Counted from the first letter of the stretch, positions 1-64,000 are shown. The stretch is 64,000 nucleotides of DNA from an uncultured Lachnospiraceae bacterium (GCA_964503455.1 CAZCZR010000001.1:25234-89233), one strand, 5' to 3'. The notes: generated by a model from the sequence alone, not told the origin. Made by a program: numbers and translations.

Positions 1-1
1 T

Positions 2-787
2 GATTTTCCAAGCGTGGGCGCCACGGAAAACATAATGCTTGCCGCCTGTACGGCGCACGGTACCACGATAATATCCAACGCTGCGCGCGAGCCTGAAATA
101 GCGGATCTTGAGTGCTTTTTAAACCGCATGGGCGCGCGAGTGTCGGGAGGCGGCGGAAGCGTGATACGCATAGACGGCGTAAACAGACTTTCCGGCGGAA
201 CGGAGCATACCATCATCCCTGACAGAATAGCGGGCGCGACCTATCTTGCGATGTGCGCCGCCGCGCACGGGGCGGTGGAGCTTACCAATGTATTACCCGG
301 TGATATGAGCGCTATGCTGTGTGTAATGAAGGATATGGGCGCGGAATTTATCACCGAAAAGACCAGGGTGATAATGAAACCGGTTAAGCGTCTTATGAAT
401 ATCCCCACAATCAGAACCATGCCATATCCCGGATTTCCGACAGATATACAGCCGCCGTTTATGGCAATGTCGTGTACGGCGGAGGGGACGGCGGTGTTTA
501 CGGAAACCATATTTGAGAACCGTTTTCGTCATGCAGCGGAGCTTTCAAGGATGGGAGCCGATATAACACTGCACGGGCGAACGGCTGTTGTGCGCGGAGG
601 AGGAAGGCTTTGCGGCGTTAATACGGAAGCGTATGATCTGCGCGGCGGCTCGGCGATGCTTACGGCTGCGCTTGCGGCGGAGGGCGTGACCGTGATAGAT
701 AATGCGGACTATATCGACCGCGGCTATGAAGCTATCGAAAAACAGCTTACCGGACTCGGCGTTGAAATAACAAGAATAAGAGAGTGA
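2..787 (+). CDS. murA: UDP-N-acetylglucosamine 1-carboxyvinyltransferase (MurA), 5'-truncated by the window edge
   Basis: The frame is open from base 2. The translation DFPSVGATENIMLAA...REPEIADL...YPGFPTDIQ matches conserved MurA motifs. Only the C-terminal ~260 aa are present. Confidence 0.9.
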   Translation, partial: DFPSVGATENIMLAACTAHGTTIISNAAREPEIADLECFLNRMGARVSGGGGSVIRIDGVNRLSGGTEHTIIPDRIAGATYLAMCAAAHGAVELTNVLPGDMSAMLCVMKDMGAEFITEKTRVIMKPVKRLMNIPTIRTMPYPGFPTDIQPPFMAMSCTAEGTAVFTETIFENRFRHAAELSRMGADITLHGRTAVVRGGGRLCGVNTEAYDLRGGSAMLTAALAAEGVTVIDNADYIDRGYEAIEKQLTGLGVEITRIRE

Positions 788-793
788 TATGCT

Positions 794-1801
794 TTGGATC
801 AAAACAGACAGAGAAGAACGGGTGCTTCATCCTCTGCTTATCGCGGCACGGAGCCGTCTGAACGCGCTGTGCAAAACGATATAAGGATGAAGCACATAAA
901 AACTCAAAAGCACAGGCAGCGGCAGCGCAAACGCCGCAGAGGCTGTCTTTTTTCGGTGCTTATGCTGATTATATTGATCATACTTGTTTTTCTTACTCCC
1001 ATATTCAATATAAGGTATGTTACAATAGAGGGGAACAACAAAGTAAGCACCGAGGAAATTGCTTCGGTAACAGGCGATCTTAGAGGAAAGAACCTGTTTA
1101 AAACAAGCCTTAGCAATGTTGAAAAGGCTATGCGCTCGATAGTATACCTTGATGACATAACAATAAAGCGCAAATACTTTCCTCCGGCACTGCATATCAT
1201 TGTAAGCGAAGTATATGGTGCCGCGTGTGTCAGAATTGACGGAGAATTTCTTGTGATTGACGCCGATGGAAAAATACTTGAGCGCACCGAAGATTATTCC
1301 GAGGATTATCCTCTCCTGATGAACTATGGAGATTTTGAAGAAAAGGACGGAAATTTTCGCATTATTGATGACGAAAAGAGAGCCGTTGCATCCGAAATAC
1401 TCGGCGTAATACAAAAGGTCGGCATGACGGCTGAAGTGGACAATATCGATATAGGAGATCTTAACAATATCTGTTTCCGATATGACGACAGAATAGATGC
1501 GGAGTGCGGCTCTCATATTGATATAGAAAGAAAAATCAGACTGTTTAAAAAGGCCGTGTCCACCAGTGAGCTTGCGGATAACGCCCGTGGAACAATGGAT
1601 CTGCGAACCTCCGGCAAGTCGATATATTCGCCGGATATAAAACAGGACGCGAATTTGACCTCGGATACGACAAACGAGGAAAAAGACAATGATTCCGCGG
1701 ATGAGCGTAAAAATACTCCAACAAACAGTCCCGCGCCGGCAAATAATAAGGGTAATTCATCCACAAAAATTGTTACGGTAACAACAAAGCCGGAAAATTA
1801 G
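794..1801 (+). CDS. ftsQ: Cell division protein FtsQ/DivIB (POTRA domain)
   Basis: Basic cytoplasmic tail, one TM helix (LFSVLMLIILIILVFLTPIF), then a POTRA-like segment (NIRYVTIEGNNKVSTEEI...GKNLF). It sits between murA and ftsZ as in dcw clusters. The start is uncertain (TTG 794 or ATG 887). Confidence 0.8.
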   Translation: MDQNRQRRTGASSSAYRGTEPSERAVQNDIRMKHIKTQKHRQRQRKRRRGCLFSVLMLIILIILVFLTPIFNIRYVTIEGNNKVSTEEIASVTGDLRGKNLFKTSLSNVEKAMRSIVYLDDITIKRKYFPPALHIIVSEVYGAACVRIDGEFLVIDADGKILERTEDYSEDYPLLMNYGDFEEKDGNFRIIDDEKRAVASEILGVIQKVGMTAEVDNIDIGDLNNICFRYDDRIDAECGSHIDIERKIRLFKKAVSTSELADNARGTMDLRTSGKSIYSPDIKQDANLTSDTTNEEKDNDSADERKNTPTNSPAPANNKGNSSTKIVTVTTKPEN

Positions 1802-1868
1802 TGCTAATTGCACAAAAAATTCAATAAATCTGCAGTATATTTTTTACAAATTATAACCGAATTAACTA

Positions 1869-1897
1869 TTGAATTACAAGTAAAAACATAGTAAAAT
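1869..1897 (+). promoter_or_regulatory. Sigma-A type promoter upstream of ftsZ (TTGAAT-17 nt-TAAAAT)
   Basis: -35 TTGAAT at 1869-1874, 17-nt spacer, -10 TAAAAT at 1892-1897, ~40 nt upstream of the ftsZ RBS. The -35 is embedded in the AATTAACTATTGAAT motif that recurs elsewhere in the window. Confidence 0.5.
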
Positions 1898-1937
1898 ATA
1901 TATAGGAATGTATTAATACAGATAAGGAGGAGCTAAT

Positions 1938-3128
1938 ATGAGCGTAATGCCTATAGATATGGAGGTAGAAAGCGAAATGGATGGCGCAAGGATTAAAGTA
2001 ATAGGTGTCGGCGGCGGCGGAAACAATGCTGTTGACAGAATGATTGAGTCCGGTCTCAAGAAAGCTGACTTTATATGTGTAAACACTGATGCGCAGCAGC
2101 TTTCAGCGGTTCTTGCACCCACGGTTCTTCAGCTGGGCAAAAAACTTACCAACGGGCTCGGCGCAGGCGCTAACCCAGAGGTGGGCAAGCAGGCTGCTGA
2201 GGAATCAAAGGATGAGATAAAGAATCTTTTAAAGGATACTGAAATGGTATTCTTAACAGCCGGTATGGGCGGCGGTACAGGCACAGGCGCGGCTCCTATA
2301 ATTGCGGAGATCTCAAAGAGTCTTGGCATATTGACTGTTGCTGTTATAACCAAACCGTTTTCTTTTGAGGGCCCAAAGAGAATGAAGAACGCCGAGGAGG
2401 GCATAAAGCAGCTGGTGGACAAGGTAGACGCAATCGTTACTATCCCCAATGACCTTCTTTTAAAGACAGCGGACAAGAAGATAACACTTAATGACTCGTT
2501 TAAGCTTGCGGATGATGTTCTGCGTCAGGGTGTTCAGGGCATAATCGAAATAATTACAATGAAGGGCATTGTAAACTGCGACTTTGCTGATGTAAGAACC
2601 ATTATGAAGGATTCGGGAATTGCTCATATGGGCATCGGCATCGGTAAAGGCGAGAACGCGGCGCAGGATGCTGTGCGCGCGGCTATAGAAAGTCCCTTGC
2701 TTGAGACAAGCATATCAGGCGCAGAGAATGTGCTTTTATATATTATCGGCGGCAGCGATTTCTCGCTTGTCGATATGGGAGAGGTATCAACTATTGTGCA
2801 TGATATGGTATCAGAGGACGCCAACATTATCGTTGGTTCTGGCATCGATGATGAGCTTAAAGATGAGATCAAGGTAACTCTTGTCGCAACAGGTCTTGAC
2901 GCAAGCGCCAGACGCCAAAAAGCTGCGGAACAAAGCGGCGAGGGCATACTTAACCGAACAAAAAGACATCAGGAGCAGCAGACATCAGCAACGGCTTCCT
3001 CGTATGAGTACACGCCGTCAGATTCGACAAACGACTATTCCTACTCCGATGACTCGATATTTTCAAGAAAACTTAAACCGGGTATGGATAACATAAACGT
3101 TCCGTCTTTCTTTAAGCCGAAAAATTAA
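1938..3128 (+). CDS. ftsZ: Cell division GTPase FtsZ
   Basis: RBS AAGGAGG 8 nt upstream. Tubulin signature GGGTGTGAAP, IKVIGVGGGGNNAV N-terminus, variable linker and conserved C-terminal peptide (NVPSFFKPK). Confidence 0.97.
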   Translation: MSVMPIDMEVESEMDGARIKVIGVGGGGNNAVDRMIESGLKKADFICVNTDAQQLSAVLAPTVLQLGKKLTNGLGAGANPEVGKQAAEESKDEIKNLLKDTEMVFLTAGMGGGTGTGAAPIIAEISKSLGILTVAVITKPFSFEGPKRMKNAEEGIKQLVDKVDAIVTIPNDLLLKTADKKITLNDSFKLADDVLRQGVQGIIEIITMKGIVNCDFADVRTIMKDSGIAHMGIGIGKGENAAQDAVRAAIESPLLETSISGAENVLLYIIGGSDFSLVDMGEVSTIVHDMVSEDANIIVGSGIDDELKDEIKVTLVATGLDASARRQKAAEQSGEGILNRTKRHQEQQTSATASSYEYTPSDSTNDYSYSDDSIFSRKLKPGMDNINVPSFFKPKN

Positions 3129-3136
3129 CCTAAAAA

Positions 3137-3167
3137 GGAACCGCTTCTTATCGAGGCGGTTCTTTTG
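3137..3167. terminator. Rho-independent terminator after ftsZ
   Basis: Stem GAACCGC (3138-3144) / GCGGTTC (3156-3162) followed by TTTTG. An A-run upstream could let it work from both sides. Confidence 0.6.
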
Positions 3168-3271
3168 TAGTATAAGCTTTCCCGCCAAGGGCGGTTATAT
3201 AACAACTCCGTCATACATAAAAAGACAGCATATCCCATACATGGAGATATACTGTCTTGACGTTCAGTGAA

Positions 3272-4249
3272 TTAATATTCTCTATCCCAAAGTTCCTTGT
3301 AGAGATCCGCATAGTCGGTATCGTTGTTCTTGATACGCGCTATAGCTGTTCTCGGATGCTGGTTGAAAATACCTGTGAGCAGATAAGGTATGTCGTAGCC
3401 CCATACAAGCCCCTGCTCTTTAAGCGCGAGCATATGAGTCTGTATAAAGCGCAGAGCATATATAATGCGGTATTTTGGGTTTTTTAAAAATCCGAGCAAG
3501 GCTTCCATCGCGCAGTTTCCGGCACCGCGTCCCATACCGAGCATAGTGGCGTCAAGATAGCTTGCACCGTGAGCCGCAGCCTCTATAGTGTTTGCAAACG
3601 CCATCTGCTGATTATTATGAGCGTGAATACCTACATTTTTGCCGTATTTTTCGGCGCGGGAAACATAAAGCTCTGTCAATTCGCGTATCTGTTCAGGGTA
3701 GAGATTTCCGTAGCTATCAACGATATAGAACATATCAACATTGCTCTGACCGAGAAGATCGAGCGCCTGCTCAATATCCTTTGTGTTGGCGGTTGATATT
3801 GCCATGATGTTGATGCTTGTTTCATAACCCTTTTCATGACAGTACTCTATCATCTCTATAGCCGCAGGGATCGTATTTATATAGGTCGCCACGCGTACAA
3901 GATCAATAACGCTGTCTTTCTTGTCGATAATGTCCTTTTTAAAATCCGTGCGTCCAACGTCAGCCATAACTGATATTTTCATATCAGTCGGGTTGTCGCC
4001 AACGATCTCCCTTATCGACTTCTCATCGCAGAACTTCCACTTGCCGTATTCCTTTACGTCAAACAAATCCTTCGAAGCCTTATAACCGAACTCCATATAA
4101 TCTACTCCGGCTTTCAGATTTGTTTCGTAAAGTTCCCTGACAAACTCATCGGTGAAATAAAAATTATTCACCAGTCCTCCGTCCCTGATCGTTGCATCGA
4201 CCACCTTTATATCGGGTCTGAACGTCATAAGATTACCTTTTTGTGCCAT
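3272..4249 (-). CDS. HMGL-like / DRE-TIM metallolyase (pyruvate carboxyltransferase-type aldolase domain protein)
   Basis: N-terminal VVDATIRDGGL motif plus the later HAHNN and GMGRGAGN motifs typical of HMG-CoA-lyase-like aldolases. Substrate unknown. Confidence 0.85.
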   Translation of the reverse strand: MAQKGNLMTFRPDIKVVDATIRDGGLVNNFYFTDEFVRELYETNLKAGVDYMEFGYKASKDLFDVKEYGKWKFCDEKSIREIVGDNPTDMKISVMADVGRTDFKKDIIDKKDSVIDLVRVATYINTIPAAIEMIEYCHEKGYETSINIMAISTANTKDIEQALDLLGQSNVDMFYIVDSYGNLYPEQIRELTELYVSRAEKYGKNVGIHAHNNQQMAFANTIEAAAHGASYLDATMLGMGRGAGNCAMEALLGFLKNPKYRIIYALRFIQTHMLALKEQGLVWGYDIPYLLTGIFNQHPRTAIARIKNNDTDYADLYKELWDREY

Positions 4250-4381
4250 TTGTTTTTCCTCCTACTGTAATACTGTACTACACGCTGCCGATACATTCCG
4301 ACAACTTAGATATTATATCACATTCTTACTATATTTGCAAGTGTTTTTGAAAAAGTCAGGGCAATTCACCGATATTTTTTG

Positions 4382-5368
4382 TCAGTCCTTTAATATTGCG
4401 TCAATCGCCGCAAGCTCATCGGATGTAAAGTCAAGCTTGGAAAGCGAAGCGACATTTTCTTTGATCTGTGATGCCTTTGACGCACCCAGAAGCACGCTTG
4501 TAAGCTTTCCGCCGCGCAAATTCCATGCGCATGCCATTTGAGCAAGCGACTGACCGCGGTTCTCTGCAATAGCGTTAAGCTTTACCACCTTGGCGATAAT
4601 ATCATCCTTGATCCTGTCAGGAGTAAGAAAACGCGATTTCGTAGCGCGTGAGCCTTCGGGTATGCCGTGGATGTACTTGTTTGTAAGCAGTCCCTGAGCA
4701 AGCGGGCAGAAGGATATAGAGCCGATGCCGTCATAAGCCAAAACATCCTGCAGACCGTTTTCTATCCAGCGTTCGAACATATTGTATCTGGGCTGGTGAA
4801 TAACAAGCGGTGTGCCGAGGGATCTCATTATAGCCGCCATTTTTTTCGTCTGCTCCGCGTTATAGTTGGAAATTCCGACATAAAGCGCCTTGCCGCTCCT
4901 TACGATATGATCAAGAGCTGCAGCGGTTTCTTCCATAGGAGTGTCAGGGTCGGGACGGTGGTGGTAAAAAATATCCACATACTCAAGTCCCATGCGCTTC
5001 AGACTTTGATCAAGGCTCGCTATAAGGTATTTTCTCGAACCGTGATCTCCATAAGGGCCTTCCCACATACCATATCCTGCTTTTGTGGAAATGATAAGCT
5101 CGTCACGGTAGGGGGCAAGCTCGTTTTTAAGGATCTTGCCGAAGTTTTCTTCGGCGCTGCCGGGGTAGGGACCGTAGTTGTTGGCAAGGTCAAAATGAGT
5201 GATTCCGAGATCGAATGCTGTTGTTACCATGTCAACCATGTTATCATAGTTGTCGCAGCTGCCGAAGTTATGCCACAGACCCAGCGAAAACGCGGGGAGC
5301 ATCAGACCGCTTCTGCCGCAGCGGTTATACTTCATTGTTTCGTATCTTGTTTCGTTTGCGTTGTACAT
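4382..5368 (-). CDS. Aldo/keto reductase (YghZ/Gpr-like, Kv-beta type)
   Basis: The 328-aa translation has MKYNRCGRSGLMLPAFSLGLWHNFG, THFDLANNYGP and ISNY motifs characteristic of AKR family members. Confidence 0.9.
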   Translation of the reverse strand: MYNANETRYETMKYNRCGRSGLMLPAFSLGLWHNFGSCDNYDNMVDMVTTAFDLGITHFDLANNYGPYPGSAEENFGKILKNELAPYRDELIISTKAGYGMWEGPYGDHGSRKYLIASLDQSLKRMGLEYVDIFYHHRPDPDTPMEETAAALDHIVRSGKALYVGISNYNAEQTKKMAAIMRSLGTPLVIHQPRYNMFERWIENGLQDVLAYDGIGSISFCPLAQGLLTNKYIHGIPEGSRATKSRFLTPDRIKDDIIAKVVKLNAIAENRGQSLAQMACAWNLRGGKLTSVLLGASKASQIKENVASLSKLDFTSDELAAIDAILKD

Positions 5369-5429
5369 ATTAATATGTCCTCCTTTTTATTTGGGTACGT
5401 CTAAAAAACCGATGTTTTCAGCGATCCCC

Positions 5430-6773
5430 TTATATTGTTTTCTTTTTCCATTTTCCGCTTGCGTAGTATATACTGCAAATGATTATGGCGCTTATTGTGC
5501 CGGTCGGCGTTGAAAGCCCTACGCCCGCAAGACCCATACCGAGAGTTTCGGCGCATATATACGCTACCGGCACCCTCGCTATAACGGACGAGAATACCGA
5601 TGGTATCATAGTAAACAGCGTATGTCCGGAACCGTTGCAAAAGTTATTCAAGGGGAACACAAACGCAACAAGCAGATAATCAAATGCCGTTACCCTCAAA
5701 TAAGGCAGCGCTTCGCTGATGACCTCTTTTTCCTTAACCAAAAGACCCATAAGCTGAGCGGGGAAGATCTGAACTATAATAAACATCACGATCCCCGTTA
5801 TAAGTGCCAGACGTATACCCGATTTCATTACATCAGCCGCTCTGTCGTATTTCTCCGCGCCGATATTTTGTCCGACCATGGATGATACCGCCATACCCAA
5901 TGCTCCTGCCGGCATCTGGGCGAAATTGTTTATCTTGGCTGCAACAGCTACTCCGGATGCGGCGTTTACTCCCAGACGGTTTGTGATTGAGGATACTATC
6001 AAAAATCCTCCCGACACTATAACGTTTTGTATCGCGCCGGGAAGTCCGAGCCTAAAGATCATAGCTGCCTTTTTCGGCACGATACGAAAGTTCCTCGGGC
6101 GGAAGTCAAAAATGAAGTCCTTATGCTTCAGATATATAACACATCCTATAAGCGCGGCGCCCTGTGAAATGACCGTAGCCGCTGCCGCTCCGGCGGCGCT
6201 TAGCTTGAAACCGCCCACAAACAGCAGATCAAGCAATATATTTAAAATACATGATGCCGTTCCGAAATACATCGGCGTTTTTGAATCGCCAAGTCCCCGC
6301 AGCACTGAGCTGACAGCGTTATATCCGAAAATAAACACAGCGCCGGTCATACATATGGTGAAATATGCTTTTGTGTCGGCATATGCTTCGGGCGGAGTAT
6401 TTAAAAGCGCAAGCAGCTTATCGGACAGTGCTATCATAGCCGCCATGGTCACAACAGAAAGCACAAGCATAACGCCGAAGGTGGTGCCTATGGTTTCGCT
6501 AACATCGCGTTCGCTCTTTTTACCGGAGTATTGCGCCGTCATTATAGCGCCGCCGTTGCACAGACCTATTATCATATATGTAACAGTCGTTGTAATGCTG
6601 CCGCCTATTGACGCGCCCGCGATGCCCTCCTTGCCGCAGAAGTTTCCGATCACCATTATATCCGCTATGTTGTAAAAGGACTGTATCAGATTTGTAAGCA
6701 AAAACGGCAGAGAAAAATATACAAGCGCTTTCGGTATGCTGCCTTCGGTAAAGTCCCGTATGTTTTTGTTCAT
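5430..6773 (-). CDS. MATE family efflux transporter
   Basis: 447 aa, ~12 predicted TM helices. The N-terminus (REFTEGSIPKALVYFSLPFLLTNLIQSFYNIADIMVIG) is typical of the MATE/NorM family. Confidence 0.9.
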   Translation of the reverse strand: MNKNIRDFTEGSIPKALVYFSLPFLLTNLIQSFYNIADIMVIGNFCGKEGIAGASIGGSITTTVTYMIIGLCNGGAIMTAQYSGKKSERDVSETIGTTFGVMLVLSVVTMAAMIALSDKLLALLNTPPEAYADTKAYFTICMTGAVFIFGYNAVSSVLRGLGDSKTPMYFGTASCILNILLDLLFVGGFKLSAAGAAAATVISQGAALIGCVIYLKHKDFIFDFRPRNFRIVPKKAAMIFRLGLPGAIQNVIVSGGFLIVSSITNRLGVNAASGVAVAAKINNFAQMPAGALGMAVSSMVGQNIGAEKYDRAADVMKSGIRLALITGIVMFIIVQIFPAQLMGLLVKEKEVISEALPYLRVTAFDYLLVAFVFPLNNFCNGSGHTLFTMIPSVFSSVIARVPVAYICAETLGMGLAGVGLSTPTGTISAIIICSIYYASGKWKKKTI

Positions 6774-6799
6774 TTATCAAAACCTCCTGTGCCAGCTGA

Positions 6800-7795
6800 T
6801 TATATATCGGCGGAAGCGCGTGATATGATGCTCTGTTTTATCACAGCATCATCCGGCGTTTCTCCGTTTATAAGAGCAAACAGCCTTTTGGCGCACTCTT
6901 TTGCAAGGCGGTCGGTGTCCTGACGCACAGTGGTTACCGACGGAATAAAGTACTCCGATGAAAGCATATCGTCAAACCCTGTAACCGCTATGTTTTCGGG
7001 GACTTTTATGCCGGACCTGTATGCCGCGCTGATTATGCCTTGCGCGATAAGGTCATTGGAGGTGACAATGGCGTCAGCGCCGCTTTTTTCTATACGCTCG
7101 GAAAATATTGTAAAGCCGGCCTTCAGCTTGTCGCCGTGAAGGCGCTCATCAAATATGGTTTCATATTTCGCGTCCGGATGAGCCGCCATGCTTTCTTCAA
7201 AGCCTGCGTAACGCTCTTTAAGATTATGCCTTGCTCCGGCGGTTTCACCTATATAGATAAATCGCCGTCTGCCGGAGTCATACAGTGCGTCCGTAAGCTT
7301 TTTTACGGTTTCGCGATTGTTAAAATTGACCGACACTATCCCTTCCGGGTGTCTGTCGCCCGCCGCCACAGGTATATCTTCGCGCGCCACAGCATATATC
7401 ACCGCATCGTCATCATTGTCGCCTATGAAAAGTATGCCGTCAACACCGCGTTCCATAAGAGCGCGTACAGCCTGCTTTTCGGAGTTTAAATCACTGCTGC
7501 TTTGGGTGAACAGCACGGCGTAATCCGACTGACGCGCATACTTTAAAAGCGCCGATGCGCAGCCCGCATAAAATTCCGCGGATATGTCCGGAAACACCAC
7601 TCCGATAGAGCGTGTCTTGTCACATCTTAAGCTTCTTGCCGCCGAATTGGGCGTATAGTTGAGTTTTTCCGCCGCAAGCCGTACCCGCACGCACGTTTCT
7701 TCCGATATAGACGTCATGCCCGAAAGAACCCGAGATACAGTTGAAGCGCATACACCGGCTTCGCGCGCCACATCCTTCAGAGTTGTCTTTTTCAT
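6800..7795 (-). CDS. LacI family transcriptional regulator
   Basis: N-terminal HTH MKKTTLKDVAREAGVCASTVSRVLSG followed by a periplasmic-binding-protein-like sugar-binding core. It lies 26 nt upstream of the MATE gene. Confidence 0.92.
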   Translation of the reverse strand: MKKTTLKDVAREAGVCASTVSRVLSGMTSISEETCVRVRLAAEKLNYTPNSAARSLRCDKTRSIGVVFPDISAEFYAGCASALLKYARQSDYAVLFTQSSSDLNSEKQAVRALMERGVDGILFIGDNDDDAVIYAVAREDIPVAAGDRHPEGIVSVNFNNRETVKKLTDALYDSGRRRFIYIGETAGARHNLKERYAGFEESMAAHPDAKYETIFDERLHGDKLKAGFTIFSERIEKSGADAIVTSNDLIAQGIISAAYRSGIKVPENIAVTGFDDMLSSEYFIPSVTTVRQDTDRLAKECAKRLFALINGETPDDAVIKQSIISRASADI

Positions 7796-7811
7796 GGGAA
7801 AACACCTCTAA

Positions 7812-7825
7812 TGCAATCGTTTGCA
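7812..7825. promoter_or_regulatory. LacI/CcpA-type palindromic operator TGCAATCGTTTGCA
   Basis: Matches the family consensus TGNAANCGNTTNCA. It lies inside a 7+7 inverted repeat AATGCAA-N4-TTGCATT (7810-7827), just downstream of the -10 of the lacI-family gene promoter. Confidence 0.6.
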
Positions 7826-7828
7826 TTG

Positions 7829-7857
7829 ATTATATCACGGCTTTTGCGTTTTGTCAA
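7829..7857 (-). promoter_or_regulatory. Consensus sigma-A promoter of the LacI-family gene (TTGACA-17-TATAAT on the minus strand)
   Basis: Minus-strand TTGACA at 7857-7852, 17-nt spacer, TATAAT at 7834-7829. The operator starts 4 nt downstream of the -10. Confidence 0.6.
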
Positions 7858-7902
7858 GAGAAAGATAAAAATTTCACCGATAAAATTTTTTAAGAGGAAA
7901 TG

Positions 7903-7931
7903 TTGCAAACAGCATTAAGATATGCTATAAT
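7903..7931 (+). promoter_or_regulatory. Sigma-A type promoter upstream of addB (TTGCAA-17-TATAAT)
   Basis: TTGCAA 7903-7908, 17-nt spacer, TATAAT 7926-7931, ~65 nt upstream of the addB ATG. Confidence 0.5.
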
Positions 7932-7997
7932 GATATATATTATAATTTATATGGAATACTTTTGCATGAAAACGCGGCTTGGGAGGGGAGTGTCTGA

Positions 7998-10900
7998 ATG
8001 AAGCTCACGCTTGTAAACGGCATAAACGGGCGAATGGAATACTGTCTTAGGGAAATGAGCGCTCATATCGGCAGCGGCGAGCGGCTTGTTCTTGTGGTGC
8101 CGGATCAGGCGTCATATTCCTCCGAGAGAACGGCTGTGGAATATTTCGGCGGCACAGGACTAAACGGCGTCGAGGTGCTTACATTCAACCGTATGGCTGA
8201 CCGCTATTTAAAGCCTCGCGGTGAAACACGCCTTACTCCTGCGGGAAAGAGTATGCTTTTATACCGCGCTATACGCAATGTATCCGCAGCCTGCCGAAAG
8301 GAAAACCGCGAAAATATCTTTTTGGCGTCTATGGGCAAAAGGGGGTTTTCAGCGGGAATAACATCGGTCATAAGCGAGTTCCGCCGCTATGGTGTAACTC
8401 CGGAGGAGCTTTATAAAACCGCGCTTGCCTTGCAGGATGAGGCGCTCTCAAAAAAAATGACCTCTCTTTACGATATTTACAGCGAATACAGCAGCCTTAT
8501 CGACGGACGTTTTTCCGACAGCGATGACGATCTTCTGCTTTTGAGCGAGGATCTGGAAGACGGCGAATTTTCGGGGGCGCGGGTATGGATAAGCGGCTTT
8601 TCGGAGTTCAGTCCGGGACATATGCGGGTCATAAGCGCCCTTATAAAAACAGCCGAATGTGTAACCGCTGTGCTTCCCATGCCTGACGGAGATATACCAA
8701 GAGACAGCATATACGCACAAACAAAAAAAACATACAATGATTTGATCGAGCTTGCCTCAAGGCTCAAATGCGGTTTTTCCGCGCTGTCGCTTCCCGCTGT
8801 TGATATGAGCAGCCGAGAAGAAAGCCTTAAATTCCTGCGTGAAAACTGGGATAGGCGCGGTTTGATCCGCTTTGCCAAGAGCCCTGCGATAGAGATAACG
8901 GCATCGACTGACCCGTACTCGGAATTTGACTCGACAGCGGAGAAGATAACAGCACTTGTCATGTTTGAGGACTACAGCTATTCCGATATAGCCGTTATAT
9001 GCGGCGATCTCGACAGCGTGCGTCATATTGCCGAAAGTGTTTTTGCCGATTACGGAATACCGTATTTTTCCGATTATAAAATATCTCTTGCCGAGCATCC
9101 GGCGGTACTGCCGATAACGGCTGTGTTTGATATTATAAAAAACAACTATAGCTTCGACAGCGTATTCAGGTATCTGCGGTCGGGGTATGTCTTTATGAAG
9201 GATGACGACGGGAATGTGACACGCATCAATGACGAGGATGTGGATCTTTTGGAGAACTACGTCTTGAAGCGCGGTATAAGGGGCGCATCGGCATGGTGCG
9301 GCGACAGGCATTGGGATATAGGGTTCGAGCGCGTGTTTGACGCAGCGGCAAAGGATTCGGAAAAAAATGTGCATCCCGACGAGAGCGATGACGGCGATGA
9401 AAATTTTTATGATGATCTGCGCCGCCGCCTTATCGCTCCCGTCGAAAAGCTCCGTCTTGCTTTAAAGGGCAGACACACAATACCCGATGCGGCCGCGCGG
9501 CTTTATGACTTCATAGGTGATATAAATCTGTATGAGGGCATACGCGCGGAGATACACCGTCTTGAGGATGAGGAGAAAATAACCGAGGCAGCGCGTCTTG
9601 CGCGGATATGGGAGCTTTTGCTGGAGGTGCTTGACCAAGCGGCTGCAACAGATGACAGCTCAGAGGTAACAGCGGAGGAATTTAGGGATTATATCGAGGC
9701 AGGATTCTCAAGCTGCGAGATAAGCATAATTCCTCCCGGAATAGATACGGTGACGCTTGCTTCTCCCGAAAGAGGACTTGTATCGGAGGTAAAGGCGGTT
9801 TTTGTTCTGGGGACAAATTTCGGCGTGATACCGCCGGCAGCGTCCGATGAGGGAATACTTTCAGACCGTGACAGAGCGGAAGCCGCGCTTTTGGGTTTAC
9901 AGCTTGCGCCTGACACGGTCATGGGTGCGCAGCAGATATATTCCACCCTGATGCGCTCTGTAATGTGCGCGAAGGAGCGGGTGTATTTTATGTACACGGC
10001 TTCTGACGGAAACGGCGGCGAGCTTGAGCCGTCCCCGCTTATAAGCGATATATTGAATATGTTTCCCAAAACGCGCACGCTTACGGACAAGACGACGTAT
10101 CTGCCGGTTTCCGCGCCTAAAGCGACTGTTCACAAGCTGCTTATAAACCATGAAAAACGCGGCGCTATATGGGAATCGGCGGCTGATTGGTACAGGGAAA
10201 ACGGCTACACCGAATATATAGCGCTTATTGATGAGGCAAGACGCTTTGGATCGGGTAGGGCGCATATTGAGGACATCGAAAGCTATCAAAAACTCTATCC
10301 GCTTCGAAAGTACAGCATTTCGGGACTGGAGCTTTTCGGAAAGTGTCCGTTTCGATATTTTCTCTCGCGCGGGATAAAGGCGAGGCCGAGAGAGGAATGG
10401 AAAATATCGGGTGCCGATTTCGGAACGCTTGCCCATACTGTGATAGAACGCTTCTGCCGCACGGTTGATGCGGATTCCGACACCGTAGAAAAGCGACGGA
10501 AAAACTGGGAAAGCCTTACCGATAAAAATGCGGACGAACTGCTTGACTCCGTTATAGCCGAAGCAGCTGAAAAGACGCTTTCGAGCATATACCGCGATGA
10601 AAAGAAAGTGAGCTATATCATAGACAAGGTAAAGCGTATCCTCGCCCGAACGGTCGGTATTGTAAGAATGAGCATCACGCAAGGACGCTATGTCCCTGCG
10701 GCATACGAGTACAAGTACGATATGGATATGGGCAACGGGATCTCTATGCAAGGCTTTATAGACAGGATAGATATGTACGAGCATGACGGCAGCGCCGATT
10801 TCAGGGTGCTTGACTATAAAACCGGCTCAAATAACAGCTGTGATCCTTTGGATATATTCAACCGTTTGAGTCTGCAGCTTGCGGTGTATGCTCTTGCGGC

Positions 10901-11552
10901 GGAATATTCCTATATGCATGACGGGGATTTTCCTTTAAAGGAGCTTGAGTCGGCGGACGCAGTCACAAGAGGCGTATTCTACAGCGTTTTAAGAAATGAC
11001 TATAAAGCCACATCAAAGACCGATGATAAAAGCCGTGCTGCCGATGCGAAGGCTTCACTGCGGCTTGAGGGTATGATATTCGCAGACAGCGACGGCGATG
11101 AAACGGATACGGGCGCGATCCTTGATATGGATCCCTCGGTGGCAAACGGCGGTGAAAGCGAATTTTTGCCGGTGAAAATCAATAAAACAGATAAGCGTCC
11201 GTCTAAAAACAATTCTTCCGTAAGTACAAGGCGGCATATTAATATGCTGAAAGAGTGGGTAAGCGCTGTTATTGAGGATGCGGACGCAGATATAAGAAAC
11301 GGCGTTATAGACGCCTGCCCTTACGAGAAAAAAGACGCGGATGCCTGCGGCGATTATTGCGATTATAAAGAGCTGTGCATTTTTAAGCGCGGTGATATGC
11401 GCGCAAGGCGGCTTGAAACCGATGCCGAAAAGGCATGGGAAATAATAAAAGACAACTACGACCGCCGAAGAATATACAAAAACCAATCCCGCGGCACAGG
11501 GCATGATATATTCGCTCAAAGCGAAGCGGAGGATAATGATGACCAAAAATGA
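7998..11552 (+). CDS. addB: Helicase-exonuclease AddAB, subunit B (Fe-S cluster nuclease subunit)
   Basis: 1184 aa. Degenerate N-terminal helicase-like region and C-terminal PD-(D/E)XK nuclease (GFIDRID...DYKTG). Cys cluster FGKCPFRYF plus CPYEKKDADACGDYCDYKELC typical of the AddB 4Fe-4S staple. Directly followed by addA. Confidence 0.93.
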   Translation: MKLTLVNGINGRMEYCLREMSAHIGSGERLVLVVPDQASYSSERTAVEYFGGTGLNGVEVLTFNRMADRYLKPRGETRLTPAGKSMLLYRAIRNVSAACRKENRENIFLASMGKRGFSAGITSVISEFRRYGVTPEELYKTALALQDEALSKKMTSLYDIYSEYSSLIDGRFSDSDDDLLLLSEDLEDGEFSGARVWISGFSEFSPGHMRVISALIKTAECVTAVLPMPDGDIPRDSIYAQTKKTYNDLIELASRLKCGFSALSLPAVDMSSREESLKFLRENWDRRGLIRFAKSPAIEITASTDPYSEFDSTAEKITALVMFEDYSYSDIAVICGDLDSVRHIAESVFADYGIPYFSDYKISLAEHPAVLPITAVFDIIKNNYSFDSVFRYLRSGYVFMKDDDGNVTRINDEDVDLLENYVLKRGIRGASAWCGDRHWDIGFERVFDAAAKDSEKNVHPDESDDGDENFYDDLRRRLIAPVEKLRLALKGRHTIPDAAARLYDFIGDINLYEGIRAEIHRLEDEEKITEAARLARIWELLLEVLDQAAATDDSSEVTAEEFRDYIEAGFSSCEISIIPPGIDTVTLASPERGLVSEVKAVFVLGTNFGVIPPAASDEGILSDRDRAEAALLGLQLAPDTVMGAQQIYSTLMRSVMCAKERVYFMYTASDGNGGELEPSPLISDILNMFPKTRTLTDKTTYLPVSAPKATVHKLLINHEKRGAIWESAADWYRENGYTEYIALIDEARRFGSGRAHIEDIESYQKLYPLRKYSISGLELFGKCPFRYFLSRGIKARPREEWKISGADFGTLAHTVIERFCRTVDADSDTVEKRRKNWESLTDKNADELLDSVIAEAAEKTLSSIYRDEKKVSYIIDKVKRILARTVGIVRMSITQGRYVPAAYEYKYDMDMGNGISMQGFIDRIDMYEHDGSADFRVLDYKTGSNNSCDPLDIFNRLSLQLAVYALAAEYSYMHDGDFPLKELESADAVTRGVFYSVLRNDYKATSKTDDKSRAADAKASLRLEGMIFADSDGDETDTGAILDMDPSVANGGESEFLPVKINKTDKRPSKNNSSVSTRRHINMLKEWVSAVIEDADADIRNGVIDACPYEKKDADACGDYCDYKELCIFKRGDMRARRLETDAEKAWEIIKDNYDRRRIYKNQSRGTGHDIFAQSEAEDNDDQK

Positions 11553-14500
11553 AATAATCTCAAAATATCTTTCCTCCGACGTGCCGTTTACGCCGGAGCA
11601 GAGAGATGCTATTGACCGAAAAGGCGATATACTTGTAAGTGCATCGGCGGGATCGGGTAAGACCGCGGTTCTTGTGGAGCGTATTCTGACGCGTATCATA
11701 CAGGGTGAGCTTAGCCTTGACGCTATGCTTGCGGTGACCTTCACAAAGGCAGCCGCCGCGCAGATGAAACGGAAGATATCCGACTCGCTGACGGCTAAAC
11801 TCAGAAAGGTGTCGGCAGCTCTCGGCGGCGATATTCCGTCAGAGGACAGGAATGTCCTGGAAGATGTAAGAAGCACACTCTCGGAGCAGATACGGCTTGT
11901 TCCTGCGGCGGATATAACAACTATCGACTCGTTCTGCTTAAAGGCAGTACGTTCAGGGTTCCACGCTTTGGGAATAGATCCGTCATTTTCGATGATAGAC
12001 CCTGTAACAGGCAAGCTGACAGCCGCAAATACGCTTGAGGAATTATTTGACACGCTGTATGAGGAAGAGGACGCGGACTTTTTAAAGCTTGAGCGGATTT
12101 TCGCCCCGAATTACTCGGAAAAAGCTCTGTCGGAGATCATACTCGACCTCTACGACTTTTCGCAGTCTTTCCCGTATCCTGAAAAGTGGCTTTATGAATG
12201 TGTCCATATGTATGAGCTGCCCATTAAAAATACGCCATGGTATAAAAGAGCTATGGGGAGGATATATTCATATGCCGCCGATGTGCGCGGCGAGCTGGAG
12301 GATATGCTTCGCTCCTTTGCAAAAAGCAGTGCGGACGCGGAGGAAATAATAGCCGTTTACCGTGATGATGAAACACTTACGGGCGCGTATAACGGCCTTT
12401 GGTGGAAGTATCTGACAGATAATTACGAGCTGTTTTCCTCAATAGCAACTTTTGAATGGGATGAGATATACGATCTTTTAAATACACGCGGCGCTTTTCC
12501 TAACTTCACCCGCGCGCAGAAGCCTTATAAACAGTTAAAAGCCGCTTCGCCGGAGCTTGCCGCAGAGCTTGACGTTATGAAAGACCGCGCTGACGCTGTT
12601 ATAAGCGCGTTTAAAGAAAATATTAAAAAGAACTGGATGTCCGCTTCTATGTCGGAGAGTGAGCGCGTTGTAAAAGACGCCGGTGAAACGGTGCGCGCCC
12701 TTGTAAACGTGACAGTGAGATTTTCCCGTGCATTTCGAGAAAAAAAGCTTGCCATGAATGTTATGGATTTTTCCGACTGTGAGCATGAATGTCTTAGACT
12801 TTTTGAAGAAAACGAGGATATACGCGTTATGTACGCGGAAAAATATACCGAAATACTGATTGATGAATATCAGGACACCAATAATCTTCAAGAGGCGATA
12901 TTCCAAAAAATAGCGCACGGTCACGGGGTAGGCAACACCTTTATGGTGGGCGATATGAAACAGAGCATATACCGTTTCAGAAATTCCGACCCGTATATCT
13001 TCCGGCAAAAAAGCGAGCTGTTTTCGCATGATACTTCGGGATGCAGTTCAAGGATACTGCTGTCCAGAAATTTCCGTTCGCGTTATCAGGTGCTGGCGTC
13101 TATCAATGATATATTCAACGGGGTTATGAATATGCGCGACGGCGATCTTGAATACACTGACGAGCAGCTTCGCTACGATGTTGCGTCGAATAACGGATAC
13201 ATCGACTCAAACGGCACTCTCTGCGGCGGATACCGCTCGGAGCTTTACGCGATACCCGCGCCGGAAAACGGCGGCGAGGACGGTGTCACGGACGCGCTTC
13301 GCGCCGAGGCGAGATTTGCGGCCGCAAAGATAAAGCAGCTTATCGCCTCCGGCTATAAAGTACAGGATAAAAACGGCCCGCGCCCTATAAGAGCGTCGGA
13401 CATAGTTATACTCGCCTCAAGCGCCAAGACGATAGCCGAGGTTTACACAGAGGAGCTTAAGGCTGCCGGCATAGGCGCGGCGGCGGAAAACGAGGATTTT
13501 TTCGAGCGCCCTGAAATCATGCTTATTCTCGCGCTGTTGAAAATAATTGAAAATCCGAGACAGGATATACCGTTTATCGCGGTGATGCTGTCGCCTGCGG
13601 GAGGCTTTTCGGAGGATGATCTTGTAAGTCTGAGGATTATGGGCGACGGGGATATATACTCGCTTATGAAGGAAAGGGCTGCCGAAAGCGATGACCTTGC
13701 CATGAGATGCGCCGCGTTTTTAAGACGGGTTGCAGTATACAGAAGAGAATCCAAGCTGCTTTCGATAGAGAGATTTTTGTGGTATCTGTATGAGGACACT
13801 AAGCTTTACGATTTTTACGGCGCGGCGGATCCCACGGGAGAAGCGCAGTCTAATCTGCGGCTGCTGTTTGATCGCGCAAAGGCGTTTGTAGGAGACGGAT
13901 TCCGCTCTCTGTTCGATTTTACGCGGTATATAGAGCGCGTACAAAATGACGGTGTAAAAATAAACGGAGCGTCCTCGCAATCAGCTTCCGACGCTGTGCG
14001 TCTTATGACCATCCATAAGAGCAAGGGACTGGAGTTCCCTGTGGTGATTCTTGCCTCTGCCGGAAAGGAATTTGCCGGACAGGAGCTTAAAGGGCAGGTG
14101 CTTTTCCATAAAGACCTCGGTATTGGCGCTGACAGCTATGATACGGAAAGCTTTTATAAACAGACCTCTTTGGCAAAAAATGCCGTGCGTGATGTGCTTA
14201 GAGCGGAAATGCTTGCCGAAGAAATGCGAAAGCTCTATGTCGCGCTCACACGGGCGCAGGAAAAACTGATAGTTTTATGCGGCGGAAAATCGCTTGAGGT
14301 ATTGACACAGACAGAGGAAGGGTATATAATAAAAGGCGGGGCGCGCGGTTTCTTTTCATGGCTGCTGCCAAGGGCGATGAATTCCTCTGAGTGGGATGTT
14401 TATGAGATAACGGACAACTCGCGGACAGAAGCGCCGTCAGATGCGGAAGAAGAAAGCGGCGGCTATGCCCTTGATGAGTTGAAAAAGTCGGTGGGGGATA

Positions 14501-15240
14501 TACTTTCCTTCGAGTATAAGTATGACAAATGCAGAAGTGTGCCGTCAAAGGTATCGGTCACTTCCTTGAAGGAAAAGCAGGCGGCTCTTGACGAGGATGC
14601 TGTATGCATAGCGTCAGACGGCGAGACAACGGAAGAACAGGGAGACAGTATTCGTTCTGCGGCTGCGGGACTTGCAAGGCTGCCGGAATTTTTAAAAAAC
14701 GAGCGCTCTGTAACAGGCGCACATCTTGGGACGGTATACCATAAAATACTTGAAAATTCCGATATTAAAACTTGCTTTTTGGCGGAAGATGCCGAAAAGG
14801 TCATTGCAGATATGCTTTCGCAATCTCTGCTGACACCTGAAGAAGCAGCTGCTGCTGACACTGAAAAAATAGCGGAGTTTTACTCATCGGAGATAGCTGA
14901 ACGCATGAGAAAATCAAAACGGCTTATGCGCGAGGTGCCTTTTGAGATAAGCATCCCCGTGAGCGCATACGACAAGACCCTTGCGGGGCAGGACAGAACA
15001 ATGCTTTTGCAGGGAATTATCGACTGCTGCTTTGAAGAGGACGGCGGCATGGTACTGCTTGACTATAAAAGCGACTACTACTCCGGCGAGGACGCCCGCA
15101 GAAAGCTTGAAAAAAAATACGCAGTGCAGCTTGACTGGTACAGCCGCGCCATTGAAAAAATACTTGACAAGAAAGTGATAGGCACATATATTTATTTTCT
15201 ATACAGGAATGAGCTTATCAGAATAGATGCGGAGGATTAA
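11536..15240 (+). CDS. addA: ATP-dependent helicase/nuclease AddAB, subunit A (UvrD/Rep superfamily 1)
   Basis: Walker A SASAGSGKTAVLV, DEYQDTN, the TIHKSKGLEFPVV motif and C-terminal nuclease (GIIDCCF...LLDYKSD). RBS GGAGGA precedes ATG 11536, and the gene overlaps the addB stop by 17 nt. Confidence 0.95.
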   Translation: MMTKNEIISKYLSSDVPFTPEQRDAIDRKGDILVSASAGSGKTAVLVERILTRIIQGELSLDAMLAVTFTKAAAAQMKRKISDSLTAKLRKVSAALGGDIPSEDRNVLEDVRSTLSEQIRLVPAADITTIDSFCLKAVRSGFHALGIDPSFSMIDPVTGKLTAANTLEELFDTLYEEEDADFLKLERIFAPNYSEKALSEIILDLYDFSQSFPYPEKWLYECVHMYELPIKNTPWYKRAMGRIYSYAADVRGELEDMLRSFAKSSADAEEIIAVYRDDETLTGAYNGLWWKYLTDNYELFSSIATFEWDEIYDLLNTRGAFPNFTRAQKPYKQLKAASPELAAELDVMKDRADAVISAFKENIKKNWMSASMSESERVVKDAGETVRALVNVTVRFSRAFREKKLAMNVMDFSDCEHECLRLFEENEDIRVMYAEKYTEILIDEYQDTNNLQEAIFQKIAHGHGVGNTFMVGDMKQSIYRFRNSDPYIFRQKSELFSHDTSGCSSRILLSRNFRSRYQVLASINDIFNGVMNMRDGDLEYTDEQLRYDVASNNGYIDSNGTLCGGYRSELYAIPAPENGGEDGVTDALRAEARFAAAKIKQLIASGYKVQDKNGPRPIRASDIVILASSAKTIAEVYTEELKAAGIGAAAENEDFFERPEIMLILALLKIIENPRQDIPFIAVMLSPAGGFSEDDLVSLRIMGDGDIYSLMKERAAESDDLAMRCAAFLRRVAVYRRESKLLSIERFLWYLYEDTKLYDFYGAADPTGEAQSNLRLLFDRAKAFVGDGFRSLFDFTRYIERVQNDGVKINGASSQSASDAVRLMTIHKSKGLEFPVVILASAGKEFAGQELKGQVLFHKDLGIGADSYDTESFYKQTSLAKNAVRDVLRAEMLAEEMRKLYVALTRAQEKLIVLCGGKSLEVLTQTEEGYIIKGGARGFFSWLLPRAMNSSEWDVYEITDNSRTEAPSDAEEESGGYALDELKKSVGDILSFEYKYDKCRSVPSKVSVTSLKEKQAALDEDAVCIASDGETTEEQGDSIRSAAAGLARLPEFLKNERSVTGAHLGTVYHKILENSDIKTCFLAEDAEKVIADMLSQSLLTPEEAAAADTEKIAEFYSSEIAERMRKSKRLMREVPFEISIPVSAYDKTLAGQDRTMLLQGIIDCCFEEDGGMVLLDYKSDYYSGEDARRKLEKKYAVQLDWYSRAIEKILDKKVIGTYIYFLYRNELIRIDAED

Positions 15241-15241
15241 G

Positions 15242-15595
15242 ATGTCGCAGAAAATATTCAGAGGAACATATCAGGACGACAGGTTTTCGGAGAAAAAAAG
15301 GCGGAAGAATATCACGGTCGGAATAATAGTAGCAGTGCTTCTGGTGATATTCCTTGCAGTGATCCTTCTGTTCATGCCGGGAGGTCAGAAGGAAGAAGAG
15401 ATAAGTGACGCTATACGCGAGAACACGCAGCTCAAGGAGCAGGTGGCGGAGCTTGAGGAGCGGGTAGAGGCTTTGACGCGTCAGGTGAAGGACTTAAACG
15501 GCGAGCTTGAAGCCATTCCCACCGCAAAGCCCGACACAGACACGCCCCCGAATGAACGTATCGCCGACAGAAACTCCGGCAATACTGCCGACTAA
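15242..15595 (+). CDS. Small single-pass membrane protein with coiled-coil ectodomain (hypothetical)
   Basis: The ATG lies 1 nt after the addA stop, with GGAGGA upstream. Basic N-terminus, TM helix (VGIIVAVLLVIFLAVILLF), then a heptad-like segment ENTQLKEQVAELEERVEALTRQVKDLNGELE. Confidence 0.6.
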   Translation: MSQKIFRGTYQDDRFSEKKRRKNITVGIIVAVLLVIFLAVILLFMPGGQKEEEISDAIRENTQLKEQVAELEERVEALTRQVKDLNGELEAIPTAKPDTDTPPNERIADRNSGNTAD

Positions 15596-16179
15596 AGTAT
15601 CACCGGCTGGATCTGGCGCTGATCGAGCGCCGCTTCTGCTGCCGGAATCAGCGCATCGAAGTCGGCGACAAGCGAATTGGGCTTTTTTACGCAGTCATCC
15701 TGCCCGAAGGGGAGCAGATATATATTTTTTCTGTTCAGAAGCGCGCCGATATTTTGCGCCGCGGTGCCGAGACCGTCATTGGTGGATACGGCTATAAGCA
15801 CAGGGCGCTGATTGCGCAGATGAGCCTTTACCGCCATGGTTACCGATGTGTCGGCGACTCCCGATGCGATTTTTGCAAGTGTGTTACCGGTACAGGGAAG
15901 TACTATAAGTATATCGAACATTGCCTTTGGACCTATAGGCTCGGCTTCTTTGACATTTTTGATAACGTCCCTTTTGCATATCGAGCGCATACGCGCTTCA
16001 AATTCGGACGCTTTTCCGAAGCGGGTATCGGTTGAAGCCGTTATCTCGCTCATTATCGGCGTTAATTCAACGCCCTCCGCAGCAACAGTTTCAAGCGCCT
16101 GCATTGCACGTGACAGTGTGCAGAAGGATCCTGTCACCGCGAATCCTGCTTTTTTATTTTTTAATTCCACAATTACCAC
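15592..16179 (-). CDS. dpaB: Dipicolinate synthase subunit B (SpoVFB, flavoprotein family)
   Basis: The AGFAVTGSFCT N-terminus is typical of SpoVFB/flavoprotein-fold proteins. It lies immediately downstream of dpaA and overlaps it. Confidence 0.9.
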   Translation of the reverse strand: MVIVELKNKKAGFAVTGSFCTLSRAMQALETVAAEGVELTPIMSEITASTDTRFGKASEFEARMRSICKRDVIKNVKEAEPIGPKAMFDILIVLPCTGNTLAKIASGVADTSVTMAVKAHLRNQRPVLIAVSTNDGLGTAAQNIGALLNRKNIYLLPFGQDDCVKKPNSLVADFDALIPAAEAALDQRQIQPVIL

Positions 16180-17026
16180 CTCCGATCATTCCGGAAATAG
16201 TGTCCTTGATTATCTCGCCCGACGTAATCGGCGCGATCCTGCCCGGCAGCGACAAAGCCCATATTACTCTTACACCGAGAGATTTTGCCGCATCAAAGTC
16301 TATGCCGCCGGGTTTTGAGGCTATGTCTATCATTACAGCGTCCTTTTTAACATCCTCCAAAAGCGGTTTTGTGAATATCTTAACCGGAACGGTATTGAAA
16401 ATAATATCATACTCATGCATTGTGTACACAATATGGGCAATATCCACGGCATTCATGCCGAGAGTCTGTATCTCGGCTTTTGCGCTGCCGCGTCTTGCGG
16501 CTACGGTTACATCAGCGCCCATCGCCGAAAGGATACGTGATAATGCTTTTGCGCATCTGCCCCAGCCGGTGACAAGACATTTTGACTTCCATACGGTAAC
16601 GGGCGTCTCATTTATGGCAAGCGCCACGGCGCCCTCCGCTGTAGGTATGGCATTTTTTATCATAAGCTCCTCATTTTCGGCATAATCAAAAGCGGCAATA
16701 CCCTTGGAGTAAAGCGCGTCGGCAAATTCTTTGGGCAGCTTTCCGCCAAATACTGTCGAATGTACATTTATCTGCGCAAGTATATCGTTAAGGGAGATAG
16801 CTGCGCTTGCAAAGGGCGCGTTTATATGTACTCCGTCATGCGATACAGGCATCGGCAGGATAATTATATCATCATCACCCGAAAGTCTGACATTAGCCTC
16901 GCTTATAAGCCTTCTCGGACATATCCCCGGATTTATCCCGTATACCCTCACACAGCCGCCGTCCGCATCAAGCAGCTCCGCAAGCTTTATCTGACGCAGA
17001 TCTCCTCCTATTATTGCTATATTCAT
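16154..17026 (-). CDS. dpaA: Dipicolinate synthase subunit A (SpoVFA)
   Basis: MNIAIIGGDLRQ N-terminus and an internal NAD-binding GWGRCAKALSRILSAMGADVTVAARR segment resemble SpoVFA. Paired with dpaB. Confidence 0.9.
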   Translation of the reverse strand: MNIAIIGGDLRQIKLAELLDADGGCVRVYGINPGICPRRLISEANVRLSGDDDIIILPMPVSHDGVHINAPFASAAISLNDILAQINVHSTVFGGKLPKEFADALYSKGIAAFDYAENEELMIKNAIPTAEGAVALAINETPVTVWKSKCLVTGWGRCAKALSRILSAMGADVTVAARRGSAKAEIQTLGMNAVDIAHIVYTMHEYDIIFNTVPVKIFTKPLLEDVKKDAVMIDIASKPGGIDFDAAKSLGVRVIWALSLPGRIAPITSGEIIKDTISGMIGGGNCGIKK

Positions 17027-17071
17027 AACTGTTCCTCCTCTGCCTTTTATTGTATTATATGCGATATGTGA

Positions 17072-17425
17072 GTGATGCGTGAGCTATGTTATATGATTTT
17101 GAGTGAGCAGTGTAATTTAGCCTGTAAGTATTGTTTTTTAGGAAATAATGATCTTGAAAAAAGATGCAACCTTGCTTTAGAGAATATGTCGAAAGAAACA
17201 GCTGATAAAGCGATAGAATTCTTTATAAAGCAAATTAAGTTATCTGGTTTGGATACGGAAGAAAACAAGTATGTTGCAAATAAAATAAATAGTCTAAGAG
17301 GCAGCGAGAAATGTATTAAAAATTTAGAAATGTCTATGGTAACTAACGGTGTGCTATTAAATAAAAATCGAGTCCTTCGGTTACAGGAATTAGGTGTTGC
17401 GATAACAATACCTTCGGAAGATTAA
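17072..17425 (+). pseudogene. Radical SAM (SPASM/anSME-like maturase) gene fragment, internally deleted and 3'-truncated
   Basis: CNLACKYCF (CX3CX2C) N-terminus and a later MVTNGVLLNKNRV..LGVAITI strand are present. The GGEPL segment and the whole C-terminal half are missing. Only 117 codons, in visibly AT-rich DNA. Confidence 0.6.
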
Positions 17426-17590
17426 AGCAAGAAATGGCAAGAAATATATTATGGAACTACTTACTACAGCTTTGATGAGCTGAAGGCAGCTATTGAAAAG
17501 TATATAAAATATTATAATAAAAAGCGAATAAAAGAGAAACCCGAGTGGATGAGTCCGGTACAATATCGGCTCTTCGCCTTGGCTGCATAA
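17426..17590 (+). mobile_element. Remnant of an IS3-family (IS150-like) transposase, C-terminal ~45 codons only
   Basis: The translation ...YYSFDELKAAIEKYIKYYNKKRIKEKPEWMSPVQYRLFALAA* matches the conserved OrfB C-terminus (F.s.eEl..aI.eYi.yYN..Ri...l...SPv.YR). It begins right after the stop of the radical SAM fragment. No catalytic DDE region is present. Confidence 0.65.
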
Positions 17591-17667
17591 AAATAGCGCA
17601 GCAGCAATAAAACTACTACGCTATAACCGTTTTGTATTGCACATATTTGTGCGGGTTTATACTTATA

Positions 17668-18363
17668 TCATAATATCCTTCCGTCAGTGGAAACCGTCAC
17701 GGTCTTACAGTCTATCGCTTTGCCGCTTTCCTGCAGCGCTTTTTTAACGGCGAGTTCAATTCCTCCGCAGCATGGCACCTCCATGCGCACCACTGTCACA
17801 GAGGCAATGTCGTTAACGCGCAGAAGCTCGGCAAGCTTGACCGAATAATCGGTGCTGTCAAGCTTGGGACAGCCTATCAGGGTTATCTTGTCTTTGATAA
17901 AACGGTCATGGAAGTCCCCGTAAGCATACGCTGTGCAGTCAGCCGCTATAAGCAGGTGCGCCCCGTCAAAATACGGCGCATTTACCGGAGCAAGCTTTAT
18001 CTGTACCGGCCACTGAGAAAGACGGCTCGCCGCCGGAGCCGCCGGCATATCGGGTTCCGCCGTGTGTGCAATGAAATGTGCTGCGCTTCCGGGGCATCCC
18101 GAGAACGCTTTCACAGGTTCGCTTTTCGCTGCCTTGTTTCTTAATGCTGCTGCTTCGTCATATGCCGCCGCCTCGCGTTTTTCAAAGCTTATGGCTCCCT
18201 CGGGACAACCCGGCAGGCAATCGCCCAGACCGTCGCAGTAATCATCGCGCAAAAGCTTCGCCTTGCCGTTTACTATGCCTATCGCGCCCTCATGGCAGGC
18301 TGTGACACATATGCCGCATCCTGTGCATTTTTCCTCATCTATTTTTATAATCTGTCTTAGCAT
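17668..18363 (-). CDS. 4Fe-4S dicluster domain protein with a Cys-rich C-terminal domain
   Basis: N-terminal CTGCGICVTACHEG and CDGLGDCLPGCPEG ferredoxin motifs. The C-terminal domain has LIGCPKLD and VPCCGG motifs. Divergent from a Crp/Fnr regulator. Confidence 0.8.
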   Translation of the reverse strand: MLRQIIKIDEEKCTGCGICVTACHEGAIGIVNGKAKLLRDDYCDGLGDCLPGCPEGAISFEKREAAAYDEAAALRNKAAKSEPVKAFSGCPGSAAHFIAHTAEPDMPAAPAASRLSQWPVQIKLAPVNAPYFDGAHLLIAADCTAYAYGDFHDRFIKDKITLIGCPKLDSTDYSVKLAELLRVNDIASVTVVRMEVPCCGGIELAVKKALQESGKAIDCKTVTVSTDGRIL

Positions 18364-18419
18364 TGTCTGATCCTCCTATTGACTTTTTTATTTGCAGGCG
18401 TAAAATTTCATATAATCTA

Positions 18420-18448
18420 TTGACTTTACGTGTATATTATATTATAAT
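18420..18448 (+). promoter_or_regulatory. Sigma-A type promoter upstream of the Crp/Fnr gene (TTGACT-17-TATAAT)
   Basis: TTGACT 18420-18425, 17-nt spacer, TATAAT 18443-18448, ~45 nt upstream of ATG 18495. Confidence 0.45.
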
Positions 18449-18494
18449 AATTATGTAAAGTCTGTTGTATTTACAACGAAAAGAGGAAGCTTGG

Positions 18495-19163
18495 ATGGAA
18501 AATAATTCGGATATATATTATAGTATCCCATTGTTTGCAGGACTTGGTGAGCATGAGATCTCCGCACTTTTCACTGCTTTGCCTCCAAAACGAAGGTCAT
18601 ACCGCGCGGGGGATACGGTGTTTTGGGACGGTTGTGCGGCGGAGTATGTCGGAATAGTGCTTGACGGAACCGTGCATATTGTTAAAGAAGATTTCTTCGG
18701 CAACAGAAATATTGTCGCTGCGATCGATAAGGGCGGCATTTTCGCGGAAGCCTTTGTTTGTGCAAAATCAAAGACTCTTCCCGTAAGTGTGTTTGCCGCA
18801 TCGGACTGTGATATACTGCTGATAGACTATAAGAGCATACTCGATCCGACACGTTCCGATGTGCCGTGCCGTGATTTGCTCATATTGAATATGCTCAGGA
18901 TAATGGCGGAAAGGAATATCATGCTAAGCGGCAAGATAGAGCTTACGGCAAGGCGCACCACACGCGAAAAGCTTACGGCATATCTTTCATCACAGGCAAA
19001 ACGCGCAGGGGACGCCGAGTTCGAAATACCCTTCAACCGTCAGGAGCTTGCGGATTATCTGTCTGTGGACAGAAGCGCCATGTCGGCCGAGCTGGGGCGT
19101 ATGCGCCGCGACGGCTTAATTGAATTCAGAAAAAACCGCTTCAGAATCAACCCGATACCCTGA
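18495..19163 (+). CDS. Crp/Fnr family transcriptional regulator
   Basis: cNMP-binding beta-barrel (YRAGDTVFWDG...VGIVLDGTVHIVKEDFFGNRNI) and C-terminal HTH (RQELADYLSVDRSAMSAELGRMRRDGLI). RBS AGAGGA precedes ATG 18495. Confidence 0.9.
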   Translation: MENNSDIYYSIPLFAGLGEHEISALFTALPPKRRSYRAGDTVFWDGCAAEYVGIVLDGTVHIVKEDFFGNRNIVAAIDKGGIFAEAFVCAKSKTLPVSVFAASDCDILLIDYKSILDPTRSDVPCRDLLILNMLRIMAERNIMLSGKIELTARRTTREKLTAYLSSQAKRAGDAEFEIPFNRQELADYLSVDRSAMSAELGRMRRDGLIEFRKNRFRINPIP

Positions 19164-19208
19164 CATTTTAAATTATAGAGAAAATAATATATACAAGAGA
19201 GGTATAAA

Positions 19209-19913
19209 ATGGCACTGTATGCTATCGCCGATCTGCACCTGCCCATAGGCGTGAATAAACCGATGGATATTTTCGGCTGCGCATGGCATAATTACGTGGA
19301 AAGGCTTGAAACAAACTGGAAGAACACAATCTCGGATGATGACACAGTAGTGCTTGCGGGGGATTTTTCATGGGCGACTTATATACGGGACGCTTATAAG
19401 GATTTTGATTTTATAAACCGCCTTCCCGGAAAAAAATATCTTGTCAAGGGCAACCATGATTACTGGTGGACTACCATGAATAAAATGCGGGGGTTTGTTG
19501 CGGAAAACGGTTTTGACACTATAAATTTTTTACAGAATAACTGCTTTATGTATAACAGTACGGCAGTATGCGCCACACGCGGCTGGCGGCATCCCGGCTG
19601 TGATGCTTTTACGGCGGAGGACAGAAAGATTTTCAACCGCGAGGTCATCCGTTTGCGCCTTGCTCTTGACGCTGCTTTAAAACAATCACCTTCGGATATT
19701 ATCGTGTTCACTCACTACCCGCCGACAGACAGTATGGGATGCAGGAACGACTTCACCGAGGTATTGTCGGACTTTGGAGTGTCGAAATGTGTGTACGGTC
19801 ATCTTCATTCGGCAAGCCATAAAAAAGCCGTACAGGGCATTTTCGGCGGCGTAGAATACATACTTGTATCAGCTGATTATGTGGAGTTTATGCCCGTTAA
19901 AATTTTGGATTAG
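19209..19913 (+). CDS. Metallophosphoesterase (calcineurin-like phosphoesterase family)
   Basis: YAIADLHL, LAGDFSW, KGNHDYWW and GHLH motifs match the metallophosphoesterase signature D-x-H / GD / GNH(D/E) / GH. Confidence 0.85.
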   Translation: MALYAIADLHLPIGVNKPMDIFGCAWHNYVERLETNWKNTISDDDTVVLAGDFSWATYIRDAYKDFDFINRLPGKKYLVKGNHDYWWTTMNKMRGFVAENGFDTINFLQNNCFMYNSTAVCATRGWRHPGCDAFTAEDRKIFNREVIRLRLALDAALKQSPSDIIVFTHYPPTDSMGCRNDFTEVLSDFGVSKCVYGHLHSASHKKAVQGIFGGVEYILVSADYVEFMPVKILD

Positions 19914-19923
19914 GAGAATTGCC

Positions 19924-20433
19924 ATGAAACTGCTTATAGCTTCCGACATACACGGTTCTTATTATTATGCGGACAAGCTTTGCCGCCTTTACAAAAGCTC
20001 AGGCGCGGACAGACTGATTCTTTTAGGTGATTTGCTCTATCACGGGCCGCGCAACGATCTGCCGAGGGACTATGCGCCCAAAAAGGTCATACCGCTTTTA
20101 AACGCGCTTAAAAATGAGATAATCTGTGTTCGCGGCAACTGTGATACCGAGGTGGATCAAATGGTTTTAGAATTTCCTATTATGGCGGAATACGCCGTTA
20201 TATTTGACAGCGGAAAGACCATATGGCTCACCCACGGACACAAGCCTTTTATGAGTGTTAAAGAAGGTGATATAATTTTAAGCGGTCACACGCATATACC
20301 CCTTGACGAGATGCGCGGCGGCGTGCGCTTTATCAACCCCGGCTCTGTTGCGATCCCGAAAAACGGCAGCGCTCACAGCTGTATCATATACGAGGACGGT
20401 GAGTTCGTCTTTACCGGGCTTGATAAGCAGTGA
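19924..20433 (+). CDS. yfcE: YfcE / MJ0936-family phosphodiesterase
   Basis: MKLLIASDIHGS, LGDLLYHGPRN, RGNCD and SGHTH motifs. ATG at 19924, 11 nt after the preceding stop. Confidence 0.85.
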   Translation: MKLLIASDIHGSYYYADKLCRLYKSSGADRLILLGDLLYHGPRNDLPRDYAPKKVIPLLNALKNEIICVRGNCDTEVDQMVLEFPIMAEYAVIFDSGKTIWLTHGHKPFMSVKEGDIILSGHTHIPLDEMRGGVRFINPGSVAIPKNGSAHSCIIYEDGEFVFTGLDKQ

Positions 20434-20546
20434 GGCGGAACGGTATAATTTAAGCAGAGCCGGCAAACACTTAAAATTCTGATATGATACAATATATAAA
20501 AATAAACAAAATATCCGGTAGCATTAAGATTCTAACGCATTAATGA

Positions 20547-20575
20547 TTGACATATTTATCTGCGGGTGGTATAAT
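20547..20575 (+). promoter_or_regulatory. Perfect-consensus sigma-A promoter (TTGACA-17-TATAAT) with no adjacent ORF
   Basis: TTGACA 20547-20552, 17-nt spacer, TATAAT 20570-20575. The nearest downstream start codon with an RBS is 320 nt away (20896). Confidence 0.55.
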
Positions 20576-20737
20576 ATCAGTGGATGTTTATTGCTCTTTG
20601 ACGGAAATTTCGCTGCTGTTACGGACACGGTAGCATCAAGATGACAATTGATATATTCCGAATATCATAGCTTTTTCAGTATATGAATTGAATTTATTAA
20701 AATAAAAATCAGCAAAAGTAAAATTGGGCAAGAGGCA

Positions 20738-20789
20738 GGCATCCGGTTTTGACCGCATATCCCAAAAACGGTGCGGATAAGCCATTTTT
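20738..20789 (+). terminator. Terminator-like imperfect hairpin followed by a T-run
   Basis: GGCATCCG...CGGAT(AA)GCC outer stem. Alternative inner pairings are possible (CCGGTTTTG/CAAAAACGG, or CCGCA/TGCGG). Followed by ATTTTT. It lies between the two consensus promoters. Confidence 0.35.
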
Positions 20790-20828
20790 CAAAGATTGGA
20801 AGATTTAAGATCTTAAATTAAAAAAACA

Positions 20829-20857
20829 TTGACAAGTAAAATAAAATGATATATAAT
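20829..20857 (+). promoter_or_regulatory. Second perfect-consensus sigma-A promoter (TTGACA-17-TATAAT), proximal to the Lrp-family gene
   Basis: TTGACA 20829-20834, 17-nt spacer, TATAAT 20852-20857, ~40 nt upstream of ATG 20896 (RBS TAGGAG). Confidence 0.55.
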
Positions 20858-20895
20858 AAGAAGATGTAAAATAATGATGTTTAGGAGTTGCTGAC

Positions 20896-21378
20896 ATGGA
20901 AGAGATTTTAGCGTTGCTCGAAAAGAAAAATGCCAGAGTATCAAGAGCGCAGATAGCGCAGATGATGGGTATTTCTGCGGAAGAGGTCGAAAAAAAGATC
21001 GATGAACTTGAAAAGAAAAAAATTATTGTAGGATATAAAACTCTCGTTGATTGGGACAAAACCGACCGCGAGGTTGTCACGGCTCTTATTGAACTGCGCG
21101 TAACGCCGCAGAGAGGAGAAGGCTTTGATAAAATAGCCGAAAGGATATACAAGTATCCCCAGGTAAAAAGCGTATACCTTATGTCCGGAGCGTATGATCT
21201 CGGACTTACCATAGAGGGGAAGACCATGAAGGAAGTAGCCCTCTTTGTCGCTGAAAAGCTCGCGCCTATGGATTCGGTCATAAGCACGGCAACGCATTTT
21301 GTTCTGAAAAAATATAAAGAGGAAGGAATTGTATTCAACGACAGCGAAAAGGACACAAGACAGGTAATAACTCTATGA
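20896..21378 (+). CDS. Lrp/AsnC family transcriptional regulator
   Basis: N-terminal wHTH (ILALLEKKNARVSRAQIAQMMGISAEEVEKKIDELEKKKII) and C-terminal RAM/ACT-like domain. Overlaps the downstream aminotransferase by 4 nt. Confidence 0.9.
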   Translation: MEEILALLEKKNARVSRAQIAQMMGISAEEVEKKIDELEKKKIIVGYKTLVDWDKTDREVVTALIELRVTPQRGEGFDKIAERIYKYPQVKSVYLMSGAYDLGLTIEGKTMKEVALFVAEKLAPMDSVISTATHFVLKKYKEEGIVFNDSEKDTRQVITL

Positions 21379-22550
21379 AAGATTACAGCGAACTTTTATC
21401 GAAAGTGGTGCAGGGTATAGCACCGTCCGGCATAAGAAAATTTTTTGATATTGTAGCCGAAATGGACGATGCAATATCTCTCGGAGTAGGTGAGCCGGAT
21501 TTTATAACCCCGTGGACAATACGTGAGGCGGGTATATACTCTCTTGAAAAAGGTCAGACATATTATACCGCCAATGCCGGTCTTATGGAGCTGCGCCGCG
21601 AAATTTGCAATTATAATGAAAGAAAATACGGAATAAAGTACGATCCCAAAAGCGAGGTGCTTGTTACAGTCGGAGGTTCCGAGGCGATAGACCTTATGAT
21701 CCGCTGCGTTATCGAGCCGGGGGACGAGGTGCTTATTCCCGAGCCGTGCTTTGTCTGTTACAGACCGTGTACGGTTATAGCCGGCGGTGTTCCGGTTGGA
21801 ATAGAAACCAAGGAGGAAGATTCCTTTAGGCTTATGCCCGAGCAGCTTAAGGCGGCGATAACAGACAAGACAAAGCTGCTTATACTGCCATACCCGAACA
21901 ATCCCACCGGAGGCGTAATGTCAAAAGAGGATCTTGAGGCTGTTGCCGAGGTGCTTCGCGGCACGGATATACTGGTGCTTTCGGATGAGATATACAGCGA
22001 GCTTCGCTACGGCGAGGAAAAGCATACACCGTTTTCGGCAATAGAGGGCATGAGAGAGAGGACCGTTGTGGTAAACGGTTTTTCAAAGGCATTTGCCATG
22101 ACCGGATGGCGTTTGGGTTATGCTATGGGTCCGTCTCCCATAATAAAGGCTATGACAAAGGTGCATCAGTACGGTATAATGTCATCTCCGACAACGAGTC
22201 AGTATGCGGCTATAGAGGCGATGAAAAACTGCGACAATGATGTGGCGGAGATGGTGAATGAATATAACTACAGGCGCAGATATATCGTGGACGGTTTCCG
22301 CGATATGGGGCTGTCGTGCTTTGAGCCGCTGGGAGCTTTTTATGTGTTTCCGTCGATAAAATCGACCGGTATGACCAGCGATGAGTTCTGCCGCCGTCTG
22401 CTTGAGGAGGAAAAAGTCGCCGTAGTGCCGGGAACGGCGTTCGGCGAATCGGGTGAGGGCTTTATAAGATGTTCCTACGCCTATTCCATAGACAATATAC
22501 AGGAAGCGTTGAAGCGCATAAAGCGTTTTGTCGATAACCACAGGATTTAA
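21375..22550 (+). CDS. Pyridoxal-phosphate-dependent aminotransferase, class I/II
   Basis: LGVGEPDF, the PNNPTG motif and the Schiff-base lysine motif NGFSKAFAMTGWRLGY. Confidence 0.93.
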   Translation: MKDYSELLSKVVQGIAPSGIRKFFDIVAEMDDAISLGVGEPDFITPWTIREAGIYSLEKGQTYYTANAGLMELRREICNYNERKYGIKYDPKSEVLVTVGGSEAIDLMIRCVIEPGDEVLIPEPCFVCYRPCTVIAGGVPVGIETKEEDSFRLMPEQLKAAITDKTKLLILPYPNNPTGGVMSKEDLEAVAEVLRGTDILVLSDEIYSELRYGEEKHTPFSAIEGMRERTVVVNGFSKAFAMTGWRLGYAMGPSPIIKAMTKVHQYGIMSSPTTSQYAAIEAMKNCDNDVAEMVNEYNYRRRYIVDGFRDMGLSCFEPLGAFYVFPSIKSTGMTSDEFCRRLLEEEKVAVVPGTAFGESGEGFIRCSYAYSIDNIQEALKRIKRFVDNHRI

Positions 22551-22607
22551 GCACTGCATAATCAACGGACCGCACAAACGGCGGATAATGTACGGAAGGA
22601 GACAACA

Positions 22608-24230
22608 ATGAATAAGAGCAAGAAATATATATTTGTAACCGGCGGAGTTGTGTCCGGACTCGGAAAAGGAATAACCGCGGCATCCTTGGGACGGCTTTTA
22701 AAAGGACGCGGATATAAGGTGACGATGCAGAAGTTTGATCCTTACATTAATATGGATCCCGGAACCATGAGTCCGTATCAGCACGGCGAAGTTTTTGTAA
22801 CGGATGACGGAGCCGAAACGGACCTTGATCTCGGTCACTACGAAAGATTTATAGACGAGAACCTCGGCATAAATTCAAATGTTACCACCGGAAAGATCTA
22901 CTGGTCGGTAATCTCGAAAGAACGCCGCGGCGATTACGAAGGAAAAACCGTTCAGGTAATACCTCATATTACAAATGAAATCAAGAACAGAGTTTACCGC
23001 GTGGCAAAGGACACAGAAATAGTGATAACCGAGATCGGCGGCACTGTGGGAGATATAGAATCCACACCGTTTCTTGAAGCGATTAGACAGGTCTCGACAG
23101 AGGTTGGCAAGGAAAACTGTATGTATATACATCTTACTCTTGTTCCGTATCTCTCGACTTCGGGCGAGCAGAAAACAAAGCCCACGCAACATTCGGTAAA
23201 GGAGCTTTTAAGCCTTGGCATCCAGCCGGACGTCATCGTTTTGAGGACGGAAAAGCGCCTTGAGCCGGGTCTGAAGGATAAGATAGGACTGTTTTGCAAT
23301 ATTTCCGCAGACTGCGTTATAGAGAACCTTGATCTTGACACGCTTTATGAGGTACCGCTGGCGCTTGAAGCGGAGGGCCTTGCGGCGGCTGTTTTAAAAA
23401 GACTGAACCTTGAGGACAGAACGCCCGATCTTGACTCGTGGAGAAAGATGGTTGATCGTGTAAAGGACCTTATGGAAGGCGAGCATGACGAGGTGACAAT
23501 ATCTCTTGTCGGCAAATATACGGCGCTTCATGACGCTTATATAAGCATCGTTGAGGCTTTGAAGCACGGCGGTATAGAAAATTACTGCAATATAAATATT
23601 AACTGGATCAACTCGGAAGGACTTACAGAGGATAATGCAGAAGAATATCTCAGCTGCTCAGACGGTATAATAGTACCGGGAGGCTTCGGTGAAAGAGGCA
23701 TAGAGGGAATGATCCTTGCCGCGAGATATGCAAGAGAGAATAACATTCCGTATTTCGGCATATGTCTTGGTATGCAGATAGCTGTTATAGAGTACGCAAG
23801 ACACGTCCTCGGCTACGGCGATGCGAACAGCTCCGAGATAAATCCCAAAACCGAGCATCCGGTCATAGACCTGATGACGGAACAGCGCGATATAGAGGAT
23901 CTGGGCGGTACGATGCGTTTGGGATTATATCCGTGCAAGCTGTCGGATAATACTCTGGCGAAGGAGATATACGGCGAGGATATTATATATGAGCGCCACC
24001 GCCACCGTTACGAATTCAACAACGATTACCGCAAGGAGATCGAGCAAAGCGGCATGGTGCTTTCGGGTCAGTCGCCGGACGGCAAGCTTGTCGAGATGAT
24101 TGAAATTCCGGAACACCCATGGTTTGTAAGCTGCCAGTTCCATCCTGAATTTAAATCAAGACCGAACAGAGCGCACAAGCTGTTTGCTTCTTTCATAAAG
24201 GCTTCTCTGGAGAGAATGAAGAATAACTGA
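22608..24230 (+). CDS. pyrG: CTP synthase
   Basis: [18 protein letters not shown]-terminus, the GTVGDIES motif and a C-terminal glutamine amidotransferase with GICLGMQ and the HRHRYE motif. Confidence 0.97.
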
Positions 24231-24244
24231 GGCGGGGTAAAAAA

Positions 24245-25984
24245 GTGTATTACGGGAAATATATAAAGAAATATCTTCCATATTTTATAATGACGCCCAT
24301 ATGTATGACCGTAGAAGTTTTAGGCGATGTGTTTATGCCGAAATGTATATCGTGGATGGTTGACAAGGGCGTTGCAAACCATGATATAGGGTACATACTG
24401 TCCATAGGCGGACTTATGATCGTCTGTATAATTTTTATGATACTCGGCGGCGTGGGAGGACAATGGTTCGCGACTCACGCATCGGTGTCCTTTGCAACGG
24501 ATTTGAGGCTTGATGTGTATAAAAAAATACAGAGCTTCTCGTTTAAAAATATAGACAAGTTTTCAACAGGATCTCTTGTTACACGTCTGACTAACGATAT
24601 TACTCAAATGCAGAACGTGCTGAGAATGGTGCTTATCATGGCGCTTAGATCTCCGGGAATGTTGATAGGCGCGTTTATCATGGCGTGTACGCTGAATGTC
24701 AAGCTGGCGGTTATAATAGGCGTTATTATACCGTTTCTGGGCACAAGTATCGTTTTTATTATAAAAACGGCGTTCCCGCGCTTTGAGGTCCTGCAAAAAA
24801 AGCTTGACGCACTCAACTCACGCATACAGGAGAATATAACCAATATAAGGGTCATAAAATCCTTTGTGTGCGAGGAAAGGGAAGAGGAGCGCTTTGTAAC
24901 CAGCAATCACGATTTGAGGGATTCATCAATAAATGCGTTCAAAATAGTTATTCTGAATATGCCTGTCATGACGCTTGCCATGAATGTTGCGACAATAGCA
25001 GTCGTATGGTTCGGCGGTAATTTTGTTATAGCGGGGAATATGAAGATAGGAAATCTGACAGCGTTTACGACTTACATAACGCAGATACTCATGTCGCTGA
25101 TGATGATATCAAATATCTTTTTACAGACATCGAGAGCGAGCGCGTCCTCAAAGCGTATCAAAGAGGTGCTTCAAACGGAAGCCGACCTTGTTGACGATGA
25201 TGCGGCTGAAAAGGATAAAACGGTTGAAAAAGGCGATATTTCATTTGAAAATGTATGCTTTAAATACAGAGAGGATAACAAGGAGTACATCCTAAAAGAT
25301 ATAAACCTTGAGATAAAAAGCGGCGAAACGGTTGGAATTATCGGTTCCACCGGTTCGGGCAAGACCAGTCTTGTACAGCTCATACCGCGTCTTTACGACG
25401 CGACTGAAGGAGTTGTCAAGGTGGACGGCGTTGATGTGCGTGATTACTCACTGAAACATCTGCGCACCGGAGTGGGAATGGTGCTTCAAAAAAATGTGCT
25501 GTTTTCGGGTACTGTTGCACAAAATCTTCACTGGGGAGATGAGAACGCAAGTCCGGAGGAGCTTAGGGCTGCCGCCGCCGCCGCTCAAGCGGACGGATTC
25601 ATCTCGGAATTTGACGGCGGGTATGACAGTTATATAGATCAGGGCGGCGCGAACGTATCGGGCGGTCAGAAGCAGAGACTTTGTATAGCGAGAGCGCTTT
25701 TGAAAAAACCGAAGATACTGATACTCGATGATTCGACCTCTGCTGTTGATACGGCAACGGAAGCGAAGATACGACATACGTTCAAAACCACGCTTCGTGA
25801 CGCGACAAAGATAATTATAGCTCAAAGAATATCCTCAATAGAGGACGCCGACAAGATCATAGTCTTAAAGGACGGCATGATCAGTGCTGTCGGAACGCAC
25901 TCCGAGCTTATACGCTCCAACGAGGAATATAAAGAGATATACTATTCCCAGAAAGAAAAGGAGGATGATAAAAATGCCTCCTAG
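24245..25984 (+). CDS. ABC exporter subunit (fused TMD-NBD), degenerate-site half of a heterodimer
   Basis: Six TM helices, then Walker A GSTGSGKTS, signature VSGGQKQR and Walker B ILILDDSTS, with D replacing the catalytic E. GTG start 14 nt after the pyrG stop. Confidence 0.93.
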   Translation: MYYGKYIKKYLPYFIMTPICMTVEVLGDVFMPKCISWMVDKGVANHDIGYILSIGGLMIVCIIFMILGGVGGQWFATHASVSFATDLRLDVYKKIQSFSFKNIDKFSTGSLVTRLTNDITQMQNVLRMVLIMALRSPGMLIGAFIMACTLNVKLAVIIGVIIPFLGTSIVFIIKTAFPRFEVLQKKLDALNSRIQENITNIRVIKSFVCEEREEERFVTSNHDLRDSSINAFKIVILNMPVMTLAMNVATIAVVWFGGNFVIAGNMKIGNLTAFTTYITQILMSLMMISNIFLQTSRASASSKRIKEVLQTEADLVDDDAAEKDKTVEKGDISFENVCFKYREDNKEYILKDINLEIKSGETVGIIGSTGSGKTSLVQLIPRLYDATEGVVKVDGVDVRDYSLKHLRTGVGMVLQKNVLFSGTVAQNLHWGDENASPEELRAAAAAAQADGFISEFDGGYDSYIDQGGANVSGGQKQRLCIARALLKKPKILILDDSTSAVDTATEAKIRHTFKTTLRDATKIIIAQRISSIEDADKIIVLKDGMISAVGTHSELIRSNEEYKEIYYSQKEKEDDKNAS

Positions 25985-27803
25985 GATAGATATGGGACGC
26001 AAAGGTCCCGGCGGGCCGGGCGCCAGAGGCGCGAAGCCTAAGGAAAAGCCTAAAAATACAGTCGGCACCGTAAAACGGCTGCTTGGATATATCACGGGCT
26101 ATAAAAAGCATCTTACGGTGGCTGTGATATGCGTGTGCGCGAATACGGCTTCGACGCTTACTGCGTCTTATATGCTGCGTCCGCTTATAAACAAGTTCAT
26201 AGACCCGACAACGACGGGCGGCCGCGGCGATCCTGCGGGACTTGCAAAAGGACTTGCGGTTATGGCGCTGGTTTACCTTGTGGGACTTGTAGCAACATAC
26301 ACACAGTCGCGCATAATGATAAGCCTTTCGCAGGGAGTGCTTGCCACTATAAGAAACGATTTGTTTTCAAAGCTTGAGCGTCTGCCTGTTAGGTACTTTG
26401 ATCAGAATAATACCGGCGATATAATGAGCCGTTTTACCAACGATGTTGACACCGTGGGCGAGATGCTCAATAACACACTGCTTGGAATATTTTCCGGCGC
26501 GATAACTCTTGTGGGTACGCTTGTCCTGATGATAAAGATGAATATCTGGCTGACGATTGTAACAGTGGTTATGATACCGGTGTTTGCAAAGGCCGCAGGC
26601 TGGATAGCGGGAAGGTCGAGGAAATTTTTCACAGCGCAGCAGGCGGCTCTCGGCGAGGTGAACAGCTATATTGAGGAGTCTGTCACAGGGAGCAAGGTCG
26701 TAAAGGTGTTCTGCCGCGAGGACAAGTCGGTGGAGGAATTTGCCGAAAGAAACAGTAAGCTTAAGGAAAACCAGATGAAGGCGCAGTTTGCGGGCGGCAT
26801 TACGGGACCTGTCATGGGAAACCTGTCACAGCTTAATTATGCGCTTACCGGATGTGTCGGATGTATACTGTGTCTTATGGGCAGATTTGACGTTGGCGGA
26901 CTTACGGTGTTCGTAAACTTTTCAAGACAGTTCTCGCGCCCGATAAACGAGCTTTCCATGCAGCTGACAACGATAATGTCGGCGCTTGCGGGAGCCGAGA
27001 GAGTATTCGCGGTGATGGATACGGAGCCTGAGGGAGCTGACAGCGAAGATGCTGTGGAAATAGAACATATCAAGGGCGATGTAAGGCTTGACAATGTTAC
27101 CTTTGGCTACGATCCGGGCAGGACGATACTTAAAAACGTGACTATCTGGGCGAAACCCGGTCAGAAGATAGCGCTTGTAGGCTCCACCGGCGCCGGAAAG
27201 ACAACGATAACCAATCTTATAACAAGATTTTATGAAATAGACGAGGGTACAATCACGATAGACGGCGTGGATATAAAGAAGCTGAAGAAAAAATTTCTGC
27301 GCGAAAATATCGCGGTGGTGCTTCAGGACACTCATCTGTTCACGGGTACGGTAATGGAGAATATACGTTATTCCCGTCCCGATGCTACGGATGAAGAGGT
27401 GCGCATGGCGGCGATGACCTCCTGTGCGCATATGTTCATAAAGCATCTTCCCGACGGCTATGACACCATGCTTGAGGGCGACGGTGCGAACCTGTCGCAG
27501 GGACAGCGTCAGCTATTGAATATTGCCCGCGCGGCTCTTTCAAAGGCGCCCGTACTTATTCTGGACGAGGCGACAAGCTCCGTTGATACCAAAACTGAAA
27601 TGCAGATAAACAAGGCGATGGACGCGCTGATGGAGTCGCGCACTACATTCGTTATTGCCCACCGCCTGTCCACAATACGGAATGCCGATGCTATCATGGT
27701 GCTGGAAAACGGCGAGATAATAGAACGCGGCACCCACAGACAGCTTCTGGATATGAAGGGAAGATATTACGAGCTTTCCTCAGGATTGAAGGAATTGGAC
27801 TGA
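25974..27803 (+). CDS. ABC exporter subunit (fused TMD-NBD), consensus-site half of a heterodimer
   Basis: Basic Gly/Pro-rich N-terminal tail, six TM helices, Walker A GSTGAGKTT, signature LSQGQRQ, Walker B VLILDEATS with the canonical E. RBS AAAGGAGG precedes ATG 25974, and the gene overlaps the upstream subunit. Confidence 0.93.
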   Translation: MPPRIDMGRKGPGGPGARGAKPKEKPKNTVGTVKRLLGYITGYKKHLTVAVICVCANTASTLTASYMLRPLINKFIDPTTTGGRGDPAGLAKGLAVMALVYLVGLVATYTQSRIMISLSQGVLATIRNDLFSKLERLPVRYFDQNNTGDIMSRFTNDVDTVGEMLNNTLLGIFSGAITLVGTLVLMIKMNIWLTIVTVVMIPVFAKAAGWIAGRSRKFFTAQQAALGEVNSYIEESVTGSKVVKVFCREDKSVEEFAERNSKLKENQMKAQFAGGITGPVMGNLSQLNYALTGCVGCILCLMGRFDVGGLTVFVNFSRQFSRPINELSMQLTTIMSALAGAERVFAVMDTEPEGADSEDAVEIEHIKGDVRLDNVTFGYDPGRTILKNVTIWAKPGQKIALVGSTGAGKTTITNLITRFYEIDEGTITIDGVDIKKLKKKFLRENIAVVLQDTHLFTGTVMENIRYSRPDATDEEVRMAAMTSCAHMFIKHLPDGYDTMLEGDGANLSQGQRQLLNIARAALSKAPVLILDEATSSVDTKTEMQINKAMDALMESRTTFVIAHRLSTIRNADAIMVLENGEIIERGTHRQLLDMKGRYYELSSGLKELD

Positions 27804-27827
27804 TATGATATGAAAGGAGTGCAGTAG

Positions 27828-29966
27828 TTGAGTAAAATACAGCAGCTGATATACACCTCCGTAAAAAGCTCTTTATCCGATGTGGAAAAGGGACTTATAA
27901 ATCAAGCCGGCTTTCGGGTATACTCATGCTCGGAGGGGCTTGAAAAGGAGGACATCGCAGAGATAGTTAAGTATACAAGCTATCGTTTGCCGCGCGGCTG
28001 CAGCACCGGCTATTCGATGAAGGTCTTTGACCCGTCGGTGCCGGAGCTGTTTCCGAAAACCTTCCGCGCTTTCACTCTGCCGAACGGGCGCAGCGTGGCA
28101 ATGCAGAGCGTTTATTCGGGCTATGATTTTGAGGGAAATCCCGGAAACTTCTTTGCCCACGCCTTCATATTCGATGATGAAAGCGTAAATCCGGCTGAAT
28201 ATTTCGGATCGCCGGATTTCAAAACATATCTCACCGAAGCCGAGTATGACAAGCCGATAGTTACATATCTGCCGGAGCTTGACGAGGTGAAAAAGCAGGA
28301 GGATTTGTGGGAAAAGGTTGACGCTTTTGTCGATAAGCATACGGAAGAATTTATGTATGTGTTTGCCCACGCGATGGCAGTTCTTGAAAGCATGACGAAA
28401 AAGCATCTCAATCTTGTGTGTTCCACGCAGGAGGAAAGCGAGCTTTATCTGCTTGCCATAAAGCGGTATCTGCCGCCGACGATTAAAGAGGGAACAGGTG
28501 TTTCCACATATAATATATTCCTTCCGTCAGAGAAGCAGACCGCGATAACCTTTAACGCTACGGTTAAAGGAATGAATAATATCACCGAAAAATCCTTGGC
28601 GTCGCATCCGTACTGTGAGCAGATAGACATGGAATCGACCGATTTTTCGCACAGCATTATCCCTCCGGTTTTCGATATACCAAAAGAGAAGCTTTTCGAG
28701 TATTACGGAAAGTACAATATCACGAGCGTGATGCAGCTGAAAACATGGCTTAAGACATTTGAGCCTGCCGGCGGAGGCGTTACGGCGAAGCTTGACGCGC
28801 TGAAAAATATCTGCGGCGACGAGATGTACAAGGAAAGAGTCGAGGAGCTTTACAATGCGGACGCTAAGGAGGATATAAGCGGTATATATTTCGAGCTTAT
28901 ATCGAGTATGTTTGCCAATATCACGCTTTTCCCCGACAAAGAAAACGAGATTATAAAGGATTATCTTATTTGCGGCATTGAAAATATATGCATGGGTGAG
29001 GACTGCAATCTCGAAAATGTGTACAAGCAGATAGCAACTCCGCAGGAAGCGGCAAAGACAACGATCGGATATCTTTCGGCGATAATGGATATAATATCTG
29101 TCAACTATGACACGCTGACGGATAAAAAGGCACTCCTGATTTTAAGACTGTTGGCAGTCATAAAACAAATGGCAAATATCGGAAGCTGGAAAGAGATGTT
29201 TTCGGACAACAGGGAGTATATGTCTCTCTTTGTTGAGATGACAGCTAATTCAGTCATCGGTACCAAGGGCAAGCTGAGTCTTACCGCGCCTGTTATATGG
29301 ACGAAGGAAGAGTTTGCCGAGGCTGTAGCGTATATACTGTCCTCCACCTCCGATGAAAGGATCATCGCGCTTTGCGAAAAGTATATCAGCGACAACCGCT
29401 CGATAGACTGGGACAGCTTTGGTGTAAAGATAACGGAGCGCGAAAAGTCAGACGAAGAAAAGCTTGACGATTTAAGGAGCGTAAAGTACCTTCTTTCAAA
29501 GGTGGGTTACGTACCGTACAGCGGAGGCTCATACTCCGATATTAAGAAGGAAGTCATAACTGATATGACGGACAATAAAAATCCGCTTCTTCTGTCAAGA
29601 CTGTTGTGGGCGTATTATGAATGGGCAAGCTGCGGAGGCAGACCGCAGGAAGCGCAGAAAGAAGCTGAAAAAGTCAGAGAGCTTTTGTGCATTATGCGCG
29701 AGACCGAGCCGGGATGCTATAACTTTATCATACCGAAGCTTGCGCTGGAGATACTTAACACATACAGTCATTTTCACGAGCTAATGATAAACACAGACAC
29801 CATGCCGCCATCTTTCTGGGAATGGTTTCTGATCGGATATAAAAACGCAGAAGGCAATATAGATATAAGAACGGTATATCAGCGGGTATACACTTCCAAC
29901 AAAAGCAAGATGCTGAGGATACCGGCAAGAAGCAGATTGAGAAAAGAATTTCGTAATATCGAATAG
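27828..29966 (+). CDS. Uncharacterised 712-aa cytoplasmic protein; N-terminal ~115 aa resemble a GAP1-N2 domain, remainder looks helical
   Basis: TTG start with RBS AAAGGAGTG, 24 nt after the ABC gene. N-terminus MSKIQQLIYTS...GLINQAGFRVYSCSEGL...YSGYDFEGNPGNFFAHAFIF. No TM helix, P-loop or other classical motif is recognisable. Confidence 0.8.
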   Translation: MSKIQQLIYTSVKSSLSDVEKGLINQAGFRVYSCSEGLEKEDIAEIVKYTSYRLPRGCSTGYSMKVFDPSVPELFPKTFRAFTLPNGRSVAMQSVYSGYDFEGNPGNFFAHAFIFDDESVNPAEYFGSPDFKTYLTEAEYDKPIVTYLPELDEVKKQEDLWEKVDAFVDKHTEEFMYVFAHAMAVLESMTKKHLNLVCSTQEESELYLLAIKRYLPPTIKEGTGVSTYNIFLPSEKQTAITFNATVKGMNNITEKSLASHPYCEQIDMESTDFSHSIIPPVFDIPKEKLFEYYGKYNITSVMQLKTWLKTFEPAGGGVTAKLDALKNICGDEMYKERVEELYNADAKEDISGIYFELISSMFANITLFPDKENEIIKDYLICGIENICMGEDCNLENVYKQIATPQEAAKTTIGYLSAIMDIISVNYDTLTDKKALLILRLLAVIKQMANIGSWKEMFSDNREYMSLFVEMTANSVIGTKGKLSLTAPVIWTKEEFAEAVAYILSSTSDERIIALCEKYISDNRSIDWDSFGVKITEREKSDEEKLDDLRSVKYLLSKVGYVPYSGGSYSDIKKEVITDMTDNKNPLLLSRLLWAYYEWASCGGRPQEAQKEAEKVRELLCIMRETEPGCYNFIIPKLALEILNTYSHFHELMINTDTMPPSFWEWFLIGYKNAEGNIDIRTVYQRVYTSNKSKMLRIPARSRLRKEFRNIE

Positions 29967-29984
29967 AAAATAAGGAGTGAGACC

Positions 29985-30884
29985 ATGAATAAACTGATAA
30001 GAAAAGCGGCGGCAGTGTTGGCAATGTGTACTATTATAGCCGCTAACGCCGTTGTATTTACCTCAAGCGTGTCAGCCGCGCCGACAACGATCACAATAAA
30101 CGGAGCCACATCAAAGCCGACAGCCTCTGCAAAACCCGACTCTACCTCAAGTCCGACAGCATCGGCAAAGCCGGGGTCCACATCAAAGCCGACAGCCTCT
30201 GCAAAACCCGACTCTACTTCAAAGCCCTCATCGGGCAGCGAAGATTCTGAGTCAACGGATGAGCCGGAGGAAACCTCGGCTCCCATACAGACGATAGCTC
30301 CGGCAGCTACACAGCAGCCGGAAAAAGCCGGATTTTTTGGAACAAAAGTGTCACGCGGCGGCCTTTTCGGCTGGAGCATATTCATTATTATAGTAAACGC
30401 GCTGCTGAGTTTCATGATCGCAAACCGTTTCTACAGGCTTTCAAAGAAGGATAACCGTATACAAGCTGAGATAAGAGCGCTCAGACGTGACATAGATGAA
30501 AAAATGGTGGCGGGTATTCCTCCGTTTTCTGAAAAAGCGACGGGCATATCAGATACCAACCCGGATTATTCAAGAGGCACAAAGTCAATAAAGGTAACTC
30601 TTGACGATGACAGAATACCTGACGAAGCGCGCGATATACTGGCAAAGTGGGGAGCGCAGATAGCGGCATCTGAACAGCCGGAGCAGTCCGAGCAGCAGGA
30701 CAGTCCTGCTTTGCGTGACAGGGATATCACCCGTGAGATGCGAATATCAAGAAACGCTTCGCGCACACAAAACAGAAAGCGCCCCGCAAAAGATGACGCT
30801 GACGATGAACCCGCATCTCAGGCAGGCGGAGCAAAGAAAAAGCTGAAAGATTTGATAGACGATATTTTCCCGTTCGGCGAATAA
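29985..30884 (+). CDS. Single-pass membrane protein with signal peptide, Lys/Pro/Thr/Ser tandem repeats and a disordered charged cytoplasmic tail
   Basis: RBS AAGGAGTG, 18 nt after the upstream stop. Signal-like N-terminus ending VSAAP, then (KPTASAKPDSTS)-type repeats. TM helix LFGWSIFIIIVNALLSFMIANRF, followed by a ~150-aa charged low-complexity tail ending DDIFPFGE. Confidence 0.75.
   Translation: MNKLIRKAAAVLAMCTIIAANAVVFTSSVSAAPTTITINGATSKPTASAKPDSTSSPTASAKPGSTSKPTASAKPDSTSKPSSGSEDSESTDEPEETSAPIQTIAPAATQQPEKAGFFGTKVSRGGLFGWSIFIIIVNALLSFMIANRFYRLSKKDNRIQAEIRALRRDIDEKMVAGIPPFSEKATGISDTNPDYSRGTKSIKVTLDDDRIPDEARDILAKWGAQIAASEQPEQSEQQDSPALRDRDITREMRISRNASRTQNRKRPAKDDADDEPASQAGGAKKKLKDLIDDIFPFGE
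30108..30228 (+). repeat. In-frame tandem repeat, 36-nt unit (72-nt super-unit), about 3.3 copies
   Basis: ACATCAAAGCCGACAGCCTCTGCAAAACCCGACTCTAC occurs identically at 30108 and 30180. The intervening 36 nt form a diverged copy. It encodes the TSKPTASAKPDSTS repeats. Confidence 0.8.
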
Positions 30885-31068
30885 TGTCGTTTGCCCGAAG
30901 AACACCGTGCCTATGCGCTGCGGTGCTCTTTGCGTTAAGATATATGAAATTGGACGGGTTCTCTATATCATATTTTATCGAGCTTATTCGATTTTTCGTT
31001 TTACATTTGACTACATTATTCGATACAGATTACTTAATGCAAATCATATATGAAAGGACGGCGGGTTT

Positions 31069-32124
31069 ATGAATTATGAACGTTCCTGCGGCGCAGTGGT
31101 ATACAGGACAGAGAACGGAAAAAGGCAATATCTTGTGATATTCAATAAAAAAGGCAGTGCCGAAGGACATTGGGGATTTCCAAAGGGACACGTTGAGCCG
31201 GGCGAAAGTGACCTTGACACGGCAAAGCGCGAGATAAAGGAGGAAACAGGTCTTTCGGTGAGGTTTGAGCCGTTTTTCAAACGTGTGTCGCACTACTCTC
31301 CGAGACCTGAAACAGAAAAAGACAGCGTATATTTTGCAGCGCGCGCTCTTGACGGAGAGGTTACGATACAGCAGTCGGAGCTTGCCGGGTATGAATGGCT
31401 TGAAGCAGAGGATGCTTTTCGCCGCATAACTTACAAGGCGGACGCCCATATACTTGAAGCAGCGGATAAATTTCTTGATAAAATGGAAAGGATAACAACG
31501 GTAATTTTCGACATGGACGGCGTTATCACCGACAGCGAAATTGTTCATTACCGTTCGCTGTTAAAGGTTCTTGCTGAGTACGGCAAGGCAATCGACTATG
31601 ACAGCTATGCGCGTTTCGTGGGTTCCACAAACGAATATATGTGGAATACAATAATCGCCGAACAGTCTCTTGACGCGGATGCGGAGGAACTTACAAAAAA
31701 GTCTTTTTCGTATACCGATGAGGAGATCGCACAAAACGGTCATCCGCCGGTAAAGGGCGCGGCGGAGCTTATAAAAGAGCTTTTTAAAAGAGGCTACACG
31801 CTTGCCGTGGCATCCTCGTCACCGATGACATCTATAGAGAAAGTTACGGAATATTTTGGTGTACGCAGCTGCTTTGAAAAGCTTGTGACCGGCGAGGATG
31901 TAAAAAATCCCAAGCCCGCGCCCGATGTGTTTTTAAAGGCAGCTTTGCAGCTTGACAAAAAGCCGGAGGAATGTCTGGTTATAGAGGACTCCGAAAACGG
32001 CGTAAACGCCGCTGTCGCAGCCGGAATGATGTGCATCGGGCTTATCAATCCAAGCTCCGGCAGACAAGATCTGTCAAATGCGGATTATAAGGTCGGCGTA
32101 GGTTTTTATATGAGTGATCTTTAA
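31069..32124 (+). CDS. Nudix hydrolase fused to a HAD-superfamily phosphatase (beta-phosphoglucomutase-like subfamily)
   Basis: N-terminal Nudix box GHWGFPKGHVEPGESDLDTAKREIKEETGL. The C-terminal half carries HAD motif I VIFDMDGVITDSE, motif II LAVASSS and motif IV LVIEDSENGVNAAVAAGM. Confidence 0.88.
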   Translation: MNYERSCGAVVYRTENGKRQYLVIFNKKGSAEGHWGFPKGHVEPGESDLDTAKREIKEETGLSVRFEPFFKRVSHYSPRPETEKDSVYFAARALDGEVTIQQSELAGYEWLEAEDAFRRITYKADAHILEAADKFLDKMERITTVIFDMDGVITDSEIVHYRSLLKVLAEYGKAIDYDSYARFVGSTNEYMWNTIIAEQSLDADAEELTKKSFSYTDEEIAQNGHPPVKGAAELIKELFKRGYTLAVASSSPMTSIEKVTEYFGVRSCFEKLVTGEDVKNPKPAPDVFLKAALQLDKKPEECLVIEDSENGVNAAVAAGMMCIGLINPSSGRQDLSNADYKVGVGFYMSDL

Positions 32125-32144
32125 ATATGAAAGGAAGTTTAGAA

Positions 32145-33215
32145 ATGACAAAAATAGATATTATATCGGGTTTTCTCGGTGCGGGCAAGACTACACTTAT
32201 AAAGAAACTGCTTGAAGAAGCGCTTAAAGGAGAAAAGGTGGTGCTTCTTGAAAACGAATTTGGCGAGATTGGTATAGACGGCGGCTTTATGAAAGACTCC
32301 GGCATTGAAATAACGGAAATGAATTCCGGCTGCATATGCTGTTCGCTCGTAGGCGATTTCGAAACCGCATTGGGTGAGCTTTTGCACAAGTTCTCTCCCG
32401 ACAGGATCATCATTGAGCCTTCCGGAGTAGGAAAGCTGTCGGATATAGTAAAAGCCGTTGAGAACGCCGGCGCGGCAAACGGAGGTATTATAATCAATTC
32501 AAAGACCGCCGTTGCGGACGCGTCAAAGTGTAAAATGTACATGACAAACTTCGGCGAGTTTTACAACGATCAAATAGAAGCGGCGGACTCGGTGATTTTG
32601 AGCAGAACGGGCAGCATAAATGAAGATAAGCTTGACAAATGCGTTGAGATGATACGTACTCATAATGCTGACGCGCCTATTGTGACAACTCCGTGGGAGG
32701 AGATCAGCGGAGTTAAACTGCTTGAGGTAATGGAGGGCGCTGCGCCTTCTCTTGAAATAGAACTGCGTGAGGAGCATGAACATCACCACGGGCATCACCA
32801 TGAGCATGAACATGAACATGAGCATGAACACGAACATGAACATGAACACGAGCATCATCACGAGCATGAGCATGACGAGGACTGTACCTGCGGCTGCCAT
32901 GATCATCATGACCACGAGCATCATCAGCATCATCACGCGGATGATATATTTACGAGCGTAGGCATAGAAACTCACAGAAAGTTCACCGAAAACGGTATAA
33001 ACGATATACTTTCCAAATTGTCGGACAGCGAAAAATACGGTATGGTGCTTCGTGCAAAGGGTATCATTCCCGCTTCCGAGGGGGAGTGGATACACTTCGA
33101 TTATGTGCCGGGCGAAACGGATATTCGCAGGGGAAGCGCGGACTATACAGGCAGACTGTGCATTATAGGAACAAAGCTTAACGAAGCCGCTTTAAAGGAG
33201 CTGTTTACAAAATGA
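32145..33215 (+). CDS. COG0523 (CobW/ZigA/YciC-like) metallochaperone GTPase with a His/Glu/Cys-rich insert
   Basis: P-loop GFLGAGKTT, metal-binding GCICCS (CxCC), IIEPSGVG, a ~56-aa His-rich insert and a CobW_C-like end. RBS AAAGGAAG precedes ATG 32145; the ORF track start 32127 is also possible. Confidence 0.9.
   Translation: MTKIDIISGFLGAGKTTLIKKLLEEALKGEKVVLLENEFGEIGIDGGFMKDSGIEITEMNSGCICCSLVGDFETALGELLHKFSPDRIIIEPSGVGKLSDIVKAVENAGAANGGIIINSKTAVADASKCKMYMTNFGEFYNDQIEAADSVILSRTGSINEDKLDKCVEMIRTHNADAPIVTTPWEEISGVKLLEVMEGAAPSLEIELREEHEHHHGHHHEHEHEHEHEHEHEHEHEHHHEHEHDEDCTCGCHDHHDHEHHQHHHADDIFTSVGIETHRKFTENGINDILSKLSDSEKYGMVLRAKGIIPASEGEWIHFDYVPGETDIRRGSADYTGRLCIIGTKLNEAALKELFTK
32769..32937 (+). 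repeat. Coding (CAY-GAR)n microsatellite-like tract encoding the His/Glu-rich stretch
   Basis: EEHEHHHGHHHEHEHEHEHEHEHEHEHEHHHEHEHDEDCTCGCHDHHDHEHHQHHH is encoded by near-perfect catgaa/catgag/cacgag hexamer iterations. Confidence 0.9.
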
Positions 33216-34174
33216 ATGTCATGAGAACAGAGGTCCCCATATATATGGTCACCGGCTTTCTTGAAAGCGGAAAGACAACCTTTATAAAGGAAGTCATAGA
33301 CGAGGGTAATTTCAACACTGATTCGGGCCCTGTGCTTGTGATCGTCACCGAGGAAGGCGAAGAAGAGTACGATAAGGATTTCTGTGAGGAAAACAAGGTA
33401 GTCGCGGCAAATGTTTCAAGCCTTGAAGAGCTTCAGGGCGGTATGCTGACGCGCCTAAACCGTGAGCATCATCCGGCGGCAGTCGTTATAGAGTATAACG
33501 GAATGTGGGATCCGGAGGAGCTTTTCAAAAGCAGAAAACCGAAGAGCTGGCATCTTGTGGAAATGATTTCCCTGCTTGATGCCACGACGTACAATATGTA
33601 TATGGCGAATATGCGGTCTATAATAACACGGTTTATCAATATAACCGATCTTACCGTTATAAACCGCTGCCCCGATGGGATGGACAAAATGTCAGTGAGA
33701 AGGGTGCTTCGCGCGGTGAATCCGCGTATGCAGATAGTGTTCGAGAATCTTGACGGCACCACCGATGACGGAAGGGGCGACGGTGAGCTTCCATATGATC
33801 TTGACTCGGATCTAATCGAGGTTGCCGAAGAGGATTATGGCATTTTCTACGTAGAAACCATGGACAATCCCGAAAGATATGACGGTAAGCGCGTAAAGAT
33901 AAGCGGTACGGGACTTAAGAACTCAAAAATGCCGAGAGGCAAATTTGTACTTGCAAGACCTGCTATGACCTGCTGCGCCGATGATGTGGCTTTGGCGGGA
34001 TTTTTGTGCGTGTACAAAGACGCGGAAAAAGTGCGTCATAAGGACTGGATAAGCGTGACCGCCAAGCTTAAATTCGAGTACAGCGACATAATGGAAACTG
34101 ACGGCATAGTGTTTTATGTCGAAAAGACAGAACCCGCCAAAAAGCCTGAGGATGATATGGTCTACTTCAATTGA
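33212..34174 (+). CDS. COG0523-like P-loop domain lacking CxCC, fused to a DUF1980/TIGR03943-like C-terminal domain with a CC..D motif
   Basis: P-loop GFLESGKTT and VIEYNGMWDP (Walker B-like), but no CxCC. The C-terminal segment GKRVKISG...FVLARPAMTCCADDVALAGF...DWISVTAKL resembles the CCxxD metal-associated domain. Overlaps the upstream gene by 4 nt. Confidence 0.8.
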   Translation: MNVMRTEVPIYMVTGFLESGKTTFIKEVIDEGNFNTDSGPVLVIVTEEGEEEYDKDFCEENKVVAANVSSLEELQGGMLTRLNREHHPAAVVIEYNGMWDPEELFKSRKPKSWHLVEMISLLDATTYNMYMANMRSIITRFINITDLTVINRCPDGMDKMSVRRVLRAVNPRMQIVFENLDGTTDDGRGDGELPYDLDSDLIEVAEEDYGIFYVETMDNPERYDGKRVKISGTGLKNSKMPRGKFVLARPAMTCCADDVALAGFLCVYKDAEKVRHKDWISVTAKLKFEYSDIMETDGIVFYVEKTEPAKKPEDDMVYFN

Positions 34175-34194
34175 CCCGCAAAAAGGAACACAGT

Positions 34195-34680
34195 ATGAAG
34201 CTTATAGTAAATGTAAATAAAAACTGGGGAATAGGCGCAAACGGAGATCTGCTGTGCCATATACCGGAGGATATGAAGTTCTTTCGGGAAACTACAAAAA
34301 ACTCTGTTGTTATAATGGGCAGAAAAACTCTTGATTCTTTCCCCGGCGGGAAGCCTCTTAAAAACAGAACAAATATTGTTCTTACGCGAAATGAGAATTT
34401 TTCAAGAGATGGCGTTGAAGTGTATCCGGATAAGGAAAGCGTTCTTAGGCGCGTAGCGGACGAGGACAACGTGTTTGTCATAGGCGGCGGCGAAATATAC
34501 AGGATGTTTTTAGACGACTGCGATACCGCATATGTCACAAAGACGGATGATACGCGTTCGGCGGACATATATTTCCCTGACCTTGACAGCGAGGACGGCT
34601 GGAGGTGCGTATATACCTCCGAGGAAAAGTATTCTTGCGGAATGAGATTCGTTTTTACTACTTATAAAAAAATGAAATAA
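34195..34680 (+). CDS. folA: Dihydrofolate reductase
   Basis: MKLIVNVNKNWGIGANGDLLCHIPEDMKFFRETT...VIMGRKTLDS...NIVLTR...VFVIGGGEIY is the classical DHFR pattern. Confidence 0.93.
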   Translation: MKLIVNVNKNWGIGANGDLLCHIPEDMKFFRETTKNSVVIMGRKTLDSFPGGKPLKNRTNIVLTRNENFSRDGVEVYPDKESVLRRVADEDNVFVIGGGEIYRMFLDDCDTAYVTKTDDTRSADIYFPDLDSEDGWRCVYTSEEKYSCGMRFVFTTYKKMK

Positions 34681-34726
34681 ACATCAGATAAAATATACAA
34701 AAAAACAAAAAATTGCGGAAAAGCTA

Positions 34727-34755
34727 TTGACTATATGCAAAAAATAGGGTAAAAT
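34727..34755 (+). promoter_or_regulatory. Sigma-A type promoter upstream of galT (TTGACT-17-TAAAAT)
   Basis: TTGACT 34727-34732, 17-nt spacer, TAAAAT 34750-34755, ~45 nt upstream of ATG 34801. Confidence 0.5.
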
Positions 34756-34800
34756 TATTATATAAATAATTTTATGCCCGCATTAAAGGAGGAAATATAT

Positions 34801-35778
34801 ATGGCAGAATTACGTTGGAACCCGCTTATCAAGGACTGGGTAATGATTGCATCGCATCGACAAAACAGACCGCAGATGCCCAAGGACTGGTGTCCGTTTT
34901 GCCCCGGTTCGGGAAAGGTACCCGATAAGTTTACGGTTTATGAATATGACAATGACTTCCCAGCGCTTTCACAGACACCGCCGACGCCCGATGATGTGGC
35001 AACGGAGCTTTTCAAGACAAAACCGGCTTACGGCAAGTGCGAGGTCATACTCTATTCGCCGGAGCATACAGTAACGCTGCCTGAGCTGCCGGTTTCGCAC
35101 ATAAGAGAGCTTGTGGATCTTTGGGAGCAGAGATTTGTTGAGATAAGCGCTGACGAGAACATAAAGTACGTGTTTATATTCGAGAATAGGGGAGAGGTTG
35201 TAGGCGTAACAATGCCTCATCCGCACGGTCAGATTTACGGCTATTCGGTAATACCCAAGAAGATAGAGCTTGAAACGGCTTCATCAAAGGAGTATTATGA
35301 GGAAAAGTCACATTGTCTGATGTGCGATCTTATGGCAGAGGAGAAAAAGGAAGGCAAGAGAGTAATATTTGAAAACGATTACTTCATGGTATACCTTCCT
35401 TACTGGACAGAATATCCTTACGGCGTATACATATCTGCAAAGCGTCATGTGTCTAACCTTACCCAGCTTAGCGATGAGGAAAAAACGGCTCTTGCCGCAA
35501 CGCTCAAAGAGACATCGGGTATGCTTGACAGCCTTTTCGATTACAAATTCCCGTACATGATGTGTATGTACCAAAATCCCGTAAACGGCGAGGATGCTAT
35601 GGCATATTCTCATTTCCATATAGCGTTCTATCCTCCGATGCGTTCGGCGGATAAGGTTAAGTTCAACGCTTCCTCCGAGACGGGAGCATGGGCTCATTGC
35701 AACCCGACAGCGCCTGAGGAAAAAGCAAAGGAGCTTATAGCTGCTCATGAAAAGTTTGTTGCAAGGATGAACGGCTGA
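34801..35778 (+). CDS. galT: Galactose-1-phosphate uridylyltransferase (type 1, HIT superfamily)
   Basis: Zn-site CPFCPG, active-site HPHGQIYG and a second half-HIT motif HFHIAFYPP. Confidence 0.93.
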   Translation: MAELRWNPLIKDWVMIASHRQNRPQMPKDWCPFCPGSGKVPDKFTVYEYDNDFPALSQTPPTPDDVATELFKTKPAYGKCEVILYSPEHTVTLPELPVSHIRELVDLWEQRFVEISADENIKYVFIFENRGEVVGVTMPHPHGQIYGYSVIPKKIELETASSKEYYEEKSHCLMCDLMAEEKKEGKRVIFENDYFMVYLPYWTEYPYGVYISAKRHVSNLTQLSDEEKTALAATLKETSGMLDSLFDYKFPYMMCMYQNPVNGEDAMAYSHFHIAFYPPMRSADKVKFNASSETGAWAHCNPTAPEEKAKELIAAHEKFVARMNG

Positions 35779-35832
35779 TTAAGCTTGCTGATCCGAAAAA
35801 TTAAGTTTTAAATCGAAAAAAGTTAAAAACTA

Positions 35833-35870
35833 AAACACCGCCGGCGGAATTTTCGGCGGTGTTTATTTTA
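35833..35870. terminator. Bidirectional Rho-independent terminator between convergent galT and the acyltransferase gene
   Basis: 11-bp perfect stem AAACACCGCCG / CGGCGGTGTTT flanked by A-run and T-run. Confidence 0.7.
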
Positions 35871-35889
35871 TAGTCTGTAAAACGTATCA

Positions 35890-36963
35890 TCAGGCTGTGA
35901 TACTGCGGTTTTTGCGGTCGGCAAGCGAGTTTTTTATGCCGCGCTTTACAGCTGTATACGCCATACACACGGCGCATGGAATGATATAAACGGCCGCCGC
36001 GCGCAGAAAATACCTTACTCCTATACTGTCCACGCCGTATTTGTCAAACAGGAAATTTACCTCTTTAAGCATAAGACAGTGACTGAGATATATAATATAG
36101 CTTGAAGAGTCGAGCAGACGTACAAGGCTGTGCCGGCAGATTTTGCTTGCGCCGCCGAGAGAAAACGCGAATACCGCGATGACGGCGATCATTCTGTAGG
36201 CATTCATGGCAGTTTCAAGCCATGTCCAGCCATTATCGCCAAGAAAGTTCACATATGAAAGACCTATCGCGAATATCGCCGATACGGTAAAAGCAATATA
36301 GATGAAGCGTTTGTTTTCCAAAACAAGCCATTTTGCTCGGTCATAGTTCATGCCTATATACGCCCCGACAGTCCAGTAGGCGAAATAAGTGGTAAATATT
36401 CTGTCAGTGAAACGGAAATAATATCCGGGAACAAAGACATCGATTATATTTGGCAGATACTGTCCGAGTACGCTTGTTGCGATTATCGCGAACGGTATCA
36501 TTAAAACCGCGCTCACACCCCTGAAAAGCTTTACCCACAACGGCATCAGCAGATAGAACTGCGCTATGATGATAATATAGTAAAAATGCCCTACATAGTC
36601 GCCGGAGTAAATATAGTAGATAAGATTGTGCAAATCAAATTCCTCTATATGCATCACGCAGTCAAAAGCATAGTATAGGATCACCCATAAAAGATAGGGC
36701 AGTATGATCGTGCGAATACGCTTTACATAGAACTCGCCGGCACTGAAAACCGGCTTTTTATTAAGGAACTGCTTTACTCCGCTTAGGAATATAAAGCCGT
36801 ACACCGCAAACGATGACGCCTGCCACAGCACATATGCCGCTGAATTTGCTACGCTGCCTTTATCAAGACCTGTGACCGCTTCGGAATTTATATGGATAAA
36901 TATTACTACAAGACAGCAGAATATATTCATAAACGACAGCTCGTATTTTCTTTTCTTTTCCAT
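35890..36963 (-). CDS. Acyltransferase family 3 membrane protein (O-acyltransferase)
   Basis: ~10 TM helices. N-terminus ELSFMNIFCCLVVIFIHINSE, with the conserved His typical of acyltransferase_3. ATG 36963 lies 1 nt after the tmk stop. Confidence 0.85.
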   Translation of the reverse strand: MEKKRKYELSFMNIFCCLVVIFIHINSEAVTGLDKGSVANSAAYVLWQASSFAVYGFIFLSGVKQFLNKKPVFSAGEFYVKRIRTIILPYLLWVILYYAFDCVMHIEEFDLHNLIYYIYSGDYVGHFYYIIIIAQFYLLMPLWVKLFRGVSAVLMIPFAIIATSVLGQYLPNIIDVFVPGYYFRFTDRIFTTYFAYWTVGAYIGMNYDRAKWLVLENKRFIYIAFTVSAIFAIGLSYVNFLGDNGWTWLETAMNAYRMIAVIAVFAFSLGGASKICRHSLVRLLDSSSYIIYLSHCLMLKEVNFLFDKYGVDSIGVRYFLRAAAVYIIPCAVCMAYTAVKRGIKNSLADRKNRSITA

Positions 36964-36964
36964 G

Positions 36965-37594
36965 TCAGATCTCCGTAATATATTTGTCGAAAGCCGCGGC
37001 AATCTGAGAGGCGATCTCATCAACAGAGCCGGTTCCGTCGAATGTGACGATGTTTACAGTGTCCGAAAAACGTTCAAAGGATTTAAGATAGTTTTCACGC
37101 ACCTTTTCAAGCCGTTCTCTTTCTTCAAACAGCTCGCTTGAAAAGCGGTTTTCCGATATTCTTTCAAGCGCCGTTTCGACAGGTACGTCAATAAATATAA
37201 CCAGATCCGGCTTCATCAGCCTCATGCTTTCCGAATTAACGGAAATTACCCAGTCAAGGTCCATGTCTACGCTGTTGTAGGCGTAGGAGGAAAAGCAGTA
37301 GCGGTCGGAAATTATATCGGCGCCGGATTCCAACCGTTCAAGAAGTCCGTCGGTGGGATTGGTGATATGATCAAGTCTGTCAGATGCAAAAAGCGACGCT
37401 ATCATGCGTGTGTCGCCTTTGATCCTGCCCGTAAGAAACTGCCGGAGCAGTACTCCCACAGGGCCGTCGCTCGGCTCACGCGTTATAAGCGGCTTTCTGC
37501 CGCGATCGGTCATATGCTTTGCAAGCAGTTCTATTTGCGTGGTCTTGCCGCTGCCATCTATACCCTCGAATACTATAAATGTTCCTTTTTTCAT
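36965..37594 (-). CDS. tmk: Thymidylate kinase
   Basis: GTFIVFEGIDGSGKTTQ P-loop, the TREP motif and DRY/FSS-type lid segments. Confidence 0.93.
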   Translation of the reverse strand: MKKGTFIVFEGIDGSGKTTQIELLAKHMTDRGRKPLITREPSDGPVGVLLRQFLTGRIKGDTRMIASLFASDRLDHITNPTDGLLERLESGADIISDRYCFSSYAYNSVDMDLDWVISVNSESMRLMKPDLVIFIDVPVETALERISENRFSSELFEERERLEKVRENYLKSFERFSDTVNIVTFDGTGSVDEIASQIAAAFDKYITEI

Positions 37595-37729
37595 CCGAAA
37601 CGCCTCGTTTTCCGTTGTTTTATGCTGTAAGTATATCATATAAGCAGAAAATTGTCAAGAGTGATAAAAAGCAGGCGTTCGTCAGAATGTACAAAAAGCT
37701 AAAATTTATGAGGAAAATAACATAAAATA

Positions 37730-37758
37730 TTGACAAATTACTTGATTTGATATATAAT
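37730..37758 (+). promoter_or_regulatory. Consensus sigma-A promoter upstream of the FGGY kinase gene (TTGACA-17-TATAAT)
   Basis: TTGACA 37730-37735, 17-nt spacer, TATAAT 37753-37758. Confidence 0.55.
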
Positions 37759-37812
37759 GTTAATCATAGAATATATTTCGGCAGCGCAGCTGTCCGCAAA
37801 AGGAGAAGGATT

Positions 37813-39297
37813 ATGAAAGATAAATACAAATTTTTAGCGTTTGACTTCGGCGCGTCAAGCGGCCGCGCAATGCTTGCAACATTTGACGGCGAAAAACTTA
37901 CACTTGAGGAAAAGCACCGCTTTTCAAACGACCCTGTAAATATCAACGGAAATCTTCATTGGGATGTTCTGAGACTGTTTTTTGAGATAAAGCAGGGTAT
38001 TTTAAAGTGCGCAAACTCGGGTGACAGGGATATTGACTGTATCGGTATAGACACATGGGCTGTGGATTACGGTCTGCTCGACAAATATGACAAGCTTCTG
38101 GGAAACCCCTATCACTACCGTGACACAAGGACAGAAGGTATGTATGACGAGGCGTTTGCATTGGTTCCCAAGGAAGAGATCTTTAAAGAGACCGGTATAG
38201 CTTTCAACTGGTTCAACACGCTTTATCAGCTGCTGTCGGCAAAGCTTTCCGACGATGTTGCCTTAAAGAACGCAAAAACGCTTCTTATGATGCCCGATTT
38301 GTTCAATTTCTTCCTGACGGGAGTTAAAAAGACGGAGTACACTAACGCTTCGACAACACAATTTTATAACAGCGAAAAATACGAATGGTCATATGATTTG
38401 TTAAACAAGCTCGGTCTGCCGACAGATATACTCACTGAGGTTGTTCATCCCGGAACTATCATCGGCACGGTAAAGCCGGAGCTTGCGGAGGAGCTTGGTA
38501 TCGCAGAGGTGCCGGTAGTTGCGGTAGCATCTCATGACACAGGCTCGGCGGTAGTGTCGGTTCCTGTTGTTGACAAGAAAGATTTTATATACATATCCAG
38601 CGGCACATGGTCGCTTATGGGCGTGGAACTTGACAAGCCGAACATTACTGAGGGCGCGTTCAAGTATAACTTTACAAACGAGGGCGGCGCAAACAAGACA
38701 ATACGCTTTTTAAAGAATATCATGGGACTGTGGCTGATCCAGGAATCACGCCGTCAATGGGACAGAGAAGGCGAACTGTTGAGTTTTGACGAGCTTGAAA
38801 AGCAGGCTAACGCCGCAACGCCCTTTGCTTCACTGATCGATCCCGATTATCCCGCTTTCCAAACGCCCGGTAATATGCCAAGACGCATAAGAGAATACTG
38901 CGAGCGTACAGGTCAGAAGGTGCCGCAGACAAAGGGCGAGATAGTCCGCTGCATAGCGGAAAGCCTTGCATTTAAGTATCGCAGCACCGTAGAGGGTATG
39001 GAGGACGTTACGGGCAATAAGTATAACGTTGTAAATATTGTGGGCGGCGGCATCAAAGACAAGATGATCTGTCAGTTTACCGCAAACGCTACCAAGCGCG
39101 TTGTAAGCACCGGCCCCGTGGAGGCGACAAGTATAGGAAATGTTATTGTGCAGGCAATAGCTATGGGCGCTATCAAGGACATCAACGAGGGAAGAAAAGT
39201 AGTCAGAAACTCGTTTGAGATCAAAGAATATACACCCAAAGATTCGCCCGAGTGGGACGCTGCTTATGAGAAGTGGAAAGAAATTATAAAGATGTAA
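37813..39297 (+). CDS. rhaB: FGGY-family carbohydrate kinase, rhamnulokinase-like
   Basis: FLAFDFGASSGRAMLATF...HRFSN.P...G.LHWD and IGIDTWAVDYGLLD motifs match rhamnulokinase-type FGGY kinases. RBS AGGAGAAGG precedes ATG 37813. No other rha genes are adjacent. Confidence 0.85.
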   Translation: MKDKYKFLAFDFGASSGRAMLATFDGEKLTLEEKHRFSNDPVNINGNLHWDVLRLFFEIKQGILKCANSGDRDIDCIGIDTWAVDYGLLDKYDKLLGNPYHYRDTRTEGMYDEAFALVPKEEIFKETGIAFNWFNTLYQLLSAKLSDDVALKNAKTLLMMPDLFNFFLTGVKKTEYTNASTTQFYNSEKYEWSYDLLNKLGLPTDILTEVVHPGTIIGTVKPELAEELGIAEVPVVAVASHDTGSAVVSVPVVDKKDFIYISSGTWSLMGVELDKPNITEGAFKYNFTNEGGANKTIRFLKNIMGLWLIQESRRQWDREGELLSFDELEKQANAATPFASLIDPDYPAFQTPGNMPRRIREYCERTGQKVPQTKGEIVRCIAESLAFKYRSTVEGMEDVTGNKYNVVNIVGGGIKDKMICQFTANATKRVVSTGPVEATSIGNVIVQAIAMGAIKDINEGRKVVRNSFEIKEYTPKDSPEWDAAYEKWKEIIKM

Positions 39298-39310
39298 GCT
39301 TTCATCAGGG

Positions 39311-39343
39311 GGGATGCGTTATATTTGGCGCGTCCCTTTTCTT
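39311..39343 (+). terminator. Rho-independent terminator after the kinase gene
   Basis: Stem GGGATGCG / CGCGTCCC (one G-U pair) followed by TTTTCTT. Confidence 0.55.
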
Positions 39344-39411
39344 CAAGGAGCGATATAAGAGCGGAAATCACAAATTTAACAATTTGTTCACAATTTACCT
39401 CTTGTATTCGC

Positions 39412-39441
39412 TTGACATAATGCGGTGTTATCTGGTATAAT
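39412..39441 (+). promoter_or_regulatory. Sigma-A promoter with extended -10 (TTGACA-18-TGgTATAAT) upstream of the SLH protein gene
   Basis: TTGACA 39412-39417. TG at 39433-39434, TATAAT 39436-39441. Leaves a ~180-nt 5' UTR. Confidence 0.5.
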
Positions 39442-39624
39442 AAAGACAGGACGTAATATTTTTGTAAAATTTATCGTTTCCGTATTTATATGCCGGAAAA
39501 CATAGAGCAGTATCACGCGCCTGCCGTGTATTGCCGACTTAAATTACAATCGAGGACGTTCTGAGTTCCGCCGGGAACCTGCTTGCGGCGGAAAGACTTA
39601 ATTCATAGTCAGGAGGTTAAAACC

Positions 39625-42567
39625 ATGAGAAAAAATGTGAGGAATTACGCGAAGAAGAGAATACTCGCGGCATTGGCGTCGGTGACGCTGGCGGCTTCGG
39701 CATTGCCGAGCGCTGTTTTTGCGGCGGGATTTTCGGATGTAACAAGCAAGGATTATTACTATACTGCCACAGAGGTGCTCAATGATATGGGTATACTTGA
39801 AGGTTATCCGGATGGCAGCTACAAGCCTGCTCAGTCTGTCACAAGAGCTGAAATGGCAACTATAATATGCAAAGTCCAAGGTTATGAGTCCGAAGCAAAG
39901 GAAATGGCGGGCAGAACGGATTATACAGACGTTGCGTCCGATCATTGGGCAAGCGGATACATAAATAAGGCAACGGATGAGGGAATTATCTGCGGCGACG
40001 GTGACGGGACTTTCCGTCCCGAGGATAATGTAAATTATGAAGAAGCTGTAAAAATGGTGGTCTGCGCTGCCGGAAAGGCTGATGAGGCGGCAAAAGCCGG
40101 AGGTTACCCCTACGGACATCTTGTCGTGGCAAACGGCAGAGGCTACACCGATAATGTGCGCGGCGTGACGTACACGGCGGCTTCAAGAGGCGATATAGCG
40201 GTTTTGGTATACAATTCACAGACCGCTGATTTAACACCTGTATCCTCGCTTAAGGCGGGAAGATATTATGTCAAACAATCGCTGACGCTAAGTACGGGCT
40301 ATGATGACGCGACAATTTATTACACTGTAAACGGTTCAGACCCTCTTAAAAACGGAAAAGTCTACCGCAATCCGATAGAGGTATCAGATGTGTTCACTTT
40401 AAAGACCGCGGCTGTAAGAAACGGGTTTGAAAGCAAAGTGGTTACGTATGCGTATACAATACGTCCGGCAAGCGGCGTAGTGCAAAGCGATGATCTTTTA
40501 AAGTCGCGTTATAAGCTTTACGTGGATGCCGATGAAGACAAAGGAACAATAACACCGTCCTCGACATCGACCCACCTCGGAGGAGCGGGTGTTACGGTTA
40601 CGGCTGTCGCGAACGAGGGCTATACCTTCGATCGCTGGGAAAGCTACAGCGGAGGAACCTTTTCCGATGAGTCAAGCGCCGAAACACGTTTTCTAATGCC
40701 GTACAACAACACTACCATAACAGCGGTATTTTTAAAGCTTCATACAGTAAAAATAGATCTGGGATACGAAAGCGACAACGCGCCCAGCGATATGCTTGTG
40801 GCCGATGGAAAGAAAGCTTCGGTGCCTGTGATAGCAAGCCGTGATGGTTACAATTTCATAGGCTGGTACGCAGATGAGGACTTTACCGAAAGCTTTGACT
40901 TTACAAAGTCGATTACGGCTGATACCACCATATACGCAAAATGGGAGGAAATTCCCAAGGAAACAATAACTTATAAAGTATCCTTCGATATGGGGTATGA
41001 GAATCCGGAAAATCCCGTATCAGAGCAGAGCATAGCTGAAAATACAGCGGTTACAGAACCTACCGTGCCGATAAGGGACGGCTATAAATTCAGCGGTTGG
41101 TATGCTGATTCGGATTATACAACCGAATACGACTTCGCTACGCTTGTAACATCGGACATAACCATATATGCGAAGTGGGAGCTTCCGGCTGAGTATAGCT
41201 TTATATATAACATGAATTATGACGGAGCGCAAAATATCTCCTTTAAGATAACGGAGGGAGAGTATCCGTCAGAGCCAAATACTCCGGTGCGTGACGGGTA
41301 TCGCTTCAACGGCTGGTATGCCGATGCGGAGTGCAATGACTTGTATGCTTTTGATGAACCTGTAATGGCGGACACTACAATATACGCCGGTTGGACAAAA
41401 GCGCATACCGTAACGCTTTACTATCACGAAAACGCATCCGAAACACAGCTTCTCAATGACGGAGAGTTTATATCCGAGCCTTCCGTTGAGGCGGTGGACG
41501 GATATGAGTTTGACGGCTGGTATACCGATCAGACATTCACCGAAAAGTACGATTTTTCAACGCCTGTCACAAGCGATATTGTCTTGTATGCAAAGTGGAT
41601 ACACAATACAGTATATGCTGTTACATTTAACTACAATTACGAAACTGCGGGCGAGCCTGACGTTATAACGACAGCTCCGGGCGGCGTTATCGAAAAGCCT
41701 GCCGATCCGGTGAGAGACGACTATGTTTTTGGCGGTTGGTATGCCGACAAAGAATGTAATGAGGCAGTCGATTTTACTGCGCCTGTGAGAGCGGACACAA
41801 CCGTATATGCAAAGTGGACGGCTTTGGAGAAATACACGGTATCGTTTGACTTGAATTACAGCGACGCTTCGTCACCGGCTTCGCAAAGCATCACGGCAGG
41901 GGATAATGCGGCACGTCCGTCAGAGCCTGAGCGTGATGGTTATGAGTTCGGCGGTTGGTATGCCGATAAGCAATGCACTCAGGAGTATGACTTCAGCACT
42001 GCCGTGACTGCGGATATAACCATATATGCAAAGTGGGATAAGTCTGTTGAGTATGATGTTTACTTTGACCTTAACTATGATGGTGCCGATGCGACGCAAA
42101 ACAGTGTGACTGTCGTGAAAAATTCCAAGGTTACCGAGCCGGCGGCTCCGGTTCGTGACGGATATAAGTTTGAAGGCTGGTATACAGACAAAAGCTGCAC
42201 CGAAAAATACGACTTCACGGCTCCTGTGACAGGAAGTATTACCCTTTATGCCGGATGGAGCGTATCGGTCGAGCTTAAGGTCTCGGATTTTAAGGCTGAT
42301 AAGACGGATATAGCGGTAGGCGTAAGTGAAACAGTCACATTTACCGTAAAGCTTGAAAACTTTACAGATCAGGTGCCTGTAATGAAGGATTCAAACGGAA
42401 ACGATATATATAAAATGTTTGACAATGGCACCAACGGCGATGAAACGGCGGGCGATGGCATATTTACTTTCAAAGCTGTGCTTATGCAGCCGGTGCCGAT
42501 TGAACAGATTTATTACGTTGACGTGAACGGAGTATTGAGCGACAAGGTGACAATAAGCTTTAAATAA
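39625..42567 (+). CDS. Cell-surface protein: signal peptide, three SLH domains, chitobiase-C-like domain, eight InlB-B (Listeria-Bacteroides, Flg_new) repeats, C-terminal Ig-like module
   Basis: SLH motifs (FSDVTSKDYYY...GILEGYPDGSYKP; YTDVASDHWASGYI...GDGDGTFRP), the TIYYTVNGSDP motif, and then repeated DGY.F.GWY.D......YDF...VT.D.T.YAKW modules. Confidence 0.9.
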   Translation: MRKNVRNYAKKRILAALASVTLAASALPSAVFAAGFSDVTSKDYYYTATEVLNDMGILEGYPDGSYKPAQSVTRAEMATIICKVQGYESEAKEMAGRTDYTDVASDHWASGYINKATDEGIICGDGDGTFRPEDNVNYEEAVKMVVCAAGKADEAAKAGGYPYGHLVVANGRGYTDNVRGVTYTAASRGDIAVLVYNSQTADLTPVSSLKAGRYYVKQSLTLSTGYDDATIYYTVNGSDPLKNGKVYRNPIEVSDVFTLKTAAVRNGFESKVVTYAYTIRPASGVVQSDDLLKSRYKLYVDADEDKGTITPSSTSTHLGGAGVTVTAVANEGYTFDRWESYSGGTFSDESSAETRFLMPYNNTTITAVFLKLHTVKIDLGYESDNAPSDMLVADGKKASVPVIASRDGYNFIGWYADEDFTESFDFTKSITADTTIYAKWEEIPKETITYKVSFDMGYENPENPVSEQSIAENTAVTEPTVPIRDGYKFSGWYADSDYTTEYDFATLVTSDITIYAKWELPAEYSFIYNMNYDGAQNISFKITEGEYPSEPNTPVRDGYRFNGWYADAECNDLYAFDEPVMADTTIYAGWTKAHTVTLYYHENASETQLLNDGEFISEPSVEAVDGYEFDGWYTDQTFTEKYDFSTPVTSDIVLYAKWIHNTVYAVTFNYNYETAGEPDVITTAPGGVIEKPADPVRDDYVFGGWYADKECNEAVDFTAPVRADTTVYAKWTALEKYTVSFDLNYSDASSPASQSITAGDNAARPSEPERDGYEFGGWYADKQCTQEYDFSTAVTADITIYAKWDKSVEYDVYFDLNYDGADATQNSVTVVKNSKVTEPAAPVRDGYKFEGWYTDKSCTEKYDFTAPVTGSITLYAGWSVSVELKVSDFKADKTDIAVGVSETVTFTVKLENFTDQVPVMKDSNGNDIYKMFDNGTNGDETAGDGIFTFKAVLMQPVPIEQIYYVDVNGVLSDKVTISFK
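40735..42255 (+). repeat. Seven canonical tandem ~70-aa InlB-B/Flg_new repeat modules (an eighth, divergent module lies just upstream)
   Basis: Periodic ...DGY(N/K/R/E/V)F.GWY(A/T)D......(Y/F)DF(T/S/A).(S/L/P)(I/V)(T/M/R).D(T/I).(I/L/V)YA(K/G)W... in the translation, about every 210 nt. Confidence 0.8.
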
Positions 42568-42641
42568 AATTCAAATGAAGCTGAAAAATTTTCAAGACAT
42601 AAGATCGCGGTATAGGATAATAATAAGGACGAGGTGATCTT

Positions 42642-42818
42642 ATGAAACAGCCGTTGCCTGATTTTTTTGACGATGATTCATGCTCATCGACAGATTGTAC
42701 CGGTCTTATACCCTCGGCGCCGAGAGATGATGACGAGAGAAAAAATTATGAGACTCTTTACAAATTTCTGCCTCCTAAGAACAGATTTGAAAGTACGATA
42801 AAATCAGGGAAAAAGTAA
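42642..42818 (+). CDS. Candidate small acidic protein (58 aa), absent from the ORF track (below its length cut-off)
   Basis: ATG 42642 preceded by GAGGTG at a 5-nt spacing. Translation MKQPLPDFFDDDSCSSTDCTGLIPSAPRDDDERKNYETLYKFLPPKNRFESTIKSGKK. A hairpin plus T-run (about 42824-42862) follows the stop. Confidence 0.4.
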   Translation: MKQPLPDFFDDDSCSSTDCTGLIPSAPRDDDERKNYETLYKFLPPKNRFESTIKSGKK

Positions 42819-42912
42819 TACAATGGGATCCGGCGTGATCAAGCGCCCGATCCCGTTTTTTTTCAAAATATAACGTTTCGCCGAAAAATTTTTACGAATT
42901 TATAAAAATCCC

Positions 42913-42941
42913 TTGACAAAACAGAAAAAATATGTGATAAT
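42913..42941 (+). promoter_or_regulatory. Sigma-A promoter of the thrS T-box leader (TTGACA-17-GATAAT with upstream TG)
   Basis: TTGACA 42913-42918, 17-nt spacer ending ...TGT, GATAAT 42936-42941. Confidence 0.55.
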
Positions 42942-42947
42942 ATATAA

Positions 42948-43210
42948 AAGAAAGCAAAGGCTGTGAAAAAGACAGTAGTCCGTGACGAGGTTATCAAGAG
43001 AGAGAATATCGTGGCTGTAAGTATTCTTATAAACTGTGCGGATGAATACCACTTTGGAGCCGCGTGTCGAAAGGCATTGCCCGGTAGGCATCGCCGCGTA
43101 AGGCTGCGTCAAAGCCTAATTGAGTTAATATTAAGGGTGGAACCGTGCGTTTTTCTGTGATGATACGCACCCCTTAGGAGTTTAAAGCACTCCTTTGGGG
43201 TGTTTTTATA
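42948..43210 (+). promoter_or_regulatory. T-box riboswitch leader, threonine specifier (ACC)
   Basis: AGAGAG box; specifier-loop context GAATACCAC with ACC at 43048-43050; T-box sequence AAGGGTGGAACCGTGCG (43133-43149). The antiterminator (GGGTG..GTGCGT/ACGCAC..CACCC) is mutually exclusive with the terminator CCCCTTAGGAGT/ACTCCTTTGGGG plus TGTTTTT (43170-43208). Confidence 0.85.
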
Positions 43211-43273
43211 TTGGCGTATTCCGAGCTTTCGGCGGGATACGTTAAACCGCACAAAATACAGGAGGTAACAAAC

Positions 43274-45028
43274 ATGGCAGAACTTAATGAATTACAAACG
43301 CTTCGTCATTCGGCGTCACATATATTGGCGCAGGCGGTAAAAAGGCTTTATCCGGACACTAAATTGACGATAGGTCCGGCTATAGATACAGGCTTTTACT
43401 ATGATTTTGACACGGAGCACACCTTTACCCGTGAGGATCTTGGCGAAATTGAAAAGGAAATGAAGAAGATCGTCAAGGAAAATCTCAAAATAGAGCGGTT
43501 TGAGCTTCCAAGAGCCGAAGCGCTTGAGCTTATGAAGGATGAACCGTATAAGGTGGAGCTTATAAACGAGATTCCCGAAGGCGAGACCATCTCCTTTTAT
43601 AAGCAAGGCGAGTTTACCGACCTTTGCGCGGGACCTCATGTAAACTACACAAGCAAGGTGAAGGCTTTCAAGCTTTTAAGTGCGACCGGAGCGTATTGGC
43701 GCGGCAATGAAAAGAACAAGATGCTTCAGCGTATATACGGCACCGCTTTCAAAAACAAGACAGAGCTTGAAGAACATCTGGCCGCTTTGGAAGAGGCAAA
43801 AAAGCGCGACCACAATAAGCTGGGACGCGAGCTTGAGCTGTTCACCACGTCGGAGCTTATCGGTCAGGGACTGCCCATATTGCTGCCTAAGGGCGCGAGG
43901 ATAATTCAGCTGCTTCAAAGATTTGTAGAGGACGAGGAGCAGAAAAGAGGTTGGCAGCTTACAAAAACGCCGCTTATGGCAAAGAGCGATCTGTATAAGC
44001 TTTCCGGTCACTGGGGACACTATAAAGAGGGAATGTTCGTGCTTGGCGACGAGGAAAAGGATGATGAGGTGTTTGCGCTCCGTCCTATGACGTGTCCGTT
44101 CCAATATCAGGCGTATCTCAACAGAGGACGTTCGTATCGCGATCTTCCGATGCGTCTTAACGAAACCTCGACACTTTTCAGAAATGAGGCTTCCGGCGAG
44201 ATGCACGGACTTATAAGAGTGCGCCAGTTTACAATTTCCGAGGGGCATCTTATTTGTACGCCGGAACAGCTTGAGGACGAGTTCCGCGGCTGTCTGGAGC
44301 TTGCGATATATATGATGAAAACTTTGGGACTTTACGAAGATATTACCTACCGCTTCTCGCAGTGGGATCCTGATGACAGAGAGAAATACATCGGCACGCC
44401 CGAACAGTGGGACGAGGCGCAAAGCATGATGAAGAAAATTCTTGACGACATCGGTCTTGATTATAAGATCGGCATAGGCGAAGCCGCGTTCTACGGTCCG
44501 AAGCTGGATCTCCAGATAAAGAATGTTCACGGCAAAGAGGACACTCTTATAACAATTCAGATAGACCAGATGCTTGCGGAAAAATTTGGAATGGAATACA
44601 CCGACAGCGACGGCAAAAAAAAGACCCCGTGTATTATTCACAGAACGTCCCTCGGCTGCTACGAGAGAACACTCGCGCTTCTTATCGAGAAGTATGCAGG
44701 AGCATTCCCCCTGTGGCTCGCTCCGGTGCAGGTTAAAATTCTTCCCATTGCGGACAGACATCTCGACTATGCTTATGAGATCAAGAAAAAGCTTGCCGAC
44801 TGTGATGTTATTCGTGTAGAGATTGATGACAGAAGCGAAAAAATCGGCTATAAGATTCGTGAAGCACAGCTGGAAAAGGTGCCGTATATGCTTGTAATCG
44901 GCGATAAGGATATCGAAAACAACGTTGTTTCGGTACGCGACCGCAAAGAAGGTGACAAGGGCAGCATGAGCCTTGAAGCCTTTGCTGCTATACTGAAGGA
45001 TGAAATAGAAAATAAAACTATAAAGTAA
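43274..45028 (+). CDS. thrS: Threonine--tRNA ligase, short form lacking the N-terminal TGS domain
   Basis: RBS GGAGGT precedes ATG 43274. The protein starts directly at the editing/second-additional domain (LRHSASHILAQAVKRLYP...GFYYDFD), then class II motifs (FRNEASG, GEAAFYGPKLD) and the anticodon-binding domain. Confidence 0.95.
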   Translation: MAELNELQTLRHSASHILAQAVKRLYPDTKLTIGPAIDTGFYYDFDTEHTFTREDLGEIEKEMKKIVKENLKIERFELPRAEALELMKDEPYKVELINEIPEGETISFYKQGEFTDLCAGPHVNYTSKVKAFKLLSATGAYWRGNEKNKMLQRIYGTAFKNKTELEEHLAALEEAKKRDHNKLGRELELFTTSELIGQGLPILLPKGARIIQLLQRFVEDEEQKRGWQLTKTPLMAKSDLYKLSGHWGHYKEGMFVLGDEEKDDEVFALRPMTCPFQYQAYLNRGRSYRDLPMRLNETSTLFRNEASGEMHGLIRVRQFTISEGHLICTPEQLEDEFRGCLELAIYMMKTLGLYEDITYRFSQWDPDDREKYIGTPEQWDEAQSMMKKILDDIGLDYKIGIGEAAFYGPKLDLQIKNVHGKEDTLITIQIDQMLAEKFGMEYTDSDGKKKTPCIIHRTSLGCYERTLALLIEKYAGAFPLWLAPVQVKILPIADRHLDYAYEIKKKLADCDVIRVEIDDRSEKIGYKIREAQLEKVPYMLVIGDKDIENNVVSVRDRKEGDKGSMSLEAFAAILKDEIENKTIK

Positions 45029-45155
45029 CAGCTGTAACCCGCCGTACCTTCGGGGCATAATATATATTATAGTGTTTCTTGGGGTTGTGGTTGAATAACG
45101 TCTGTTTAGCGAAACGAACTGCAACACCAGGGAACAATGCCGTGTTCGGGGGTGC

Positions 45156-48975
<3,820 letters not shown>

Positions 48976-48992
48976 TTTACCATAAATAAATT

Positions 48993-49688
48993 ATGTCAAC
49001 CAAAAACATACTTGTAGATTTTAAAACGGGAAAGAATACCATATCAGAACTTACTGCACTGGGATATAATGTCATAACAACACAAAAGCACAGCTCATTA
49101 TATGAATCGGTCTGCGGACACAGTGACATGACACTTTTCAGAAGCAGTGGCGGTGTATTTGTATGCGCACCGGAGATGTACGATTATTATAAGGATGTGC
49201 TTTCGGGTAAGCTGATAAAAGGCAAAAAAACGGTAGGCGGACAATATCCCGACGATATACCGTATAACGTTGCAGATGTTGGCGGATACCTGATACATAA
49301 CACGCGCTTTACTGATCCGGAAATTCTGAATCTTTACAGCAGTGATAAAATCATCTATGTCCGCCAAGGTTATGCCAAATGCAGTATATGCGCGGCAGGC
49401 ACTGCTGTAATCACGTCAGACAGCGGAATTTGTAAGGCGCTTGCAAATACAGCTGATATAGACGTTTTAAAAATACGTGAGGGATATATAAGACTTGACG
49501 GAATTAACAACGGTTTTATCGGCGGCGCAACAGGTTTTGTAGACGGCACAGTGTTTGTAAACGGAAATCTTTCAAGGCATCCTGACGGAGATATGATAAC
49601 GGCATTTTTAAAAAACCACGGTATTGACGTCATTTCGCTTACAAATGGCGATATAGTAGATATAGGCACAATAATACCTCTTTTTTGA
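48993..49688 (+). CDS. Conserved-looking hypothetical protein (231 aa), no confidently recognised domain
   Basis: Uninterrupted ORF with normal composition and motifs CGHSDM, YPDDIPYNVA and GFIGGATGF. No TM segment or signal peptide. Confidence 0.7.
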   Translation: MSTKNILVDFKTGKNTISELTALGYNVITTQKHSSLYESVCGHSDMTLFRSSGGVFVCAPEMYDYYKDVLSGKLIKGKKTVGGQYPDDIPYNVADVGGYLIHNTRFTDPEILNLYSSDKIIYVRQGYAKCSICAAGTAVITSDSGICKALANTADIDVLKIREGYIRLDGINNGFIGGATGFVDGTVFVNGNLSRHPDGDMITAFLKNHGIDVISLTNGDIVDIGTIIPLF

Positions 49689-49792
49689 AAAAAATACTGT
49701 TCTGATTCTGTTAAAGAGCGATTTATCTGAATTTAATTTTCTGATTTTGTTTTATGGAAATTGACTCCCCGATATTAACCAATCAAAAATAA

Positions 49793-49820
49793 CAGGGGCG
49801 GCACATTTTGCCTGCCCCTG
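49793..49820. terminator. Bidirectional terminator between convergent genes
   Basis: Stem CAGGGGCGGCA / TGCC(T)GCCCCTG with A-rich and T-rich flanks. Confidence 0.6.
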
Positions 49821-49828
49821 TAAAATAA

Positions 49829-50113
49829 TTATTCATCAAATTTGCTTCTATAAGAGTACTCCGGAGGATGAATATCATCCTTGCGGGGCTTTTTTAATAC
49901 AGTGTACTTGATAAACTCGTAAATCTTCATGCATAAAAGTAATATGACTCCCAGCGCTATACATATTCCCGAGACCCAAAGACCTATATCTGCAGCAATC
50001 GTTCTTGCGGTTACGACTGTCGTATCCTGCCATCTCGGGCCAAGCGCCAGCACCACAGTTGATAAAATTGCAAAAAACAGTGTTATAGCTCCTATTATTT
50101 TATATTTAAGCAT
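49829..50113 (-). CDS. Small two-TM membrane protein (hypothetical)
   Basis: Two hydrophobic helices (IIGAITLFFAILSTVVLAL; IGLWVSGICIALGVILLLCM). Its start overlaps the SPFH gene stop as TAATG, which suggests translational coupling. Confidence 0.6.
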   Translation of the reverse strand: MLKYKIIGAITLFFAILSTVVLALGPRWQDTTVVTARTIAADIGLWVSGICIALGVILLLCMKIYEFIKYTVLKKPRKDDIHPPEYSYRSKFDE

Positions 50114-50997
50114 TACTTATCACTTACCATTTCCTTAAGAGATGCGGCAAGTCCTGCCACGCCCTGTATATCCGAAGGGATAATTATCTTTGTAGCCTTA
50201 CCGTCCGCTGCCTTTTCAAAGCTTTCGAGCGCCTTCATTGAAATATAAGCCTTGGACGGATTTGCCTCGTTTATTCTCTTTATACCCTCAGCAACGGCTG
50301 TCTGCACCGTAAGGATAGCCTCGGCTTCGCCCTCCGCCTCTTTGATAGCGGACTGCTTTTTAGCCTCTGCGCGAAGAATAGCCGATTCCTTTTCGCCTTC
50401 CGCCATAAGGATAGCTGACTTCTTTTCACCCTCTGCGCGGAGTATGGATTCGCGTCTTTCACGCTCTGCTTTCATCTGCTTCTCCATGGCGTCCTGTATC
50501 TCGCGCGGAGGAAGAATGTTTTTAAGCTCCACTCTGCCTATCTTGATGCCCCATGCATCGGTAGCTTCATCGAGTATCGAGCGCATTTTCGTGTTTATAG
50601 TATCTCTTGAAGTAAGCGTTTCGTCAAGCTCCAACTCGCCTATGATGTTACGAAGAGTTGTCGCCGTAAGATTTTCTATAGCCATCATCGGGCGCTCAAC
50701 GCCATAGGTGTACAGCTTTGGATCGGTGATCTGATAATAGATTACCGTATCGATCTGCATGGTCACGTTATCCTTTGTGATAACGGGCTGCGGCGGAAAG
50801 TCCGCTACGTGTTCTTTAAGGCTTACTTTTTTTGAAATCCTGTCAACGAAAGGCACTTTAATGTGTATGCCTACTCCCCACGTCTGATAATATCCGCCCA
50901 GACGTTCTATAATATAAGCGTGTGCCTGCGGAACTATTTTGATATTTGACAGTACAAGTATTATTATCAAAACCAATAAAATCAACAGAATATACAT
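50113..50997 (-). CDS. SPFH/Band 7 (stomatin/prohibitin-like) protein
   Basis: N-terminal TM anchor, SPFH core (IKIVPQAHAYIIERLGGY...VTMQIDTVIYYQITDP...) and a C-terminal EA-rich coiled coil. Confidence 0.92.
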   Translation of the reverse strand: MYILLILLVLIIILVLSNIKIVPQAHAYIIERLGGYYQTWGVGIHIKVPFVDRISKKVSLKEHVADFPPQPVITKDNVTMQIDTVIYYQITDPKLYTYGVERPMMAIENLTATTLRNIIGELELDETLTSRDTINTKMRSILDEATDAWGIKIGRVELKNILPPREIQDAMEKQMKAERERRESILRAEGEKKSAILMAEGEKESAILRAEAKKQSAIKEAEGEAEAILTVQTAVAEGIKRINEANPSKAYISMKALESFEKAADGKATKIIIPSDIQGVAGLAASLKEMVSDK

Positions 50998-51009
50998 TTT
51001 TTCTCTCCT

Positions 51010-51660
51010 TTAATTAATGTCTGCTTTTTTTCTGACTATGAGCTTTACGCCGTCAATTTTTTCGATAACGGGCTTTTCGCCCGCAGGTATGGGTTTATTG
51101 TCGTAGCTTCTGGCTGTCCAGTACATACCGTTCACTTTGACCTGACCTTTGGCGTTTATATTGTCAATGTCCTCGGTCACAAGCGCTGTCTTACCAATAA
51201 GACCGTCAGCATTGGTGTATTCGCGTTTGCCTTTTGTGAGCTTTTTCACTATAGGGCGTGTAACGGCAAGCATTACTATGGAAACTGCGATTGCCGCTAT
51301 AAGCTGAGCGATAGGTTTCTCGCCCGCAAGACACATCAAAAGTCCTGCCACCGCACCGACCGCAAACCATATCGATACAAGCTGATACGTCAAAATCTCA
51401 AGCACTGCAAGAACTACTACGGCTATAAGCCAGTAAATACTGTTCATATCTGTAATGCTTCCAACCTCCTTTCCCATCGGCATTGCGGCAAATGCGCTTA
51501 TGCTCATTATAACAATGCACGCTGCGCATATGGCGACAGCCGAAAACCTTTTTCCCGAAGTTTTTTTCTTTACGGACTGCGTTTCGTTTTCGAGTCGTTG
51601 TTCGATCTTCTTTTTCAGATCTTTATCGGCGGTAATGTTGTCAAACAGACGATCATACAT
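51010..51660 (-). CDS. NfeD-family membrane protein with an extra N-terminal anti-sigma-like segment
   Basis: Residues ~72-216 form a typical short NfeD (MNSIYWLIAVVVLAVLEILT..., C-terminal OB fold GKTALVTEDI...GQVKVNGMYWTARS). Residues 1-71 add a soluble helix plus one TM helix. The start overlaps the sigma factor stop (ATGTATGA). Confidence 0.85.
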   Translation of the reverse strand: MYDRLFDNITADKDLKKKIEQRLENETQSVKKKTSGKRFSAVAICAACIVIMSISAFAAMPMGKEVGSITDMNSIYWLIAVVVLAVLEILTYQLVSIWFAVGAVAGLLMCLAGEKPIAQLIAAIAVSIVMLAVTRPIVKKLTKGKREYTNADGLIGKTALVTEDIDNINAKGQVKVNGMYWTARSYDNKPIPAGEKPVIEKIDGVKLIVRKKADIN

Positions 51661-52144
51661 GAGAAAAACCTCCTTCGTTTATTAGTCTGCACAGAATCCC
51701 GCGTCCGCGTGCAAGCTGCGACCTGACAGTGCCTTCGCGGATATTCAGCATACGCGCTATCTCAATAGAGCTGTAGCCCTCATAGTAATAGAGATATATG
51801 ACTATGCGGTACTTTGGCGGCAGACGCATAATATCATCCATAAGTCGTATATCATCATCGCAGGTGCAGTATTGATAAACGTCACATTCAGATATTGGAA
51901 CGCGTTTTGCCCATCTGCTTTTTAAAAGGTCTTTGCAGGTATTGACGGTCATGCGTATAAGGTAAGCCTTTTCATGATCGCAGTCGTAAAACTGCGGATC
52001 GTTTTCAAACAGCTTCACAAATACATCGGATACAATATCCTCGGCATCGCTTTTATTTTTTGAGTAAGACAGAGCGAGACGAAATATCATATCGGCGTAC
52101 TTATCATACATATCCGAAAAATACTGCCTCTGTTCGGCGGTCAT
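51653..52144 (-). CDS. ECF-type RNA polymerase sigma-70 family factor
   Basis: Region 2 (YADMIFRLALSYSKNKSDAEDIVSDVFVKLF) and region 4 HTH (YSSIEIARMLNIREGTVRSQLARGR). ATG 52144 is preceded by GGAGAA. Confidence 0.9.
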   Translation of the reverse strand: MTAEQRQYFSDMYDKYADMIFRLALSYSKNKSDAEDIVSDVFVKLFENDPQFYDCDHEKAYLIRMTVNTCKDLLKSRWAKRVPISECDVYQYCTCDDDIRLMDDIMRLPPKYRIVIYLYYYEGYSSIEIARMLNIREGTVRSQLARGRGILCRLINEGGFSHV

Positions 52145-52393
52145 ATATTTTTGTTCTCCTTCCCTATTTCTTTTCTGCGCTTTCTGTAATAAAAACGATT
52201 CTGAAAGCTGAAATGCTGCATTATACATATAAAAAAATTATTTTTGTTTATATTTTATCATAACCTAGCCTTTTTTGCAATAGATATTTATAAAAAATTC
52301 ATAAATATGAAATAAGAAAATACTATTGCATTTTAATATTCTATAATATATAATTAATACAGTAAAAAATTATACTCCGGAAAGGACACGGTT

Positions 52394-53881
52394 ATGGAGA
52401 AAAAAACGTTGTACAGAAAAACACCTATAATGGGTTGGGCATCGTGGAATTGTTTTCGCACGAATATAAGCGAGGATGTGATAAAGGAACAGATCGATGC
52501 TCTGATTTCTACGGGTCTTGCGGAATACGGATATGAGTACGTCAATATAGATGACGGCTTTTTCGGAGGCAGAGACTCGTCCGGGAGGCTTCAAATACAT
52601 AAAACACGTTTCCCTAACGGCATAAAAGTGATTGCCGATTATGCTCACAAATGCGGACTTAAAGCGGGAATATATGCCGAAGGCGGTGACAAGACCTGCG
52701 GCTATTACTATGACGCGGAGGGTGAAAACGGATGCGATGTAGGATTATACGGCCACGAAAAGCAGGACCTTGAGATGTATCTTGACGAGTTTGGCTTTGA
52801 TTTTATAAAGGTGGACTGGTGCGGAGGAGTCCGTCTTGGACTTGATGAGCGGGAGCAGTATTCGAAAATAGGCGCTATTATTGATGATATACGCCGCCGC
52901 ACAGGAAGGTGTATAGTTTACAATATTTGCCGTTGGCAGTTTCCGGGTGCGTGGGCGGCTGAAATTGCCGACTCATGGAGAACGGGTGCGGATATAACGC
53001 CTGACTTTGAGTCGGTACTGCATCAGATAGACAATATCAAGCCTTTGGCAAAGTACTGTTCGCCCGGGCACGTGAACGACCCTGATATGATGCAGCTCGG
53101 CAACGGCATGAGCTTTGTCGAGGAAAAGACGCATTTTATAATGTGGTGTATGGCGTCTGCGCCGCTTGTGATAGGCTGTGACCTGACCAAGATCTCTCCC
53201 GCAACTCTCTCAATACTGAAAAACAAGGAGCTTATTGCCATCAATCAGGATAAAGCGTGTATTCAGGCGTTTGTAGTCAAAGAGCTGCGCTCAGATACAG
53301 GAGAGCTTTTGGGTGAAGTATGGATAAAGGATCTCGGCTGCAAAAACTCACCTGAAAAAGCTGTGGTGCTTTTAAACAGGTCCTCTTCCCCGCTGAATAT
53401 TTCGGTTTCATTTGAAGATGCCGGTCTTTTTGGAAAAATACTTTCTCAAAGAGATATTTGGCTTCATGAAGAGCTGCCTGTGGAGAAAACGATTTCTAAA
53501 ACGGTCGGAGCGCATGATACGGCTGTATTTCGGATAAAGAGCGAATACGCAGCGGAGGTCAAGGACATAAATGCCGTATCCGACGATATAGCACCGCCGT
53601 CAGCAAGAATGATAGACAAAGCGGATGCGCTCAGACTTGCTGCAGACGGAGCATATCTTGTTGACGTGCGCACAAAGGAAGAATATGCTGCCGGTCATCC
53701 GGACGGAGCCGTGAATCTTCCCTACAGCGACATACACGCCATAGCCGAGCGCTTTTTGCCCGATAAGAATAAAACCGTAATAGTATACTGCTCAACCGGA
53801 AAACGAAGTGATCAGGCGAGATCAAGTCTGGAATGTCTGGGATACAAGGATATACGCTGTATGGTATGGGAAAATTTATAA
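52394..53881 (+). CDS. GH27 alpha-galactosidase fused to a C-terminal rhodanese domain
   Basis: N-terminal TPIMGWASWNCF, YEYVNIDDGF and FIKVDWCG motifs (GH27). The last ~95 aa (YLVDVRTKEEYAAGHPDGAVNLPY...VIVYCSTGKRSDQA) form a rhodanese fold with the active-site loop C-S-T-G-K-R. Confidence 0.88.
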   Translation: MEKKTLYRKTPIMGWASWNCFRTNISEDVIKEQIDALISTGLAEYGYEYVNIDDGFFGGRDSSGRLQIHKTRFPNGIKVIADYAHKCGLKAGIYAEGGDKTCGYYYDAEGENGCDVGLYGHEKQDLEMYLDEFGFDFIKVDWCGGVRLGLDEREQYSKIGAIIDDIRRRTGRCIVYNICRWQFPGAWAAEIADSWRTGADITPDFESVLHQIDNIKPLAKYCSPGHVNDPDMMQLGNGMSFVEEKTHFIMWCMASAPLVIGCDLTKISPATLSILKNKELIAINQDKACIQAFVVKELRSDTGELLGEVWIKDLGCKNSPEKAVVLLNRSSSPLNISVSFEDAGLFGKILSQRDIWLHEELPVEKTISKTVGAHDTAVFRIKSEYAAEVKDINAVSDDIAPPSARMIDKADALRLAADGAYLVDVRTKEEYAAGHPDGAVNLPYSDIHAIAERFLPDKNKTVIVYCSTGKRSDQARSSLECLGYKDIRCMVWENL

Positions 53882-53893
53882 AAATATAACAAT

Positions 53894-53936
53894 AACACCG
53901 CGCACGGCATTATAAAGCTGTTCGCGGTGTTATTTT
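53894..53936. terminator. Rho-independent terminator shared by the alpha-galactosidase gene (+) and the tRNA (-)
   Basis: 9-bp stem AACACCGCG / CGCGGTGTT followed by ATTTT. Confidence 0.65.
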
Positions 53937-54012
53937 GGTACAGACGGCGGGATTCGAACCCGCGGTCTCAGGAGTCGGAGTCCTGCACTCTATCCGGCTG
54001 AGCTACGCCTGC
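53936..54012 (-). tRNA. tRNA-Arg (anticodon CCG), CCA encoded
   Basis: The reverse complement is GCAGGCGTAGCTCAGCCGGATAGAGTGCAGGACTCCGACTCCTGAGACCGCGGGTTCGAATCCCGCCGTCTGTACCA. It has a D-loop AGCTCAGCCGGATAGAG, an anticodon stem CAGGA/TCCTG with loop CTCCGAC, and a T-arm GCGGGTTCGAATCCCGC. Confidence 0.9.
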
Positions 54013-54066
54013 ATATCACCGGAGTCTGTATGTTTTGCTCCGGTATAATTTTAATGAATTTAAAAG

Positions 54067-55284
54067 CTATAAAGTAACACGGTGGTACTTCTTTTTGCCC
54101 TTTTTGATTATCATGCTGCCGTCTTTGAACATATCCTCTGTCACAACGGCGTTGGGGTCGGTCGCTTTTTCATCGTTGATTGACAGACCGTTTTGCTGTA
54201 TAAGACGTCTTGCCTCTCCTTTGGAAGGAACGAGCTTTGTTAAAAGAAGCATATCAAGCAGTCCCATACCAACGGCATCGGGAATATTTGTTGTGGGCAT
54301 ATCATCAGACACATCACCGCTGCCGAATACAGCCTCGGCTGTCTTTTTGCATTTTTCGGCTTCATCTTCCCCATGCACGAGCTTGGTTACCTCGTATGCA
54401 AGACGGCGCTTCGCTTCGTTAAGCTCTCTGCCCTCCCAATTAGCCATTTCGTTTATCTCCTCCATGGGTACAAACGTGAGCAGCTTAAGGCAATTTATAA
54501 CATCGGCGTCCTGAACATTCACCCAATACTGATAAAAATCGTAGGGCGTTGTCTTTGCCGGATCAAGCCATATGGCACCGCCGGCTGTCTTGCCCATTTT
54601 CTTGCCTTCGCTTGTGGTAAGAAGCGTAAATGTCATGCCATATACCTGTTTTTGATCCTTTCTTCGGCAAAGGTCAATACCGCCTAAAATATTGCTCCAT
54701 TGGTCATCGCCGCCAAGCTCCATTTTACAGCCGTACTTCCTTGAGAGCATCAAAAAATCATAGCTTTGCATCAGCATATAGTTAAACTCAAGGAAGGAAA
54801 GTCCCTTTTCAAGTCTTTGCTTGAAACATTCGGCCGTAAGCATTTTGTTTACCGAGAAGCACGTGCCTATATCTCTTAAAAAATCAATATAATTGAGATC
54901 TAAAAGCCAGTCGGCGTTGTTGACCATGATCGCTTTTCCGTCGGAAAAGTCCACTACGCTTGAAAGCTGCTTTTTGAAACATTCGCAGTTATGCTCGATA
55001 ATTTCCTTAGTCATCATCTGGCGCATATCCGTCCTGCCTGTAGGATCGCCGACAAATCCGGTGCCTCCGCCGACAAGAGCAATGGGTCTGTGTCCGTAAT
55101 CCTGCATATGCTTCATAACAACCATCTGCAAAAAATGACCTACGTGCAAGCTGTCCGCCGTCGGGTCGAAGCCTATATAAAATGTGACCTTCTCCCTGCC
55201 GAGAAGCTCTCTTATTTCCTTGTCATGCGTGGTCTGTGCTATAAGACCGCGCTCCTTTAAAACGTCATATACATTTCCGTTCAT
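54067..55284 (-). CDS. tyrS: Tyrosine--tRNA ligase
   Basis: HIGH-type motif (DSLHVGHF), KMSKS-type motif (KKMGKT) and a C-terminal S4-like domain ([18 protein letters not shown]). Confidence 0.96.
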
Positions 55285-55345
55285 TTGTTGTCCTCCAAAA
55301 AATATATTGAGCGGTTTCTTGATATGAAAACACTCATATTTTACA

Positions 55346-55374
55346 ATTATACACTATATTTTCCGAAAATGCAA
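55346..55374 (-). promoter_or_regulatory. Sigma-A type promoter upstream of tyrS (TTGCAT-17-TATAAT on the minus strand)
   Basis: Minus-strand TTGCAT 55374-55369, 17-nt spacer, TATAAT 55351-55346, inside the 110-nt hydG-tyrS gap. Confidence 0.45.
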
Positions 55375-55394
55375 TAGCTTTTTAGAAATTTCCC

Positions 55395-56813
55395 TTAGAA
55401 TCTGAAGTCGCGGCTGCCGTTGGCTATATCGTAAATATGCTGTCTGGCAACCTCTCTTACCTTTTCTTTGGGTATATTTTCAAGCTCTTTGGCGATAAGC
55501 GCATCGCCTTTTGCCTTTGTTTCGGGAGAAGCATAGTCCTCAAGATATTCCTTCAGCGTCATAAGCGCGTTGGGGTGACAGCAGTTTTGTATCTGACCGG
55601 CCTTGCAAAGGCTCATAAAGCGGTCGCCTGTTCTTCCCTCTCTGTAACACGCTGTGCAGAAACTGGGTATATATCCAAGATCCATAAGCCATGAAATCAC
55701 CTCGTCGAGAGTTCTGTTATCATTAACGTCAAACTGCGATGTATCCTCCTCGTCCGGCTCTGGCTCGCAATAGCCGCCTACACTCGTTTTCGAGGCGCCG
55801 CTTATCTGCGATATACCGAGATCAAGCACCTTTTCACGGGTTTTGCGCGATTCTCTTGTTGATATAATCATGCCGGTATACGGAACGGCGATCCTTATTA
55901 CGGCGACTATCTTTTGGAAAATCTCGTCTGAAACAGCGTCCGCAAAATCTTCGGGATCAATATCATCCGCCGGTCTTATTCTTGGAACGCTTATCGTATG
56001 CGGACCGACTCCGAACACAGCCTCCAGATGCTCCGCGTGCATAAGCAGTCCCACAAAATCATACTTGTACATGGTAAGTCCGAACAGAACGCCCATTCCC
56101 ACATCATCTATGCCGCCTTCCTGCGCACGGTCCATAGCCTCTGTATGATACGCGTAATCATGCTTGGGTCCGGTTGGGTGAAGCGCCTCGTAATTTTTCT
56201 TGTTGTAGGTCTCCTGAAAAAGAATATATGTTCCTATACCGGCTTCCTTGAGTTTTTTGTAGTTTTCAACGCTGGTGGCGGCTATGTTTACATTTACGCG
56301 TCTGATAGCGCCGTTTTTATGCTTGATGGAATATATGGTTTTAATGCTTTCGAGAACATACTCGATAGGATTATTTACAGGGTCCTCGCCTGTTTCCAGA
56401 GCAAGCCGTTTGTGGCCCATATCCTGAAGCGCGATAACCTCTTTTTCGATTTCCTCTTGAGTCAGCTTCTTTCTGGGAATATGTTTGTTCTTATAGTGAT
56501 AAGGACAGTAAGTGCAGCCGTTCACACAGTAATTGGACAGATACAGCGGCGCAAACATAACTATACGGTTGCCGTATAGCTTTTGCTTTATGCGCTTTGC
56601 AAGATGGAACATTTCCTCAACGAGATCCGGCTGGTCACATTCAAGCAAAACAGCCGCCTCACGGTGAGTAAGTCCCTTACAGTCCTCGGCGCGCGCAATA
56701 AGCGACTTGATAAGCTCACGGTCTGACTTATGCTTTTCAGCGTATTCGAGTGTGTCGAGTATTTCCTCGTGACTGATAAATTCCTCGGCTTTCATAGATT
56801 TAACATCGTACAT
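55395..56813 (-). CDS. hydG: [FeFe]-hydrogenase H-cluster maturase HydG (radical SAM tyrosine lyase, ThiH-like)
   Basis: Radical SAM CVNGCTYCPY, ThiH/HydG-like core and C-terminal Cys motif CTACYREGRTGDRF...CC. ATG 56813 with AAGAAGG upstream is preferred over GTG 56840. Confidence 0.92.
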   Translation of the reverse strand: MYDVKSMKAEEFISHEEILDTLEYAEKHKSDRELIKSLIARAEDCKGLTHREAAVLLECDQPDLVEEMFHLAKRIKQKLYGNRIVMFAPLYLSNYCVNGCTYCPYHYKNKHIPRKKLTQEEIEKEVIALQDMGHKRLALETGEDPVNNPIEYVLESIKTIYSIKHKNGAIRRVNVNIAATSVENYKKLKEAGIGTYILFQETYNKKNYEALHPTGPKHDYAYHTEAMDRAQEGGIDDVGMGVLFGLTMYKYDFVGLLMHAEHLEAVFGVGPHTISVPRIRPADDIDPEDFADAVSDEIFQKIVAVIRIAVPYTGMIISTRESRKTREKVLDLGISQISGASKTSVGGYCEPEPDEEDTSQFDVNDNRTLDEVISWLMDLGYIPSFCTACYREGRTGDRFMSLCKAGQIQNCCHPNALMTLKEYLEDYASPETKAKGDALIAKELENIPKEKVREVARQHIYDIANGSRDFRF

Positions 56814-57002
56814 TAAAAATGCCTTCTTTCGGTTGTGCACGCCGTCAAAAGCGGTATGCGGTATTGTTTTATATAATTGGTTTATATGCTATATGACTTG
56901 CATTAAGTGATTCATAGCAAAGAAAGCCGCTTAATGCAAACCGATGAATTGAATAAGCCCAATAAATAACGCCGAGGACTTACTCAATTCCATATACAGA
57001 TT

Positions 57003-57031
57003 ATTATACCATATCCGCACCGGAAATTCAA
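57003..57031 (-). promoter_or_regulatory. Sigma-A type promoter upstream of hydG (TTGAAT-17-TATAAT, minus strand)
   Basis: Minus-strand TTGAAT 57031-57026, 17-nt spacer, TATAAT 57008-57003. Part of a ~48-nt module repeated at 59485-59533. Confidence 0.5.
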
Positions 57032-57069
57032 TAGTTAATTTCAATATACGTTTGCATCTAAGTAATTTT

Positions 57070-58479
57070 TCATACAGACAGCGTATTTTGATCGTTAACC
57101 GGTTGAGCAACAGTTTTCTGTTTATAATTATCCTCACCCTCTGCAGCTGATTTCAGAAAAATGGTCTTTGTCGTCAGAAGTAAGATTTTAAAATCCAAAA
57201 AAAACGAATAATGAGTAATATAAAACAAGTCGTAGTATGTCCTGTCGCGGATATACGTTGAATATCTTCCGTAAACATGGGAAAGACTTGTAAGTCCTGC
57301 CTTTACTGCAAAACGGTAGTCATAATTTTCTATTTCAGCTTCAAATTGTTTAACAAACACCGGTCTTTCCGGCCTTGGCCCCACAATGCTCATATCACCT
57401 TTCAACACGTTCACCAGCTGCGGAAGCTCATCCATCCGGCACATACGCAAAATCTTCCCGACAGGCGTAATACGGGGGTCGTCTTTTTCGGAAAATTTCG
57501 GGCCGCACAATTTCTCGGCGTCCGGTATCATTGTACGAAACTTGTATATTTCAAATTCCTTTTTGTTTTTCGTCAGTCTGACTTGCTTATAAAAAACAGG
57601 TCCGGGTGATGTGATTTTAATGGCTGCCGAGATAAATGCCATGGGAATACTTGCAAAAATCAGTCCAATTGACGCAATAATAACATCCATTGTCCTTTTA
57701 ACCGCCAACTCAATATAAGACAAATTCTTTCTGTGCATATGCAGTGTCAACACATCATATAAGCGGACATAATGGGCGCTTGATTTTCCGACATCAATTA
57801 TTTTAGGCACAATAAACAAGTCTTTATTCAGCTCCGTCGCCTTATTCACCGCCAAACGATATTGAAATTCAGACAATCCGTCTAAAATGCAAACCGCATT
57901 ATAACGCGGAAACTGCTCTTCCACAAAATGCTGAAACGCCTCCGTATCCAAATCATCCATTCTTTCATACCATGAATCATAATCTTTCAGCACACCGTAT
58001 TTGATTCTTTTCATTCTGGCGAAATTTTCCGGCGCTGAATCAATAATCAATAATTTTGGCTTCCGATAGCGTTTTTGGTTGCTGAATATGCGGTTAAGCA
58101 AAAAATCCGCAACAAATATGCCGAAAAATTTAGCTGCCGCTATAATTGCATCGGCAATTAATTTGATTTGCGATGCAAAGAATATCAAATTTATAATACT
58201 GACAATTGCAAATGTGTATATACATGAAAGCGCTGTTATCACACATTTCTCATATACATTGGTAGAGGTTATTGTATATTTTTCAAGCAAATACATAAAT
58301 ACAACAGTTATAATGCCGTCAAGTATATAAAGCATTGTCATATTGCGCATACCGATCGGTCCGGTTTCCGGTAAAATATAATCAGCTGCCGCCAAAACAA
58401 CAAAAACTATCAAAAGGTCGAGAAAAAACTCATACCGATGTTCTTTTAAAAAATTGCGCACTTTTCGTTCCTTTGACAT
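57070..58479 (-). CDS. Polyprenyl-phosphate glycosyl-1-phosphate transferase (bacterial sugar transferase, WbaP/EpsL-like)
   Basis: N-terminal TM helices plus the conserved C-terminal catalytic domain (KRTMDVIIASIGLIF...PGPVFYKQVRLTKNKKEFEIYKFRTM...DELPQLVNVLKGDMSIVGPRP). Confidence 0.9.
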   Translation of the reverse strand: MSKERKVRNFLKEHRYEFFLDLLIVFVVLAAADYILPETGPIGMRNMTMLYILDGIITVVFMYLLEKYTITSTNVYEKCVITALSCIYTFAIVSIINLIFFASQIKLIADAIIAAAKFFGIFVADFLLNRIFSNQKRYRKPKLLIIDSAPENFARMKRIKYGVLKDYDSWYERMDDLDTEAFQHFVEEQFPRYNAVCILDGLSEFQYRLAVNKATELNKDLFIVPKIIDVGKSSAHYVRLYDVLTLHMHRKNLSYIELAVKRTMDVIIASIGLIFASIPMAFISAAIKITSPGPVFYKQVRLTKNKKEFEIYKFRTMIPDAEKLCGPKFSEKDDPRITPVGKILRMCRMDELPQLVNVLKGDMSIVGPRPERPVFVKQFEAEIENYDYRFAVKAGLTSLSHVYGRYSTYIRDRTYYDLFYITHYSFFLDFKILLLTTKTIFLKSAAEGEDNYKQKTVAQPVNDQNTLSV

Positions 58480-58512
58480 ATGAATTCTTCTTTCTTTAGA
58501 ATAAATGTAGTT

Positions 58513-59361
58513 TTACAGCTTAAACAAAATTTTTTCTAAAATTATACGCCAAATTTTAGATACTGTAATAATATACGGCCGCATATAAGATAATCCCTTG
58601 TAAAATATGTTATCCATTCCCCAGTCCGGCAACGCTTCCGCCAAATCTGCGGAAACGCGGTTGTTAGCTTTAAACTTTTCCAATGCGGACAGACTTTTCC
58701 CCGTAAGAGAAGTTTCGTTTCGGCAATAGTGATACAGTGTCTTATTTACAAAATCGTATCTTTTAACTTTTTTGAAAAGCTTTATACAGAAATTCAGATC
58801 CTCGGCTGTTTTCAGCTGTGTATCAAATTTCAGACCGTCCAGAAGCTGTGTACGAATTAATTTCATACATACATGGTTCATATTAATACCGGTCATCATT
58901 TTGATATACACTTGTTTTAAGGACTTATCGCATAGTGAAACGTCTTTTGAAAACGCGCCTTTCGGCAAGAACTGTTTACCGTTCGGAAAATCATAAATAA
59001 AGCGGCATTGTACAACATCGCTTGCGTTCTTCTCCGCTTTTTCCGCCATAAGAGCAAGCATATCATGTTCCCAATAATCATCCGCATCCAAAAATGCCGC
59101 ATACTTAGAGGAAAGTCGTGACAGAGCAACATTTCTTGCAACCGCAACGCCGCCATTTACCTCAAGTTTTATATGTACAAACCGCTCATCAGCAGAACAA
59201 TATTCTTTAATTATATCAGCGCTTCCGTCAGAAGACGCATCGTCGATAATAATGGCCTGCCAATCTGTAAATGTCTGCATTTTTACACTGTCCAAGCATT
59301 TTTTTAGATATTTTTCAGCATTATACACCGGTATTATAATTTGTACCTTAGGGTTATTCAT
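58513..59361 (-). CDS. Glycosyltransferase family 2
   Basis: VQIIIPVYNAEKYLKKCLDSV...IIIDDASSDGS...FLDADDYW: GT-A fold with a DxD motif. Confidence 0.9.
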   Translation of the reverse strand: MNNPKVQIIIPVYNAEKYLKKCLDSVKMQTFTDWQAIIIDDASSDGSADIIKEYCSADERFVHIKLEVNGGVAVARNVALSRLSSKYAAFLDADDYWEHDMLALMAEKAEKNASDVVQCRFIYDFPNGKQFLPKGAFSKDVSLCDKSLKQVYIKMMTGINMNHVCMKLIRTQLLDGLKFDTQLKTAEDLNFCIKLFKKVKRYDFVNKTLYHYCRNETSLTGKSLSALEKFKANNRVSADLAEALPDWGMDNIFYKGLSYMRPYIITVSKIWRIILEKILFKL

Positions 59362-59486
59362 GTTAAACTCCTGTTAAATAATATATAAATCAGTTCGCGC
59401 CGTCAACCCTTTTTTTATGTATTACAGCATAGGCTTTAACGATCTAATCATTGATTGTTTTTTTGACTAACAATCTTTACCGTTTT

Positions 59487-59515
59487 ATTATAGCATATTC
59501 GCAGCAAAATTTCAA
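59487..59515 (-). promoter_or_regulatory. Sigma-A type promoter upstream of the GT2 / sugar transferase operon (TTGAAA-17-TATAAT, minus strand)
   Basis: Minus-strand TTGAAA 59515-59510, 17-nt spacer, TATAAT 59492-59487. Near-identical to the hydG promoter module. Confidence 0.5.
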
Positions 59516-59588
59516 TAGTTAATTTCAAAATATATAATCCGCTTTTGTATAAAAAATCAATAATTTTCCAATACAAAGAAAGAATTCC

Positions 59589-59617
59589 TTGACATATCGG
59601 AAATTTTATGATATATT
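59589..59617 (+). promoter_or_regulatory. Sigma-A promoter with extended -10 (TTGACA-17-TGaTATATT), ~480 nt upstream of the autolysin gene
   Basis: TTGACA 59589-59594, TG 59609-59610, TATATT 59612-59617. There is no convincing ORF between it and 60094. Confidence 0.45.
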
Positions 59618-59975
59618 ATAATTAAGACATGACTTGAAAACCCTTCCCCGAAAAATATCATTTTTGCGTTGATGATGCAAGAAACGATGACTGCGCCTTG
59701 AGCAGAGCCGGTTTTTCGATTCTTAATAGCATCACAGCCCTTTTCGGCGGAGAAATATTTGTAAAAAGCCGGCTTGGAGAAGAAACAAAATTCAAAATTA
59801 TTTTAAAGATTAAATCAAACCGCAATTTCAGCCGAATATTTTGCAAAGTCATTTCCTGACACAGCGCTGACAAAAGTAACCGCCGTAACTGTGATTTTTT
59901 GCGGGAGAGTCATATTTAGATTAAATAAGTTTTTATTATAAATGTAAACTATTTGCGAATTTTTTTCAAAAAAAC

Positions 59976-60004
59976 TTGCAATCTTCGAATAGATGTAATA
60001 TACT
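59976..60004 (+). promoter_or_regulatory. Proximal sigma-A type promoter of the autolysin gene (TTGCAA-17-TATACT)
   Basis: TTGCAA 59976-59981, 17-nt spacer, TATACT 59999-60004. A 9-bp perfect inverted repeat starts about at the predicted +1. Confidence 0.45.
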
Positions 60005-60093
60005 ATAGTAGAAGCTGTTCAAACAAGATATTACACGATTCATATATAGCGAACAGCTTTCGACTTAAAATATTAAATGAAGGCTGATAGCAA

Positions 60094-61980
60094 ATGAACA
60101 TTACTGAAAAGGCACCAATAAGCGGACATACCGGAAGCAACAGAAAAATGTACATAATTGCCGCGTTGATAATTTTGGCCGCGGGTGCTGCCGCCGCCGC
60201 TCCGCATTTTGCAAAAAAGACGGACAACAGCGGTATAACGGCGCTGTCCGCTCCCCTTTCGGACAAGCATATAAAGACCAAGCTTGATCTTATGTCGGGA
60301 ATTATAAAATCGGCAACCGAAGTTTCGTTTGTTCGTGTGAACGCATCCGATATAACTATAATACTTGATGAAAACAGTTACGGCGAAGCGGTCGTGACGG
60401 CTGATTACGTATCGCTGTTCGGGGATGAAAAGGAGCTTGTATGGTTTTCCGAAAACGACACTGTAGCGGAGTGTGAGAATGGCGTGATAAAGGCGCACTC
60501 TCCCGGAACTATCGAAATATACGCAAAAACCGATGACGGTACGGAATCCGATTATTGCAGCGTCACCGTTATCCGCAAACCCACCGGCATATGGCTTGAT
60601 GACACAAGTATCACTCTTTCGGGAACCGAAAGCACGAAGCAGTTAAACGCGCGTATTCTGCCGGATGACGCGACAGGAACGATAACATGGTCATCCGCTG
60701 ATGAAGAAGTCGCGGTCGTTGACGGTTTCGGCATCGTTACAGCCAAAGGCAGAGGAATGACAGAAATTACTGCCGTCACAGATGGAGGCTTTTCGGCAAG
60801 TTGCTATGTTACCGTTACATCAGCAGCGCCGGATATCGGCAGTATTAAAATCTCTACAGTACCTATAGCGGCTCTGCGTCCTGAAAGCACTTTTAAATTT
60901 AAAGCGAGTGTCGAGCAAAGCTCGCCGGATACAAGCGTAAAATGGACATCCTCGAATGAGAACGTGGCTGTTATAGCCGATGACGGAACAGTCACAGCTA
61001 AATCGGACGGCATTACAAGAATAACCGCAGAGTCATCCACCGGTAAAACAGATACATATATGCTTACGGTAAGCTCGGAGGAGCAGAATATATACACCTA
61101 CGGCAATATCGCCGCCGCAAAGCCGGATGAGAACTATAAACCCAATTCTCAAATAACCCAACGGCACTCAAACGGCATAACCTACGGCAGCTCGTATGGT
61201 ACTTCCCTTGCTCTGGACGGCAGCCGAGGCAATTACGGCGATTCGGTAAACACGACATCCGGCGAGGTTGTGTATGTTTCTTATTCATACACGCTTGACA
61301 GCATGGTATCGCTTCATATGGGATTGTCGCCAAAACCGAAATACAATTCATCCACTGCGTCAGAGGAGCTTGTGCGTCAGCATATCGACCCCAACTGTTT
61401 CTCGTCGGGCGCGTATAAGTATCAGTTCCTTGACCTAAGCTCGTCAAACGGACTGTCGGCGGACGTTTTAAACAACTATCTTGCAGATAAGGGTACTCTT
61501 GCCGGACATGGGGATGCGTATATATCTGCGGCTAATGCCTACGGGATAAGCGAGATATATCTTGTGGCGCACAGCTGCCTTGAAACAGGCAACGGCACTT
61601 CACGGCTTGCTTCCGGAGTAGAGTATAACGGCGTAACGGTATATAATATGTACGGAATAGGCGCAGTTGACGGCAACGCAGTCCAAGGCGGAGCGAAAAA
61701 GGCTTATGAAATGGGCTGGACAACGCCTGAAAAAGCCATCTACGGCGGCGCGAAATGGATAAGCGAGCAGTATGTGAACAACTCTGTTTACCGGCAGAAT
61801 ACGCTGTATAAGATGAAATGGAATCCCGATAATCCCGGTATGCATGAATATGCAACAAGTATAAATTGGGCAGTCAGTCAGGCATCGACAATAAAGCGAT
61901 TCTTTGACAGCTTCCCGAACGCAAAGCTTAGGTTTGAAGTTCCGGTATACAGCGGTCAGCAGGCCCCGTCGTCTTTTTGA
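60094..61980 (+). CDS. Cell-wall hydrolase: N-terminal anchor, three Big_2 Ig-like domains and a C-terminal GH73 N-acetylglucosaminidase
   Basis: TM/signal anchor (MYIIAALIILAAGAAAAA). Big_2-type repeats (W.S.NE.VA.V...G.VTA...G...ITA). C-terminal GH73 motifs (YGISEIYLVAHSCLETGNGTS...YNMYGIGA...NTLYKMKWNP). Confidence 0.88.
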   Translation: MNITEKAPISGHTGSNRKMYIIAALIILAAGAAAAAPHFAKKTDNSGITALSAPLSDKHIKTKLDLMSGIIKSATEVSFVRVNASDITIILDENSYGEAVVTADYVSLFGDEKELVWFSENDTVAECENGVIKAHSPGTIEIYAKTDDGTESDYCSVTVIRKPTGIWLDDTSITLSGTESTKQLNARILPDDATGTITWSSADEEVAVVDGFGIVTAKGRGMTEITAVTDGGFSASCYVTVTSAAPDIGSIKISTVPIAALRPESTFKFKASVEQSSPDTSVKWTSSNENVAVIADDGTVTAKSDGITRITAESSTGKTDTYMLTVSSEEQNIYTYGNIAAAKPDENYKPNSQITQRHSNGITYGSSYGTSLALDGSRGNYGDSVNTTSGEVVYVSYSYTLDSMVSLHMGLSPKPKYNSSTASEELVRQHIDPNCFSSGAYKYQFLDLSSSNGLSADVLNNYLADKGTLAGHGDAYISAANAYGISEIYLVAHSCLETGNGTSRLASGVEYNGVTVYNMYGIGAVDGNAVQGGAKKAYEMGWTTPEKAIYGGAKWISEQYVNNSVYRQNTLYKMKWNPDNPGMHEYATSINWAVSQASTIKRFFDSFPNAKLRFEVPVYSGQQAPSSF

Positions 61981-62018
61981 TAAAATAATGACTTAAATGA
62001 AAGAAAGGAAGGATAAAT

Positions 62019-62414
62019 ATGGAACCCGGCAACAACAAAATAGAGCCGTTTCCGACATTTACAGAGGAACGCAAAATACCTGAGGACATTGGCGACTGCA
62101 TCAGGCGTGCAAGGCTTGACGCGAATATGAGCATAGATGAGCTTGCCAAAGCCTCAATGATCTCTCCGGCACAGCTTAAGAGATACGAATCAAGCGAGCT
62201 TTACGGCCCGCCATGCGATGTGCTTTCGCGCATATTACAAGTCCTCGGCAAGACTACTTTTGATGTATTCGGTCTTGAGGATTCATACGAAAACGAAGCG
62301 GATTTTGATCAGCTTGCAAACGATCCCACAATACAGAGTATGCATCTTTTAAGAGATGTGGCCTCTGCCCTGTCAGGACTCCGCGACGAGGAAAATAAGA
62401 AGCGTAAAAAATAA
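62019..62414 (+). CDS. XRE-family helix-turn-helix transcriptional regulator
   Basis: HTH_3-like segment IGDCIRRARLDANMSIDELAKASMISPAQLKRYES. 131 aa. Confidence 0.8.
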   Translation: MEPGNNKIEPFPTFTEERKIPEDIGDCIRRARLDANMSIDELAKASMISPAQLKRYESSELYGPPCDVLSRILQVLGKTTFDVFGLEDSYENEADFDQLANDPTIQSMHLLRDVASALSGLRDEENKKRKK

Positions 62415-62538
62415 CGTCAAAGCGACGGGAAATATTATCCCGCTGTTCGCGGCTTAAACACCTGATTAGGCACCCGCGTACAAGCGGCGATAACAAATTA
62501 GACCTGACGGCGGTCTGACTGTAATTTGAATATTTCAG

Positions 62539-62574
62539 AATCGAGTAGGGCGATTAATTTCGCTCTACTCGATT
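62539..62574. terminator. Strong hairpin (14-bp stem), likely a bidirectional terminator between the XRE gene and the convergent Cys-rich gene
   Basis: AATCGAGTAGGGCG / CGCTCTACTCGATT (one G-U pair), 8-nt loop, followed by ATTTATT. Confidence 0.6.
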
Positions 62575-62593
62575 ATTTATTACATAAAAACCG

Positions 62594-62899
62594 TCAGTTG
62601 TTCTCCCAAGCATCAATACATTTTTTCAGAAGCGAAGCTAATTCGCTTTTCTCTGTGTCTGAAAGAAAGTATAAAATATCTTCATTTTCCGCACGTTCTC
62701 TGAAATCGTGATGCAGTAAATGTCCGCATTTGAGCATTAACATAACTGTTCTGTCCTTGATATTAACATCCTTCCCTTCGTTGTGCCGGATCTCTCCGGT
62801 CTCTTGCCCGAAATAAGCCTTACCTCGCCGGCAATGCAAATTATCAGCCGGACAATGTCTCCCACAGCAGGGGCATACATTTTCAAAATGCTGTTTCAT
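62594..62899 (-). CDS. Small Cys/His-rich protein (101 aa), putative zinc-ribbon plus helical tail (hypothetical)
   Basis: RBS AGGAGG precedes the ATG. N-terminal CPCCGRHCPADNLHCRRG, then KCGHLLHH and an amphipathic C-terminal helix (LSDTEKSELASLLKKCIDAW). Confidence 0.6.
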   Translation of the reverse strand: MKQHFENVCPCCGRHCPADNLHCRRGKAYFGQETGEIRHNEGKDVNIKDRTVMLMLKCGHLLHHDFRERAENEDILYFLSDTEKSELASLLKKCIDAWENN

Positions 62900-63112
62900 A
62901 CAATGTTCCTCCTAAGAATTTTTTTAACTGTTTAGAGAGCTGCCATAACCTGAAAACACGTAAATCAATGATCCGGATTTACGCACTTAGCCGCTCGACT
63001 AAATATATTATCACAATGTTGTTTAACCCTTTTAACCGAATTTACCGCAAATTTATCAAAGAATCAACCCCATAAAAATTGATTGTTTTGCAATAATTCT
63101 CTGCATAAAGGT

Positions 63113-64000
63113 TTATTCCAGCAAAGCAATTTCTTTTTTGTAAATCCGCTTCATAAGAACAGACGCAATAATTGCCGAAATAAATTCGGCTATCGGGAAA
63201 GTAAGCCATACTGTCCATGCGCAGTCAAATGATTTCACAGCCAGAATTGAGAATCCCCAAGCAACAGGAAGAACAAATACAAGCTGGCGGCATATCGATA
63301 TTACAAGAGATTCAATGCCGGCATTCAAAGCCTGAAAAAGGCCCTGAAAAGTTATATTCAAGCCGGCAAACACAAAGCTTAATGAAATAATCCTCATAGC
63401 GCTTATACAAAGCTGCTGTGTCATTCCGGACAAGCCGAATATTTTCACGAGAGGATATGCCAAACATTCTATAAGAATCATTCCTAAAACCATGATGACG
63501 GTCGTATATAAAATGCCGTATTTAACCCCGTCTTTAACTCTTTTCTTACTCCCCATTCCATGATTAAAAGAAACTACAGGCGTTATAGCATCACGCAGCC
63601 CGAATGCCGCAAACAGTATAAACTGCTGTATTTTATAATACAAGCCGTAAGCTGTAACCATGGCCTCATCAACTCTTACAAGAATGATATTGAAGCCGTA
63701 TGTCATAACCGACATTACCGCCTGTGCTATTATTGCCGGTAATCCGATAGTATATATTTGTTTTATTATTTTGCCGGAAGGTTTTAAATATTTGACATTA
63801 TTTTCTATTGCTGTGTTAAATTTCAAATGAAATACAAACGCAAGAACGGCAGATGCGATTTGACCTATAACGGTAGCATATGCGGCGCCGTTTACGCCCA
63901 ATTCCGGAAATCCCAAAAGACCGTAAATCAAAATTGGATCAAGTATTATGTTTATTACCGCACCGGTAATCATAGCCGCTGTAGAATAAACGGAAAGTCC
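63113..64000 (-). CDS. MATE family efflux transporter, N-terminal part beyond the window edge
   Basis: The frame stays open to base 64000 upstream of the tracked Met. Multi-TM translation with MATE-like segments (GAAYATVIGQIASAVLAF, AFGLRDAITPVVSFNHG). Confidence 0.88.
   Translation of the reverse strand, partial: GLSVYSTAAMITGAVINIILDPILIYGLLGFPELGVNGAAYATVIGQIASAVLAFVFHLKFNTAIENNVKYLKPSGKIIKQIYTIGLPAIIAQAVMSVMTYGFNIILVRVDEAMVTAYGLYYKIQQFILFAAFGLRDAITPVVSFNHGMGSKKRVKDGVKYGILYTTVIMVLGMILIECLAYPLVKIFGLSGMTQQLCISAMRIISLSFVFAGLNITFQGLFQALNAGIESLVISICRQLVFVLPVAWGFSILAVKSFDCAWTVWLTFPIAEFISAIIASVLMKRIYKKEIALLE

Follow-up and report, generated by a model that had tools for sequence, protein, structure and literature searches.

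A GAP1-derived protein without a nearby DO-GTPase and its conserved single-pass membrane partner in a clade of gut Clostridia

In a 64,000-nucleotide stretch of DNA from an uncultured Lachnospiraceae bacterium, a gene encoding a 712-aa GAP1-like protein lies between a pair of ABC exporter genes and a gene for a 299-aa membrane protein, raising the question of what a protein related to components of conflict systems is doing in these surroundings. The whole stretch, hereafter the window, was analyzed, and all features given with coordinates are on its + strand. The GAP1-like gene (27828-29966), whose product is cytoplasmic as judged from the ORF call, Pfam, homologue alignment and AF2, opens with TTG 24 nt after the stop codon of the second ABC gene (27801-27803). 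Its TAG stop (29964-29966) is followed after 18 nt by the ATG of the partner gene (29985-30884), which by sequence and homologue conservation encodes a type-I single-pass protein. Ribosome-binding sites were found 8 nt 5' of the TTG (GAAAGGAG, 27812-27819) and 7 nt 5' of the ATG (AAGGAG, 29972-29977). Family N-termini align at the same position (consensus MKVYQLIYTS), which supports the TTG start; the homologues start with ATG (69), GTG (6) or TTG (3). The ORFs, their spacing, the ribosome-binding site and the TTG start are all present as the initial annotation had described them. It had also read the genes as a single transcription unit, and the spacing, together with the lack of any terminator-like site on the + strand from the ABC genes to the partner stop codon, is compatible with that reading but falls short of proof; the ABC genes and the pair are probably co-transcribed.

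The 712-aa protein had been described as an orphan, but the searches recovered more than 120 full-length relatives, distributed over at least 118 species-level genomes that all belong to one gut Clostridia clade, and the family is clade-wide and vertically inherited. Gene order was examined at 86 related loci, representing part of these genomes. The partner gene was directly 3' of the GAP1-like gene in 82/82 loci whose sequence covers that region, at a median distance of 15 nt, bearing out the earlier suggestion that the two proteins are paired. No other feature of the locus is as well conserved as this pairing with the membrane protein. The pair also keeps a fixed place, within an AsnC-aminotransferase-pyrG-ABC-ABC block, at most of the 86 loci, with housekeeping genes as its neighbors, and the GAP1-like gene is usually single copy and of constant length.

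A Pfam search matched residues 4-150 of the 712-aa protein to GAP1-N2 (PF20013; E=2.2e-19, 70.3 bits versus a cut-off of 24), confirming the signature named in the initial annotation, and the motifs quoted from the protein were likewise found in its sequence. Every homologue listed carried PF20013. The GAP1-N2 domain (residues 1-150; 27828-28277), delimited by Pfam, AF2 and hhalign to canonical GAP1, is an alpha+beta domain with the topology b1-b2-a1-b3-b4-b5-a2-a3 in the AF2 model (pLDDT 90.5). It is followed by a second, alpha/beta domain (residues ~160-270; 28305-28637), identified by hhalign and AF2 as a cryptic GAP1-M equivalent: the GAP1-M model of Pfam (PF20014), which does match canonical relatives, found no match in the 712-aa protein, and hhalign nonetheless aligned residues 2-247 with the canonical N2+M region at 100% probability (E=1e-41). 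The two-domain GAP1 core is retained, and most residues invariant in canonical GAP1 are kept in the family, including the QLxYTS and GN..H motifs. The remaining ~600 aa had been thought to be all-helical; in the AF2 model this holds for residues 280-712 and not for the alpha/beta residues 160-270. The all-alpha, solenoid-like region (28665-29963) is family-specific and rich in invariant Trp (W454, W491, W528, W599, W664 and W666), and Foldseek returned only generic alpha-solenoid matches to it. Past residue 247 hhalign detected no homology to canonical GAP1, and most canonical GAP1 sequence matches spanned only query positions 1 to ~230. The absence of GAP1-C is a result of profile comparison alone, since the GAP1-C models missed even canonical GAP1 proteins.

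The 299-aa partner displays the signal peptide-like start, the repeats, the one TM helix and the terminal DDIFPFGE earlier ascribed to it. Its N-terminus (residues 1-31, ending in VSA, followed by AP; 29985-30077) was recognized from the sequence and from homologue N-termini, which are K/R-rich and then hydrophobic, as conserved in 75 homologues. A 36-nt tandem repeat (30108-30226; TRF score 161, 74% matches) encodes 3.3 copies of a 12-aa SKPTASAKPDST unit in an ectodomain that is hypervariable and of low complexity (top-residue fraction per column 0.12-0.27). The best-conserved part comprises the TM and juxtamembrane helices (residues ~128-175, W130...NRFY...AEIRALRRDIDEKM; 30366-30509), the single TM helix spanning residues ~128-150 in type-I topology; E162, A165, L166 and D169 are 100% conserved, and R148, Y150 and R164 are 99% conserved. 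Co-folding and conservation point to a cytoplasmic strand (residues 200-206) and helix (residues 215-229), together at 30582-30671, as a predicted docking element, and W222 in the helix is 100% conserved. Homologue C-termini define a terminal motif, K.K(A)K..L.D(I/V)FPF followed by acidic residues (KKKLKDLIDDIFPFGE in the window; 30834-30881), in which conservation reaches at least 91% at K286, K288, F295, P296 and F297; 71 of 79 C-termini have FPF, three FP[LM] and three [IL]PT. Pfam recognized neither FN3 nor any other domain in the partner, and a word-index search found its family only as 245-299-aa proteins.

The two proteins were co-folded in AF2 as a single-chain fusion, the partner part without an alignment. 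The fused run contained newly paired strands, residues 533-539 of the GAP1-like protein with partner residues 200-206 (fused residues 912-918), at a pLDDT of ~69, flanked by partner sequence at ~30. The segment VKITERE (residues 533-539; 29424-29444) changes from coil in the solo model to a beta-strand in the fused run, and is therefore a predicted contact with the partner strand; it is flanked by the family-invariant W528, G532 and K540. Co-folding with the partner tail, as the initial annotation had proposed, yielded a predicted strand pairing; the C-terminal FPF helix reached a pLDDT of ~50 with no confident docking.

The best fold match of the 712-aa AF2 model in Foldseek was TagF (PDB 9T0N; probability 0.97, weak E=0.02, TM (target) 0.40). 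TagF acts with TagZ as an accessory checkpoint of type VI secretion in Acinetobacter baylyi; it is built of alpha+beta and alpha/beta domains and depends on TagZ, which is anchored in the membrane (bioRxiv 10.64898/2025.12.08.692957). In both TagF and the 712-aa protein an N-terminal alpha+beta domain precedes an alpha/beta domain, but TagF is without the 430-aa alpha-solenoid. TagZ, like the partner described here, is a single-pass protein that has a short conserved motif in the cytosol and is variable and without a fold on the extracytoplasmic side (bioRxiv 10.64898/2025.12.08.692957). The two differ in orientation, however: TagZ is N-in and has its motif at the N-terminus, whereas the partner is N-out and its cytoplasmic tail is C-terminal. 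Neither the window nor the related loci showed any type VI secretion genes. To our knowledge, type VI secretion systems have not been described in Gram-positive bacteria. Eukaryotic DENN/longin GTPase regulators (DENND10, C9orf72-SMCR8, FLCN-FNIP2) recurred among the top fold matches, with four DENN-family complexes in the Foldseek top 30, 8p0v_M (probability 0.87), 7mge_C, 6lt0_C and 6ulg_N, all statistically weak (E=0.05-0.3, TM 0.16-0.33). The order of strands and helices in domain 1 of the AF2 model, b-b-a-b-b-b-a-a, is the one usual in longin domains. DENN regulators and the canonical GAP1 family are associated with GTPases, whereas the 712-aa family has no GTPase partner at the loci examined. 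Neither TagF nor DENN was matched at the sequence level in Pfam, NCBIfam or PDB sequences. The profile and structure searches suggested earlier have accordingly produced a GAP1-N2 match in Pfam and a model that weakly resembles TagF and DENN modules in Foldseek.

The two-gene module is a new form of the little-studied GAP1 family; the literature that we found on GAP1 systems is computational, and no experiment on any GAP1 protein was found in it. The initial annotation had suggested a membrane-associated sensor/effector or an exporter accessory as candidate roles. Our best reading is that the 712-aa protein is a domesticated, GTPase-independent, membrane-tethered GAP1 derivative. We tentatively propose that the pair forms a clade-specific two-protein membrane module derived from the GAP1 of GAP1-N2/DO-GTPase conflict systems, functioning independently of a GTPase as a partner-anchored scaffold or regulator. 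The partner would be the membrane anchor of the 712-aa protein, recruiting it to the inner membrane face through its conserved cytoplasmic elements, namely the juxtamembrane helix, the strand at residues 200-206 together with the helix that carries W222, and the C-terminus with its basic-FPF-acidic motif, in a manner resembling the requirement of TagF for single-pass TagZ. The variable Ser/Thr/Pro/Lys-rich ectodomain would reach into the cell wall, and the assembled pair would act at the membrane as a scaffold or regulator that does not depend on a nucleotide switch. In the most speculative step, its target would be the adjacent upstream heterodimeric ABC exporter, probably co-transcribed with the pair.

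The two upstream genes encode half-transporters of 579 aa (ABC1; 24245-25984) and, from the ATG at 25965, ~612 aa (ABC2; 25965-27803), in keeping with ABC2 homologues of 598-614 aa, and they overlap by 20 nt. Both products have the Pfam domains ABC_membrane and ABC_tran, as do the two half-transporters of type IV heterodimeric exporters with a degenerate site; in NCBIfam they are generic MsbA-like proteins with no model or equivalog above cut-off. The Walker B of ABC1, ILILDD-S, is without the catalytic Glu, which marks ABC1 as the degenerate-site subunit. ABC2 has a canonical Walker B (LILDEAT) and a degenerate signature (LSQGQ), so that in the translations LDD-S of ABC1 pairs with LSQGQ of ABC2 at one non-canonical ATP site. 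Judged by these motifs, the upstream genes encode a heterodimeric exporter with one degenerate ATP site, an arrangement also found in TM287/288, BmrCD and LmrCD. We know of no accessory cytoplasmic scaffold or single-pass partner for heterodimeric type IV ABC exporters.

The pair might instead be a membrane-anchored GAP1-derived scaffold whose closeness to the ABC genes is mere inherited order, with wall growth, division or some other process of the envelope or cytoskeleton as its target. We regard this as somewhat unlikely. ABC2 ends no more than 200 nt upstream of the GAP1-like gene in 67/76 loci, and the gaps of tens of nt found there are tighter than synteny alone needs. Four loci (L004, L043, L053 and L062), however, retain the pair with no ABC genes beside it, and at two others (L036 and L037) it is present but separated from them; linkage to the ABC genes is dispensable, given that several loci retain the pair without them. 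The initial annotation had the pair newly welded onto the ABC operon, but the linkage is old and syntenic without being obligatory, and inherited synteny alone can explain it. Downstream synteny even outlasts the upstream block, YebC being downstream of the pair in both L003 and L004. In favor of a link to the exporter, the terminal FPF of the partner has become [IL]PT in three ABC-less loci, although these come from one subclade and probably reflect a single evolutionary event. In favor of another target, the FPF helix was not confidently docked and so may be a binding element for some third protein; nothing special was detected in the ABC proteins, which are generic; and tubulin and HSP70 are reported for 52% and 14%, respectively, of GAP1-N2 neighborhoods (PMC7159879). 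Against a cytoskeletal target, no cytoskeletal gene is linked to the pair, and the C-terminal peptide of the window FtsZ, NINVPSFFKPKN, is only vaguely like the DDIFPFGE of the partner.

It is unlikely, by contrast with the GTPase-independent module preferred here, that the 712-aa protein is a conventional GAP1 belonging to a split system, whose DO-GTPase and other components would be encoded at other places in the genome. GAP1-N2-type DO-GTPase conflict systems were described by Kaur, Burroughs, Iyer & Aravind (2020, eLife; PMC7159879), and the GAP1-N2 and M domains of their GAP1 are homologous to those of the 712-aa protein. Most core residues of both domains are kept, as a split system would have it, and the DNA inspected for DO-GTPases amounted to ~20 kb per related genome and 64 kb for the window. 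Within that DNA, no TRAFAC-type P-loop protein was found in the window and none was consistently present across the 86 related loci (+/-8-10 kb), and tblastn with two control DO-GTPases against 87 sequences gave nothing at E<=1e-3. The earlier statement that no cognate GTPase is adjacent was therefore borne out. The GAP1 and GTPase of canonical systems are encoded side by side or fused, and the two co-evolve (PMC7159879); in the control canonical locus L088 GAP1 is flanked on both sides by DO-GTPases. The loop D100-N107, DFEGNPGN (28125-28148), is by column counts the equivalent of canonical DYSGRxGN, whose Tyr and Arg are each found in 37/37 canonical sequences. These two residues are F101 and N104 in the window protein. 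Family members vary at the Tyr position (F, I, Y or W), and at the Arg position (n=51) E is the commonest residue (25), followed by N (6), Q (6), D (5), H (4) and R (2). The quoted signature GR.GN is accordingly only in part that of the window protein, which reads GNPGN, the missing Arg being a family-wide difference. The family is a GAP1 derivative without a nearby DO-GTPase and with the canonical Tyr/Arg lost.

Other differences also set the pair apart from canonical systems. The C-terminal 460 aa of the 712-aa protein are unrelated to canonical GAP1, and the family has ~710 aa versus ~840-900 aa. The third component expected in GAP1-N2-type systems is an FNIII-repeat protein (PMC7159879), and not GASH, which the initial annotation had looked for; the 299-aa partner has no FNIII repeat. 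Tubulin, HSP70, vWA and kinase themes and effectors characterize the canonical systems, and none is found at the locus of the pair: no such component was seen among the larger window ORFs scanned, the sole tubulin being housekeeping FtsZ, 25 kb off. Shared with canonical GAP1 systems are a predicted membrane-proximal theme and a variable, repeat-bearing TM partner (PMC7159879).

Ancestry in predicted conflict systems (PMC7159879) invites the idea that the pair is itself a minimal two-gene conflict or surface-sensing system, in which the ectodomain senses phage or a competitor at the cell wall and the GAP1-like protein transduces or executes the response. The ectodomain is indeed hypervariable and repeat-based, and the pair evolves much faster than its neighbors: the GAP1-like protein and the partner have median identities of 40% and 32%, respectively, versus 63% for the ABC proteins and 78-80% for PyrG and the aminotransferase. 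We nevertheless consider such a role improbable. No effector, enzyme or pore domain was detected in the pair by Pfam, NCBIfam, PADLOC or Foldseek; in PADLOC-DB the 712-aa protein matched no model and the 299-aa protein had a chance-level match only (E=0.38). The ectodomain has no predicted fold (pLDDT ~27 in the fused run). Defense genes typically have a patchy, island-associated distribution, and canonical GAP1 has a variable context, whereas this pair is fixed among housekeeping genes in most of the loci examined and vertically inherited.

A bolder version of the module favored here is very doubtful: that the GAP1 N2+M core is a bacterial NTPase-dimer platform of the TagF/DENN-longin class, re-targeted from a DO-GTPase dimer to the ABC NBD heterodimer and held at the membrane by the partner. 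If true, it would be the first cytoplasmic DENN-like regulator of an ABC transporter and a pointer to a prokaryotic root of the DENN module. That the 712-aa protein is an enzyme, with C34, H111 and D100/N107 as a candidate thiol-hydrolase-like triad, is extremely improbable, as no enzyme family was matched by sequence or fold (Pfam, NCBIfam, PDB sequences, Foldseek) and canonical GAP1 does not conserve C34, having Met most often at that position (35%), even though C34, H111 and N107 are invariant in the family and D100 is 98% conserved.

Both open reading frames described in the initial annotation were found in the window. The gene for the 712-aa protein, hereafter the GAP1-like protein, occupies positions 27828-29966 of the + strand and begins with TTG 24 nt past the stop codon of the second of two ABC exporter genes, with a ribosome-binding site, GAAAGGAG, 8 nt upstream of the TTG. 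The gene for its 299-aa membrane partner (29985-30884, + strand) begins with ATG 18 nt past the TAG of the 712-aa gene, has AAGGAG 7 nt upstream of the ATG, and shares the reading frame of the preceding gene. Homologues of the GAP1-like protein start with ATG (69), GTG (6), or TTG (3), and the TTG start is credible because the homologue N-termini line up at the same position. Upstream of the AsnC gene, a promoter and terminator scan revealed two perfect -35/-10 matches; it revealed no terminator-like site on the + strand from the ABC genes to the partner stop codon, which is compatible with co-transcription of the ABC genes and the pair but falls short of proof.

The initially proposed resemblance to the GAP1-N2 domain was borne out by a match of residues 4-150 to PF20013 (70.3 bits, where the cut-off is 24; E=2.2e-19). 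Beyond this domain, the protein had no match in Pfam, NCBIfam, PADLOC, or PDB sequences, none of the latter falling under E=0.1; NCBIfam and PADLOC had no match for the partner either. When 1.84 billion representatives were searched exhaustively with a profile, the matches fell into two tiers. The first comprised about 8 full-length family representatives of ~710 aa at >690 bits. Past a steep fall in score came proteins of 840-900 aa at ≤117 bits, whose alignments spanned query positions 1 to ~230 and rarely reached ~480; these are canonical GAP1 proteins, carrying GAP1-N2 and GAP1-M. Profile-profile comparison aligned residues 2-247 with canonical GAP1 (probability 100%, E=1e-41) but no residues past 247. 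The protein therefore consists of a GAP1 N2+M core and a family-specific C-terminal region of ~460 aa.

The 712-aa protein had been taken for an orphan, but relatives were found across the genomes of at least 118 species when each GTDB species was represented by one genome in the scan. A word-index search retrieved 131 relatives, and the 120 listed were 703-743 aa long and 37-67% identical. The carriers are all Clostridia of the gut or rumen, most of them MAGs, with names including Ca. Ornithomonoglobus, Hominilimicola, and Lachnospiraceae bacterium MD329, the last two being isolate or cultured-species records rather than MAGs.

GAP1 proteins are defined as adjoining or fused to co-evolving DO-GTPases, and N2-type systems further bring FNIII-repeat proteins and tubulin, HSP70, or kinase themes (Kaur et al., PMC7159879). 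Our control, a canonical GAP1-N2 locus and the only one that a metagenome scan with a narrower canonical alignment yielded (L088, 1-12416), encodes in order an HSP70 fragment, an HSP70-vWA fusion, a 1028-aa double-zinc-ribbon protein, DO-GTPase2, GAP1 (N2+M), and a 675-aa DO-GTPase, in agreement with the published HSP70 theme of GAP1-N2 systems. A P-loop scan picked up both DO-GTPases of this control. With the two as tblastn queries, no DO-GTPase turned up in the window or in 86 related loci (E≤1e-3), and the P-loop scan likewise showed no cognate GTPase beside the pair, in line with the initial remark that none is adjacent. The only P-loop proteins of the window were the ABC NBDs, two CobW-type proteins, and a thymidylate kinase, the last assigned by its P-loop motif alone. 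Pfam and NCBIfam scans of the larger window ORFs identified housekeeping genes (FtsZ, AddAB, LigA, ThrRS, TyrRS, and others).

Candidates for the missing GTPases were rejected. The CobW/COG0523 pair (32127-34174) is absent from the other loci and belongs to the G3E class, rather than being TRAFAC-type like the DO-GTPases. A EutP-like small P-loop protein, recognized by motif reading, and RarA, both encoded downstream, were inconsistently linked across loci. The former, a ~160-aa EutP/PduV-like protein, is encoded a few kb downstream in one subgroup (L009, L010, L011, L017, L018, L023, L029, and L068, at about 12.9-16.4 kb of those loci) and is not universal. Nor is the RarA/MgsA-like gene, identified only by its P-loop motif GPPGVGKTT, which lies directly 3' of the partner gene in ~20 loci (about 10.9-12.3 kb).

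Most canonical invariant residues of N2 and M are kept in the family. The Tyr and Arg of the canonical DYSGRxGN loop, present in 37/37 canonical proteins, are both lost; the Arg position is occupied by E, N, Q, or D, and by R in only 2 of 51 members. K77 and R80 are invariant in this family only, not in canonical GAP1. Longin-type GAPs use Arg fingers. By analogy, the parallel loss of the GTPase neighbor and of the loop Arg suggests that this residue serves GTPase interaction.

The gene neighborhood was compared with those of the 86 related loci by tblastn. The partner gene lay directly 3' of the GAP1-like gene in 82/82 loci having DNA there, with a median gap of 15 nt and overlapping genes in some. 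The ABC pair ended ≤200 nt upstream in 67 of the 76 loci with sufficient upstream DNA, and AsnC-aminotransferase-pyrG farther upstream was common to most loci. Exceptions included insertions of 5 kb (L036) and 0.9 kb (L037), an HtrA-like gene upstream of the pair in L004, the aminotransferase directly adjoining it upstream in L043, and two loci without upstream ABC genes (L053 and L062). With the partner always kept and the ABC linkage showing exceptions, what stays invariant is the two-gene unit. The ABC linkage is ancient synteny, yet dispensable, and not a recent weld onto an ABC operon. The pair changes markedly faster than its neighbors, though length and many invariant residues are kept: median identity to the window protein was 80% for the aminotransferase, 78% for PyrG, 74% for AsnC, and 63% for the ABC subunits, but 40% for the GAP1-like protein and 32% for the partner.

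The exporter itself (24245-27803) is a heterodimer with one degenerate ATP site. Subunit 1 has the signature VSGGQ and the Walker B ILILDD-S, from which the catalytic Glu is missing; this Walker B is paired with the LSQGQ signature of subunit 2, whose own Walker B is canonical. The exporter is a possible target of the pair. The tight spacing in 67 of 76 loci favors this, but synteny by itself could account for the adjacency, and the pair persists without the ABC genes.

The partner has a signal-peptide-like N-terminus, a single TM helix, and a long tail that terminates in DDIFPFGE; read from sequence, its topology is probably type I, with signal peptide, ectodomain, TM helix, and a K/R-rich cytoplasmic side. 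A search for partner homologues found only 22 relatives, of 245-299 aa, all without a Pfam domain. In an alignment of 75 partner sequences, the ectodomain was hypervariable and of low complexity; in the window gene, a tandem repeat at 30108-30226 (36-nt unit, 3.3 copies) encodes 12-aa SKPTASAKPDST units. The pre-TM/TM/juxtamembrane block W130...NRFY...AEIRALRRDIDEK was highly conserved, with E162, A165, L166, and D169 100% conserved. Lesser islands comprised F.E at 181-183, N190/N192/Y195, G201/I202, and W222 (100%). Acidic residues follow the C-terminal motif K.KAK..L.D(I/V)FPF, and FPF was present in 71/79 C-termini. One subclade that lost ABC adjacency (L004, L053, and L062) has F[IL]PTD[RK]K in place of FPF[DK][ED], a second point in favor of the exporter as target; the FPF change and ABC loss are probably one evolutionary event, so the link between motif and exporter is only a hint. 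We rejected the tail as a mimic of the FtsZ C-terminal peptide: the housekeeping FtsZ of the window (1938-3128, 25 kb upstream of the pair) ends NINVPSFFKPKN, a vague likeness to DDIFPFGE with opposite charge. MAG RGIG379 (JAFODX01) carries the pair twice on different contigs (L046 and L081); the copy at L081 has diverged further (35% identity), with a partner ending IFSAED instead of FPF, and the duplication could reflect a paralogue or strain mixing.

An AF2 model of the GAP1-like protein, made with a 51-sequence alignment, had a mean pLDDT of 90.5 and three parts: domain 1 (residues 1-150; b1-b2-a1-b3-b4-b5-a2-a3), alpha/beta domain 2 (160-270), and an all-alpha C-terminal part (280-712). 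Foldseek against the PDB gave no strong match. The best was Acinetobacter baylyi TagF (9T0N; E=0.022, probability 0.97, TM (target) 0.40), and DENN-module proteins came up repeatedly near the top, with DENND10, two matches to C9orf72, and one FLCN-FNIP2 complex chain alongside Pseudomonas aeruginosa TagF; the remainder were generic alpha-solenoids. A viral fold library gave no meaningful match. A TagF/DENN-like two-domain fold is a lead, not a result, and literature searches for a connection of TagF with DENN or longin brought up no relevant work.

The pair was also modeled as a single fused sequence (712 + 299 aa), with an alignment from GAP homologues only. Relative to the solo model, a new strand appeared at residues 533-539 of the GAP1-like protein, with the invariant residues W528, G532, and K540 on its flanks, and another in the partner at residues 200-206 (fused 912-918). 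The pLDDT at the new strand was ~69 versus ~30 in its flanks, ~55 at the W222 helix, and ~50 at the FPF helix. Since the two new strands are equally long, they are most simply paired together; the predicted pairing is a testable hint, not binding evidence.

The best-supported reading is that the pair is a domesticated, GTPase-independent GAP1 derivative, and we infer that its dedicated single-pass partner would tether the GAP1-like protein to the membrane. A. baylyi TagF needs the membrane-anchored single-pass TagZ, whose cytosolic motif is conserved and whose variable periplasmic part is dispensable (bioRxiv 10.64898/2025.12.08.692957); the likeness to our pair is one of organization, by analogy, and not of membership. 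The literature on GAP1/DO-GTPase systems amounted to one computational study, with no GAP1 protein characterized, and the pair is best classed as a variant form of a known though uncharacterized GAP1 type rather than as categorically new. As a stripped-down natural variant of two genes, without GTPase or effectors and conserved in >100 gut species, it could offer a simple entry point to what the GAP1 core binds and does, and indicates that a "conflict-system" domain can become domesticated in a stable chromosomal setting. If true, the weak TagF/DENN resemblance would tie bacterial GTPase-associated proteins to eukaryotic DENN/longin regulators and suggest the lost canonical Arg as a catalytic or regulatory finger; the exporter link, if true, would make the pair an ABC accessory of a new kind.

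Other genes were noted in passing. Immediately 3' of the pair lies a 351-aa ORF (31069-32124) that may encode a Nudix-HAD fusion: its N-terminus resembles a model for MutT1-like 8-oxo-(d)GTP phosphatase, and its C-terminus resembles models for beta-phosphoglucomutase-like HAD hydrolases, in every case below the curated cut-off. The tandem CobW/COG0523-type P-loop genes (32127-33215 and 33212-34174) and the next ORF (34171-34680) have 4-nt overlaps. The first product contains a long HEHEHE tract rich in His and Glu, the C-terminus of the second matches TIGR03943 "putative permease subunit", and the 169-aa ORF appears DHFR-like by sequence reading alone; none of these genes is conserved beside the pair in other loci. 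In related locus L001, on a 2.4-Mb contig, an integrase/Mob_Pre/transposase/primase island (15454-21948) lies a few kb downstream and leaves the pair outside. Elsewhere, the window encodes AddB and AddA (7998-15240) and a surface protein of 994 aa that carries SLH domains and seven Listeria-Bacteroides repeats (39583-42567).
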